From the NCBI GenBank assembly GCA_002269645.1, contig NIVC01001053.1, positions 1-64,000 of the forward strand: a DNA stretch of 64,000 nt. The letters are read 5' to 3'. Of this stretch, positions 1 to 64,000 are shown piece after piece. How positions within the stretch are numbered: the first letter of the stretch is position 1; each line of letters starts with the position of its first letter. The notes below the pieces were generated by a model. The model ran no database searches, had not been told where the DNA came from, and saw only the letters and a list, made by a program, of their open reading frames with translations. The DNA is from Macrostomum lignano. Lineage: Eukaryota. Made by a program: the position numbers and the translations under genes.

Positions 1-430
1 AGGAGAGGAGAGGAGAGGAGAGTAGAGAGAGGAGAGGAGAGGAGAGGAGAGGAGAGGAGAGTAGAGGAGAGGAGAGGAGAGGAGAGAGAGGAGAGGAGAG
101 AGAGGAGAGTAGAGGAGAGGAGAGGAGAGGAGAGGAGAGGAGAGGAGAGGAGAGTAGAGGAGAGGAGAGGAGAGAGAGGAAAGAGAGGAGAGGAGAGGAG
201 AGGAGAGTAGAGGAGAGGAGAGGAGAGTGAGGAGAGGAGAGGAGAGGAGAGAGAGGAGAGAGAGAGAGAGGAGAGGAGAGGAGAGGAGAGGAGAGGAGAG
301 GAGAGGAGAGGAGAGGAGATGAGACGAGAGGAGAAAAGAGGAGAGGAAAGGAGAGGAGAGGAGAGAGCGAAGAGAGAGGGGGTGAGGAAATGAGAAAAGA
401 GGCGATTAGAAAAGAGGAAAGAGGAGGAGA
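1..430. repeat. (AGGAG)n pentanucleotide microsatellite, degenerating at its 3' end
   Basis: Direct reading: aggagaggagaggag... with occasional agtag variants. Confidence 0.95.
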
Positions 431-3400
431 GAAGAGAAGACGGAGAGGAGACGAGATCAGGAAACGCTGCAGTTTTGCAGTGCCACAGCTGATGCAAGTC
501 TACCTTGCAGGTGCAAACTCCTTTCAACTAATTAGAGCTGCTGGGGACTTCCGACTCTCAGCTGACTCTCTGACTTTCACTACCGAAGCTTTATCCGTTT
601 CCTGTAGATTCTGCTTTGAGGACAATTTTGCTCCCTCTGTACCTATGGATTATCAGCAACTCCAGAGCTAGGAGCTATGCTATAAGAAAAATTAGCGGAA
701 ATAAAATTTCTCGATACTTCTCTCGGCATTTTCGCAACGTTGGAAATTTCACAATTTCGTTCAACTGTTGGATAGAGATGCCTGTGAGCAGAGCCTCGTA
801 TTCGTGCCCTGTCGGGACCATGGATGCATCATTTTATCGAGTCTTTCCCGCATGCATGTACATGTCCGCATACTCATAGTAGGCAATCAAGACTGATAAA
901 AGTATTTTATATTTTTAAATTATAATCGTACTTATTAAGCGTAGCTTACCAAGAGTATTAAGAGATTACAAGAGCTTTCAATGAATTTTCGCTCAACTAA
1001 AATAGCATTCGCTGTTTGTTCCCAATATCTTGTTTAATTCGGTTCTTTAAAGAAAAGTACTTTAAAATTACTATTTAGTGGCACCAGGCATAAACGCGAA
1101 ACAGGCTTTGCAAAATGAATAATTTCGATTTTGTCAGCTTAGAATTAAATCCGCTTTAGTAAAACGAGAACTTCACTATTGATCTGTTTCGTCATAAGAG
1201 TTAATTGTCATATTATCAGATCTGAAGAATATTAATCATCTTACAATTGAAAAGTTGATTCAAATTTTAATTTTTGGAAGGCGAAATTTACTGTTTAGAA
1301 GCGTGGCGGGTAAACGCCCTTTGTGGTTAAAGGAAATTAGCTAGGAAATTTTTTGGCCAACCATTTGCAAACGTGTACAAAGTGAAGTTTGTCAAAGTGC
1401 CTGAGTGTTGTCAATATTTATGTTTGGATTGTTTAACCTAGACAAAAAGCGTTAACAGAGACCCACTCTGCAGAGTTTGCCGCTGTAAGCCTGTTGTGAA
1501 GTACTGCAAGTTTCTTTGCATGAGCTATACTGCATGGCTGCTGCGATGATGAATCAGCTTCCAGGCAGTTTTGGTTGCAGAAGTTGCCAAGACCCTTGTA
1601 GCTCAGGTGAGACTTTTCCAACTATAGTTTTGGCAATTTCGACCTAAAAAACAGCTTTGAAAAGCAATTGAACCTTGGCAACTTACAGAATCGCGCACGA
1701 ATGTCCAGCGCTAAATGAGCCTGACACGACGGGCCCCTGCTGCATCGTTGTTTGCAGTCGGACTTCCCGCTTTTCCCTTTTCCGTTTTCTGTGCTTTTTT
1801 CCAGTTTTTTTCGGGGAAAAGAGAGGAAGCGATTCTTGGAATATATGGCCGTAGAGAGTGGGAGAGAGGTACCTCTTTGGAGCGCCCCTGCACGTTGGAA
1901 AGCAACCGCGGAGCGCTTGAAACCCGAGACTGTTGCAGAAATAAACAGACGGGCAGAGCGGCTCGGGAGCTACAATGCAGTTTTCATCCGCAAATCTTGG
2001 GCTTTGATTGTTGAATTTGCGTCAGATCGCTGTGCGTCAAAGCGTGAATTACCGAGTGCTGAGGGTACAGTCTACTGATAGTAGCACTAACATTTTCGCA
2101 AATTGTGCTTAGGCTGACCTACGGAGTGACAGGATTAATTGCAACTCACACTATATACAACTCGAGAAGAAGTCGAATACTCTTCATTAGATCCGAGCTG
2201 CTCACCTGCAGTATTAAACCTAAATTTAACTGCGGTTCGTCAATCAAAGCCAAAGGTCAGAAGCCTCATGAGATGGAGAAGATCACAGCTACTAATTAGC
2301 CTGGAATTTTCCCAAAAAGATAGTTATTATTATCAAGCTTATCTACTCGAGTTGACTAATGAGATAGCAAATCAGGGATAACTTACTAGGACACGATTAC
2401 ACTCAACACTTAGACATTATGAAAAAAGTTCTAGTAGGATTCCAAGTTTTAAACTCGAATTTGGTTCTGCAGATTCGATAACAAAATTCCGAGTTTGGCT
2501 GGTCTGTCCTGGCCTCCGCACCGGATGCAGGCCAGTGGGCTGAGCCAATTAGAATTGCGCTCCACGCGATGAAGCAGTTTTTTCTCCAATCTAATGGCCG
2601 CCGTTAAATGCTCCGACTGCAGTGCACAGCGCGCAGTTTGCCCCACCCACTGATCGCCTTCTCAGTCCATTACAGTCGCCGCCTCCATGTAGGTCCGGTC
2701 AGTCGAGAGGGGGGGGGCTGCGTGCGAAGTGTCGGCAGGCAGCCAAAAATCTGTGCGGCCTCATCAGCAAGGAATTGCAGGATCCGGCAAGCTGAGACTG
2801 CTGCGCTGCCAGCCTCTCATGTCCAATCAGCCGGCCGCCATCACGGGGCCATTATCGAATCGAGGCCAGCAGGATATGTATGCTTCATCGAGGAGAAATG
2901 AGCATCTCTAAGCCTATATGAGAGCATATATAGCATTAGAGATACGTGATAATAAGGGTCTCGCACCAGTCCTGCTTATGTGAAACATTCAGGCGGCAGT
3001 GCAGAAATTCTAAGCTTTTTTGGTCATCAATTTTCTGTGAAAAAAGTCTAAAGTAAGACAAATTCATATCGAAGCTGCTTGAAATTTTGTTGCTTCAGGG
3101 CTTAGATACCGAAGTGCCATTTGTAAGCGTCTGTAGATCTCACACCGATCTCACAACAGACGGCTGTGATACAATCAAAACTTTCACCAAACTGTCATTT
3201 GTAGGCGTCTGTAGATCTCACGCCGATCTCACACCGAATTTCCTGCCGTTTTTTCATGTCTTCAAAGTTGCCTGAATGGAAGATCTGGCTAGAAACTAGT
3301 GAGAGAGTCCCAGGACGTCTTCAGGTAGAGAGCATTGATCACGCTCACAAATTACTGTAGAAATTGCATCCTTGTTTCGAGTTGCCCCTTAGTTAAACTT

Positions 3401-5695
3401 TACTGACTTAAAATTAAAAAACCCAAGCCTAAAATTCCTTCCTCCTTTTGGAGTTTTTGTAGTTATGTACAGCTGCTGTAATGAGCCTTCAGCCCTTTCA
3501 TTTAAAATGTCCTTCAAATGAGTTTGGCGGCCTGGGGCCTTGATGTCTGTGTGGGAAATTTGAAGAAACTTAGCAGATTTTGAGCGTGCGTAGCATGTCT
3601 CAGGTCGCAATGCGGCGTTTCCCCTCTGCCATAGCCGCGATCTCGCCTTCCATATCAGTTTCTATCTTCTAGTCTCCTACATCCCGACTCTATCAATGCG
3701 TTTGTCGCCTCTTTTACAGAAGAAGAAATCCGCAGGAAAACGAAGGCATGGGTCCGCTGGGAAGAGGCGATGAGCTTAGGGCTGAGAGCCGCGCTCAGCT
3801 AATCCCCCAGATAATAAGATATGAGATCGGGACCGCATCCGCTTTGAAGAGCTGCAGAACTGTGGGAGACTGTAATGCATCATCAACCGGCTTTACTTAC
3901 ACAGTGGGGATGCGTTCGCCATTCTTCAGGCACGAAGCGTCGTGGCGAGGCACCTCCTTGCCTAAGCGACGCTAAGGCCGGCTTACAGGGAAGATACGGC
4001 AATGTATTGAAATATTCATATTGAAGTCTGAACAGCCCGCTCTTTGCGTTGGCTCGTAAACCTTGGTCAGCTCAGCGGTACCTGATTTATTAAGACGCGT
4101 TTCTACGTACCTATCTGCTGTTCGCTAATTTTAGCCTTAGCCGGTCATTGAAGCACTCATCACATGCGTTCGGTCTGTAGAGTTTCTGCAGACGGGCAAA
4201 CGCTAATCAAAGACAAACCGGCTTGAAAGTCAACTACAAGCCGTGCTTTGGGAGGGAGCCATCAGGCTGAATAAGCTTCCGCTTCAGTCAAGAGCAGCGA
4301 ACAGGAAGATGAGCTCCCTCTGCAGGTCCGTTAAGCAACACAAACTACTCAATCGAAAGAGGGAAATTGATCGTATCAAGTTGAAAGAGAAAAATCTCCT
4401 CTGTCTTAAAGAATTGCTCCACAAAAGGCACTCGAACCGAAACGCAGATCCGGCCGATGAAGGCCGCAGTGTTTTATCAGATTTTCAGAAAGGCGAATCG
4501 AGAGCGGCGACATTCTCGGAGCCAGCCATCCCAGGCCAAGCTGAGTGCATTTCGCTTCTGCTCTGCCCAGCAGCACCGATTCGTGTGGCTGCATAATGCC
4601 GTTTTTCATGGCCCATGGAGTGACTGGAGTGTGGTGTCTCTTTTGTCTTTTTTCTGCTTTTTACCAATCTCTCTTTTCTCCTGTTTCTGCTCCTTAGCTT
4701 TTGTGCCGCGCATATTATCTGTATAGCTCTGCATGGGGGGGGGTCTAATGCTTGCACGGCAGCATACTGTAGCTCCATTTCCAGCTTGCTTTATGCATTA
4801 AATGCTAGAGGTTTTGAACCAATGCTGCTTCAAGCGTTTTGAGTATGCTATAATTCTGTTTTCTTTGACACGGGCTCTTGACAGCCCCAATCGTTGCGAC
4901 ACAATAGCTTAAGGGACTGCTTTTAGCTTTGACCCACCTCCCCAGCTTCCTGGGAAGCATCCGGGCAGTTTGTCGCCATCAATCGCGGTCCAAGGCTGCC
5001 ACTGCGAGATCGCGTCAGACTTTTTGGCTCCTATGAACCTTAATGGAGTCTGCATTATATTAATTATTTGGTTGCAGGCATGAGGAACTCACTGAAATTC
5101 CCCCAGCAACTGACGTTACCTGAATGGACGCGCTTTAATAAAGGGCTATATAAATTAAGGCTCATAGGTAAGCTCATAGTGACTCATAGGTAAGATATCA
5201 GATGAGAACTTGCCTGGCTGAACGGGGTGGGTTGTACTGGTGTGACGGCTTGGAGAATACTGCATGCTGTCTTCTTTGAGTATATAAATCACTTACTCAA
5301 AATATTCAAATTCAAATTACTCAGAAATTTTGGGGCTTATGGGAAGTTCTGACTCTCTGAAATTCTGACTTTCAACAAGGTTAGGTTTAGAGTTAGGGTC
5401 AGAGTTAGGGTTAAACCATATAGGAATCGCCCTGTAGAACATAAAAGACTCATAGGGAATTTTATGTCATTTGATGTCAAGGTTCATGGGGGAATTTATG
5501 AGATGTCATGACTTACAGGGGGAATCGATGAGATGTCAAGGTGTTAATCATTTGGAAAATTGCTGAGAAATCAAGGCTCATAGGAAAGTTGCTGAGATGT
5601 CAAACTGGGAGGAGAATTACTGAAATTCTGTGACTCTTGGATCGCTGATTGCTAAGTCATGAGCTGTGACTGCAGGTGAGCCGCACGTACTCAGC

Positions 5696-6360
5696 CAGGC
5701 GCGTCGCCACCGGGGGGGGACAAGGGGGAGATGTCCCCTCGGCCCTCAGTAAAAGCTATGGGGGAAATGCCAATGCTTTGTCCCCCCACCCACCTTGTGA
5801 CTCGTGATTATCAATAATTTTTCTTCAGGGCACCAAAATATAGCGCCTTCGGCGCCATAATGGTGCCTACGGCTCTAAAATGAGTGCCTGTGGCGCCAAA
5901 ATGAGTGCCTGCGGCGCTAAAATGAGAGCCTGCGGCGCCAAAATGAGTGCTTGCGGCGCCAAAATGAATGCTTGCGGTGCCAAAATGAGTGCCTGCGGCG
6001 CTAAAAGGAGTGTCAGCGGTGCCAAAATGAGTGCCTGTGGCGCCAAAATGAGTGCCTGCGGCGCTAAAATGAGAGCCTGCGGCGCCAAAATGAGTGCTTG
6101 CGGCGCCAAAATGAATGCTTGCGGTGCCAAAATGAGTGCCTGCGGCGCTAAAAGGAGTGCCAGCGGTGCCAAAATGAGTGCCTGCGGCGCCAAAATGAGT
6201 GCCTGCTGCGGCGCTAAAATGAGTGCCTGCTGCGGCGCTAAAATGAGTGCTGAGTCTGACAGCAAATTTCTCAAAATAATGGAAATTTAGGAATTTAGTC
6301 ATGTACATGTTGAATTCTCAGCTTTGTCCCCCCACAATAAAATCCACGGCGACGCCCTTG
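5696..6360. mobile_element. Non-autonomous hAT-like MITE carrying an internal 21-bp minisatellite
   Basis: Imperfect TIRs caggcgcgtcgcc / ggcgacgcccttg; identical 8-bp flanks TACTCAGC at 5688-5695 and 6361-6368; subterminal ggggacaag/ctttgtcccc motifs. Confidence 0.8.
5869..6250. repeat. 21-bp tandem repeat (ggcgccaaaatgagtgcctgc)
   Basis: Visible period; repeat-derived ORFs with a 7-aa period (MSACGAK). Confidence 0.95.
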
Positions 6361-6890
6361 TACTCAGCCCTGTGTTTCTTGTGTAAAGCCGTGGAATTCT
6401 TATGCTCGCCATTGAACTTGACATGTTTGCTTGCACACTTTGTACTTTGTTTGTCGCTTCAGATGTTTCTTTCTGTAAACTTTGCAAGGCCGGACTGCCT
6501 TAATCCACTGTCTCCGCCCAAATCGGAACCGAGCGCAAGAAAAACAAAAGATTGCAGAGTTCAGACCCTGCCAAAAGCTGGCCTAGGGTATCGCTCTATA
6601 CGAGGAGGCAGAATTGAATTAGCCCCAATTTAGTGGCCGCGGGAACACCGCCTGAACGGCTTGGGCTTGTTGGTTCGGATCGGTAAGGCCGAACTGATTT
6701 GAACCCCCAAAATTGAGTTTAGCCCGAGTCCGCGCCTCAACAGCTGTTCGATGAGGGAGAATATAAATAGAATATTATGTGATATTGTTGAAGTATTTTT
6801 TACACCTAATGCTTTCTTTTTGAAGCACAATGTTAGGCACAATGAAGCACAAGGAAGGGGGTTTGTAGAAGGGTGTTCCCCCTTCTTGAA

Positions 6891-7190
6891 GGCGGTTGTA
6901 GACTAGTGATTAGAGCGTCGAACTTACGACTTGAAGGTTGGGGGTTCGATTCCCGATCCCACTGGAACAATTTGTGTTCTTAAGCAAGACACTTAACTCT
7001 ACACTGCTTCAGTTCACCCAGCTGTAAAATGGGCGCCAGCATTAGCTGGGGTAATTGAGGGTGCGTGTGGCGACCCCCCAGTCCTTGGACTGAACGCAGC
7101 CTTCAGATGCGCCGCGCAATAGCTGCGGCTGAGCAGTCGGTTGCACATCTGGCCCAATTGGGGCAGGTGTAATCAATTATTAATTATTAT
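6891..7190 (+). mobile_element. tRNA-derived CORE-type SINE, copy 1
   Basis: A-box-like tagactagtgattag, B-box ggttcgattcc; central tgtgttcttaagcaagacacttaac...cccagctgtaaaatggg resembling the MIR/CORE domain; AT-rich tail; four further copies in the window. Confidence 0.85.
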
Positions 7191-7614
7191 ATTATGCTTT
7201 CTTGTTGAACTTTTAATTATCAAATTAAAGCATGCCTATTTCCTCTGGTTTGTTTCACAAGTTGTTCAACAAAATTTGAAAAAAGCTGGAGAGCTTCGGC
7301 GCGCAAAATATCTTTTTTGTTGCCTACTTGGTGTTCACTGCGTCCAATTTGATGTTGCAAAGAGCCCATATTGCTGGATTGGATTGGATTGCTGGATTGC
7401 TGGTTGCAGAGTTCATATTCCCCACAGACTAAGAGCTGAAATCGCCAAGCAATTTGACTTTTTCATGGACAATCAAACTCCAAACGACAAAGTCACGTAT
7501 GCGTTCACTGTCCTCTCTTTGTCCCGAGACTGATATTAACGTATTGTCAGGGAAGCCCTAATGCTCGCTTCGCTCCTTATAGGAAGCGAAACTCACAAGA
7601 ATGCCCAATAGATT

Positions 7615-8371
7615 GTTTACTATAGCTTTTGGCAGCCTATTTGGGCTTACGCGCATTTAATTCAATCCAAGATACGTTTGCCAATACAACAGAGCTTTTG
7701 TCTATGGTAGCAAGACTGCCACAGCGCCATTTAATTTGGTCCAACAAGCATCAATTTGGTCCATAGCTTCATTTTCAACTGTTGCGGAGGAGCAACACCA
7801 GCCCCAGAATTGTGAACCATGCTAGGTTGTCGAACGTGTGCCACTGGCTTGTCATCAAAGCACTCAACAGAGGTGAACACCCAAAGGACATTGCAAGGCT
7901 GCTGAATATAGAAGAAAGATGGTTTACAGCAATCCATCAGCGTGTTGAAACCACTTCTGGCATAGGTCGCCTGTGGTAAGGTGGCAATCGCCAAGGCAAG
8001 TTGCTAGAGACTCAGGTCCAACTGCTACTTAATGCAATTGAGACGAACCCTTTGTTGACGTTGCAGAAAATGCAGCAGCAGTTGAAGGAACAGTTCCAGT
8101 TGGTTATCAGATTTGGACTATCAGCAGAGCTCTGGAAAGCGACTGGAAATTGCTGGTACAGACGCTGACATTCCCTTAGGCAGTTGCAAGAAGGCAAGAG
8201 TTTGCCATTGGCTCACAAGCATTTGGACCAAATTGGTGCTTGTTAGACCAAATTAAATGCCGCTGCGGTAGCCTTGCTACCATAGACAAAGCTCCATTAC
8301 ATTGGCAAACCTATCTTGGATTAAATTAAATGCGCGTAAGCCCAAATAGGCTGCCAAAAGCTATACTAAAC
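7615..8371 (+). mobile_element. Internally deleted Tc1/IS630-like transposon with ~150-bp TIRs and a decayed N-terminal HTH ORF
   Basis: 7615-7770 is an inverted copy of 8217-8371; interior translates to ...KDIARLLNI...W*GGNRQGKLLETQVQLLLNAIETNPLLTLQKMQQQL, with an in-frame stop at 7977-7979. Confidence 0.8.
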
Positions 8372-8669
8372 TTGTACACACGGAAATGGTCCACTCTGCG
8401 CCATTCTTTACTCTTACCCATGCCTTCCAGCTGTGTGGCCCAAATAGGTTTCTGCTGTCTATGGCTTTCTATGGTTTGTCCGTGTAGAATCTTTCCGTTC
8501 TTGTCCGATTAGGGATTGAAAAGTTTTTCAACTATGTTTAGGCCATAGACAATCAAAATAAGGCAGCAAAGAAGGATCAACGAAACAAGTCCATACCCAT
8601 TTCCACGCTGTGTACATGTCTAAAACACAGTCAGTAACAGGTATAGATAGCAACCACGAGCGTCAAACA

Positions 8670-9310
8670 GACCGCTCACTCGTCGAGTAATTCCCGAGCA
8701 AGGCGCCGCAGAAAGTCTTGTGGAAGCTGTTGCCACGCGACTGAAAGCGCATTGCGCAGCTGGACCATGTTCTGGGGGGATAGAGTTTGTTGCACCGAAT
8801 CGTGCGCTTCAGGAAATCCCACACGTGCTCAATCGAGTTCATATCCGGTGATCTGGACGGCCAACGCAAAGTGCGCCAATCAGTCATTTGGCGGACTATC
8901 GTTGTCACCCGCGTCCAGATGCCTCCAGTTAACTCCTGTACACTCGTTACTGTAACGCTTTTCCCTGTGACACCAGATATCGGTCTTTACTTTCCTGCCC
9001 TTTTTTACCTATTTTTCTATGGCCCAAAACCAATTGGCGAAACCATCGATCGTGCTGCCCATGGACCCTTGGCGCAAGGGTGGGCACTTTTAAATGTTGC
9101 TGAGTGCATATCCGGTGTTCTGCGTATCGTCAAATAAACTCTTGTAAAGTGTTCAGTTCAGACATTGCTAAAACAAACCAAAGCATTTTCAAATGACCGT
9201 ACCTTGAAAAAGAACGCCTTGGACCTCTGGCTGTGCGGTGGTCGATGTCCCGATAGTAAGGACCCTCTTCCATTCAATGCATTCGTGGCTGGGCCTCAAT
9301 AATACGTTGC
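8670..9310 (-). pseudogene. Tc1-family transposase remnant (catalytic C-terminus, frameshifted)
   Basis: WPSRSPDMNSIEHVWDFLKRTIR matches the Tc1 WPxxSPDLNPIEHxW motif; after a shift in a C-run it continues PQNMVQLRNALSVAWQQLPQDFLRRL. Confidence 0.8.
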
Positions 9311-10508
9311 GACAGCACGATTTAAACGTTCAGTTTATTTGAGACTGAAATTTGGAAGAAAGTGCGAACTACCTCTGGTGCATTGTCGGCACAAAAACAG
9401 AATATCACTTCTTACCTCAATTGACTTGTAACTTTTCCGATCAGTTTTCGAGCAGATTTGGTGGGGTTTGAGTTCGATAGTTCTCTTCCCTTATCAGTAT
9501 CATCAGCATCTTGCCTAGCTGATGCTGATATCGGAATCCTATGCCTCATCTACTGTTGCCTTCTTACTATTGGATCTCTCATTGAGCCAATGGCAACTGC
9601 AACTGGAAGAGCTGGGATGCAGGCGTTAGGATTTCGCATTAATTCCAGCGGGAGTGCATACTCAGACTGAAAACTTGTCTGCAATTTTTCGATTCCCATT
9701 CTGATTATACTCGTCTGGCCAGCAGTTTTTATTCGAGTATCCACTTCTAACAGTGCAATCAGACAGCTGCTTTAACTAGTTTGAAACTCTATGATGCAAT
9801 CCGAATTGAGTTAAATTGCAAACGCTTTACTACCATGCTCATGATTAGAAGATTTTTCAAATAAGGAGGACAGTGCTGATTCCGGAGAGAGTAGGAAATT
9901 CTGTTCATTTTGTTGACTTCTGAGCATATACAGACTAACTCATATCTGCAATGAGAACTGCCCCCAACCGAACGTCTACATACATCGAAATGCTCCGCCA
10001 GTAGTGAAGAGGTGGCAAGTTGCGCCCAACAGGCAAGCAATGCTTCGAGACCTTCATTTGCTCGGGTTTCTCTGGCTAAGAGGCTGAGAAAGTGTTTAGA
10101 GCATAGGTTGAGCATGCGTGTCCCATATTCCTTCCCAAATCTTTAATGCATGGCGTACAAAGTGGCTGGTTGAGCACTCAGTATACGCCGTTAGCTGCTC
10201 ACAACTCTTCGGGCACAAATTTCCTACATTATCTGCTGAATTATTCAGCTGAAAGGCCGCAAGCTACGACCGAGCGCCCCCCCCCCCGGTCTCATGGATC
10301 ATGCGTCTCAGGCGAGCCAAGTCTGGGAAGGTGTGGGGCTTTTCTGTCCACATGTCTTGAACAAGGGATTAACGCGTTGAAGGAAATGGAGCGGAGGCCC
10401 GCGCCACGGCAAAGCATGCAGGAAAGCAGGGGGGGGGGGCTATACGGATGAAAAGTTGCCATTCACTGCTTGGTGATGTGTTTGCATTTGATGATGAACG
10501 CTGGCTAT

Positions 10509-10510
<2 letters not shown>

Positions 10511-10550
<40 letters not shown>
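10511..10550. repeat. (CT)n microsatellite
   Basis: Direct reading. Confidence 0.95.
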
Positions 10551-10554
<4 letters not shown>

Positions 10555-10966
10555 CTCAATACCAGCATTGAAATGCAGCTCGCTGAAAAATAGGAGGATT
10601 ATAAAATTCAGTCGGCACTACAGCATTTGTGCATAGCTGGATAATGGAGGCTCACCCAGGCGAACAGGCAATGCCTGATGCAGTTTTTCTTACCTTTGAG
10701 CTCTTTAGCTGGGACAGCTGCTGTTTGCTCACATTCATTCGCAGGGGGGGATAGGTGATAAATTCCATTAAGCATTTAGGCAGACTAGCAATGCTCAACG
10801 CTATTTATCTTGTACTGTATGTATGCATGTGTACTGGCTAGTTCGGGAAATCGTCATGGTTACAAGCTTGGGGGATATAGCAGGGTTTTTCTAAAATTGG
10901 CACCTGAACATTTCGTTAAATTGAAACAATCGAATTTCCTATTTTGTCTTGTTTTCCTTGGCTACC

Positions 10967-11267
10967 AATAATAATAACGACTGATTACACCTGCCTAACG
11001 GGCAGATGTGCAACCGACAGCTCAGCCGCAGCTATTGCGCGGCGCATCTGAAGGCTGCGTACGGCTGTTCAGTCCAAGGACTGGGGTCGCCACACAGCCT
11101 CAATTACCTCAGCTAATGCTGGCACCCATTTTTACAGCTGGGTTAACTGAAGCAATGTAGAGTTAGGTGTCTTGCTCAAGGACACAAATTGTTTCAGTGG
11201 GATCGGGAATCGAACCTCCAACCTTCAAGTCGTGAGTCCGACGCTCTAACCACTAGGCTACAACCCC
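10967..11267 (-). mobile_element. tRNA-derived CORE-type SINE, copy 2 (best preserved)
   Basis: Reverse complement reads ggggttgtagcctagtggttagagcgtcggactcacgacttgaaggttggaggttcgattcc, then the CORE-like block and a (tta)n tail. Confidence 0.88.
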
Positions 11268-11353
11268 TAAATTAGTTAACAAATTTGTAACATAAAAGAT
11301 GGTCACAAAATGTTCACGTACTGTAAAAATGAAAGGTATTCAAAACATTCAAA

Positions 11354-12015
11354 CCCCAATGCAGGCACCTGGAGAATGTGCCATTCACCCCAATGCAGAC
11401 ACCTGGAGAATGTGCCATTCACCCCAATGCAGACACCTGGAGAATGTGCCATTCACCCCAATGCGGGCATCTGGAGAATGTACCATTCACCCCAATACAG
11501 GCATCTGGAGAATGTGCCATTAACCCCAATGCAGGCACCTGGAGAATGTGCCATTCACCCCAATGCAGACACCTGGAGAATGTGCCATTCACCCCAATAC
11601 AGGCATCTGGAGAATGTGCCATTCACCCCAATGCAGGCACCTGGAGAACGTGCCATTCACCCCAATGCGGGCATCTGGAGAATGTGCCATTCACCCCAAT
11701 GCGGGCATCTGGAGAATGTGCCATTCACCCCAATACAGGCACCTGGAGAATGTGCCATTCACCCCAATACAGGCACCTGGAGAATGTGCCATTCACCCCA
11801 ATGCGAGCATCTGGAGAATGTGCCATTCACCCCAATACAGGCACCTGGAGAATGTGCCATTCACCCCAATGCGGGCATCTGGAGAATGTGCCATTCACCC
11901 CAATGCGGGCACCTGGAGAATGTGCCATTCACCCCAATGCGGGCACCTGGAGAATGTGCCATTAACCCCAATGCGGGCACCTGGAGAATGTGCCATTCAC
12001 CCCAATGCGGGCACC
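11354..12015. repeat. 34-bp minisatellite, ~19 copies (caccccaatgcgggcacctggagaatgtgccatt)
   Basis: Visible period; ORFs in all three frames are repeat artefacts. Confidence 0.95.
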
Positions 12016-13274
12016 GTTAATTTTCGTCGAAAATCCATGATGAAATTTTATGCTTTGTTATAAAAAACATTTAATATGCACTGATTGCTACTATAAGTAG
12101 CACTAGTAAAAATATATTTTGAAACTTTTTGCTTTCGCTATGCACATTGAAACAGCATGAAATATTTCTACACAAAGGGATTTCTTGCCTGCTTTCTACT
12201 CAGTAGCTATGCGGACAGCCCTGGCAACACAGCGGAAGCAGGTGCGGTCACCTGTTGCAAATCAGAAGCCAAATGAAATTAGGTCCGGGCGGAGATTGAA
12301 GAAGAAGACGAGCTAAAGAGCCGCGACTGTCTTTTGTTGACTGGAACTCTGAGAAGTGCATAATAAAATTGTATGCTTCATACGTAGAGGCATTAGGAGC
12401 TATACAATTTTCACTATTGTCAAGAAGACGCTGCTCAAGGCGAATAGCTGCTGCACGAGGCTCCGCCCACTTTTATGCAGGTCAAATCGAGCGCAATGCT
12501 TCATGCACCAACGGGAAGAAAGGGCGGTTCCTCATCGGGTTCGAGCAGTGTGCACCGGTTTATCGATCGGTCAGAAACTAAGGAACGACCCGCAGTCGTC
12601 CCCATCCTGATGAACCCTGAGCAGGCACACGCTCACATCGGGTATAACAGCGACCCTGACTTTCCCATTGTCAGGAATGTACACACCGTCGGGAGCTTGA
12701 ATCACGTGACCTCGCCGACAATTGGATTGCCTGATCAGACGCTACATCTGGACCCAAATCTGTAAAAAGCTACAAGAGCAAAACGATGAAATCAATGCAT
12801 GACAAGAGTTGAAAATTAAATTAAGAATTTTTCTTTGGTGTCTTTTGCGACGAATCAATCGATGATGAAGGGTGCCGGGTGAGCACTGCTCAATACAGGA
12901 ATACAGAATGTCACCAGCCATTGGCTGAGGCATAGGGCAGCGAGAAATCCAATAGGCCGTAGTTCACAAAAGAAGAGTGCGGGAGCAAAGAAAGCAAAAG
13001 TGGTTGGCGGGCAAATCGCCTCTACTAAGGGAAAACCTGTCGCCATACCCAATCTCCGCTGGCTAGAGGGGAGGCGATCAGGTCAATAACTTGGCAGAAG
13101 CGCAGCACTGGAGCGCTCGCTGCTCCGCTGCGCAAACATTGAGGCGCATTCCGCGCACACAACTGCCTGCCAAGAATAAATTATTTAAGAGTCGACTCAG
13201 GCCCCAGGACTCGGACTTCATGCGGCCGCATCATCGATGGTAGCAGTTGAAGGCGGGAGGCAGTCTACAGTGCC

Positions 13275-14562
13275 ATGTCGTGCCGAGAGTCAGTCCAGAC
13301 AGCTTCCTCGCTGCAATCCTGGCAAAAGAAGCAACAGCGCCAGGAGCGGAAACTGCGGAAGCAGCAGCAATCGCGCAGAGACTGGGACAGGGACTACAGG
13401 TGCCAATTCGTTGCGGCCGTGATTCTGGGAGCGATTGGAGCCGCTGTGAGCTGCATCGGAGCTGGACTAATAGTCTATGGCTTGCCCACTGCCGACCGAC
13501 TGCAAAGGGAGATGGTCAGCCTCACAAAAGAGGAGGCGGTTGCTGCGAAGGTTGGTAAAAATCATATCTATTGTTTTCATGAGTGAAACCTTCCACAATG
13601 TGGTAGACGAGCCTAAATGTATGGACAGCACCCGATCCTTGACGATGACAGCCTTCTTTCTTTGTTAGAAAGCTCGCTAACTAATGTGCTTTATCCAGCA
13701 AAGAGGCAAGCAGTCAACGCACATACGGAGTCACAAGCTCACACAGGGTTTACATCGGCACTGACTTTCTCATGGTCAGGCACTATATACACACTGTTAC
13801 ATGTACATCGCACAGCCGACAGCACCCAATCCTACAGTCAAATCCTACAGTACAAATGGAAAAATAGAGCTCAATAACTCCGTGTGTAACACTGTGTAGC
13901 TGAGCAACTCAATTCCACCAAATCAATCAATTCGAGCTCAGGTGAGCCTCATGCTGTACGGCAGGCTTGGCGGCCTCCTGCTGGGCGTTGGCCTGTTCCT
14001 GCTGATTGTGCTGGCCGTGCTGGGCACCGAGTATCGCCAGCACCTGCGCCGGCAGCGGAGTCCAAGTGAGGACGCCCGGACGATCGGGCGCCGACGGCTG
14101 TACGCTGACATTCTTCGCGGCCTGCGGTTCCTGTGGCAGGACAGCGAAGAGGCGGAGGAGAATCACGACAATGGCAGTAGCAGGAGCGGCTACTCCAGAT
14201 CGAGACGGGGCAGCTCATGCTCAAGACGGCTGCCAGTTGCAGCAGTTAATGATGCCGTTGCTGGGGCCAGCAGCATCCAGCTGCAGCAGCAGCACCGTTC
14301 GAGAGCAAACTCGATGCTTCAAACAGCTGAGTCGCCAAAGAGGGAGGGCGAAGATTCCAAGGCTTCTAAGCAACAGGAGCAGCAGGGGTCTGGACTACTG
14401 AGACCCAGCTGGCGAGCCAACGAGGCTTTCGATGCTTCGGACGAGACCGCAGCATGTGAGCCCCCGGCAGAGATGGGTGCAGCGGGGCGTGCTCAGGAAT
14501 TTACCTTGGGCCCGGGGGGAGCAGTGTATCAAATCCCAATAAAGAACCCTAAAGTATCGTAA
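13275..14562 (+). CDS. Uncharacterised two-transmembrane protein, ~298 aa; exons 13275-13550 and 13942-14562
   Basis: GT donor at 13551 and AG acceptor at 13940-13941, both phase 0; joined ORF has two hydrophobic segments (FVAAVILGAIGAAVSCIGAGLIVYGL; LGGLLLGVGLFLLIVLAVLG) and GC-rich codon usage. Confidence 0.7.
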
Positions 14563-17064
14563 ACCTTAGAAAGTAAAAAGTTCAAAAACGCGAAAGACTT
14601 GACTTTAAAAAAGGAAAGGATGTTCACTTGTTTGACAAGTCCCGAACTTGGTGAAATATTGTACATCGAGGTACGGTCGCCATCAAATGTAGCCAAAGTT
14701 AGTGAGACGCTATCTTTGCTCTGCGTACTTCGCGTGCATTGTAGCGGGCCGGATTGCTATTGTGAAATTTCAAAGGAACGGGAGGGTACGATATAGAGTC
14801 TTTATGTAGCCCTCTGGCCGGTGTTATACTTTCGGATATCCGTGTCTTGTGTTATCCGCCCAGATAGTACAAGTGAAATATTGTACTTTGAAATATTGAA
14901 ATATTGTACTTATATTGTACTTTCTGATCTCCCTGGACATTGGAAGTGCTTTCTGATCTCCCCCCCCGGATAGTTCAAGCATTTCAAAGTATCCGGTCCG
15001 GATATCTCAAGCTACTTGCAGTCTCTCCCCCCGGAAGTCACAAGCTAGGTTGAAGCATCCGGCCGAGAAACTAATGTTTGCTTTGAGATATCCGGATTGG
15101 TGATGTCCGGGTCAAAGAACGATAATGTATTAAAAAATGCTTTTTAAAACAAAAAGACTAAGTGAAATTGTTTCAAGGATGTAAAATTACTGAGTTAGGA
15201 AAAATTTAAATGCTTCTAAATACTATATATAGTTTCGTGCATGAAATGCCCCTGGTCATTGGTCATTTACAAGCGTCTCGCTGCCCATTAACTGCACTTT
15301 GAGATGCGTGCTATTGTCAACATTTTTGCGTGTTATTGTCCATTGGTATATTTTAAGATAACAGAAAACTAACAAGAATACGAAAGATAACAGGTTTAAA
15401 AAAGCTATTTAACGAAATTGTACGATTTTTTGGTCGCCTATTGAAGTCGCTAATTGTTCAACACCCTAGTAGAGATTGTTCCTTAACAGGCAAATATAAT
15501 AAATTTAATCACTGTCTAAAAGAGTCCTCACTCGAATTCAATATTGATTGAATTATTAGTGCCATCGATACGGACGCGCATTTCTTTGGACGGACTAGCT
15601 TGCATTTCAACTGATCGTCCTCTATTTGCCACCTGGTGCTAGCGGGCAGACCTTGAATCTCGATGCCATCTAACTGGAGCAACTCATCACTCAGATCACC
15701 GCTATCAGCTAGTTGTTCTTCGAACTCCTGTAAATCGTCAAGTTGTTCGGTCTCCTTCGCCAGGAAGTTCATGAAGTGGTCGATAAGCTCGCGACATTCA
15801 TCGTAATGACATCCAACTCATTATCAGTGACGCCACTAATCTCATCCGTTGGCAGAGCTTTGTAGTTAAGTAACGGTGGTAGAAGTCTAGTTGATTTCGA
15901 TATGTCACGCTTTTAATTAAAAATGTTCTGCATTTAGCATTTGTCTGAGCTTGATATCTCGCCTCAGCTTCGACTTTAATACAAAAACTCTGGCTTTCCT
16001 ATTAAAATTAAAATTGTCTATGGCCATAAACTCCCCACCCCAAGAAGTTCTTCCAAGGCTGCGTGTTATTGTCTTTCCAGACCATAGACTACTAGTCTAT
16101 AGGGAAACACTGTCAATGCACTCATCAGCGCCGCGGTAATACAATATCAAGCATCCCGACTGCAGAAGAATATACCATTTTCCTTTAGTTTGTCATCCCC
16201 TTTCGACCCCCAAAAACTTATATATACCTAATCTTCAATAGACCCCCATGCCAATGATGCTCTTCATTCCCATTTAACATGACTCGACGTGCAGTGTTTT
16301 GCTCTTTTCCCTACTCCATCCTCCGTAAAGAGCACACGCCGCTGCTGTTCTGGGCGCCTTTTCTTGCCGCAGTTCCGGTTTCTCAATTTTTAAAAAAATT
16401 AACCGTCTTGAAAGAAGAGGCTTTACTTTTCTCTCGAATTTTGCGCTTCAAATTGTCCCTCACTCATGGCCAGAAAGTCTCCGGGAATTTCGACGTCCTC
16501 GTCCAATACGCTTAAGTATACATTGCGCAATTACACTGAGAATTCATCTAGAGCTCACCCCTGCTAGGTGCAGATATATTAGCTGGTTGCATATAAAAGT
16601 CGTGTGAATTCCTGCACATGCAACCAGTAATTGCTTGGCAGAGGTTTAGCCCCGTGGCTGTACACCGCTCATGTTCATTTTACCGTACCATTCTCCCGTA
16701 GATCTCAAATCAAAGAGAACTCAAGACACACCTATGTTATGCCTTGCGTTGTCAGGGACTGGAGATCGCAAAGCAGAGTCACATTTGTCTTGCGATCTCC
16801 GGCCGGAGACTGCAAGCGCACGGAGATTGCAAAGCCCAACACCGGCCCGTGAATTAGAGGGTCCTCGGGCTCGTGTACTGACCCTTGACCGGCGACTGGC
16901 CAATCATAGCGACCGCGGCTCAAGCTGAGGCATCAAAAAGGGTTAGACGCGATTGGCTAAGCCAGCATGTCTATAGACTGACTTGGGGGAGGAGGGTGGG
17001 TGCAACACCAAACCCTCGCGCCGACACAATTGGGACTTTCTCTAGAGGCGCATTCTCTGTAATG

Positions 17065-17326
17065 TAATAATAATATAAAATAACTGATTACAACTGTCCT
17101 AACGGGCAGATCGATGTGCAACCGACAGCTCAGCCGCAGCTATTGCGCGGTGCATCTGAAGGCTGCGTACGGCTGTTCAGTCCAAGGACTGGGGGCTCGC
17201 CACACACCCTCAATTACCCCAACTAATGCTGGTACCTCATGTTAAATGTCTTGCTCAAGGACACATGGGTCGAGAGTCAAACCCCCGACCTTGAATTCAA
17301 CGCACTAACCAATAGACTACAACCCC
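17065..17326 (-). mobile_element. CORE-type SINE copy 3, internally deleted
   Basis: Aligns with copy 2 but lacks the ~33-bp ttttacagctgg...tgtaga block, and the tRNA head is shortened. Confidence 0.8.
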
Positions 17327-17383
17327 ACTACAGTGTGAATGAGCCTAAACTCGGAGCAATTTTTATCTCTATATTACCCACAG

Positions 17384-17727
17384 TCAAGAGGCAGAGCCCC
17401 CGCAGCGCCCAGTCGATGCGCATGACCGCCCGCGATGCCTCCGCAGCCGGTCGACAGGGCGGGGTGGCTTCCCTGCAGCAGCTGTTCAGCGTTGAGCTGG
17501 AGTTCTCGCGCTTCTCTGCCAACCAGAACTCGACGCGAACCAGCAACCTGGAGCTGACCGATTTGGTTGATAACGACTTTGAAGCGGCCTTCGCCAGCCA
17601 CAGCTGGCAGGCAAGCGAGTCGACTTCGCCTAACAAAGTACTGCATCAGTCGGCTGCGAGTACAGCAGATGAGGCAGCTAGCAAGCTCAACGCACAGATC
17701 GAACCGGATGGGGCTCCGGAGTTTTGA
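17384..17727 (+). CDS. Probable terminal coding exon of an unidentified gene
   Basis: Acceptor ttacccacag ending 17383; GC-rich open frame (KRQSPRSAQSMRMTARD...PDGAPEF*) in AT-rich flanks; upstream exons not identified. Confidence 0.4.
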
Positions 17728-17852
17728 GCAAATCATTCATTCTACTGCACAGGCAGATGGATTATAGTTACAACTCTATTCGAAATTTACATGTGCTTAT
17801 CTTATTTGACTAGGCAGAAAGACTAGCTTTTATAGTAGGCTAGCTATCTCCC

Positions 17853-17997
17853 CTGACACCTCAGCCATAGTCACCACTATCATAGACCCACAGCAGTGGC
17901 ACCTCAGCCCCAGTCAGAGCTACTATAGACCCACTGCAGTGACACCTCAGCCCCAGTCGGCACTACCATAAACCCACTGCAGTGACACTTCGGCCCT
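17853..17997. repeat. ~46-bp tandem repeat, ~3 copies
   Basis: Recurring gacacctcagccccagtc...atagacccactgcagt. Confidence 0.8.
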
Positions 17998-18564
17998 AAA
18001 TTAATCTTAAGTAAGATGTCAATGTACTTTAGTAATTAAATCCCAACATGCCCCACTTTTTAATATTTAAAAGTCGACTAAAATATTTTATAATTTGTAT
18101 GTACAAACATAAATGACCTTAAAAATTACATATCACAAATTAACAAAAGCACCGTCGAAAATTTTCCAATCTACAATCGGTTGCCACAAAAAAATCAATG
18201 AAACAATAACAAGGCAAACGATGCTACTTTTATTCAGTAATATAATTCAAACATTAGCCAAAAATTAATAAAGAAATGAGCAGTCGCTGTGAACAAACTA
18301 ACTTATTATTCGCTATCTCCAAAGAATCATAAAAAGCAAATTAGGAAACTGTAGAGTATTAAAATTATTTGCTAAATTAACCAATAGTAGCCTAATTAAT
18401 TAACAGAGCCTACTGTATATGGTCGCACTGTGGATGACTGCAGATCAATCAATGGTATACCAATGTAACGGACCGTTCTAAAACACGCAATGGTATTCAA
18501 TTTTAACTAAGGTCAATTAAAGCCACTTTAGACACTTGAAAAACATTGATAGCTTGATAGGTCT

Positions 18565-18900
18565 AGGGGTCCAGGTTAGGGCTAAAGGGGTTTAGGTGAG
18601 GTTTATGGGATTTAGGTGAGATTTATGGGGTTTAGCGTGGGGTAAAGAAGAGGTTTAAACAGGTTCAGGTTCGGGCTAACATGAGGTTTAAACGGGTTTA
18701 GGTTAGGGTTAAGGTGAGGTTTAGATTATGGTTTAGGTGAAATTTAGGTTAGGGTTTAGGGTAGTATTAAGGTGAGGTTTATGGGGTTTAAGGGTAGGGT
18801 TAAGGTGAGGTTTATGGGGTTTAAGGGTAGGGTTAAGGTGAGGTTTATGGGTTTAAGGGTAGGGTTAAGGTGAGGTTTATGGGGTTTAGGTCAGGGTTAT
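18565..18900. repeat. Degenerate TTAGGG-like G-rich repeat with a ~29-bp higher period
   Basis: gggtagggttaaggtgaggtttatggggtttaa units; similar short tracts at 5381-5415 and 22321-22400. Confidence 0.8.
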
Positions 18901-19087
18901 TAATGAAGGCAGGTTAGAGCAGTCAACTGGCAGTTCATGTATGATTCTGCGAAAGCAAACGCAGATCCTGTCAACTGTCAATTATTTCAAGAATCGAATG
19001 GACACTATGCATATGTACGAGCATAGATCGTATGCAAATCAAGAAGTCAACACGCCAGTCCCAGCTACCCCGCCAGGTTCGCACTGC

Positions 19088-20528
19088 TCAGAGCTTGGCA
19101 GATGAGGCAGCCACAGCTTTGCGAAAGACCTTCTCCAGTTTCATAGCTACGCCCATGTTGCCTGTGATGCGCAGCTTGCCAGCCATGAAGGCGCCAGTGG
19201 CGGACAGCTTGCCGGACACCAGCTGCTGCAAGTCTGCCGATTTCATTGTCATGCAAGTGTCCGGCTTCTCTGTCGAGCCGCTGTCGCCCGGACGAATTTC
19301 GGACAGACCGCCGGGCATGGATTTCAGATTGAGCAGCCAACTGCGGTTTAGGTCCGTGAGCTGAAGCTCAACCAGGCCTTTGACCAGACCCACCGCCTCC
19401 GCGTCTATGGCTGTGGCAAGGTGCTTCATGGAGGCTTCAACGTCTGCGCCAGGCTGCTGCTGGCCGCTCTGGGCTCCCGAACTGGCGCTGGTTGCGGCTG
19501 CTGCAATTACGGATACAGCTTTTGCCGTTTATTGCGCCTCCCGGCTTCTCTACCGGTCATCGCGCCCCCTGGCTTCCCTACCGGTCAATGCGCCTCCTGG
19601 CTTCCCTACCGGTCATTCAGCCTCCTGGCTTCCCTACCGGTCATTCAGCCTCCTGGCTTCCCTATCGGTCATTGCGCCTCCTGGCTTCCCTACCGGTCAT
19701 TCAGCCTCCTGGCTTCCCTACCGGTCATTCAGCCTCCTGGCTTCCCTATCGGTCATTCAGCCTCCTGGCTTCCCTACCGGTCATTCAGCCTCCTGGCTTC
19801 CCTACCGGTCATTCAGCCTCCTGGCTTCCCTACCGGTCATTCAGCCTCCTGGCTTCCCTATCGGTCATTCAGCCTCCTGGCTTCCCTACCGGTCATTCAG
19901 CCTCCTGGCTTCCCTACCGGTCATTCAGCCTCCTGGCTTCCCTACCGGTCATTGAACTTCCTGGCTTCCCTACCGCTCACTGAGCCTCATGGATTCCCTA
20001 CCGCTCACTGAGCCTCATGGATTCCCTACCGCTCACTGAGCCTCATGGATTCCCTACCGCTCACTGAGCCTCATGGATTCCCTACCGCTCACTGAGCCTC
20101 ATGGATTCCCTACCGCTCACTGAGCCTCATGGATTCCCTACCGCTCACTGAGCCTTATGGATTCCATGGTCATCGAACATCATGGGTTCCATGGTCATTG
20201 AGCCTCATGGATTCCATGGCTATTGAGCCTAGCCTCCTATCGACCATTAAGCCTAGCTTCCAATCCAGAAGCCGCAGCAAACAAAAGACCATGACAGGAC
20301 TCACGCTTGGCTGCGTCCGGCTCGTCAAGGAAAAAATCAGGCAGCAGCTGGCCGCCTGGCACGCAGCTGTACTGCTCAAGGTCCTTGTCGGTAAGGCCAC
20401 CCTCGCGGCGCAGCACGTCGTCGTCGATGCAGAACTGGCCGGAGAAGGTGCGCGAATCTTTAGTGAGTACCAGGTAGGCGGCGTCAGCCATAATCTCCGG
20501 CTTGCGGCACTGGGAGGCCACCTGGAAT

Positions 20529-20615
<87 letters not shown>

Positions 20616-20653
20616 CTAGTAGTAGTACTAGTAGTAGTTGTAGTTGTAGTAGT

Positions 20654-20698
<45 letters not shown>

Positions 20699-20704
20699 AT
20701 AGTT

Positions 20705-20774
<70 letters not shown>

Positions 20775-23700
20775 CAGTAGTAGTAGTAGTTGTTGTTGTT
20801 GTTGTTGTTATTGTTGTAGTAACACAGCAAAGTTACCTCATCTCCTCCAGCCAGCATCTTCATCGCGGCAGTGAGAATGGCGGTCCTTGGCCACAGGGCA
20901 TTGACAGCGATGCCGTACTTGGCAAGCTCGGGAGACATGCCCAGGACGCACATGCTCATGCCGTACTTGGCCATGGTGTAGCCAACGTGGTCCTTGAACC
21001 AGCGCTGCCGCATGGACAGTGGCGGGCTAATATTGAGTATATGCGGATTAGCAGATTTGGACAGGTAGGGAATGCACAGCTTGGAGCACAGGAAGGTGCC
21101 GCGAGAGTTAATGCCGTGCATCAGATCGAAGGATTTCATAGTCAGGGTCTCCGTGTTCACCAGGTTGATTGCGGATGCGTTGTTCACCAGGATGTCAATG
21201 CCGCCGAACTGAGCCACGGCTTCGTTCACCGCCTTCTGCACCTGGTCCTCCATTCTGGAGTGGGAGGCTATTGGGATTAGACACACTTGGGATTTAGGGA
21301 GGGATTAGGGCCTATATTGGGGATCTGGGTGGGATTAGAGACTATATTGGGGATCTGCGGTGGGATTAGAGACTATATTGAGAATCTGGGTGGGATTAGT
21401 GACTATATTGGGGATCTGCGGTGGGATTAGGACTATATTGGGGATCTGCGGTGGGATTAGGGACTACATTAGAGATCTGCGGTGGGATTAGGACTATATT
21501 GGAAGTAGGGATTAGGGACTATATTGGGAGTAGGGATTAGGGACTATATTGGGGATATGCGATGGGATTAGGGACTACATTAGAGATCTGCGGTGGGATT
21601 AGGACTATATTGGAAGTAGGGATTAGGGACTATATTGGGAGTAGGGATTAGGGACTATATTGGGGATCTGGAGTGATATTAGGACTATACGAGCTATTGG
21701 GGATCTGCGATGGGATTAGGGACTATATTAGAGATCTGCGGTGGGATTAGGACTATATTGGAAGTAGGAATTAGGGATTATATTGGGAGTAGGGATTAGG
21801 GACTGTATTAGGGATCTGCGGTGGGATAGGGATTACGGACTGTATTGGAAGTAAGGATTAGGGATTATATTGGGATCTGAGGAAACAATCAGAAACACTT
21901 GGAGATCTGGAGTGGGACTAAGGACTAAATTGAGGATCTGAGCGATAAGGGAATTAAGTTAAGAATGTTGGCTAAGCGCAGGTAAGCAGCTTGCCTGATG
22001 TCAACAACGCATGGCAGCGCCTTGCCACCAGCTTTTTCAATCTCCTCAGCGGCAGTGTAAATTGTGCCAGGCAGCTTGGGATGAGCGGTGGCAGTCTTGG
22101 CGGCCACAACTATGTTGGCACCGTCGCGGGCTGCGCGCAGGGCGATTGCGAGCCCAATTCACGGCTGGCTCCAGTGATGAAGAGCGTCTTGCCGGCCAGC
22201 TTCCTAGCGAATTACAGGGGAAAAATGAATAAAATCGAAGTACTTGGAGTGTATGAAGATTGACGAGTTTACATACAATACACTTTTCCTACTTTTAAAT
22301 GCCAACCATTTGATTGCCGAGGTTTAGGTTAGGGTTGGGGTTTGTGTTTAGGTTTGGCTTAAGTTTTAGGTTGGAACTTAGGTTAGGGTTGAGATTTATG
22401 TTTAGGTTCTAAGATTCGGTTTAGTAGAATAGGTTCAAGGCTACAAGTAGATTCAGCAGTTAATTTGTGGTTGCCAAAAGATGCTAGCAGCAAAAAGTTG
22501 TCAACCCCCTTTATTATATTAGGAGTACTTTATTTTGTTGTAAATGGTCAACAATTCAATTACTATAGAAAGATTAAAACATTTTTATATGTATGTACAA
22601 TATATGATTGTACATTTTATATGTATTTTGAATAAGAATCATTTTTCGCTTCAGACTGACTCATTATACCTTTACTCTAGTCTAGCCTAGCCTATTTATT
22701 CTTCTTTGCTACTGAATTGAAAGTAGAAAGCTGTTTTACTAAGCATACATGCCTGAGTGGCCCCATCTAGTTCTTTTAGAATCTATGGTTAAAGCCAACC
22801 TAGGAAAATTAAAATAGATAGCCTATAGTAAACACATAATACTTGAAACACATGAAAATATGATACTTGATGTAATCAAAGATCTTACTTAGGAATACAA
22901 AATCAACCATTTATTGAGCAAAACTTTATTTATTTTTTTACATTGAGCATCTGGTCTTTATTTTACACATGCTTAACAACAAGCCAAGTAGACCAATGAT
23001 AAATTTCAGAATTCAAGCAATACTATTCTAATATATATTTCTTGCCAAATGTCTGAAAAGTTATTGCTTTTTTATTTGTTTTTAACTGTTATACTTTAAA
23101 ATTTTGCCATAACTAAAATTTTCCTGTATCTATATCTCAATTTTTCTTATAACCAACTTATATCCATTTCAGTATCCAAAAAGCAAGGAAATTTTCTTTA
23201 ACTTTCTATAACTTTCTTGCAATGGTTGCACTATGCTAATAGCTAGTGATACCTGGAAACAATATCATAGATAGGGCATTGGTATATTTTGCTAGTTATG
23301 GAAACTATAGAAATGCAACTATGAATAGTGCTCAATAGGCAGTGCAAAATGCATCTGTGTTGCTTAATGCTTATCAACTTGACTATTTTTTTTCTTCCCA
23401 TCTTCTCCTTTCTCCTTTCCCTTCTTTCCTCTTTTCCTTCTCTTTCCCCTCTTTTCTCTCTTTTTTAAACTTTTAAATAACTTAAGTAGGCCAATAAAAT
23501 ATCCAATGCTTTCTGAGATCTTGGGTGAAAGCAATGGCCTACTTGACTTGTCATTGGTTTCCAAGAAGATTGGGTAGCAAAAGCCTCTTGAATTGTTTCA
23601 GAATGTAATTAATTGCCACCATAGAAATGCCACCATAATTCTTTGTGGTGGCAAATGCTAGATAACCAAAATTGGCTTTATCTGTCTTAGCTATAGCCCC

Positions 23701-26700
23701 AAACATTTTAACTACAATGTGCATATATGGCATTATTATTATTATTAAACAGCTTAAGAGGTTAGCAAAGCAACCATTGGTAGAAAATAGCTAAGTTGAG
23801 CCTAGTTATAGATTGAAAGGTAAGGCCTGGAGCTTGCAAATCAGAGAAATGAGTTTAAGTGATGTAGCTAGGTGTTGGGCATTTGAGTGCAAACAAAGAG
23901 AGGCACAGGTCTAGGTTGCTAACTTGGCATTGCTTATATATTAAGGAATTGGATGCCCAAGATATTGTACAAGAGATGAAAATGACAAGCTTCTAAGCTT
24001 GCCTCACAAATAATAGTCACGAGTAGAACTCCTCCTCCAGAGGAAAAAGGCGATAAAACTCCCATTGCCAGAATTCCATTCCCTGAAATCCATCAGCTGA
24101 AATTCCATGACTTGAATCCCGTCTTCTAAATCGTCTACAAAACCTTTCAAATACCATATCTTGTTTTCCATGTTTGTAAAAACTGATTGCCATTGTCCAG
24201 ACTCAGACTCTCCTGTCTCCTCTCTCCTCTTTGCTCTCTCATCTCTAGTTTCTCATCTCTTTTCATCTCTCCTGTCTAATCTATCATCTCTCCTCTCTGT
24301 GCTCCTCTTTTACCCTCTTCTTTCCCCTCATTACTTTTTCCTCTCAAATCTCTTATCTCTGATCTTTTATCTATCTTCTCTCTACTCTCTCCCTTCTCTC
24401 GCTTCTCTCTCCTCTCATATCTACTCTCATATCTATCGTCTCTCCTCTACCCTCTCTCTCTTATCTTTTCTCCCTCCTCTCTGCTCTCATTTCTTCTATC
24501 TCCTATACACTCCCACCCTCTCCTTTCTTATCTCCCATCTTTCTTCCCTCCTTTCTACCATCTCATGTCTTCCCTGTTCTTACCTCTCCTTTCTTCTCTC
24601 CTCTAATCTCTAATCTCCACTCTCTCTTATTTTCTCACTCATCTCTTGTCTTTTCTCATCGCATCTCTCATCTCTCCTCTCTGCACTCTCATCTTTACCC
24701 TCTTATTTCTCCTCACTACTTTCTTCTCTTAACTCTCTCATCTCTACTCTCTTTTTTCTCCCTCGTCTTTCGTCTTTACTCTCGATCTCCTGTTTCCTTT
24801 CTCCCCTCTTTTCTCTTTTCTCTCTCCTCTCCTCTCTCATCTCTACTCTTTTTCTTTCTCCTCTACTCTCTCCTCTCTTCTATTTTCTCCGTACACTCTT
24901 ATCCCTCCTCTCTTCTCTCTCCTATTATCTCTCCTGTCTCCTCTCTGCTATCTCATATCTCCCCTCTCATCTCCTCTTCTCTTCTCTCCCATCTGTCATG
25001 TCTAATCTTACCTCTCTCATTTCTACTCTCTTTTCTATAATCTCTTTTCTCTTCTCTTTTTTTTCTTCTCTTTACTCTCTTCTCTGACTGACTGAAGGTG
25101 CAAACTCCATTGAAATCCTCTTTTTTTATCAAAAATTTTTTACAAAATTTTTATGAAATTCTCTTCATGAGACTGAACTTCATCAAAATCACTTTTGATA
25201 AACTACAATCTATCTATATAATCTCTGTCAAATTGCAATTTATATATTTAGTCAATACTATCTTCATCAAGTTAGAGTCAATTAAGACTCTGGTAAATTG
25301 AAGATATTGAATCTATAAAAAATGCTTTCTATTGTCAAGCATAAAATATTCAAGGTAGAAGCTTTGGTTCAATGGTTCAGAGAGTTACATGTTAAAAGGT
25401 GCTAATAATAAAAAATGAACCAATTGAATAAATTTATGTGCAATCCATTTCTCAGTCAGTATCAGTCTCAGTTAGAGTTATTAAAATTATGGTTGCAAAA
25501 TCTAAATAACCTTTTAACACACAACGACTAACCCTCTCCCCAATAAACAGAGGCGAGTAGACATTGAACACTGAAACTATCTATTACGTATTGCAAAAAT
25601 GAAAACAATCTTTGCAGAAAGTTAAAAGTATGCAAATGTTTTTTGAATGCTATGCTTTTTATTTTCATAGCATTCAAAGTTGATTTGAATGCTATGATTC
25701 AAAGTTGATTTGAAGCAAGCAACTTATATCCTCGAACTCAGCATTGCAAAATCTTTCCAGCAATATAAATCTCTCTTTTCAAAGTTGAAAAATCAAGGAA
25801 CAGTTAGCATTTGAAACTTTCCCATTTGCAGACTGCTTGCTTGCTATATTGAAAGGCTTGCAAGTTATTCATTAAATTTCACTGCCTAGCAAATACACAG
25901 GGCTGCATATTGAAAGGCACCGATAATAAAACCAATTAATTTTGGCACCATCCTATCTGATTACACTGTACAACTGCTATGTACATACAACCCAAGGCCA
26001 ACCCCCCCATTCCAAGGGGAATCATTAACTTTAACTCAACCCCCAACATGCAGGGTTTTATTAGCATTGAATGCAGAAGCAGAATATGCGCACCCTCTCC
26101 CCCCAATAAACAGTGACCCACAGGTAGAGGTTGGGGTGGTTTTTTTACAAAGTGAAAACCAACCCTCTTACTAGAAAGACAGAAGGGCCAAAGAAGGTTA
26201 AAAGCAGTTTTCTGCTTTTTTAGGGATGGTAAAATATGAAACTTAAAAAATAAAATAGCCTTAAACCTGATCTAGAAAACTTGCAGTTTTCCCATATAAG
26301 TTTCAATACTGACTTGCAATTAGTCTAGGAGAAAAAATTGCAACATATATACAGACAAACATTGCATCAGTTTTAGTATTAGTATGCACCAGTTTTAGTA
26401 TTAATTATAGAGATGGGAATAGCTTTTAGCCATAGGTTAACACCATCTCAACTGCCAAGTAGAATAAGTCAATAGGCCTATTCAAGCAGTTGAAGATAGA
26501 GCACAAAAGGTAAAAGGTCCATTATGCCAATGGCATAAAATACAACATGCATTTTAGAGTCTAAGTAAAGTACACCAGGTAAGTTATTCCTGACTTTCCT
26601 CAAACATGAATTTTTATGTATATATACTATATAATAGTATTATATTATAGGTTAAACAAAATAAATTGATTAGGGGCCTAATTAATCTATTTTTGATAGA

Positions 26701-27119
26701 GTAGTAAAAAAATAGGCCTAAGTTTTGGCTTTTGCTTTTTAAATTAAAAGGCTGACTGCTGGTTCATTTTGATTATAGACCAAAATGCAATTTTTATAGT
26801 CAGATTCGACTCGAGGCTCAAGAGTTAAGTGAGCTAAGCCTAAGATTTAACCTAGGACTCTATCCAAATTGATGACAAAAACCGAATCATTGCAGTCCAA
26901 ATTAGGATTGCAGTATAATTATTGGATAATGAAATACGCGTTTTCAACTGTATGACGAGAGAAAAAAAGTAAAATGACTTTGAGAACTAGCTGATACTGT
27001 AGTCTGTAGGGACTGGCCTGGGACTATAGCACACCTGCATCGAAATAATTTTTACTAAATTAGATTAGGCCAAGAGAAAAGATAAGATTCATCGGTACTT
27101 ACTTTACGCTTGAAGACAT
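19088..27119 (-). CDS. HSDL2: Hydroxysteroid dehydrogenase-like 2 (SDR + SCP2 sterol-binding domain), ~424 aa; exons 27119-27103, 22203-21995, 21254-20837, 20521-20305, 19500-19088; apparent 1-nt deletion near 22160
   Basis: KLAGKTLFITGASR(G)IG, AAKTATAHPKLPGTIYTAAEEIE, FGGIDILVNNASAI, YTMAKYGMS, LLPDFFLDE, SCP2 motif GAFMAGKLRITGNMGVAMKLE and terminal AKL; all splice phases agree once one base is restored in exon 2. Confidence 0.93.
19540..20230. repeat. 28-bp minisatellite in HSDL2 intron 4, with two sequential variants
   Basis: cagcctcctggcttccctaccggtcatt grading into gagcctcatggattccctaccgctcact. Confidence 0.95.
20527..20820. repeat. (TAG)n/(TTG)n microsatellite filling HSDL2 intron 3
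   Basis: Direct reading; bounded by the intron donor (20836) and acceptor (20522). Confidence 0.97.
21270..21925. repeat. Degenerate ~30-bp G-rich tandem repeat in HSDL2 intron 2
   Basis: Recurring gggattagggactatattggggatctgcggt. Confidence 0.9.
24190..25085. repeat. Polypyrimidine (CT-rich) low-complexity tract in HSDL2 intron 1
   Basis: Direct reading. Confidence 0.9.
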
Positions 27120-28719
27120 GTTTAAGTAGCAGGTCAACTGAAAAGGAACTAACAATAAAGCTTATACAATTTATGAAAGGCTTTGTATCGTTTTATTATT
27201 TGGCAATGGTGGTCACTGGTCAATGCACTTGAGTCTTGAATGAAGACGTCAAATCGTGATTTAGGCTTTTCGAAGAAATTTTTACATTTAAAAATCTCAA
27301 GTTTTATGTAGTATAAAAAAGTTTGTAAATACCTAGCTTGAAAGTCGAGACTCGTCTCAGAAAAAATATTTTAAAGCAAGCGAAGCTTTAGCGTTTCAAT
27401 TGACTTACTTTCAGTATCTTAACTGGGACAATTGGTCCTACAAATCCTTAATTGTTCCAACGAGCTGTGCTGTGCTGTCTGTCTATTTATTTTATTTCTA
27501 ATAGTTCCAACCTATAAACTTAAAGTAACTACATGTTTAGAACCATTTTAGTTTGCATGTTCAAAATAACTGAACAGGATATCAAAACTGCGAAGTGTGT
27601 AACAGACCACATTACATTTACATGTACGTATATACATGTACACCTCAAAACATCTTATTTACACCTTGCTCATGTACATGTACATATACATTTACAGCAC
27701 TTGCATTTACTGTTAGAGGCTAATCACAGACTCACTTTTTAGTTCGAGGGTACAGCTTGTAGCCAAGGATAATAAAGAGGCAAGTTCTGTAGGTGTAATA
27801 AGGTTCTTTCTCTGAGAAACTACACACAATGTAAACTTGAATAACAGAAGAAAAACCAATAGTATAAGTTATTTATAATTGTATAAAATGTGTGTACTTT
27901 TAGGTAAATAAAATAGTGTAATTTTAATATATCATGTAAAATATATCAAGCATTTTGATGACAACTTGACTGTCACGGCACATTGAAGTGCAAGCAGTAG
28001 AAACAACCTGCCAGCGTTATGCTCGACAACAACAGTATGCTATGCAGCAAGCAAATTGCAGAACAGGAATATTATTATGCTATTCAAGCTACAAGACATG
28101 CGTACAAGAATTTATGAATATTGCATACTCTTTTATTGGATTTAGTGAAGAAAAAATAGTCTATAATTAATATAAACTGATCGATTAGTGGAACGGTTAC
28201 TAATAAAATATAGCATCTAATGAATAGAAAAATATGACTAATGAACTTAAAGAAGTTCTAATATAAATTCAATGTGTATCGCAGTGTGCATAAAGATTGA
28301 AGCAAATAACACGTTACAAAGCTGTTATTTAAGACGATTTTAAGTTGAAGTAATAAATGCGAAATAAATTCAAAATAAACAAAAAATCTAAAACTATAAG
28401 TGGGTGCACTGAGACTACTTAGTAAGTAATATGTGCACAAAGTAGCAGCTCTGTGCAAATAAAGCAGTATAAAACCAATACAGAATATCAGTATGTTAAA
28501 TAATTTTTCCGGCAGTAATACAATACACACTTAATAATGGCCAGAGAATGTTAAGCAAATCAACAAATTGAAATAATAACCGAGGTCGCGAATACCGAAA
28601 AAAGTGTAATCGAGATACAAAACTTAAATAGTTAACAGGCAAGTATTTTTTCCTCAGGAAAAATTTATAGCTTAATGACTTTTGTTTTTTAAAACAAAAA
28701 GCTTAAAGTGTGGGTTTTG

Positions 28720-29205
28720 TGATGAAGCTTAGATTTTAGGGATGAAGCTAAGGTGTTATGAAGCTTAGGGTTGTGATGAAGCTTAGGTTTGTGATGAAGC
28801 TTAGGTTTTGTGATGAAGATTAGGATAGGATATGATGATGATTAGGATTGGTGATGATGATTAGGTTGCTGATGATGATTAGAATTGGTGATGATGATTA
28901 GGATTGGCAATAATGATTAGGATTGGCGATGATGATTAGGATTGGCGATGATGATTAGGATTGGTGATGATTATGATTTGTGATGAAGCTTAGATTTTTG
29001 AGATGAAGCTGAGGTGTCATGAAGCTTAGCTTTTATAATGAAGCTCAGGGTTTCGATGAAGCTTATGGTTTGTGGTGAAGCTGAGTGTTTGTGATGAAGC
29101 TTAGGGCTTGTGATAAAGCTTATTGTTTGTGATGAAGCTTTGGGTTTGTGATGAAGCTTAGGGTCTGTGATGAAGCTTTGGGTTTGTGATGAAGCTTAGG
29201 GTTTG
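28720..29205. repeat. Degenerate ~18-bp tandem repeats (gatgaagcttaggtttgt / gatgatgattaggattgg)
   Basis: Direct reading. Confidence 0.88.
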
Positions 29206-29219
29206 TGAGTGTGATCAAA

Positions 29220-31443
29220 TCACCCATCAGCGAGTGCCCTCAGCTCGCTCAGCTGGCGTTCCAACGATCTGATTCGCCTGTCCCGGTCTGTCACCATCTG
29301 CCGCAGTCGCCACACCAGCTCCACACTGCCGCTGAATCCGCCGCCGCCGCCCGGCCTCCGCCGCAGGCGTCTCCGACGCAGATGATGATGATGGCAGCAG
29401 CAGCCGCATTCACCCATCGCCTCGGCCTCGTCGACCGCCGCTGCGGCAGAGTCGCCAGTCTTGACTGTTGCCGCTGCTGCGTTCTCGTCGTCGCGATCGT
29501 CCGACGACGGCGGCGGCGGCGGCTCCGACGAATGTCGCATCAGGCCGAAGCCGCAGTCGACATCCTCGTCTGCTTCATCGCAGTCTTCTTCGTCCTCTTC
29601 GTCATTATCATCGTCGTCGCAGTCGCGGTTGTCCTCGCAGTCGGCGCCGTCTGGATCGGATTGGCTGGGCGGCCGGCGGGGTGGCAGCCTGGAGGAGCCG
29701 TTGCTGCTGCTAATGAGGAATTTTCAGGTGCGAAACATGAGCTCAGATGCAGCTTCTGGGCACTCGCGTGCACCTGAGTGCGCGTGTAAATTCCCCTGCT
29801 AGACTTTTATCGGCTGAGAAATTCCCTGTGAGACTTATTTGATCGAAAAATTCCCCGTGAGACTTATCTGACCGGGAAATTCTCGGCGAGACTTTTACCT
29901 GGCCGAGAAATTCCCCGTGAGACTTATCTGACCGACAAATTCCATGTGAGACTTATTTTACAGTCGAATTCCCCCGTGAAACTTATCTGACCGACGAATT
30001 CCCTGTGAGACTTATTTTACAGTCGAATTCCCCCGTGAAACTTATCTGACCGAGAAATTCTCCGCGAGACTTTTACCTGGCCAAGAAATTTGCCGTGAGA
30101 CTTTCACCTGACTGAGAAATTCCCTTCCGAGGCAAATTGACTTACACGGCAGTGCTCTGCGTCGGCGCCAAAGGTGACGCACAACGCATGGCTACACGCC
30201 TGTTATGATGGTGATGGTGATGATCACCGCGAATTCTGCGCTTGGCTTTTAGATGCAACAACTGTTGCTGCTGCTTCTTCTTCTTCTTCGTCTTCAGCGC
30301 TCGCTTTACCGGCGCGGCGGCGCCGAGATTTGCGGGGGCCATCGCCCCATGCTCCGAAGGAGCGAGAGACATTTTCCCGGGTTCCGGAGGAGCTCCTCGT
30401 GATCGTTCCCGACCAGGGCCATCCGTCGAGCGTCTCCCCGGTGGCAGTGAAGTAGCGCATGGGCGCTGTCGTCGAGTTCTCCGCAGTCCGGGCACTGCGG
30501 ATTATCGATCATACCGAATCGGTGCTGGGTCTCGGCGCAGAGCATCGTCATGCCTGCGCGAAGCTGGCACACCGCCGTTTGCTCCCGCCGGTCTCTCGCT
30601 TTGAAGTCCGGCCAGGGTTGCGGCAGGGTTTCTTTCTCCAGGGTCCGGCGATCGCGGCGAATGGCTGCTTTTGCGGCGTTGAAGGAGATGGGCACTTCCT
30701 CTTGGGGCAAGCCTCTTGCCATGCCGGCCGCGCGGTCCGCCGCTTCATTAAGGCTGATGCCGCAGTGGGCTGGCACCCAGATTAGTTCTATGTCGGCCGT
30801 TTCGTTGATGTCTAGCATGTGGCGCCAGCAGTCCGTACCGGTCTTAGTCGCCTGGGCTAGTGGTCCGGCCCCTAGTGCTGTCAGTGACGATAAAGAGTCG
30901 CTACATAGGCGAATCTTCTTTTCGCTCGGGCTGCGGTTGTTCTTAATAAAAACCAGTGCTTCGCGGATGGCTATCATTTCTGCGTCAAATGAGCTACAGA
31001 TGATTCCGGCCGGGGCCTTGCGCCAAGTTCGTGCAGGTTATAGCGGCGCTGCCGCCGGGTCCGGTGCCGTCCGCCACCGATCCGTCTGTCCACACGCTGA
31101 TGTCAGCCTCAGGCAGTGACTGCAGAAACTCCGTTGCCGCCGCGCTCCGGGACTCCTGGGGGTCCGTGCGGCGGCATCGGGCCGAGATGTCCAGGCGGAT
31201 GTTAATGTCCCGTGTGTCGCACTCCCACGGCGGGATGCCGGGGCTTACCGGGTCGCCTCTTTTGTGGGAATCCAATATGGCAACCGACGGCAGCTCCAGT
31301 GCCGCCCTCCTCCAGCAGTTCCGGAAGGGGCGGGTGGCGTCCCGCGGGTCGATGAGGTTCAGCGAGTTCGGCTGTGCTTCGTCGTCGGCGCCGCCGTCTC
31401 CGTGGGTGCGGCCGTGATCGCGTGCCAAAGCTTCGTAGGTACG

Positions 31444-31474
<31 letters not shown>

Positions 31475-31834
31475 ACTGCAGCCGGAGCTGAATTTCAGTC
31501 TGCGATGCTGTTGTTGCTGCTCCTGCTGCAGCGGCTGGTGCTGAGGCCGGCAAGGCGACGTTGAATGATCCCGACGACGGGTGGCGCCGCCGAACAGTGG
31601 CAGCTGCTGACAGCTGGCGCCGCCAGGAGCCGATGCTCCCAGCAGCAGGTCGGCGCTGGAGTGCCTCTGGTACATGGCTGACACAGCTGCACTGCGGAGC
31701 CTCACTGAACCAGTTGGCTGGGAACCGCCAGCACAAGCAGCATCAGGCCGATTGGCCACCGTCGGGACAGTCGCCGGAATGTCGCTGCTGTCCTCCTCGC
31801 GGTCAAGACTCTCAGCTGATAGAGAGGAAGAAGC
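29220..31834 (-). CDS. Uncharacterised low-complexity protein (polyQ, polyH, acidic tract, C-terminal coiled coil); exon A 31834-31444 + 30275-30146 interrupted by a LINE; exon B 29709-29220
   Basis: Acceptor ttaacttcag ending 31835; frame restored across the TSD; GTAAGT donor at 30145 (phase 2) matches acceptor ttcctcattag ending 29710; ends VELVWRLRQMVTDRDRRIRSLERQLSELRALADG*; 5' end uncertain. Confidence 0.65.
29800..30125. repeat. Degenerate ~30-bp intronic tandem repeat (gaaattccccgtgagacttatctgaccga)
   Basis: Direct reading. Confidence 0.85.
30276..31443 (-). mobile_element. 5'-truncated non-LTR retrotransposon (I-group-like) with RNase H and CCHC zinc knuckle, (GAA)n tail and 12-bp TSD
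   Basis: WTDGS...AEM...CSDS...WVPAHCGISLNEAADRAA; CPDCGELDDSAHALLHC; frameshift near 31035; TSD gttgctgctgct at 30264-30275 and 31444-31455. Confidence 0.92.
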
Positions 31835-31934
31835 CTGAAGTTAAAATTCTCGATAAATTAACAATGGCAAAAGTACTTTATGATTGAAATCTGTCAAACT
31901 GAAGACTAACATTACAATAGATATAGATCCCCTG

Positions 31935-32620
31935 TGGGTCATGCAGTGTGGCAGTCTATATGGGTCATATGCAGTCTGATGACTGCGGGTCATGTAGTGT
32001 GACAGTCTATTTGAGTCATATGCAATCCGAAGGTCATGCAGTGTGACAGTCTGTTTGGGTCATATGCAGTCTGATGACTGCGGGTCATGTAGTGTGACAG
32101 TCTATTTGGGTCATATGCCATCCGAAGGTCATGCAGTGTGACAGTCTGTTTGGGTCATATGCAATCCGAAGGTCATGCAGTGTGACAGTCTGTTTGGGTC
32201 ATATGCAATCCGAAGGTCATGCAGTGTGACAGTCTGTTTGGGTCATATGCCATCCGAAGGTCATGCAGTGTGGCAGTCTATATGGGTCATATGCAATCTG
32301 ATGACTGCGGGTCATGCAGTGTGGCAGTCTATATGGGTCATATGCAGTCTGATGACTGCGGGTCATGCAGTGTGGCAGTGTTTATGGGTCATATGCAGTC
32401 TGATGACTGCGGGTCATGCAGTGTGGCAGTGTTTATGGGTCATATGCAGTCTGATGACTGCGGGTCATGCAGTGTGGCAGTGTTTATGGGTCATATGCAG
32501 TCTGATGACTGCGGGTCATGCAGTGTGGCAGTGTTTATGGGTCATATGCAGTCTGATGACTGCGGGTCATGCAGTGTGGCAGTCTATATGGGTCATATGC
32601 AGTCTGATGACTGCGGGTCA
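31935..32620. repeat. Minisatellite with interleaved 44-bp and 51-bp units
   Basis: gggtcatatgcaatccgaaggtcatgcagtgtgacagtctgttt and gggtcatatgcagtctgatgactgcgggtcatgcagtgtggcagtgtttat. Confidence 0.93.
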
Positions 32621-33189
32621 ATTCTAGTCCACTGCAAGGCTAGGTTACATGCACATTCCCGAACTGTGTATGGGTCTTTAAAAATAAGAATCGAAAGCTT
32701 CTGCTGGAAAACAGTAACACAGAATTAGTCTTTATTTGTTCAATTTGGTCAAATACAGGTAAATCAACGGCTTATTGGGCTACTATAAGTAGTCAATATT
32801 TATTGTTTCCATTCACCATGCTTAACAACAAGCAAAAAACGTTCAAATTAGCTATATACATTTGAGAGGAGCATATTGAAATTAAATAAAGCTCTATGCT
32901 GGTGATCGACTGAGTTTAGTTAATTATTCATTTGGCAATAAAGAGTAGCTCAACAGACATTAGCTGACAGAATCCAGTGCACTACAGAATGTTTAAGCAT
33001 CCTAAATATTGAATAAATTAATAATAGTCGACAATTTTTAAAATATTAAAGATCAGACTAGAAAAAAGCAAATTATAAGAGAAACATAGCATTCCTTTAA
33101 GGCAAAAGTGGATAGCATCTGGACTACTAAAATCTATCACATAGCTACATACATACAAACTATTTTTTAGATATGGATATTGGAAGAAT

Positions 33190-33450
33190 AGTGAGGGATC
33201 CCTACCCCAGAGTAGTGAGGGATCTCTGCCCCAGAGTAGTGAGGGATCTCTGCCCCAGAGTAGTGAGGGATCTCTGCCCCAGAGTAGTGAGAATCTCTGC
33301 CCCAGAATAGTGAGGGATCTCTGCCCCAGAGTAGTGAGGGATCTCTGCCCCAGAGTAGTGAGGGATCTCTGCCCCAGAGTAGTGAGGATCTCTGCCCCAG
33401 AGTAGTGAGGGATCTCTGCCCCAGAGTAGTGAGGGATCTCTGCCCCAGAA
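33190..33450. repeat. 24-bp minisatellite just downstream of the RGP1 stop codon
   Basis: gagtagtgagggatctctgcccca, ~11 copies. Confidence 0.93.
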
Positions 33451-33508
33451 GAGTGAGTCATGCAAGGACACCCGATAAAAAATCTGCAGCCGTGAGACAT
33501 GGACAGTT

Positions 33509-35537
33509 TCAAGCCAGCACAATGGAACAGCTGGGGGCGTAGGCAGACACGCTAGACGCAGTGATAGCCTGAGGACTGCAAGCGTACACAGTGATGGGCA
33601 ATTCCCATTCAAAGTGCTCGGTGGCCACAGTGGCTGGCGGTTGCCATAGAGTTGCCAACGGCTGCAGCGGGGCCGGCCGATCGTTAATTGGCTGACGTAG
33701 GGTGGCAAATTCGAATGCCAGCTTCCAGGCTAAATCAGCGTGCCTAGTAGCAAAACTGGGGTTAGACTGGGCTTGAGATGCAACAATAACTGAGCAGCTT
33801 GCAGATCCAATGCGGCCAGCTGTTCAACAGCGTGAGTACAGGTATGATAGGCAACCGGTTTGCGTTCTCCGCTGTCCTCCGTCTGGTACACAGTTTCCAC
33901 ACTCTGTAGCGACACTTTCACGTCCAGGCACTGGGCTGTACAGTCGGCAAAGTCGAATACGCCCAGTACGTTTTCGCCAAGCTTATAAGCGGTTTTGAAT
34001 AGGCTAAACCGGGTGACACGGCCGCCCTGCGAGTTGCAAATGTTGTAGCCGCTCAGGCACTTGGAGCCTGTGATGGCCGATATCTGGGCAAGGATGGTCT
34101 CCTCCTGCGCGATGGGTAGTGCTGGTAGTTAAATTAACTTTATGACTATCTGGACACCATAGTACTAATAAATGCTAAATAACAACTATTAAAGATCAAG
34201 TGACAATTAAACGCACCTGAGATGCTTCATCAGTATTGGCCGGATGCCAATCAACAAACGGATTGGCTTTATTAGCCTGAGACGCGGCGCCTCCATCATC
34301 GCCAGTGCTCAGGGTTTGGTCAATCCGTTTGATTCCGTGCACAGACAGTACACGAAATGGCAACCGAAGCAGCTGGGTTTTGCCTAGCAACGAGCTCACG
34401 CCCAACACCAGCTTGTAGGAGTAGCGAATTCCCGCGCCTCGATGGCTGGGCGGAGCGTCCCAGGGCAGCGACTCCTCGTATTCGTCTGCGAGGGGGGGGC
34501 GTGAAGAGGTGATCAAGTGAAAAGTGACGCCTCTTCTGCCGGCCCCAGAGCTTCTATGAAACGGTACCTAGCAGCCAAGAAGCGTTCCCAGAGTCAATTG
34601 CGTTGCGTCTTAAGTGTATCCGCGTCCCTTAATGAATTAGAATCGCATTTTGCGTTTATAACAACTCTATTTAGTCTACTCGAGTCAGTAGAAAGTTAAG
34701 CGCTAACACAACGACTCATGGACGATTTTTTCGCAACTATTTTACGATTCTACAACTCTGACTCGTGATGCGCGCGTGACTCAACAGTCGTTTCAGTCGT
34801 TAAAAACGTTTATACATTAGCGGGAAAGCCAGACACTTTAGCGTCTAATTATAAAGTTTGTGTGTCTGTACTAAATGGGCAACAGATGTACAACCAACAG
34901 CTCAGCCGCAGCTATTACGCGGCGCATCTGAATTCTGAAGGCTGCCTACGACTATTCAGTCCAAAGAATGGCAGGGGTGTCGCCACACACGCACCCTTAA
35001 TTACCCCAGCTAATGCTTGTACGAAATTTACAGCTGGGTGAACTGAAGCAATACAGAGTTAAGTGTCTTGCCCAAGGGCACAAATTGTTCCGAGTGAGTC
35101 GAGAATCGAACCTCCGACCTTCCAGTCGTGAGTCCGACGCTCTTACCACTAGGCTAAAACCCTGTTAACTCAAACAGAGCTTTTCCAATAATTAATCAGA
35201 TCAATATGATAACTGCTCTAGACTACTAGTTGATTATGTTTGCAAAGCACAAATAACAAGATCAGCATGGCTCTAGCAGCATACAGATAGATAATATAAA
35301 AGTACCAGTTACCACTGGATTGCACCACAGTACTTACAGAACTTTGACTCGCCGGGAGGCAGCACCAAATTGCAGAACAGTATGCTTGGCTTAGTTGATA
35401 TGTAAGTAAAGCCTGTTTCGCCACGATTAGCTATGAATGAGGTCTCGCCATTAACTGCTTGAGATGCTTTTGCAGGCGCTTTAGTTATTGAGCACATGCA
35501 AATAAGCTGTACACTGGCCCATGCCAGCATTGGACTC
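33509..35537 (-). CDS. RGP1: RGP1 (RAB6A-GEF complex partner, Ric1-Rgp1); exons 35537-35338, 34485-34217, 34104-33509; first coding exon not located; apparent 1-nt deletion at 33758-33761
   Basis: LAWASVQ...RGETG...STKPSILFCNLVLPPGESK; LPWDAPPSHRGAGIRYSYKL...LLRLPFRVL; FKTAYKLGENVLG; WKLAFEFAT; FEWELPITVYACSP, all recalled as matching RGP1; splice phases agree. Confidence 0.88.
34875..35163 (-). mobile_element. CORE-type SINE copy 4, in an RGP1 intron
   Basis: Same tRNA-like head and CORE block as copy 2, more diverged. Confidence 0.85.
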
Positions 35538-35619
35538 CTGTCATTTGTCATTGGATTATCGGGTTAGAGTTCCGCCCACGAGACTCCTGGGGGATTTGAT
35601 AACATGGCCAACGGGGAAC

Positions 35620-35960
35620 AGGCTCATGGGGAATTTCTGAATTGTCAAGGCTCATGAAGGAATTGCTGAATTGTCAAGGCTCATGGGGGATGGCTGAATT
35701 GTCAAGGCTCATGAAGGAATTGCTGAATTGTCAAGGCTCATGGGGAATTTCTGAATTGTCAAGGCTCATGAAGGAATTGCTGAATTGTCAAGGCTCATGA
35801 AGGAATTGCTGAATTGTCAAGGCTCATGAAGGAATTGCTGAATTGTCAAGGCTCATGGGGAATTTATGAATTGTCAAGGCTCATGAAGGAATTGCTGAAT
35901 TGTCAAGGCTCATGGGGAATGGCTGAATTGTCAAGGCTCATGGGGAACTGCTGAATTTTT
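35620..35960. repeat. 29-bp minisatellite (caaggctcatgaaggaattgctgaattgt); a degenerate relative lies at ~5330-5640
   Basis: Direct reading; shared gtcaaggctcat..gaa.ttgctga motif at both loci. Confidence 0.9.
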
Positions 35961-36249
35961 CTCACTCCTAAATAAAGATGCTTCATCCAGGAGAATTCTA
36001 TTTTGCATTCTTGCTATCCTAGTCAGTTAAACAAAAGCAGACTTTTGTAAATTTATTATAAGTAATTTACCACAAACTTACTCATAAGTCTGGTCACAAT
36101 TTGAAATGCATATCTTGCATACTAATGGCTCTCCAGCTAGAAATATGCTGCCTTGAGTTAGCTCAGCTCTTAGTTCAACAGGCATGGTATAGCTGAAGTA
36201 ATTGAAAATAATTTAGGATAAATTAATAACTTGTTTTTTTAATATTACT

Positions 36250-37210
36250 ATAAGAATAAAGGAATATTTAGATGATGTATTTATGTATCACTATTAGTGC
36301 CACTGTGCCTTGCCTAGTCCAATAACTGTCAATAAAGAATAATTGCCAATCAGTGGATAAAAGTCAATTGCTCTGAGGACCAAAGCATTTCCTATATTAA
36401 AAAAACAAAATAACACTTGTACACAAGGGTCAGAGAGCACTGTCTGAGAAATGGTTATTTACAAACACTTGCTAAACTGCAACATGAAACATGAAAGTGA
36501 TCAATTCCACCTACCCTAATATTATATTCACTATTGAATGTGGAGATAAGAAAATGCCTTTTTTAGATACGGAAGTTCACTGTTCTAGAAATGTCCCATG
36601 TTTGTAAGTGTATTGTAAACCTATGATACACTGGTCTGATGCTTAATTTTACTTTGTGGTTCCTTTTTCACCAAAATGTGGTGTCCTTGACTAAAATTCT
36701 TAAGTTGAATGGCTACCCTAGTAACTTGCCTAAGTCAATTATTCCTCTGGCTCTTAAGGCAGGTGTCATCTACTAATTTTGCTGTTGTTGATCTGAATGT
36801 TTTCTATATTGGAAAGACCGAACAGCATCTACTGTCCAAAACCACCTCTCAAATTGTCAAATGTGCTGTGATACCGAAACAATAGAAAGGTTTAAAATAT
36901 TGTAAATGCCTATAAAAATGAGTCTAAACTTAAACTGCTTAGTGTTATACATCAAAGTGTTTGAGCCCATGACTAATGTGCAGCTGATGAGCAGAGGGGG
37001 ATAGAGCATGAGCTCTGATGGTGTATTTGCCTTCTTTATACTGGCTGGACTGATATGACCTATACTTGGACTATGTACTTTTGCATTAAAAACTGTTTAC
37101 ATGTTGTTTTAATTTTTGTTTCACTATTTATCATTAATTATTTGTAATCCACAGTAAACCATTAGCAGTTGCTCTGATGATGTCCACTTAGCAGAAAATG
37201 CATTTGCAAA
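36250..37210 (+). mobile_element. Decayed Penelope-like retroelement (RT + GIY-YIG remnants)
   Basis: Fragmentary translations YLDDVFM, NSTYPNIIFTIECGDKKMPF, LKLNGYPSN, FYIGKTEQHL; many stops and frameshifts. Confidence 0.72.
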
Positions 37211-40200
37211 AAAAGGTTTGCTAATTTTTAAAGGTTACACAAAAATACTGCATGTTCAAACTAACACTTTAGACCCGTTTCGAATTAACACTATAGACTT
37301 TTGCAAGAAGGAATAAGCCTTGTACATTTAAGCAAAACAACCAACATTAAATAACCAGCTTGTAATAAATGAAGCAAGCATCAACTTAGCATATTTTAAT
37401 TGGTATTTATCAATAACTAGATAGAAATGAAACTATGGAAAGTGCATTATCCTACCTAATCAATATTGTTGTCAATACTCAATATTTAATTCAGGTTTTA
37501 AACTACCAGTCACTTTTTGATCATTATTATCTTGAGATATTTGCATTCACTTTGTTCAACCATTCAATACTTTAAAAAATGTAAAATTCAAATAAATAAT
37601 ATAGATCTTATTTATATTGATCATTTTTTCACTTATTCTTTTTGTTTTTCACTGTTAGATAATATTCTAAATGACACAATCCTCAATTGTAGGCCAACTT
37701 GAAAAATAAAGCAATGCATTATACATAAGTGACAAAGGACAATAAATGTTTTTTTATGATGAAGAATGAAAATGTTACCCAAATAGATTTGATCAAGGAT
37801 GAATATATTTGAATATTACTCATGCTAATTCTAGAAAAAAACACAAATCAAAATATTGCATTCTTTCTTTTGTGCATTTTTAAGTATTATATTATAAACT
37901 GTGGCATTTATGCCATGGACATTAACAGACATTATAAACTCTTCCTATTTTCTATATGCACCCTTCCCTCTTTATCTAAATCACTATGCATCTGTTTGGT
38001 TCCTCATTGCTTTCTGTCTGTCTGTCTGCCTATATGTGACTCACACCATTGTCCGTGTCTCTCTACTGTCTATGTGCATTCCACTGCCTTCCCTCTATGA
38101 AGCTTGGGGTGTACCTACCCCAAAATATACTGCCATAAATGTGCCTCCCACTCTGCTTGGGAAGGGCACTTCTATTCCAGTATCTGTCTGCAATCCTCAG
38201 TTCAACATAGCAAACTATTTTGCGCTACAAGCCAGCCTTTGCCTTTCAAAGTTATTAAATAAACAAGTTCATTTGTTTTTATTACTAACAAGAACAGTGG
38301 CAGAGATGATAACAATAATTATGATATAGAAAAGGCTGAAAGTGGCACGTATTATATAGGGAAATATCTACCAAATAGAATTATTGAATAGGCCTTACAA
38401 CATAAAAGACATTGTGATAATAGCTTTAAAAGCTAGTAAGAAAATTGAAAGGCACTATTCAATTCTTTTTATAAGCTGCAATAATGCTATGGTTTATATA
38501 AATTATGCTAAGCAGCTAAAAGCTTCTATTGCTAGCAGAATTTTAACATCACTAATGTAGGTGAAATAGGCCTAGCTAATCAACATTAACATTAGCTTTT
38601 CATTCAGTTGGGGAGTTAAATGCAATGTTTTCATTAGTATTTATTTAAATATCCTAAATTTCCAAATATGGCTATCAATTAAATTCTAAATTTAATTTGT
38701 GGGATATACCTGTAAAGATTTTAAACCAATAATTGCAATTCCAAAGTATTTTAGTACTCTTTTCTATACCTTTAAAAAATAAATGATTGGCTTAAATAGA
38801 ATAATATTAGTCTTAGTTGCTTAATAAGTTCTTTGCCAATTCAAGGTCACAACTCTAAACAAGTAGAATATTTATTGTTTTTACTAACTAGCTTGTTTAT
38901 ATAAAATTGAAGTCTCTCTTCTTTTGAAGATGTTATCTATATCATAGAAGAATATATGTTTTAAATTGATCTTCATTTAAGCATTGCAAAAATAGTTTTA
39001 ATTCTAGTTTATGGCAGTTGTAAGAAACTTTTTTATTGTCCTGTATTACTGTTACAATTAAGGAGATTATTATTATAGTTTAATTTGCAAATGCATTTCT
39101 ATGTCAAAGACAATGATTATACCTTTAAGTCCTTTGACCAATGGTTATACCTGGATTATTAAAGAAAACATATAAGCCAAAGGCAACTTCTATCTATCTT
39201 ATGCTAATAAATGAATCAATTTAGCAATAGTCAATAATGCTTTACTTTTTCAATTTGCAAGGCTCTTTAGCTGCACAAGATTCAAATATAAAGTCTTAAG
39301 CAAATGAATTGCTTAAAGATAGCAACTAGTTAACTATGATTAAGGAGTATACAACAGTATACATAGAAATTTATTTAGTTTTTTATTTGTCTTTATTTGT
39401 CCATTATAAATATTCAATTATGACAATAGTCAATGATTAATATTACTATCTACAAGGTACTATCTATAACTATATACTTTTCTATAGGTTAATAATACCA
39501 GTTTCTAAATTCATTCTTTTGAGCATATTGTTGATAATATTTTATGATCTAGCAATGTATATACTCAATTAACTTATTTCAAAGGCATCTGATTAAGGGT
39601 GAAAATGTATATTTATAGATTTATATATTACAAAAATGTCTGTTTTAGTTTTATCAGACACTATACTACATTATATTTTGCTTATCTTATCCATTTTTAA
39701 GAAGAATAAAAGAAAAAAACTTAAAATCATATATGGCTTATTTTCTTTATAATACTATTTGCAAAGTTAGGATTAGAACAGGAATTTGCTCCTGTTTGTT
39801 TGTTTGTTAATGTTGATGTGGCTATGGGACATCCTGCTAAGCTTGCAAATAGCCATTGTGACAATTGGAATGCTAGCAGTTAAGTTTATGCTTTGACATT
39901 AACTTTTGATATGTAATGTTTTGACATTTTGGCTACTTTGTAGATCTTGCCAACATTGTTGTATTTGTTCATTAATAATTATGATACTTTTTACTTCATA
40001 AAAATATTAAATTTGACTTTGAGCCTATGGCCTTATGAATATTGTTTGAGTTATGAGATAAAGTAACATTTTGGACAACCCTTTGAAATATAGTAATTAG
40101 AGTAGAAAAAACAATATGCTATTCCAGATTGGCTATATTTAATACTTTGAGTAGAGCAAAATTATTGTCTTTTAAGCTATAACTCTGCTAAAAATAGCTA

Positions 40201-40329
40201 TTATTTCATAATTTTTCACTTAAATAAAAATGGCCATAAACAAAACAGCTGCTAAAAATTGGCTTGCTACAAGAAAAACTCATTCAAAGTCAGTCTTAAA
40301 ACCATTGAGTGTTTATAGGGCATGCAACA

Positions 40330-40725
40330 AGCCTAGGAAAAGCATAGTCAAAACTGGAGCCTGACAGGACAATGCTTGACCGCATGTTGCATGACTCTTG
40401 GGATTTCCTCTGTCACCATAATTTGGCAGATCCCCTAACAGTCCCAATCTCAACCTGTGTGACCAATTTCTATTCTTCAGGCTGAAGAATGCACTCCGCA
40501 GTATGACCTTTAATAGCTTTCAAGAGGTTGAAGATGCCTTGTTGCAGGTGTTGCAAAGATCTCCGAAACTGCCCTCTGAAACCAGGTGGATCTGCTCATG
40601 GACCATTGCCAGCGTATGATTGCAGACAATGGACACTGCACTATTGATTAAAGTCAAAATATTTTAAGTTTTTACTAGTTTGCTTGTCTAGAGGTACTGA
40701 CAACAAGACTTTTGTTCCACCTGTA
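40330..40725 (+). mobile_element. Decayed mariner-type transposase C-terminus with a putative right TIR
   Basis: QDNA*PHVA, PNSPNLNLCDQFLFFRLKNALRSMTFNSFQEVEDAL, CQRMIADNG; TIR-like acttttgttccacctgta at the end. Confidence 0.7.
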
Positions 40726-42047
40726 GTAGTATTGTTTCTGTGTAGACTAAAATATACCTATGAAGTAGTATCCAAATATTTGCAGGAAATACTAGTTATC
40801 ATTTTATAATCATTTCCTTTGATTTTTCCTATAGGATCAAAGACATTTTTTATAGATTTTTGCACATTTATACCACCTTGTCATGCCTATGTTTGCATTT
40901 ATAAGTGCCAAATCCATAGGGTATTTGCTATAACAAAGGAATTGGCCTGACAGATAGTAAGTTATATGAATCTCTATATACTATTATGGCCTTAGGGCAA
41001 AGAAATGAATCATTTGAAGACTTTAAAAAATCTTAGATGTATAAATTATATAATTTTCTATTTGAAACAACTTGACTTTTAATTATTTTTTATTCTATAT
41101 ATACCATCATATACCATCTAGCATATAGAAGTTTTATATATAGCATTCATAAGAGAAAAAGTGGCAAAAGCCTATAAAAGGCTACAAATGATCACTTCAA
41201 TCAGCATTCAAAAGTCTAATCAGATTGATTCTAGACTTACAACTCTAAGGTATAAAGCATCTATATGCTCTGGTATAAGGACTTTTGCAGTCTTAGATCT
41301 AGTGGTTATATATAAAACATAATATATAGGGTATTGGCTTATAGAATTATAAAAAGTATAGTCAAAATTAGTTTTAAAAAAGAATCCCTAGTAGAATTTT
41401 TATAAATTTATATTATATCAAAATTCAACTGATATTCATGCCAATTTTTTTCAGTATGAGCAAAAGTGCTTCTTTTACAATTAGTTTACAATTAGATGTC
41501 CCACTCTAGTTAGCAGTTTCCATGCCTTCTTGAGCCATTGACTGCTACTAATGGCAGCTCTTCCTTTTTCCCTCTCCTTTTTTCACCTTTTGGCTGACTG
41601 TGTTCTCTTCCTTACCCTTCCCTTTTTGCTATGTTCTTGCTTTTTTAGTGTCTAAGCCTTTCTGCTTAGCCTATTCTTGGTTCATTGACTATCTGGCCCA
41701 CTTTTCCTGCAGGACCAGCAACATTGTCATTGCCTTGTTAATATAGACCTCTCCTGTGACTTACCCACACAGATGCGCCATTTCTTCAATCAAAGGCAAC
41801 AAACATAACTAAAGCTAGATTTTGGTCTAGTGGCCTGACAAGCATAGTTTCTAGCCCATTGCACCTGGAAGCAGGCTGCTAAGAGCTCAGAGGCACCTTA
41901 TATGAAAGTAATACTTTTAGCATCAGGCAGAAGCCATCCCAAAAGCCACTCAGCTTGAAGTGTACAATCTAGGCCCTAGCAAGGTTGCCAAGGCCAATGC
42001 TACTATGTCAATGCCTGACCTTAGGAAAGTTATAATGCTTATGTCAG

Positions 42048-43851
42048 TATAAAGAAAATACAAAAACTAAACTAACAACATTTTAATCAGAGTTAAATTG
42101 AATAAGATAAGGAACCAATAAATGGGCACAGGGCCCAAACTGATATATTTATAGAACATTAACTTTGAAGGGAGGGGGTTTGAACCCAGAATAATAAGGA
42201 GAGGGGTGGAGTGCGTGACTGAAGAGAGAGGTGAGAATGAAGAGCCAATCAAAAGGTGGCAAGGGAGAAAGAGATAAGAAAAACAAGATTGAGCTAGACA
42301 GAGAGAGAAAACAAAGTAAACAGAGACAAGTGAAGGTAAAATCTTAAAGAAATGACTAGGAAAGTTGCCACACCCCCAAAAATAGAACATTTTTAATTAG
42401 CAACTACCAATTGAAATTTGAGTTAGAATTAGGTTGAATCAAATTAGAAAACACATTCACAACAAATGGTGTACAAAACAATTAGAAAAATACATACAAT
42501 ACAACTAAGAATTTGAATACAAAAGCAGTAGAGTGAATGCAAAATATTAAGACAATTTCAAACTTAGATTTTTAATGAGTAGTTTTTTAAACCAATAAGA
42601 AGACTGAAAGGAATGAATAGAGATGAGACTTGATAGACCAGCCCCCCCTTAAAAATTGCAATTTTTAACTGATAACAACTGTCCGAGACAACTGGAGACA
42701 CTGACAAGAGAGGAGGGGACCAAGTGAAAAAAGTTTGACAAGAGACCGGTGAGATTGACTGCTGACACCAACTCCAAAAAAATGACGATAGCCTGAGTTG
42801 AATTGTGAATATGCCACCATCACTGACTCTGAAGACGAGATCAATAGCCGAGAAGAGGGAAAAAGCCACTGGCACCGACTCCAAAGAGGATACTGACAGC
42901 CCAAGTTGAAATGTGAATATGCTGCCGGCACCGACTCCAAAGACAAGACTGGCAACCAGAGATAAGCAACAAGGCCAACAACCAGAAATGAGTGACAAGG
43001 CTGGCAACCAGAAATGAGTGACGAGGCTAGCAACCAGAAATGAACGACAAGGCTGGCAACCAGAAATGAGCAACAAGGCTGGCAACCAGAAATGAGAAAT
43101 GAGGCTGGCAACTAGAAATGAGCAACAAGGCTGGCAACCAGAGATGAGATGATTGAGAGGCCAGCAGACAAGACAATTTGAGAGGCCGGCAGACAAGATG
43201 ATGAGAGGCTGGAGATGAGACAATTGAGAGGCCAACAGATGAGACAATTGAGAGGCCAGCAGACGAGATGATTGAGAGGAAGGCAGATGAGACAATTGAG
43301 AAGAAGGCAGATAAGACAGTTGAGCAGCCAGCACATGAGACGATTAAGAGGCTGGCAACCAGAGACGAGACAATTGAGAGGCTGGCAACTAGAGACAAGA
43401 CAATTAAGAGTTGATGATGGGATGACAAGATGACGCCAGGACAAGACTAAAAAAGCCAGCCAGCCAAGCTGGCAGCCACTTTATGAACTGACTACATCTT
43501 GTCTTGGGTTCTATTTTTGTTTGGGTGCCATGTAAAGAAAATACTAAACTAAACTAACTAAATTTTAATTAGTTAAATTAAATAAATAAGGAGCCAGTAA
43601 GTGGGCACAGGGCCCAAACTGATATATTTATAGAACATTAACTTTGGGGGGGGGGGTTTGAACCCAGAATAATAAGGAGAGGGGTGGAGTGTGCAACTGA
43701 AGAGAGAAGTAAGAATGGAGAGCCAATCAAAAGATGGCAAGGGAGAGAGAAATAAGAATAACAAGATTGAGCTAGACAGAGATAGAGAGAAAACAGAGTA
43801 AACAGAGACAAGTGAAGGTGAACTAAAGAAATGACTAAGAAAGTTGCGACA
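42048..43851 (-). mobile_element. Non-autonomous LTR retroelement (TRIM/LARD-like); LTRs 42048-42372 and 43531-43851; tandem-repeat interior
   Basis: Two ~320-bp direct repeats with TG..CA-type ends; PBS-like TGGCACCCAA abutting the right LTR on the minus strand; G-run abutting the left LTR; flanks GTCAG/GTCAA (5-bp TSD, one mismatch). Confidence 0.8.
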
Positions 43852-45504
43852 GTCAATGTAGTTAGCTCCATTAAGACCATAGAGACCAAGATGAATGCTA
43901 CTATGCCATGCATACTCATGGAGCCATCTAGCTGCCAAGCTCTAGTAGGCTTTACCAATGGCCTTGCTACCTTCTTTGATTGTACTGGCAGACCATGAAG
44001 ATGTTTCTATCTAAATAGTTGACAAAACATCTTTATGGAACATCTTTATCTAAAAAATACCTGTCATTGCTAGCAACTGTGATCCCATTTCTTATTCTTA
44101 ACTTAGCAGATAGAGTATTAAAAAATATAAAGCAAATAACTATTATATTAGTATCTTTTTACCAATTAAATATAATAGCAACTAAGATAGCCCCTAGCCA
44201 TATGCTATAACTAAGTTGTATTTGACTTTGTGTATACCTAGGACTAGGTCTAGGCCTAAGCTTAAAATGACAAATAGGCCTAATAATTTTTAAGCAATTT
44301 CAAGGTTCTTTAACTTCTTAGAAAAAAACAATTTAAAATGAATACTAACACTTTAATCTCTAAGGCTTTTCATATTGCCTATTCTAGAATAGGCCCTAAG
44401 AATTGGTTCTAAGCTTTTCATATTATCTATTCAACTCTATTCCATTTTCAGAATTGGTTCTGGGTTATCCCATGATAGGGTCATCAAAGGTATAGAAATT
44501 TTTATAAAAATTATTTGCAAATGTGAATATTTCATTTTGTATATAATTATGTATAGTTTCATTTTTATGTAGTTTCATACACATTTATCTACCTCTAGGT
44601 ATATATATTTTGTTTTGATCATGGTACCCCTGCAAAATTTTAAATGTCCCGCGGGACTTTATAAAAAGTTTAATCTAGTTTTCAATAAGAAAAAAAGTTA
44701 ATAAACATAATGCATCAAGTGCATAAATAATAAAAATCTTTCTTTCTTATATCTAAAGACTGAAATTATAAAGTTTTATGATCTAATATAGTTCTATCTA
44801 TCATAACTTTTTATTTTAAAAAGTTTGACTTCCCTTTTTTTAAGTGTTAAAAACGACCATCATTTTTTTTACAAAAAGTTGTTGTACTAATTTTCAAGAG
44901 GTTTATAAGTTGATAATTTTTTGCTAAAATATTTTCTGAGCCTATATTTAAGTTTATAGTCATTTTTGTTAGTTTATGATAAGTTTAACATGCTAAAAAA
45001 ACCCTGCAAAGTTACCTAACGACCATCATTTTCTGGTATTCTGAAATCTGTTGATCTTCATAAAACCTGAATTATTATCATTTATTCCTAAATTTTATAC
45101 AAAAAACTGAATTTACTGATATTCTAAAATCATGTCTTTTTTTAAATGTGAACTACTTATTCAATCTCTCTTTCAAAGTTTTTACAGTTTTGATTGTAAA
45201 GAAAAATATAGTGGAATTCAAGTCTTTTATTAAAAATGTATACTGTCAATTACTTGTTTGATACCTTAAAATCATTTTCAACCTGCACTATTAAAAAGGT
45301 TGTTCCAATTACTAACCATGCACCTAGAACTCTCCACTTTAGTTTGCAACTAGCAATCTTCGCCCCCCGATGGGGGACATCTGGATAGAATCTCTGTTCT
45401 CTACAATTAACAAAAAGACAGCCAAAAAATCCTTCACAAATACAACAGACAAACTGCTCAAATGAAGTGAATTGCAATAAGAAATCTTCCCAAGACCACA
45501 AGCA

Positions 45505-46000
45505 TCCCCCAGATAGCAAGCATCCTCCAGATAGCAAGCATTCTCCCAGATAGCAAGCATTCCCCAGATAGCAAGCATCCCCAAGATAGCAAGCATCCCC
45601 CAGATAGCAAGCATCCCCCAGATAGCAAGCATCCCCCAAGATAGCAAGCATCCTCCAGATAGCAAGCATCCCCCAGATAGCAAGCATCCCCCAGATAGCA
45701 AGCATCCCCCAGATAGCAAACATTCCCCAGATAGCAAGCATCCCCAAGATAGCAAGCATCCCCAAGATAGCAAGCATCCCCAAGATAGCAAGCATCCCTC
45801 AGATAGCAAGCATCCCCCAGATAGCAAGCATCACTCAGATAGCAAGCATCCCTCAGATAGCAAGCATCCCTCAGATAGCAAGCATCCCTCAGATAGCAAG
45901 CATCCCCCAAATTGCAAGCATCGCCCAGATAGCAAGCATCCCCCAGAAAGCAAGCATCCTCCAAATAGCAAGCATCCCCCAGATAGCAAACATCCACCAG
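45505..46000. repeat. 18/19-bp minisatellite (agatagcaagcatccccc)
   Basis: Direct reading; a short version recurs at ~49200-49270. Confidence 0.95.
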
Positions 46001-46094
46001 ACAATAAGTAGCTAGAGCGACAATTTCCTTAGCTTTATAGTGGCTCCTTTAAATTGGCATGGCGCTTTATACCTTTACATTTGAAATTGGATAT

Positions 46095-47600
46095 CTTGAA
46101 TGTTTGACATGGTGGCTCTTTTATGTTTGAAATAGTGGCTCTTCTATGTTTGACATGGTGGCTCTTTTATGTTTGACATGGTGGCTCTTCTATGTTTGAC
46201 ATGGTGGCTTTTTTAGGTTTGACATGGTGGCTCTTTTATGTTTGACATGTTGGCTTTTTAATGTTCGACATGGTGGCTTTTTAATGTTTGACATGGTGGC
46301 TCTTTTAGGTTTGAACTGGTGGCTCTTTAATGTTTGACATGGTGGCTCTTTAATGTTCGACATGGTGGCTCTTTAATGTTTGACATGGTGTCTGTTTTAT
46401 GTTTGACATGGTGGCTCTTTAATGTTCGACATGGTGGCTCTTTAATGTTTGACATGGTAACTCTTTTATGTTTGATATGGTGGCTCTTTTATGTTCGACA
46501 TGGTGGCTCTTTAATGTTCAACATGGTGGCTCTTTAATTTTTGAAATGGTGGCTTTTTTTGTTTGACATGGTGGCTCTTTAATGTTCGACATGGTGGCTC
46601 TTTAATTTTTAACATGGTGACTCTTTTATGTTTGATATGGTGGCTCTTTTATGTTCGACATGTTGGCTCCTTTAGGTTTGAAATATTGGCTCTTTAATGT
46701 TTAACATGGTGGCTTTTCTATGTTCGACATGGTGGCTTTTCTATGTTCAACATGGTGGCTCTTGTATGTTCGACATGGTGGCTCTTTTAATGGTCGACAT
46801 GGTGGCTCTTTAATGTTCTTCATGTTGGCTCTTTTATGTTTGACATGGTGGCTTTTTTATGTTTGACATGGTGGCTCTTTTATGTTCTACATAGCTGCTC
46901 TTTTATGTTCGACATGGTGGCTCTTGTATGTTCGACAGGGTCACTTTTTTAGGTTTGAAATGGTGGCTCTTTAATATTTGACAAGGTGGCCCTTTAATGT
47001 TTAACATGGCGGCTCTTTAATGTTCGACATGGTGGCTCTTTAATGTTCTTAATGGTGTCTGTTTTATGTTTGACATGGTTGCTCTTTATTGTTCGACATG
47101 GTGGCTCTTTAATTTTTAACATAGTAACTCTTTTATGTTTGACATGGTGGCTATTGAATGTTCGACATGGTTGCTCTTTAATGTTCGACATGGTTGCTCT
47201 TTAATGTTTGACATGGTAACTCTTTTATGTTTAATATGGTGGCTCTTTTATGTTCGACATGGTGGCTCTTTAATTTTCGACATGGTGGCTCCTTTAGGTT
47301 TGAAATGGTGGCTCTTTAATGTTTGACATTGTGGCTCTTTAATGTTCGACATGGTAGCTCCTTTAGGTTTGAAATGGTGGCTCTTTAATGTTCTTAATGG
47401 TGTCGGTTTTATGTTTGACATGGTGGCTCTTCTATGCTCGACATGGTGGCTCTTTAAAGTTTGACATGGTGGCTCTTTAATTTTCGAAATGGTGGCTGTT
47501 TTATGTTTGACAAGGTGGCTCTTTTATGTTCGACATGGTGGTTCTTTAATGTTCGACATGGTGGCTCCTTTAGGTTTGACATGGTGGCTCTTCTATTGTG
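46095..47600. repeat. 23-bp satellite array (tttaatgtttgacatggtggctc)
   Basis: Direct reading; the same unit occurs at 49380-49745 and 50550-50630. Confidence 0.95.
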
Positions 47601-48215
47601 CTTTTTTTATGTTTAGCAGTTTTTTGATTTTAAGGTGTTTTAATAAAAAAATTATTTTGCGCTTCTAAGATTCGAACCCAGGTCGCTACATTAGCATTCC
47701 AGTCTGTTCGCATCAGGGCTATCTCTTTTCAATTAGAGAACATGAATTGTGGCCCTTATAATTCAATTCTTACAGCAAGTCAATTGGAGTAAAAAGTTAT
47801 GACAATCAATTTCTCAGTCAGCCAGTATCAGTCTCACTTCAAGTTAGCAATATGGTTACACAATTTAAATCATGTCGTATGTGCATTTCTTCGGCACTGT
47901 TTTCAACTTGTTGTGATGCAATCTTTATCACAATCGGAATTCAGCCAGTCAGATTTTTCTCTAGCATTCTTACAATGCATTTCAAGTCGAAAATTTGGCT
48001 TGACCTTTGCAAAAAAGCGTGTTTTTCGAATATTTAATCCCTTTAACATTGAGCAATTTCTTAGCCAAGATGCATGTACTGTGCCAGGAAAATTTCTGAT
48101 CGAATGGTGCAAGTTTGAAGAAAATCGGTTGAGCCATTTTTTCTGAAATCAATCGCATACCCATATACCTACATACATACATACATACAGACAACTCATT
48201 TTTAGTATATAGGAT
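47600..48215 (+). mobile_element. DINE-1/HINE-like (Helentron-associated) non-autonomous element, 3' part, copy 1
   Basis: aagtttgaagaaaatcggttgagcc core, (taca)n microsatellite, end acagacaactcatttttagtatataggat; paralog at 50620-51370. Confidence 0.6.
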
Positions 48216-50160
48216 GCACCTTAACACATGCCCTAATCTTCAGCATAAGTAGTCTAACTAGACTCAAGTTTTTACTATCCATTGGTGCTACTGCTTATTG
48301 CCTAACAAATAATCTGTATTTGCCTTTGGTTTTGTTAATTGTTATATTCTATTCTTTCAATTCTTGAATAGATTAGGACTGTCCATCTTTATGATCATAT
48401 GTTGAGTTGTGCAATCATGAAGTGATGTTTTTGTTGAAGGTGCATAAGTACGTTTGATCTGAAATGTGAAATAGGTATAATAAATTTTATGGTTAGACAA
48501 GCAAGTTATAGTTTTTATATGAACAACTATGGATTATAAACAATCTTTTAACTGAGATCTTATCTAAAAATAGAGAATCCTAATACACTTTTTAAAACTG
48601 AAGGTTGTTTTTTTGAAACAAACAACCGTCAGTTAATGACCGTCATTTAAGAAAAAATGTGTAACACAGTTCAAGTTATCTACTAAAATGTAATAATTGT
48701 TTGTAACCATTCATCTAGCTATTGTTTACTACAATTAATGATCAATTGAGACAAAAACTTGCCTGATTCGCAGGAATCTTAAACTTAAGTTATAAAGTTG
48801 GATAGGCCCTACATAAAATTTCACCAAAAACGACCGTCATTGAAAGTTTCTCTCTGCTAAATCAACACAGTAAGACAAATGACTTTAAAATGTATATCAT
48901 CTCAATCTAGAGATCACGCCCATAAATATAGAACTCACAAAGTCTCAATTTAGTTTGTCTTTTGTATGATTACTGATTATTATTTGCTCCAACCCAACGA
49001 CCGTCATCTCGTGGAATTACCCTTCTAGATTCTAGAATTTCTAGAACTCTAGAATTTAGTTTGAGAACTAGCAATATTTGCCCCCCAATGGTTGATGGAG
49101 GACATCTAAATAGAATCTCTGTTCTCTACAAGTAACAAAAAGACAGTGAAATAAAACCTTCACAAAGACAACTGACATTCCCTCTAAAAAGAAAACATCC
49201 GGAGATAGCAAGTATCCCCCAGATAGCAAGCATCCCCCAGATAGCAAGCATTCCCTAGATAGAAAGCATCCACTAAACAACAAGTAGCTAGTGCAACAAT
49301 ATCCTTAGCTTTAAAGTTGCTAAATTTTGTTTGGCATGACACTTTTTTACGTTTGAAATGGTGTATTTTTATGTTTAAAATAGTGTCTTTTTATGTTTGA
49401 CATGGTGGCTCCCTTATGTTTGACAGGGTTGCTCCTTTATGTGTGACATGGTGACTCTCTTATGTTTGACATTGTTTCTCTTTAATGTTTGACATGGAGT
49501 CATATATATGTTTGACATGGTAGCTCTTTAATGTTTGACATGGTGGCTCTTTTATGTTTGACATGGTGGCTTTATTATGTTTGACATGGTGGCTCTTGAA
49601 TGTTTGATATGGTGGCTCTTGAATGTTTGACATGAAGTCACGTATGTTTGACATGGTAGCTCTTTAATGTTGGACATGGTGGCTCTTTAGTGTATGACAT
49701 GGTGGCTCTTTATTGTTTGAAATGGTGGCTTTTTTATGTTTGACATGGAAATAGAGCCTCTTTATATCGCTGGTTCAAAAAATGGAACCGGTTCCAAACT
49801 GGTTCAACGCTCTTTATATAAATGGTTCAAAAAACAGAATTAGTTCCAGAACATAGTTTTGGTTCTAGAATATGGTTTGAGAAATTTTCTCAAACCAATG
49901 TCATGTTTACACTTTAACAGTAAAATATAGTTGAAATTGTCAATTTTTTATTATTGTTATATAACTTTTCTGTTTTTTTGTTATATCCAAGAGGAAACAA
50001 AGTCAAAGAATGACAAAATTAAATTGTAAAGGCTGTCAAACATAAAATGGGTTCAAAGCTCCTCATTTCACACTGGTTCTAGTTCTAGAACTCGAATGTA
50101 GCTCTTTAATGTACAACATAGTGACTCTTTTATGTTTGGCATGGAGTCACATATATGTTT

Positions 50161-50549
50161 GGTAATCTTTTCTTACCCGACCATAAATTATTTTCTAAGT
50201 TTTTTGCGAATTTTTTTATATTTAAAATGTAAATATTTTTTACAGGCTTACGGTAAAAGCTAAAAGTCAGCATGGGTAAAAGTCAGCATGGGTAGTAGTG
50301 CCGGACCCAGTAAATGAAATTTTTAAAATTAACTAGCCATTGATGAAAGGATGCAGAAAACACGTTAAAGACATGAGAAAAAATTTTTGAGGAAAATTAT
50401 TAAAAAATTAAAAAATCTAAAATTAAAAACATTTTTTTCTTTTCTTAAAATGTGCGCCCCACATATATACACAACTTCAGCCAAAAAAATTAAAAGAAAC
50501 TGAAACAGGAAGCCAAAAACAATTTACGGTCGGGTAAGGAAAGATTACC
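50161..50549. mobile_element. MITE with 29-bp TIRs and 8-bp TSD (Merlin-like GGTAA termini)
   Basis: ggtaatcttttcttacccgaccataaatt / aatttacggtcgggtaaggaaagattacc; TSD ATATGTTT at 50153-50160 and 50550-50557. Confidence 0.88.
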
Positions 50550-50619
50550 ATATGTTTAACATGGTGGCTCTATAATGTTTGACATGGTGGCTCTATTATG
50601 TTTGGCATTGTGGCTTTTT

Positions 50620-51370
50620 TATTTTTGACATTGTGCTTATTTTATGTTTAGTATTTTGTTTTTAAGGTATTTTATTAGAAAAAATTATTTTGCACTACTA
50701 AGATTTGAACTTAGGTCACTACATTAACAGTCTAGTTTGTTTGCATCTAGGCTATCACTTTTCAATTGGAGAACATGAATTGTGGCCCTTATAATTAAAT
50801 ACTTATAGCAAGTCAGTTAAAGTAGAAAGTTATGACATGATCAATTTCTCAGTCAGCTAGTATCAGTCTCAATAATTTAAGTTAGGCCTAGTAATAGGCC
50901 TATTGGTTAGGGCCTACACAATTTGGCTATCCTGTAGTTTCGCACGTTAAATTATTTTACGGAATTATTTCGCCCTCTATTCAAGGGTGGTGGGGGGTGG
51001 GGGTTATAATTAAACATGCGAAACTACAGGATAGCCCACAATTTCAATCAAGTCTTATGTGCATTTCTTTGACACTATTTTTAACTTCTTATGGTATTCT
51101 TTTTATTAGAATTGAAATTCAGTCAGTCAGTTTTTTTCTAGCATTTTTACAATGCATTTCAAGTCAAAAATTTTGCTTAGCCTTAGCAAAAAATCATTTT
51201 TTTGAATATTTAATCCCTTTAACATTGAGCAATTTCTTAGCCAAGATTCATGTACTGTCCCAGGAAAATTTCTAATTGAATGGTGCAAGTTTGAATAAAA
51301 TTGGTTGAGCCAATTTTTCTGAAATCTATTACATACCTACCCACAGACAACTCATTTTAAGTATATAGGA
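50620..51370 (+). mobile_element. DINE-1/HINE-like element, 3' part, copy 2 (interrupted by a MITE)
   Basis: Co-linear with 47600-48215, including the cagacaactcatttt..gtatatagga end. Confidence 0.6.
50925..51036. mobile_element. 112-bp MITE with ~31-bp TIRs and 8-bp TSD
   Basis: ggctatcctgtagtttcgca / tgcgaaactacaggatagcc; TSD CACAATTT at 50917-50924 and 51037-51044; empty site in the paralog near 47858. Confidence 0.9.
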
Positions 51371-52383
51371 AATTTTTTTGATCCATCCATGACCATTGCA
51401 TATTTACATTTTAATAGTAGGGCCTAGCCTACAACATATATTTTAAATCTTCAATTTTTTATGATTGATATTTTTTAGAACTCTGTTTTTTGTTAGATCC
51501 AAGATAAAGCCAAAGACAAAGAAAGACAAAATAAATCATAAAGACTGACGAAGAAAAAAATGGGTTTGAAGCTTAGGCCAGGGCAGGCCTATCATTTTCC
51601 TGCCAATTCTAGGCCCCTAGTTCTGGAATTGGTAATTGGAATTATTCTGGTTCTAAAACCAATCTTCATGAAAAGCCTTTTAGGCCTATAAATAACCTGT
51701 AGCACTTCATTCGGTCAGGTCTTGAGGTGCACCGGTCTTGAAAATAAAAAAATAAAGAAATGTTAAACCTTTTAATTTAATCGAGCTCCAATTCCTATTT
51801 CGTCGACTTATTTATAAATTCGAATAAAGCACTAATTCGAATAGGCCTAGGCCCTAGGTTTGTAAAATTGTCAAGGTTTTTTTGTCGGGTAAATTTTTAT
51901 CAAGAAATTTTTTTTGGTCATCTCGTCTGCCGCCTTCCCGTCTGCCGTCAGACAAAACGACTTTTTAAAAAGAAAAAGTAAAATATAGCTAAATAACTGG
52001 TAAAGCTAATTTTCATAAAAAGATATTGCGAGTCATGCAAAGAGTCCTTGTAAGATGTCTTTTTGTATGCGTAGTTTTGTTTGTGGCAACATTTCAAAGA
52101 AGTATTATATTTAATTTAAACATGGACCGTTGAAAAATGTTATTGTATAAAAAACCGCAAAAAAACCCTATGTGGTCTTTCAAATTTTATATTTTATACA
52201 ATTTTGTTGTCATCTAATTAATATCTATATAATTTACTTTTATAACGTAAGGACTAAGCTGTTTTGTGCAATACCGCCAACTACATACATAAATTTTAAA
52301 ATTTCACGCAATACTCTTTTTAACTTCTTGCTTTTTCTTTCGCTTCGTTAATCGTCCAAGTTTCGTTAATGACTTACTTACTT

Positions 52384-52643
52384 GGGCCTTTTCATATTAC
52401 CAATTCCAGAACCAGAATCAGTTCGGAATTCCAAGAAAAACAGCAGTATAACTATTAAACTCTGTTAATATTTGACTGCCTTAACAACCTAACTTAGCAC
52501 AATTTTTCACTTTCTTCTTGGCCATTGTCATTCAATAATAAAAACTTTATAGTACGTATCTCCGTCTAGTTATGGAGACAAAAAGTTATACTTCACTAAT
52601 TGGTTCTGGTTCTGGAACCAGAGCAAGCAATATGAAAAGGCCC
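52384..52643. mobile_element. PIF/Harbinger (Tourist)-like MITE
   Basis: Perfect 15-bp TIR gggccttttcatatt; 3-bp flanks CTT on both sides. Confidence 0.75.
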
Positions 52644-53648
52644 CTTGACTTAGCTGCAGGGCTGTCCCGGAGAAGTTTCGTTAATAACATTTCCGCGTTT
52701 TTTCAAATACCATATTGCAAAACTCGTACTGAGTCAGAAAAGAGCTCACTGGTGTAGCTAAAATATATGAAGTCATGAATAGCTAAAACAGTTATGCAAA
52801 CTGAAACAGACATATCAGCAGTGTAATAAATCCGCTTTTCTTTTGTTTATTCATTTACTGTCTTTTTAATTTCCTATTTAATTAGCATTTAATTAGTATT
52901 TAATTAGTTTCCTATCTAATACCTATTTAAATCGTCGCTATTCGTTTAACGTTAAAGTTCTTTCGAAGTTCGTTTTTGTTCATTTTTCGTTCGTTTTTCA
53001 CGCTTTGAAATATTGCGCGCTTGCAAAATACTACATCTTTTTACAAAAAACGCTCTTTCAAATACCTTAATAATTTTACAAATATCGTAACTCGAATCGT
53101 AACTCGTGTAAAAATTTAACCTTTTGAACAAATTTAACCTTTTGAACTTAATCGTAATTAAACAACTAATGCTAAAATAACTTAAATACACAGAAATATA
53201 CTGGCCAAACAGGCTTCTTGCCTGAGCCAACTTACTACTACTACTACTACTACTTAATCGTAATTAAATAACTAATGCTATAATATATTGGCTAAACAAG
53301 GCTTCTTGCCTGAGCCAACTTACTACTACTACTACTACTTGTGACATGCAAAATGTGACATGTGTCCTGATGCAAAGCTTATTCATAATAAACAAAAAGT
53401 TAGTATATAGTAATATAGCCATATAGGTTGAATATTCTACGTTTGGTTGGGTCTTTTGAGTAGCCTAATAATATTTTTAGATGCACTTGTACTTTTAAAA
53501 ATGTTTTTGTTATCTTTTCTTTAATTATTTTTAAGATATAAAGTCCAGATATTTCCTTTTAATTTTATATACACATGAATAATAATTCATTGTGATGTAT
53601 TTAATATTTTGTTGGCAATGGCTAATAGGAAATGGGCAATGGCTGAGC

Positions 53649-53950
53649 CTAGAGTTCTAATATCGGAACCCATTTTCAATTTGTAATGGCTATTGATCTG
53701 GCAGTGGTATTCTAGTAGTGCAATTTATGGGTATAATATAGGCCCTAGCAGAAAAAATTTAATTATTAACAGGTAGTTGATGTTAAGATTTTGTTCAAGA
53801 TAAGCCTAAGATCAAAACAAAATGATGAGACTCAAAACAAGATACTTCTAATGTTTAAAGACTTTATTAGGCCTAGTAGATAACTGCCTATAGACGAAGA
53901 CTGCCAGATCCATAGCCATTAATAAACAGGTTCCAATGCCAGAACTCTAG
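53649..53950. mobile_element. Possible old hAT-like MITE
   Basis: Imperfect TIR ctagagttctaatatcggaacc / ggttccaatgccagaactctag; no TSD recognisable. Confidence 0.4.
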
Positions 53951-56900
53951 TCATTACTGATGAAATGATTGCATTGTATTTTTGTAGATAGAAGAGAGGT
54001 AGACAAACTAGAAGCAGATGAAATGGCCATCAACCCACAATTTATTTTTTTATGTTGTTTACCATTTCTAGTCCTAGGTTAAATTATAGTCTATAATGAA
54101 ATATTTAAGGTCAAACTAAGAATGAGAGAATGCAATAGGGGTCTCGTGCCCTATTTGTGACACCTGTGCTATGCTCTTTATCAGTAGTAAGTAAGAATGA
54201 GAGAAAGATCGCATTGAAGACATTAAATAACAATATTCAACAAATTACCATAGACAGATGAATTAATAATTAATAAATTTGATATATTCTAAGCAACAAG
54301 CCCGCATAGCAAAATTATATATCCAATAGAATAGAAACTTGGACATCTCTAATAGGCCTATGCGGCTATGCCTATATAATTTTTTAGTTGCAAGAACATC
54401 CTTGTTGATATATATCCAATCTTTATGATCCTCTAAAAGAAACTTGTTTCTACAAAATGGTAGACTAAATTAATAATTTAAATATTATTTGTTCACAATT
54501 TTTGTAGAAACAAGCTTCTTTAGAAGATCATAAAAATTGGATTCAGGGACATTGCAACTAGAAAAGTTACATATTGGAGATGTCTAACTTTTTATTAGAT
54601 TCATAATTTTGCTAGGCTTATTTGGGAATAATTAGCTATATTAGACATTATAAAACAGTAGAGCTAACAAATAACAAAGTATTTAGCATCAGACAGTTAG
54701 TTTATTAGTGCTTATTATTAGAATTTAAGGGTGCATTAATCAAAATATTTGTTGGCAAACATTGGTAATTATATACTTTATATACTAATTTGGGCTTGCT
54801 GCTTTATGATAGCACTAGCAGTTTCACTTGTAACTTATGTTCATCTTAGCTAGTATATAGTTGCAGAATTCTTTAGGATCTTATCAGTATCACGCTACAG
54901 CCTGCAGTCTCAAGTATAGTTAAAAATTTAATAATATTCTCTATAATTTTATTGGAACTATAGTTCACAAAGCTTAGTTTACCCAGAAAGTTCAGTTCAG
55001 CCAACAAGAACACCATCTAAACTATTGTCTGGTAGATTCTTCCAGTAGATTAAAAGCATTTTTCACTTATTTTTTTCTCTAACTCACTTCTTATGCCTAG
55101 TTCTTTAATTACTTAAAGAAAACATTTTAGTGACTATTTATCAACCTTCTCTCCTTGCAGACTTTAGACTAGTCTATAGGCTTTGCCTGAAACTCCATAA
55201 GAGCCATAGTCAGGATCATGGCATGCCTGCGCCAGAATAAATCTTATCAAAAAAGTTTGATTGCACTGTGCGCCAGAATAAATCCTAGTAAAAAGTTTGT
55301 TTGGGCCATGCACCAGAACTATTCTTATCAAAAAAGTTTGCTTGCACCATGTACCACAACTTTTTCAAAAAAGAACTAAAAATCTATCATTTTCCATTTG
55401 AAAAATACTAGTAAAACTTGTATTTGAATCTATTTCTTAAAAAATGCATTGATGTTACCATAAATTAATTAAAAAAGGCATCAATACATTGGCAATTTGT
55501 GGCAAACAAAAATGCTAATTAAAAGAAATTACATGCTAATTTTCTATCAAAGAAAATATTGTCTTGTCAGAAGCTTTTGTCTTATACCAAATTGTGCCAA
55601 TTTTTTGTCTTGCACTGTACTGCGCCAGATTTTTTTACCTTGCCTGCTGTTGTGCCAGAATGTGCCGGCACGTTGCATGTCTAACCCTCTTGCGCTGGAA
55701 TTTTCTGTGAAAAAGGCCATCTTCCATCCTGACCAAGGCACAAGAGAGCTTAGTGTCCTATTGAACCTACTATGTATATCTATTGGCACAAAATAATAAT
55801 ACCATTCCTTAATGGCGTGACTTAGAAATTGGTCATTTTTTCCTGGGTACACACTGACTGTTCCAAACTATGGTCCTATTCTCTTTGCTATTTCTCTTTT
55901 CTACCCTTCCTACCCTTCCTCTCCCCTACTATTCTTGCTAGCCATTCCTCTTTTCTTCTATTCTTCTTGCTATCTTTCTATTTTCTATCTATTCTTTTTT
56001 CTTCATGCATCTTCTTTGCTAATCTTCCCACACTTCCTAGGCTACCATTCCCCTCCTTCCCTATCCTCCTTGCCCTTCCCCTACTCTTCTATCCTCTTTG
56101 TCATTCCCCCTTACTTCCTAGGCCCAGCAAATTTAGTTTCATTGTTACAGAGATTGTTAGTGCAGATTGCTCAAATGCAAGCTGCAAAGGAGAAACATTA
56201 GCATCTGAGCATGCAAGACAACAAAAAACATTGCTTGGTTTCTATACTGAATAGACAATGCAAGCCAAAGATGGCATAGAAAATATTAGGATACATGAAA
56301 CTGAAACACCTATATGCAATTAAGCTTGCTTTGAGGAACATGTTAGTAATTTACTTGGACCTACTGTACTTGTACTATAATATTGTGGCATAGGCCTATA
56401 ATAAGTGTAGCTCATCAATAGATAGTTCCTTTGTTTCACTATCATTGAATGAGAAAAAAAAATATTTGCTATGAATGTGTGCAATAATTAGTATTGAAAA
56501 TTAGACAATGAAGCACAACAAATATGATAAACAAAATAAGGATAAACTGCAATTCACTATAAGGCAATTACACAACAAGTTATAATATTTTTTGAAAATT
56601 TCACAGTGAGACAAGAGACCTTACTGCTATGAAGCTTGATCTTTCCATGATGTCATTCATATTGAAGGTTTCCAAAATGATAATTTTGCCATCAGGGAAG
56701 CAAATAGTGTAGGATGTATTACCACCCAGTCTTTCTAGCTAAGATACCTTGATAAATGATAGATAGCATGACAATGAGAAAACTTCAGCAGAGTCAAGTA
56801 TTTTGCTTTATAAAATTCACATAAATATTGCAATTGCACCCTAAAAAACTAACAATGGGGAAGCAATTCTTCAAGGCACAACAGAAAAAGGGGAGTGCAA

Positions 56901-59657
56901 GACTTGTCATTTGTCAAGGGGATAGCTAGGAAGATAGGGAAGAAAATGGGGAAAACCTTTTAAAATCTTTTTAATCAATGCATTTATATCATACAATCAC
57001 TAGTATATACTATATACTCAAGCTTTTGACTCAATTTCCCTTATATAATCTTGTGGTCTTAAACAATTTCAAGATTTTTCCTATCTACAAACTTCTTGAG
57101 TCTGTCAATTTTGTAGCAAATTTGCAAACCCAATGCTCAGTTTGTGTGCTTTATCTGAAATGCATATTCAACTGAACAAATTGCAATTAGAAAATATATA
57201 TATAATGTCACTGTACCCCTATTGCTATTCTTGGCAATACATGTTCCAAGGTGAATTTTTGTGCAGCACTCAGCACTGCTGAAATGTTAAAATGACAAGA
57301 TAGATTTGAGTACTGCAAATTAATAAAATATCTTGAGCTGACTGACCATCATGCCTCATTTGACATTTTAGATTGTATTCAAAGTATCTAGCTAAACTTG
57401 GCAAGGCAAGTTTTACCCATTTTGATAGTATCAGTCAAGTTTGTGTCATTGTTGTATGCTAGGTTACAAAATAAATGCTTGAAATAAATCAGGCCCTGGG
57501 TGGCACCCAACCAGGTTCTAAAAAGCCTTAGGCAACTAGGAACTAGGCCCCTTGCTTCCCCCAGACCAAGAGAGTGTAAACCATATTCTACCAGAGGCAT
57601 AGACGCTCTACTGAAGCAGATATACCTCAGTAGCTCATATACTACAAAACTAGGTTTTGACCTCAAGCTCTATATACCATCAACAACTAGCCCACTTTAC
57701 CTATATTCTTATTCTACCTATCCCAGGGCCTAGGCCTAGGAAGGGAATGGCAAGGAGGATAGAAGAAATAGTAAAAAGGTTTGGTGGATAGCAAGGAGGA
57801 TGGGAATGGGCATTCAAATGAAGAGGCAGATTAAACATGGAACACACTTTATTTAAAATAGAAAAGGTTGTAAAGTATAATCAATAAATAGGTTGCCAAC
57901 CTACGAAGTAGCCATAACAACAAGTGGCTAGGCAAGGACCATTATTGCTGTCCTAAAATTGCACTTGGGATGCTAGCCCAGTCCCAGTGGAAGAAACACC
58001 TAAATATGTAGGTTGCTCTAAAATAGCCAGCAGAGCCCATACCAAAAAAAAGTTAAACAGCTCCCAAGAGCTAGCTCAAAAATTACATCTGCAATTATAT
58101 TAGCACTTGTTGCATTGATAGTAAAAGCGTCCAGAAGAAGCATCTAAGGTCCCAAAATTCAAGGCAGCAAAAAAACTGTAGCAATTCAGCATCTTTCCTT
58201 GTTTGCTTCATCAACAAAGCATGAAGACTCCATTTCCTTGATCAACTCTTAAAACTGTCAGTGTAAGATATGAGGATATCATCTGTTAGGAGGTAGAAAA
58301 ACCTTTCCTAGGAGACCGCTTTATAGGTTGCGGTATTGTTAAGTCCAGGAATATTTACTTTAAGAGTTCCAAAAGGTGCAACATGTTTTCAAGACTCATT
58401 TTGCTAAATGATGGGAAGTACCCACAAAATCTCTGTGAAAGTATCAGACTTGGTTCAATCATTTTCCATTGATTTTTGTGGCAGTCGCACTTTGTTGCAG
58501 TTGGATTGTTGGAAGATAACAATCTTCTGCATCGATATTTCTTGCATACTCTTCTTGTGTCACTCACTTTCAGCATGTGACTTTAGGGTTGTGACTCTCG
58601 TTGTCAGTCAAATGTCGAAATCACAAGCGCGATTGTATCTCTTTCATCCTTTTCCAAAGGAACAACAATGTCTTCTGTAATTTCCTTGTTGTATGATGAC
58701 TTAGTAGTCCTATAAGCTTATGGTTGTTCAGGGAAATTATAATAAAAATAATCTGGAATTCGTGATTATCATATATAATGAATTCCTGTCTGCAAATAGT
58801 TGTAAATAGAGTACGTAATTCTTATGTTTGTTGTTGTTAAACAAATGGGACTAAGGTATTATCCCTCGGGTCAGCCCTGGGTGGGCTCTGCCGATGTATT
58901 GTTTAATATAAATTTTAAATTGACAAAAATTTAGTACATGAAATAAAAAAATTTTCGAAAATTATTTATTATTTACATTTGGGTATAAAAAAAGTAGTAT
59001 TTGCACTGACTGCACTGAATAAAAAAGGGGGAATAATCTAAATAGTGGGGTCCTCACAAAGATTTGGAATTCTTATGTTTACAGCACTTAATTAAAAAAC
59101 CAGATAAGCGCAATATTTCCATGGTTGGAGCATAAAAGAAGCCAGACGCAAACACCGATGTGGTGGAGCAATGTGGGCTACAGAATAAAACCCCATAGAC
59201 AAGAGACAGTTTTAACGAATTTATTTTGATGCGAAAAGAGTAAATTTGATTAACAAAAACTAAACAGAAGAGAAGCAAAATTCTAATGGGTTAGTCAGCT
59301 TAATCCCTATCAAATCCCTGGGATTCGAATTTTTTGCTGGCATCTTAAAGAATTTGGGATAACCGTGTTCAGAACAAGATCACTTATCAAATCTACTCAT
59401 ATTAAGCATACAGAATCCAAAATCCTAAAATTCAAGGATCTTGACTTTGTATAGCAAAAATTTTATTATATGGCATAATATCCAATGAGATTTAAATCCT
59501 AGAATCTTCATTGCCAGGGATGTCAAAAGTAATTTTGATAACTTTTGAATCCTATCCAACCTGATGCACAATTTGCAACAATGCAACAGATTAAACTTGG
59601 TATTTGCTCAACAAAGATTAATACCATTGCATGCCTAGCTCTATCATTACTCGCTAA

Positions 59658-60293
59658 ATGAGGCCACTGACAGAAGACGAGACAAAGGCGGTATTTGAGA
59701 AGCTGTCAAAATTTATCGGTGACAGCCTGACAGCCCTGCTTAATCGTGCCGATCAGCAGTACTGCCTGCGGCTTCACCGCTGCCGGGTTTACTATGCCCC
59801 TGAGCCCACAATGAAACGAGCGGCCAATGTACAGCGAAAACAGCTACTCAGCTTCGGCACCTGTTTGGGCAAATTCACCAAGTCTAACAAGTTTCATTTG
59901 CAGGTTAGTTTCTTGTCACTTCCTCATTTATTTTTAAAATCTGTAAACCAGAATCGTAAATCAAAGAGCTTCTACGCCTTTATTCAATTGTAGGTTACCG
60001 CTCTGGATTTTCTCGCTCCTTATGCTAAGCATAAGATCTGGCTGAAGCCTTCGGCAGAGCAGCAGTTCCTATATGGGCATCACGTGACCAAAGCCGGCCT
60101 CGGCCGCATCACTGACGCAACGCCGCAATACGCAGGCCTGGTTGTGTACTCAATGAGCGATACTCCATTGGGATTCGGCGTTGCCGCCAAGTCTACGCTG
60201 CAGTCTCGCAAAGCCGATCCTATGGCGTTGGTGTGCTTCCATCAAGCTGACATTGGCGAGTATATTCGCAGCGAGGCTACTTTGTTTGGATAG
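59658..60293 (+). CDS. NIP7: 60S ribosome subunit biogenesis protein NIP7, 181 aa; exons 59658-59903 and 59994-60293
   Basis: [16 protein letters not shown]...GTCLGKFTK...[12 protein letters not shown]...[16 protein letters not shown]...[11 protein letters not shown]; phase-0 GT-AG intron of 90 bp. Confidence 0.97.
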
Positions 60294-60344
60294 GACTATA
60301 AGGACGCTTGCCTATTCTTGATTCTGTGTACAAGATTCGTTGTC

Positions 60345-60710
60345 TATGTTGAACTCAGCCCGCAGTGTTCGGGATTGGTTATGTCTATGGTAAACTCACC
60401 CCGCAGCGTGCAGGATTGGTTATGTCTATGGTAAACTCACCCCGCAGCGTGCAGGATTGGTTATGTCTATGGTAAATCTCCCCGCAGCGTGCAGGATTGG
60501 TTATCTCTATGGTAAACTCACCCCGCAGCGTACAGGATTGGTTATGTCTATAGTAAATCTCCCCGCAGCGTGCAGGATTGGTTATCTCTATGGTAAACTC
60601 ACCCCGCAGCGTACAGGATTGGTTATATCTATGGTAAATCTCCCCGCAGCGTGCAGGATGTTTGTCTATGTTGAACTCAACCCGCAGCGTTCAGGATTGG
60701 TTATGTCTAG
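60345..60710. repeat. 40/41-bp minisatellite downstream of the NIP7 stop, partly arranged as an 81-bp dimer
   Basis: gttatgtctatggtaaactcaccccgcagcgtgcaggattg alternating with an ...aaatctccccgc... variant. Confidence 0.93.
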
Positions 60711-61303
60711 GCTAGCTTTAATAAACTCGTGCCATTGCTAGGTTTTTTATCTTTTTCGTCTAAAGTCGAATAGAAATGTAATAAATTCTGTTCCTCTTTT
60801 AAAAGATATTGGATTAGCGCACATATATGAGGGTTCACCTCTAACTGAAGTCCATCTATGCACTTTAGGCTTGAGACCAGGATCAAGTCCCACGTCTTGT
60901 AATGTCATTAATTTTATTTTATCAATCTGCGTTTTGCGAGTTAAAATCTATTTAAGCATTTTTAAAAGTACATATGGTACTTTATCAGCGATTGAGAATA
61001 TGCTAAGGTGCATGAATAGGCTTTGTCGTGGACTTAAGAATGTAATAAATTGTACTGAAATTCATGCTTAATGATTGAAAAAAATAGTGTATTCAGCTGC
61101 GTTATTAACTTCGCCACATTATTGTTTTAAAATGTCCATGACTATGAGTTCACTCTACCTCACTTACCCAAGGTCATCTCAAGGTCACTTTGATTATAAT
61201 TAGTCATTACATATTGGCTCATAATATGATTATAAAAAGTTATGAAATAAGTTCTACATTCACAAACTTGACACTGGTGTTTTCAGTCTTTGTATGCCAA
61301 ACA

Positions 61304-62485
61304 ATGAGCAAAGATAGAAAGGAATCTGCCGAACAGGTGATGAAGGAGACACTGTTGGCTGAAATTCAGGTTTGTTATTACTATTTTGTTAAAATTTTCA
61401 GTAGTTGCTGACCAGTTAAAATTATATTAATTCTTCACAACGAGCGCGACTCCTTCGCTGAGGCAAGTCTACATACAAGCGCACCGATTCTGTACGCATG
61501 CACGCACTCGTGCACACGCTCACAAAGGGTGTACATCGGCCCTGACTTTCTAACCGTCAGGCATGTACAAGTAATGATAGTTATATAGATTAATTGCAAT
61601 TGTCCAGATGGCCAGATGTGCAACCGACAGCTATTTCGCGGCGCATCTGAAGGCTGCGTACGGGCGGTACGGCTGTTCAGTCCAAGGACCCGGATTCCCT
61701 ACACACATCCTCAATTATCCCAGCTAATGATTGTACCAATTTTACAGCTGGGTGAACTGAAGCAATGCAGAGTTGAGTGCCTTGCTCAAGGACACAAATT
61801 GTTCCGAGTGGGATCGGGAATCGAACCCCCGGCCTTCAAGTCGTGAGTCCGACGCCAATCTAACTACTAAGCTACAGCCCCCCCCCCCATAAAAAGTGCA
61901 TGCACAATATGTTTATCGGCGTTTTAAAAGTCGGATTAAGAGTAAGCTATACAAAATATTCTGATAATAATTGAATTTAACGCTTTTATTCACAGGCCAA
62001 TCAGGCTGACGCAATCGAGGCGGAAAATATTCTCACTAAAAAGCTGTCAATACTCAGTCTGGCTGTTAACAGTCTGAATAGGCAGACGTTTAATGGCTTG
62101 AACCCGATGGCAAGCATCTGCGACGCGGTAGGGTGTCCAACATGACTGTCAACATTTTTTAACCTGTGGATAAAAACTACAAATTAAGCAAAATACAATT
62201 ACAGGAAATGGTTAATATTATTGATTCAGCCGAATTACGCGACCATGAGGCTGCGGCTAATTTCCTCGCTCAGTCGCTGACTCTTGGCAGCCTGCTTTTT
62301 ACACAATCGGAGCCTGTTACTGTGGAATGCCTTAGCCTTAGGCAGTTTATATTTCATCAGTACTGGCTAGTCTGCGCTAATGTTAGTTTTACAGGGTAAG
62401 GCTACACTACACTAGTTTACAATTCTTTTATTTGCAGGTCCGTGAAGAACTCTTGTTAGCTGCCAATTTCCGAGAATTTCTGTGA
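61304..62485 (+). CDS. Uncharacterised multi-exon gene; exons 61304-61369, 61996-62127, 62205-62381, 62438-~62485 (3' structure uncertain)
   Basis: Phase-0 GT-AG joins give a continuous ORF MSKDRKESAEQVMKETLLAEIQ-ANQADAIEAENILTKK...-EMVNIIDSAELRDH...; no domain recognised. Confidence 0.55.
61575..61888 (-). mobile_element. CORE-type SINE copy 5 (intronic)
   Basis: Same tRNA-like head (ggttcgattcccgatcccac) and CORE block as the other copies. Confidence 0.85.
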
Positions 62486-62519
62486 AGTTTTAATTAATGT
62501 CATTTTGGCGCTCCCTTAA

Positions 62520-63260
62520 ATGCACAATGGCGCCAATAAACATTGGCGCTCTCTAACACACATTGGCGCTATCTAACACGCATTGAATCGCTCGACATAA
62601 CACACACTTAAGCCCCTAACACACGCATTGGCGCTCTGACACACATTGGTGCCATCCAACATATTTAATCTCTCTAACACATTGGCGCCCTCTAACACAC
62701 ATGGCGCCCTCTAACACACACATGGCGCTCTTTAACACACATTGGCGCCCTCTACACAGGCGCACCCTTATACACATATTTGCGCCCTTTAACACACACA
62801 TTGGTGCCCTCTAACACACACATGGCGCCCTTTAGCACACATTGGCGCCCTCTACACAGGCGCACCCTTATACACATATTTGTGCCCTTTAACACACACA
62901 TTGGTGCCCTCTAACACACACATGGCGCCCTTTAGCACACATTGGCGCCCTCTACACAGGCGCACCCTTATACACATATTTGTGCCCTTTAACACACACA
63001 TTGGTGCCCTCTAACACACACATGGCGCCCTTTAGCACACATTGGCGCCCTCTACACAGGCGCACCCTTATACACATATTTGTGCCCTTTAACACACACA
63101 TTGGTGCCCTCTAACACACACATGGCGCCCTTTAGCACACATTGGCGCCCTCTACACAGGCGCACCCTTATACACATATTTGTGCCCTTTAACACACACA
63201 TTGGTGCCCTCTAACACACATTGGCGCCCTCTTACACATGTACACTGGAGCCCCTAGCAC
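62520..63260. repeat. Higher-order repeat: 100-bp unit built from ~20-bp ggcgccctctaacacac subunits
   Basis: attggcgccc recurs at 62741, 62841, 62941, 63041 and 63141. Confidence 0.95.
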
Positions 63261-63515
63261 ACGTTTGTGTCCCTTACCACTGTGAACCCAATCTTACCAT
63301 TTACGAGTACATTAATTAAAGCTATACTTTACCATATTTACATATGCGACCTATCAGTTTCAATAGGCACGAATCCAAAATGACACTAAAACTTAAGTTC
63401 TCAGATGGGCACTCACTGATTACTACAGGTTACTACAGTAGTGTTTTAATACCCATACGGCAGGCAAAACTCCGGCACTAATCAGCACAATGGCCAGTTG
63501 TTAGCCTCTCTGCAG

Positions 63516-63816
63516 TTGTTGCCGTTGGCATCCAGCAGCGCAGAGGCCAGCAGTTACTTGTGGCACAGCTATGAGATCAGCATATCTGGTAGCGAACTCA
63601 GCGCTAGCGGCTGTTGTCGCCGCCTAATCGCATGGTGCCAACGGACTAGCGGCACCGATTGTTGTTGCCAGGCAACCATAGAGTTGCGCTTCAACAATTC
63701 GGAGTCAGATCGGTTTCATCGTCAACTGGGAGCGTTGCAATTGAATGCTGGTACTTTACTGAACTGCGATTGGCAGACTGTGCTGCTGCAGGAGGCAGCT
63801 GATATTACTCATAATT
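63516..63816 (+). CDS. Possible further coding exon (perhaps of the 61304 gene)
   Basis: Acceptor ctctctgcag, 100 open codons, GTAAGA donor at 63817; linkage to the upstream exons not established. Confidence 0.35.
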
Positions 63817-64000
63817 GTAAGATATTTCATTATTTTTACTCTGTGGTAAGAACTTACAGTAACACTACTGTTTTACTGTGTTAGCCATTCACCGTTTAGC
63901 GCAGACAGGTCGAATGGACTAAAGAGCAAGCAGTGTATGGCCTGTAACTCCACAAAGTGTCTATAGGAAGCCTTCGCTCTGCATGTGGGGGTTAGCTTTA

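What the first reader, a model, noticed from the sequence alone, without database searches (positions are those of the whole stretch)
30146..31834. LINE inserted into a polyglutamine-coding exon, targeting a CAG/CAA tract
A 1168-bp RNase H/zinc-knuckle non-LTR fragment with a (GAA)n tail sits between two copies of AGCAGCAGCAAC (minus strand). Removing the element and one TSD joins ...CSQQQQQQQQQ to QLLHLKAKRRIRGDHHHHHH... in frame, within one exon that has a proper acceptor (31835) and GTAAGT donor (30145). The GT at the insertion's 5' edge and the AG at its tail would give an out-of-frame product, so this allele looks disrupted rather than rescued by splicing. The TSD made of pure CAG/CAA repeat raises the possibility of a microsatellite-targeting family that preferentially hits polyQ exons (inference from a single copy).
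Basis: partly seen in the sequence, partly recalled or inferred. Interest (0 to 1): 0.8.

Follow-up and report, generated by a model that had tools for sequence, protein, structure and literature searches.

The report
Recent LINE insertion splitting a polyglutamine exon
One of three genomic copies of an unannotated flatworm (Macrostomum lignano) gene has been interrupted by a recently inserted, 5'-truncated LINE fragment in its glutamine-repeat region; this is an ordinary kind of mutation, proven here by two copies that lack the insertion, and nothing shows that the element seeks out such repeats.

Summary
On the minus strand, a 1168-bp fragment (31443-30276) lies between two exact copies of AGCAGCAGCAAC. 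It carries an RNase H domain (Pfam E=3e-11), a C-terminal CX2CX7HX4C motif, a 14-nt 3' UTR and a GAAGAC(GAA)5 tail.

The window is Macrostomum lignano contig NIVC01001053.1, from the Mlig_3_7 assembly of a neopolyploid genome with three paralogous copies. Both other copies of the locus lack the element. L004 matches the predicted empty site exactly, at 100% over 1571 bp and with a single copy of the 12-mer. The more diverged L005 is also empty. The insertion is therefore real and recent.

The interrupted exon is probably coding:
- Its open frame is in phase with a second exon.
- Its splice motifs match the species consensus.
- It begins at a trans-splice-type acceptor where the spliced leader's terminal ATG would be in frame.
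- Exons differ from L005 at 1.7% of sites against 9.6% for flanking sequence (p=4e-12), and exon indels are multiples of three.

Against this, the gene has no homologue and no annotation. The filled copy would stop prematurely 82 codons into the element.

Targeting of CAG/CAA tracts cannot be tested, because no other copy was reachable. A distant relative shares the (AAG)n tail but does not sit in a repeat.

The parts
31835..31840 (-). Acceptor motif CTTCAG immediately upstream of exon 1. It is a candidate spliced-leader trans-splice site, and an in-frame TAA lies two codons upstream (31843-31841).
   Evidence: Sequence. It matches the M. lignano trans-splice acceptor motif [T/C]TNCAG (PMC8629364) and is conserved in L005.
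31444..31834 (-). Host exon 1, upstream part (130 codons plus 1 nt). It ends in the CAG/CAA (polyQ) tract 31474-31444.
   Evidence: Open in frame 0. 100% identical to L004, and 2.2% substitutions against L005 with one 12-nt in-frame indel.
31444..31455 (-). Upstream copy of the target-site duplication AGCAGCAGCAAC
   Evidence: It is present once only at the empty sites of L004 and L005.
30276..31443 (-). 5'-truncated non-LTR (LINE) retrotransposon fragment, 1168 bp, in the same orientation as the host exon. It comprises the ORF2 C-terminal region, a 14-nt 3' UTR and the tail.
   Evidence: Absent from L004 and L005. 33% and 30% identical in a MAFFT alignment to the metagenomic RNase H proteins P0001 and P0002, the latter RT+RNase H.
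30723..31104 (-). RNase H domain of the element, with D-E-D-H-D intact. A +1 frameshift lies in the C4 run 31015-31012.
   Evidence: Pfam PF00075, E=3.2e-11. Catalytic residues align with P0001 and P0002. Removing one C gives a continuous 378-codon frame.
30444..30494 (-). C-terminal Cys/His motif CPDCGELDDSAHALLHC (CX2CX7HX4C)
   Evidence: Sequence. C317, C320, H328 and C333 are invariant in the alignment with P0001 and P0002.
30276..30295 (-). 3' tail GAAGAC(GAA)4GA. The repeat continues as (GAA)5G into the first two bases of the downstream TSD copy. The element's TAA stop is at 30308-30306.
   Evidence: Sequence. Relative L003 ends with stop + 18 nt + (AAG)4, and relative L001 with stop + 12 nt + (CAAGA)3.
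30264..30275 (-). Downstream copy of the target-site duplication AGCAGCAGCAAC
30146..30263 (-). Host exon 1, downstream part (QLLHLKAKRRIRGDHHHHHHNRR...), ending at the donor |GTAAGT (30145-30140)
   Evidence: In frame with the upstream part once the element and one TSD copy are removed. The donor matches the species consensus GT[G/A]AG.
31202..31204 (-). Premature stop (TAA) reached by the host reading frame 82 codons into the element
   Evidence: Translation through the junction
29220..29709 (-). Host exon 2. It has a tandem TAG/CAG acceptor, so the exon starts at 29709 or 29706. It encodes an acidic run, a His run and a C-terminal heptad-like segment, and ends with TGA at 29222-29220.
   Evidence: In phase with the exon 1 donor: GT + C = GTC. 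1.2% substitutions against L005 with one 3-nt indel. The CAG acceptor is conserved and the TAG is lost in L005.

Best explanation
A non-LTR retrotransposon of the RNase H-bearing 'I group' inserted by target-primed reverse transcription into the CAG/CAA tract of a protein-coding exon, in one of the three paralogous copies of this locus in Macrostomum lignano.

Inferred steps of the insertion:
- The bottom strand was nicked at the left edge of AGCAGCAGCAAC.
- The 3'-OH primed on the (GAA)n tail of the element RNA.
- Reverse transcription stopped, or was resolved, 1168 nt from the 3' end. This gives a 5' truncation inside the linker between the reverse transcriptase (RT) and RNase H domains.
- Staggered second-strand cleavage 10-12 bp downstream produced the duplication.

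Host gene and consequence:
- The host is an unannotated, lineage-specific two-exon gene downstream of RGP1. It is probably SL trans-spliced at 31835, with the leader's terminal AUG in frame.
- In the filled copy the frame runs 82 codons into the element and stops. About 200 residues are lost, including the conserved C-terminus, so this copy is most likely null.
- The two intact copies buffer the loss.

Landing in a glutamine-repeat tract is most simply a single chance event, perhaps helped by 2-of-3 base complementarity between the (AAG)n tail and (CAG)n.

Shown here: the insertion, the TSD, the empty sites, the RNase H domain, and exon constraint.
Inferred: the TPRT steps, trans-splicing, loss of function, and buffering by the other copies.
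For: Insertion:
- Exact 12-bp flanking repeat, and a tail directly abutting it.
- L004 is 100% identical over 1571 bp to the reconstructed empty site. The more diverged L005 is also empty.
- The window and L004 differ by only 10 SNPs in 7.8 kb downstream, so the insertion is young.

Element identity:
- Pfam RNase_H, E=3.2e-11.
- Its only relatives are RNase H (P0001) and RT+RNase H (P0002) ORFs with the same C-terminal Cys/His motif.
- Those relatives have the same short 3' UTR and AAG-rich repeat tails.
- The frame is open throughout apart from one homopolymer frameshift.
- RNase H is known in LINEs from the I-group clades (PMC4640811). The I element ends in TAA repeats (PMC3747384).

Organism and copy structure:
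- The RGP1 query hit PAA75267.1 of M. lignano at 100%, and its cluster holds three NCBI loci.
- L006 equals the window.
- Three paralogous subgenomes are described in PMC10733133.

Host gene:
- The exon 1 frame is open and in phase with a 160-codon exon 2.
- GC by codon position follows the pattern of known exons in the window.
- Exon against non-exon divergence to L005 is 17/987 against 55/572, Fisher p=4e-12. Exon indels are 12 and 3 nt; intron indels are 28, 118, 56 and 2 nt.
- Acceptor and donor match the species motifs, and the SL ends in ATG (PMC8629364; PMC12582326).
Against: - No RT or endonuclease is present in this copy, so the clade cannot be assigned.
- No second copy of the family was found anywhere, so its activity and target preference are unknown.
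- The host ORF has no homologue and no called CDS in any of the three copies.
- pN/pS against L005 is 0.46 from only 17 substitutions, with one-sided p=0.09.
- The protein is largely low-complexity sequence.
- L004 is a mosaic of L005-like and window-like sequence, so assembly problems at this locus cannot be dismissed.
- The CAG/CAA tract is only 33 bp of about 62.8 kb, or 0.05%. A purely random hit is therefore a priori rare, although the finding was selected for being unusual.
Confidence: 0.8

Rival explanations
1. The element belongs to a family with a real preference for CAG/CAA or, more broadly, NAG triplet repeats. The preference would come from endonuclease specificity or from annealing of its (AAG)n tail to (CTG)n on the nicked strand. 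PolyQ-coding exons would then be recurrent targets.
For: - The insertion sits in the only CAG-rich tract of the window, 33 bp of 62.8 kb.
- (AAG)n and (CAG)n match at 2 of every 3 positions, as the sequences show directly.
- The distant relative in L003 has the junction (AAG)4|CAGC, the same four bases as here.
- Microsatellite-specific LINEs are an established phenomenon: Waldo, Mino, Kibi, Koshi and Dong (PMC3812793).
Against: - There is a single copy only, chosen because it looked unusual.
- The L003 flank (CAGCTTCCAGTTAGC) is not a repeat.
- The tail unit is not the target unit. From my own recollection, not checked in a paper here, the best-known microsatellite-specific elements end in the repeat they target.
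- No further copies were found in the window, in three M. lignano loci, or in the metagenome collection.
Confidence: 0.1
2. The flanking open frame is not a protein-coding gene. It could be a conserved non-coding or repeat-derived GC-rich segment, or part of the RGP1 3' region. In that case the insertion disrupts nothing translated.
For: - No homologue was found among 1.84 billion representatives; the only hit is a marginal low-complexity match, E=9e-4.
- The word-index search found nothing.
- No CDS is called there in L004, L005 or L006, although RGP1 and HSDL2 are called.
- GC-rich low-complexity sequence keeps several frames open, including on the other strand.
- pN/pS is not significantly below 1.
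Against: - The exons are about 6-fold less diverged than adjacent sequence (p=4e-12).
- Exon indels are multiples of three only.
- The ORF is intact in all copies apart from the insertion.
- Exon phases fit, and the splice motifs match the species consensus.
- The GC1>GC2<GC3 pattern is the same as in neighbouring genes.
- The last 70 codons are invariant between the paralogs.
Confidence: 0.17
3. The presence/absence difference is an assembly artefact, such as a chimeric PacBio read, or a precise deletion in the other copies rather than an insertion here.
For: - The Mlig_3_7 assembly is redundant and error-prone at paralogs (PMC10733133).
- L004 is a mosaic contig.
- Homopolymer indels occur in this contig.
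Against: - A chimeric join would not produce a repeat tail abutting a perfect 12-bp duplication of the target.
- Two independent copies, one of them diverged, would each need an identical precise deletion that also removed one TSD copy.
Confidence: 0.03

Closest known systems
I-group non-LTR retrotransposons (clades I, Nimb, Ingi, Loa, R1, Tad1, Loner, Outcast), with the Drosophila I factor as type example
   Same: - An RNase H domain lies downstream of RT. The RT is seen only in relative P0002.
- A Cys/His motif sits at the C-terminus.
- The 3' end is a short tandem trinucleotide repeat rather than poly(A). The I element ends in (TAA)n, which is needed for precise initiation of reverse transcription (PMC3747384; PMC4640811).
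- The copy is 5'-truncated and has a TSD.
   Different: - The tail unit is GAA, not TAA.
- Only the last 1168 bp are present, so RT-based clade placement is impossible.
- The nearest database proteins are only 33% and 30% identical (MAFFT) and come from unnamed metagenomic contigs.
Microsatellite-specific LINEs: Waldo (ACAY)n, Mino (AC)n, Kibi (TC)n, Koshi (TTC)n, Dong (TAA)n, Togen (TG)n
   Same: A LINE flanked on both sides by a simple repeat. Such families are documented (PMC3812793; PMC4640811).
   Different: - Specificity in those families is shown by many copies in the same repeat. Here there is one copy.
- The target is a short 33-bp coding CAG/CAA tract, not a long array.
- The element's tail unit differs from the target unit.
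- No CAG-specific family is listed in those reviews.
Gene-disrupting LINE insertions in coding exons, for example human L1 insertions in F8 exon 14 (my own knowledge, Kazazian et al. 1988)
   Same: A 5'-truncated, sense-oriented LINE with a TSD inside an exon, producing a premature stop and a null allele.
   Different: Here the genome carries two further intact copies of the gene because M. lignano is a neopolyploid, so the lesion is probably tolerated. No phenotype is known.
Metagenomic relative P0002 (locus L003, ENA ERZ23498825)
   Same: RT + RNase H + CX2C...H...C in one ORF, with a stop codon followed by 18 nt and an (AAG)4 tail. The first four flanking bases are CAGC.
   Different: It is 29-30% identical (BLASTP 29%; MAFFT 30%). 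Its host is unknown, its flank is not a repeat, and no TSD could be identified.

Membership tests
Non-LTR (LINE) retrotransposon, I group | RNase H domain with catalytic D-E-D-H-D, encoded in ORF2 downstream of RT | tested here: met
   Pfam PF00075, E=3.2e-11, residues 114-241. D120, E155, D182, H226 and D236 are conserved with P0001 and P0002.
Non-LTR (LINE) retrotransposon, I group | Reverse transcriptase domain | tested here: inconclusive
   Absent from this copy because of the 5' truncation. The fragment starts in the RT-RNase H linker. Relative P0002 carries PF00078 upstream of RNase H in the same ORF.
Non-LTR (LINE) retrotransposon, I group | APE-type endonuclease at the ORF2 N-terminus | not testable with these tools
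   No full-length copy could be retrieved.
Non-LTR (LINE) retrotransposon, I group | 3' end formed by poly(A) or a short tandem repeat, directly followed by target DNA | tested here: met
   GAAGAC(GAA)5 abuts the TSD. The relatives have (AAG)4 and (CAAGA)3 tails.
Non-LTR (LINE) retrotransposon, I group | Target-site duplication verified against an empty site | tested here: met
   There is one copy of AGCAGCAGCAAC in L004 and in L005, and two in the window.
Non-LTR (LINE) retrotransposon, I group | Phylogenetic placement of RT (or RNase H) within a named clade | not tested
   No reference set (Repbase) was available, and the RT is missing.
Microsatellite-specific LINE | Most or all copies of the family lie in the same simple repeat | not testable with these tools
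   Only one copy is accessible. Scans of the window, three loci and the metagenome collection were negative.
Microsatellite-specific LINE | This copy is flanked on both sides by the repeat | tested here: met
   It sits in a 33-bp (CAG)3CAA(CAG)5CAACAG tract. After the 3' TSD copy, however, only one more repeat unit (CAG) follows before unique sequence begins.
Microsatellite-specific LINE | The element's 3' end matches the target repeat unit | tested here: not met
   The tail is (GAA)n and the target is (CAG/CAA)n, so only 2 of 3 positions agree. That this feature defines such families is my own recollection, not checked in a paper here.
Protein-coding exon of a real gene (host) | Open frame, compatible exon phases, species-typical splice signals | tested here: met
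   169 + 162 codons are open and the phase GT|C fits. The donor is GTAAG, and the acceptors are CTTCAG and CAG. Chance of an open frame in mononucleotide shuffles is 0.005 for exon 1 and 0.013 for exon 2.
Protein-coding exon of a real gene (host) | Purifying selection between paralogs | tested here: met
   Divergence is 1.7% in exons against 9.6% in non-exon sequence, p=4e-12, and exon indels are 3n only. pN/pS is 0.46, which is inconclusive on its own (p=0.09).
Protein-coding exon of a real gene (host) | Homologue, annotation or transcript | tested here: not met
   There is no homologue and no called CDS in three copies. Transcripts could not be tested.

The most novel reading that the evidence does not exclude
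M. lignano may harbour a currently active I-group LINE whose (AAG)n-tailed RNA primes preferentially on NAG triplet repeats such as (CAG)n. In that case glutamine-repeat exons would be recurrent insertion hot spots. Such hits would be tolerated, and visible as presence/absence differences between subgenome copies, because the neopolyploid genome keeps three copies of most genes.
Probability: 0.08. Interest if true: 0.6.

Novelty: new member of a known kind. Interest (0 to 1): 0.3.

Why it matters
- It is a clean, internally verified example of a very recent LINE insertion into coding sequence, with filled and empty sites in one assembly. That implies at least one RNase H-bearing LINE family has been active recently in Macrostomum lignano, a regeneration and stem-cell model whose published TE work concentrates on LTR elements.
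- It points to an unannotated, probably trans-spliced gene downstream of RGP1.
- It illustrates how triplicated subgenomes can shelter null alleles.
- It does not, as it stands, reveal a new mechanism. LINE insertions into exons and microsatellite-targeting LINEs are both known.

Tried and rejected
**Host peptide**
- The word-index search of 5.8 billion proteins with the two-exon host peptide found nothing.
- The exhaustive HMMER search of 1.84 billion representatives gave one marginal low-complexity hit, P0003, which I rejected as a homologue.
- Pfam on the host peptides gave only sub-threshold low-complexity hits.

**Other copies of the element**
- Exact look-up of nine window ORFs: none is in the collection.
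- blastn and tblastn against the window and against L004-L006: only the element itself.
- The search for related loci in JGI metagenomes and an exact 24-mer scan of the 3' end: both empty.
- A search for a TSD around the relative in L003 found none.

**Other checks**
- Rfam and ARAGORN on the window, used to guess the organism, were uninformative. The organism was identified through the neighbouring RGP1 gene instead.

**Ideas considered and rejected**
- The polyQ exon is not a 3' exon of RGP1. RGP1 has its own stop at 33512-33510, and its C-terminus aligns end to end with the annotated 391-aa protein.
- The element is not removed as an intron. Its 5' GT is GTACC, and the only consensus-like donor inside it (31248) is in the wrong phase.
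- The difference is not a deletion in the empty copies.
Full report
**Observation**

On the minus strand the sequence reads ...(CAG)3CAA(CAG)5CAAC | CGTACCTACG...GCTGAAGAC(GAA)4GA | AGCAGCAGCAAC AGTTGTTG.... The 12-mer AGCAGCAGCAAC lies at 31455-31444 and at 30275-30264, enclosing 1168 bp. A further copy of the 12-mer sits 6 bp upstream in the same tract, so the repeat on its own was weak evidence for a target-site duplication. Removing the element restores the frame whether or not one repeat copy is also removed, because 12 is a multiple of 3.

**The inserted element**

The conceptual translation matches Pfam RNase_H (E=3.2e-11). All five catalytic residues are present, followed by a CX2CX7HX4C motif.

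The reading frame is open over the whole fragment except for one +1 shift inside a C4 run (31015-31012). Deleting one C gives a continuous 378-codon frame that ends at TAA 30308-30306. Fourteen nucleotides of 3' UTR follow, then GAAGAC(GAA)5.

Only two relatives were found among 5.8 billion proteins, both from metagenomes and 29-33% identical:
- P0002 carries RT + RNase H + the same Cys/His motif in one ORF. Its contig ends with stop + 18 nt + (AAG)4.
- P0001 ends with stop + 12 nt + (CAAGA)3.

Taken together, the features are: RNase H after RT, a C-terminal Cys/His motif, a very short 3' UTR, a simple-repeat tail, 5' truncation and a TSD. These are the hallmarks of an APE-type LINE of the RNase H-bearing I group (clade list in PMC4640811). 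The Drosophila I element likewise ends in a trinucleotide repeat, (TAA)n (PMC3747384). The clade cannot be named because the RT is missing.

**Organism and the empty sites**

The gene just upstream on the same strand is RGP1. A query built from its exons hit PAA75267.1 of Macrostomum lignano at 100% identity. The 90% cluster contains three NCBI loci from assembly GCA_002269645.1, and I fetched all three.

| Locus | Contig | Relation to the window | LINE |
|---|---|---|---|
| L006 | NIVC01001053.1 | The window itself, 100% over 16.3 kb | present |
| L004 | NIVC01000893.1 | Window 32620-31444 and 30281-22429 align contiguously, with an 18-bp overlap | absent |
| L005 | NIVC01001052.1 | More diverged copy, likewise contiguous | absent |

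- At the site, L004 reads exactly ...CAGCAGCAGCAGCAGCAAC AGTTGTTG with a single 12-mer.
- L004 is 100% identical over 1571 bp to the window with the element and one repeat removed.
- Downstream, the window and L004 differ by only 10 SNPs and 5 indels in 7.8 kb.

The insertion is therefore real, has a 10-12 bp TSD, and is younger than a 0.13% split. Three paralogous copies per locus are expected, because the DV1 line carries three subgenomes, S, L1 and L2. Their estimated divergences are 1.39% between L1 and L2, and 1.58% between S and either L subgenome (PMC10733133). The assembly is known to be redundant (PMC5730564).

**Is the interrupted frame a gene?**

For:
- The empty exon (509 nt) is open in one frame. 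Its GTAAGT donor leaves GT, which joins the first base after a TAG/CAG tandem acceptor (29709 or 29706). That runs into a further 160-codon open frame ending at TGA 29222-29220.
- GC by codon position (0.68/0.54/0.62 and 0.72/0.53/0.74) follows the pattern of RGP1, HSDL2 and NIP7 exons in the window.
- Against L005, the exons show 17 substitutions in 987 aligned sites, whereas flanks and intron show 55 in 572 (Fisher p=4e-12).
- The exon indels are 12 and 3 nt. The intron indels are 28, 118, 56 and 2 nt.
- The ORF is intact in L005, and the last 70 codons are invariant.
- The 5' acceptor CTTCAG fits the M. lignano trans-splice motif [T/C]TNCAG, and the donor fits GT[G/A]AG. The 35-nt spliced leader ends in ATG (PMC8629364).
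- Flatworm SL terminal AUGs can serve as initiators (PMC12582326, citing Cheng et al. 2006).
- Exon 1 starts in phase 0 directly after the acceptor, with an in-frame TAA two codons upstream. An SL-donated AUG would therefore open the frame as M-ASSSLSAE... This start is an inference.
- The repeat-adjusted distance from the RGP1 stop is under 1 kb, which meets that paper's operon criterion. Operon membership is also an inference.

Against:
- There is no homologue.
- No CDS is called at this position in any of the three copies, although RGP1 and HSDL2 are called.
- pN/pS of 0.46 rests on 17 changes (p=0.09).
- The predicted protein is mostly low-complexity sequence.

I put the probability of a real coding gene at about 0.8.

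**Consequence**

In the filled copy the host frame continues ...QQQQQQQQQ PYLRSFGTRSRPH... and stops at 31204-31202 after 82 foreign codons. The element's 5' GT is GTACC, not a consensus donor. The only GTRAG inside the element (31248) is in phase 1, whereas exon 2 needs phase 2. Rescue by splicing is therefore unlikely and this copy is probably null. Two intact copies remain.

The same haplotype also has a 1-bp difference in RGP1, C4 against C5 at 33762. This shortens the annotated protein to 317 aa, against 391 in the other copies. Either this haplotype is decaying or the PacBio-based contig carries homopolymer errors. The same caveat applies to the RNase H frameshift.

**Targeting**

The tract hit is the only CAG-rich run in the window, 33 bp or 0.05%. 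(AAG)n pairs with (CTG)n at two of every three positions. The L003 relative also shows (AAG)n|CAGC.

Set against this, the case is a single, post-hoc selected insertion. L003's flank is not a repeat, and the tail unit differs from the target unit. No other copy could be reached. Microsatellite-specific LINEs are in any case already known (PMC3812793). I rate targeting at about 0.1.

**Verdict**

The finding is a correct and now well-documented observation of an ordinary phenomenon: a new LINE family member and a young exon-disrupting insertion in a redundant genome. Its speculative part remains untested.

Noticed in passing
window 33762 (minus strand, RGP1 last exon): RGP1 has a 1-bp frameshift here relative to L004: a C4 run against C5. 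The annotated protein of this copy is 317 aa (PAA72896.1), against 391 aa in the other two. It is either a real lesion on the LINE-bearing haplotype or a homopolymer assembly error.
   Followed up: partly
L004 1-23740, against L005 and the window: L004 is a mosaic. It is 99.1-99.4% identical to L005 upstream (L004 1398-11601) but 99.5-100% identical to the window from window ~34913 downstream. This could be recombination or gene conversion between subgenome copies, or a chimeric contig.
   Followed up: partly
L005 13149-14750: A 533-aa hAT-type transposase gene (weak PF05699 match) lies on the opposite strand within the span of the L005 RGP1 gene (10001-20138). This stretch of L005 (~11.6-18.0 kb) has no counterpart in the window or L004, so it is another copy-specific TE difference.
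   Followed up: no
window 29707-29712 and L005 ~23240: The exon-2 acceptor is a tandem TAG|CAG (NAGNAG). The TAG is lost in L005 (TCAACAG), while the CAG is conserved.
   Followed up: partly
window 33765-33790 and 30240-30263 (minus strand): CAGTTATTGTTGCATCTCAAGCCCAG in the RGP1 exon (QLLLHLK) resembles CAGTTGTTGCATCTAAAAGCCAAG immediately 3' of the polyQ tract (QLLHLK). This may be chance or an old local duplication.
   Followed up: no
window 11198-11267 (minus strand): Rfam tRNA match at 35 bits (gathering score 29) that ARAGORN does not call. It may be a degenerate tRNA gene or a tRNA-derived repeat.
   Followed up: no
window 29819-30124, 31932-32620, 33185-33457 and many others: Minisatellite arrays with 19-51 bp units fill the intron and intergenic space around the exons and differ in length between the three copies. 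The intron array, for example, differs from L005 by 28, 118 and 56 bp.
   Followed up: partly
window 20529-20790: A long (GTA)n microsatellite of about 88 units directly abuts the large HSDL2 exon on the minus strand (ORF 20693-21286).
   Followed up: no
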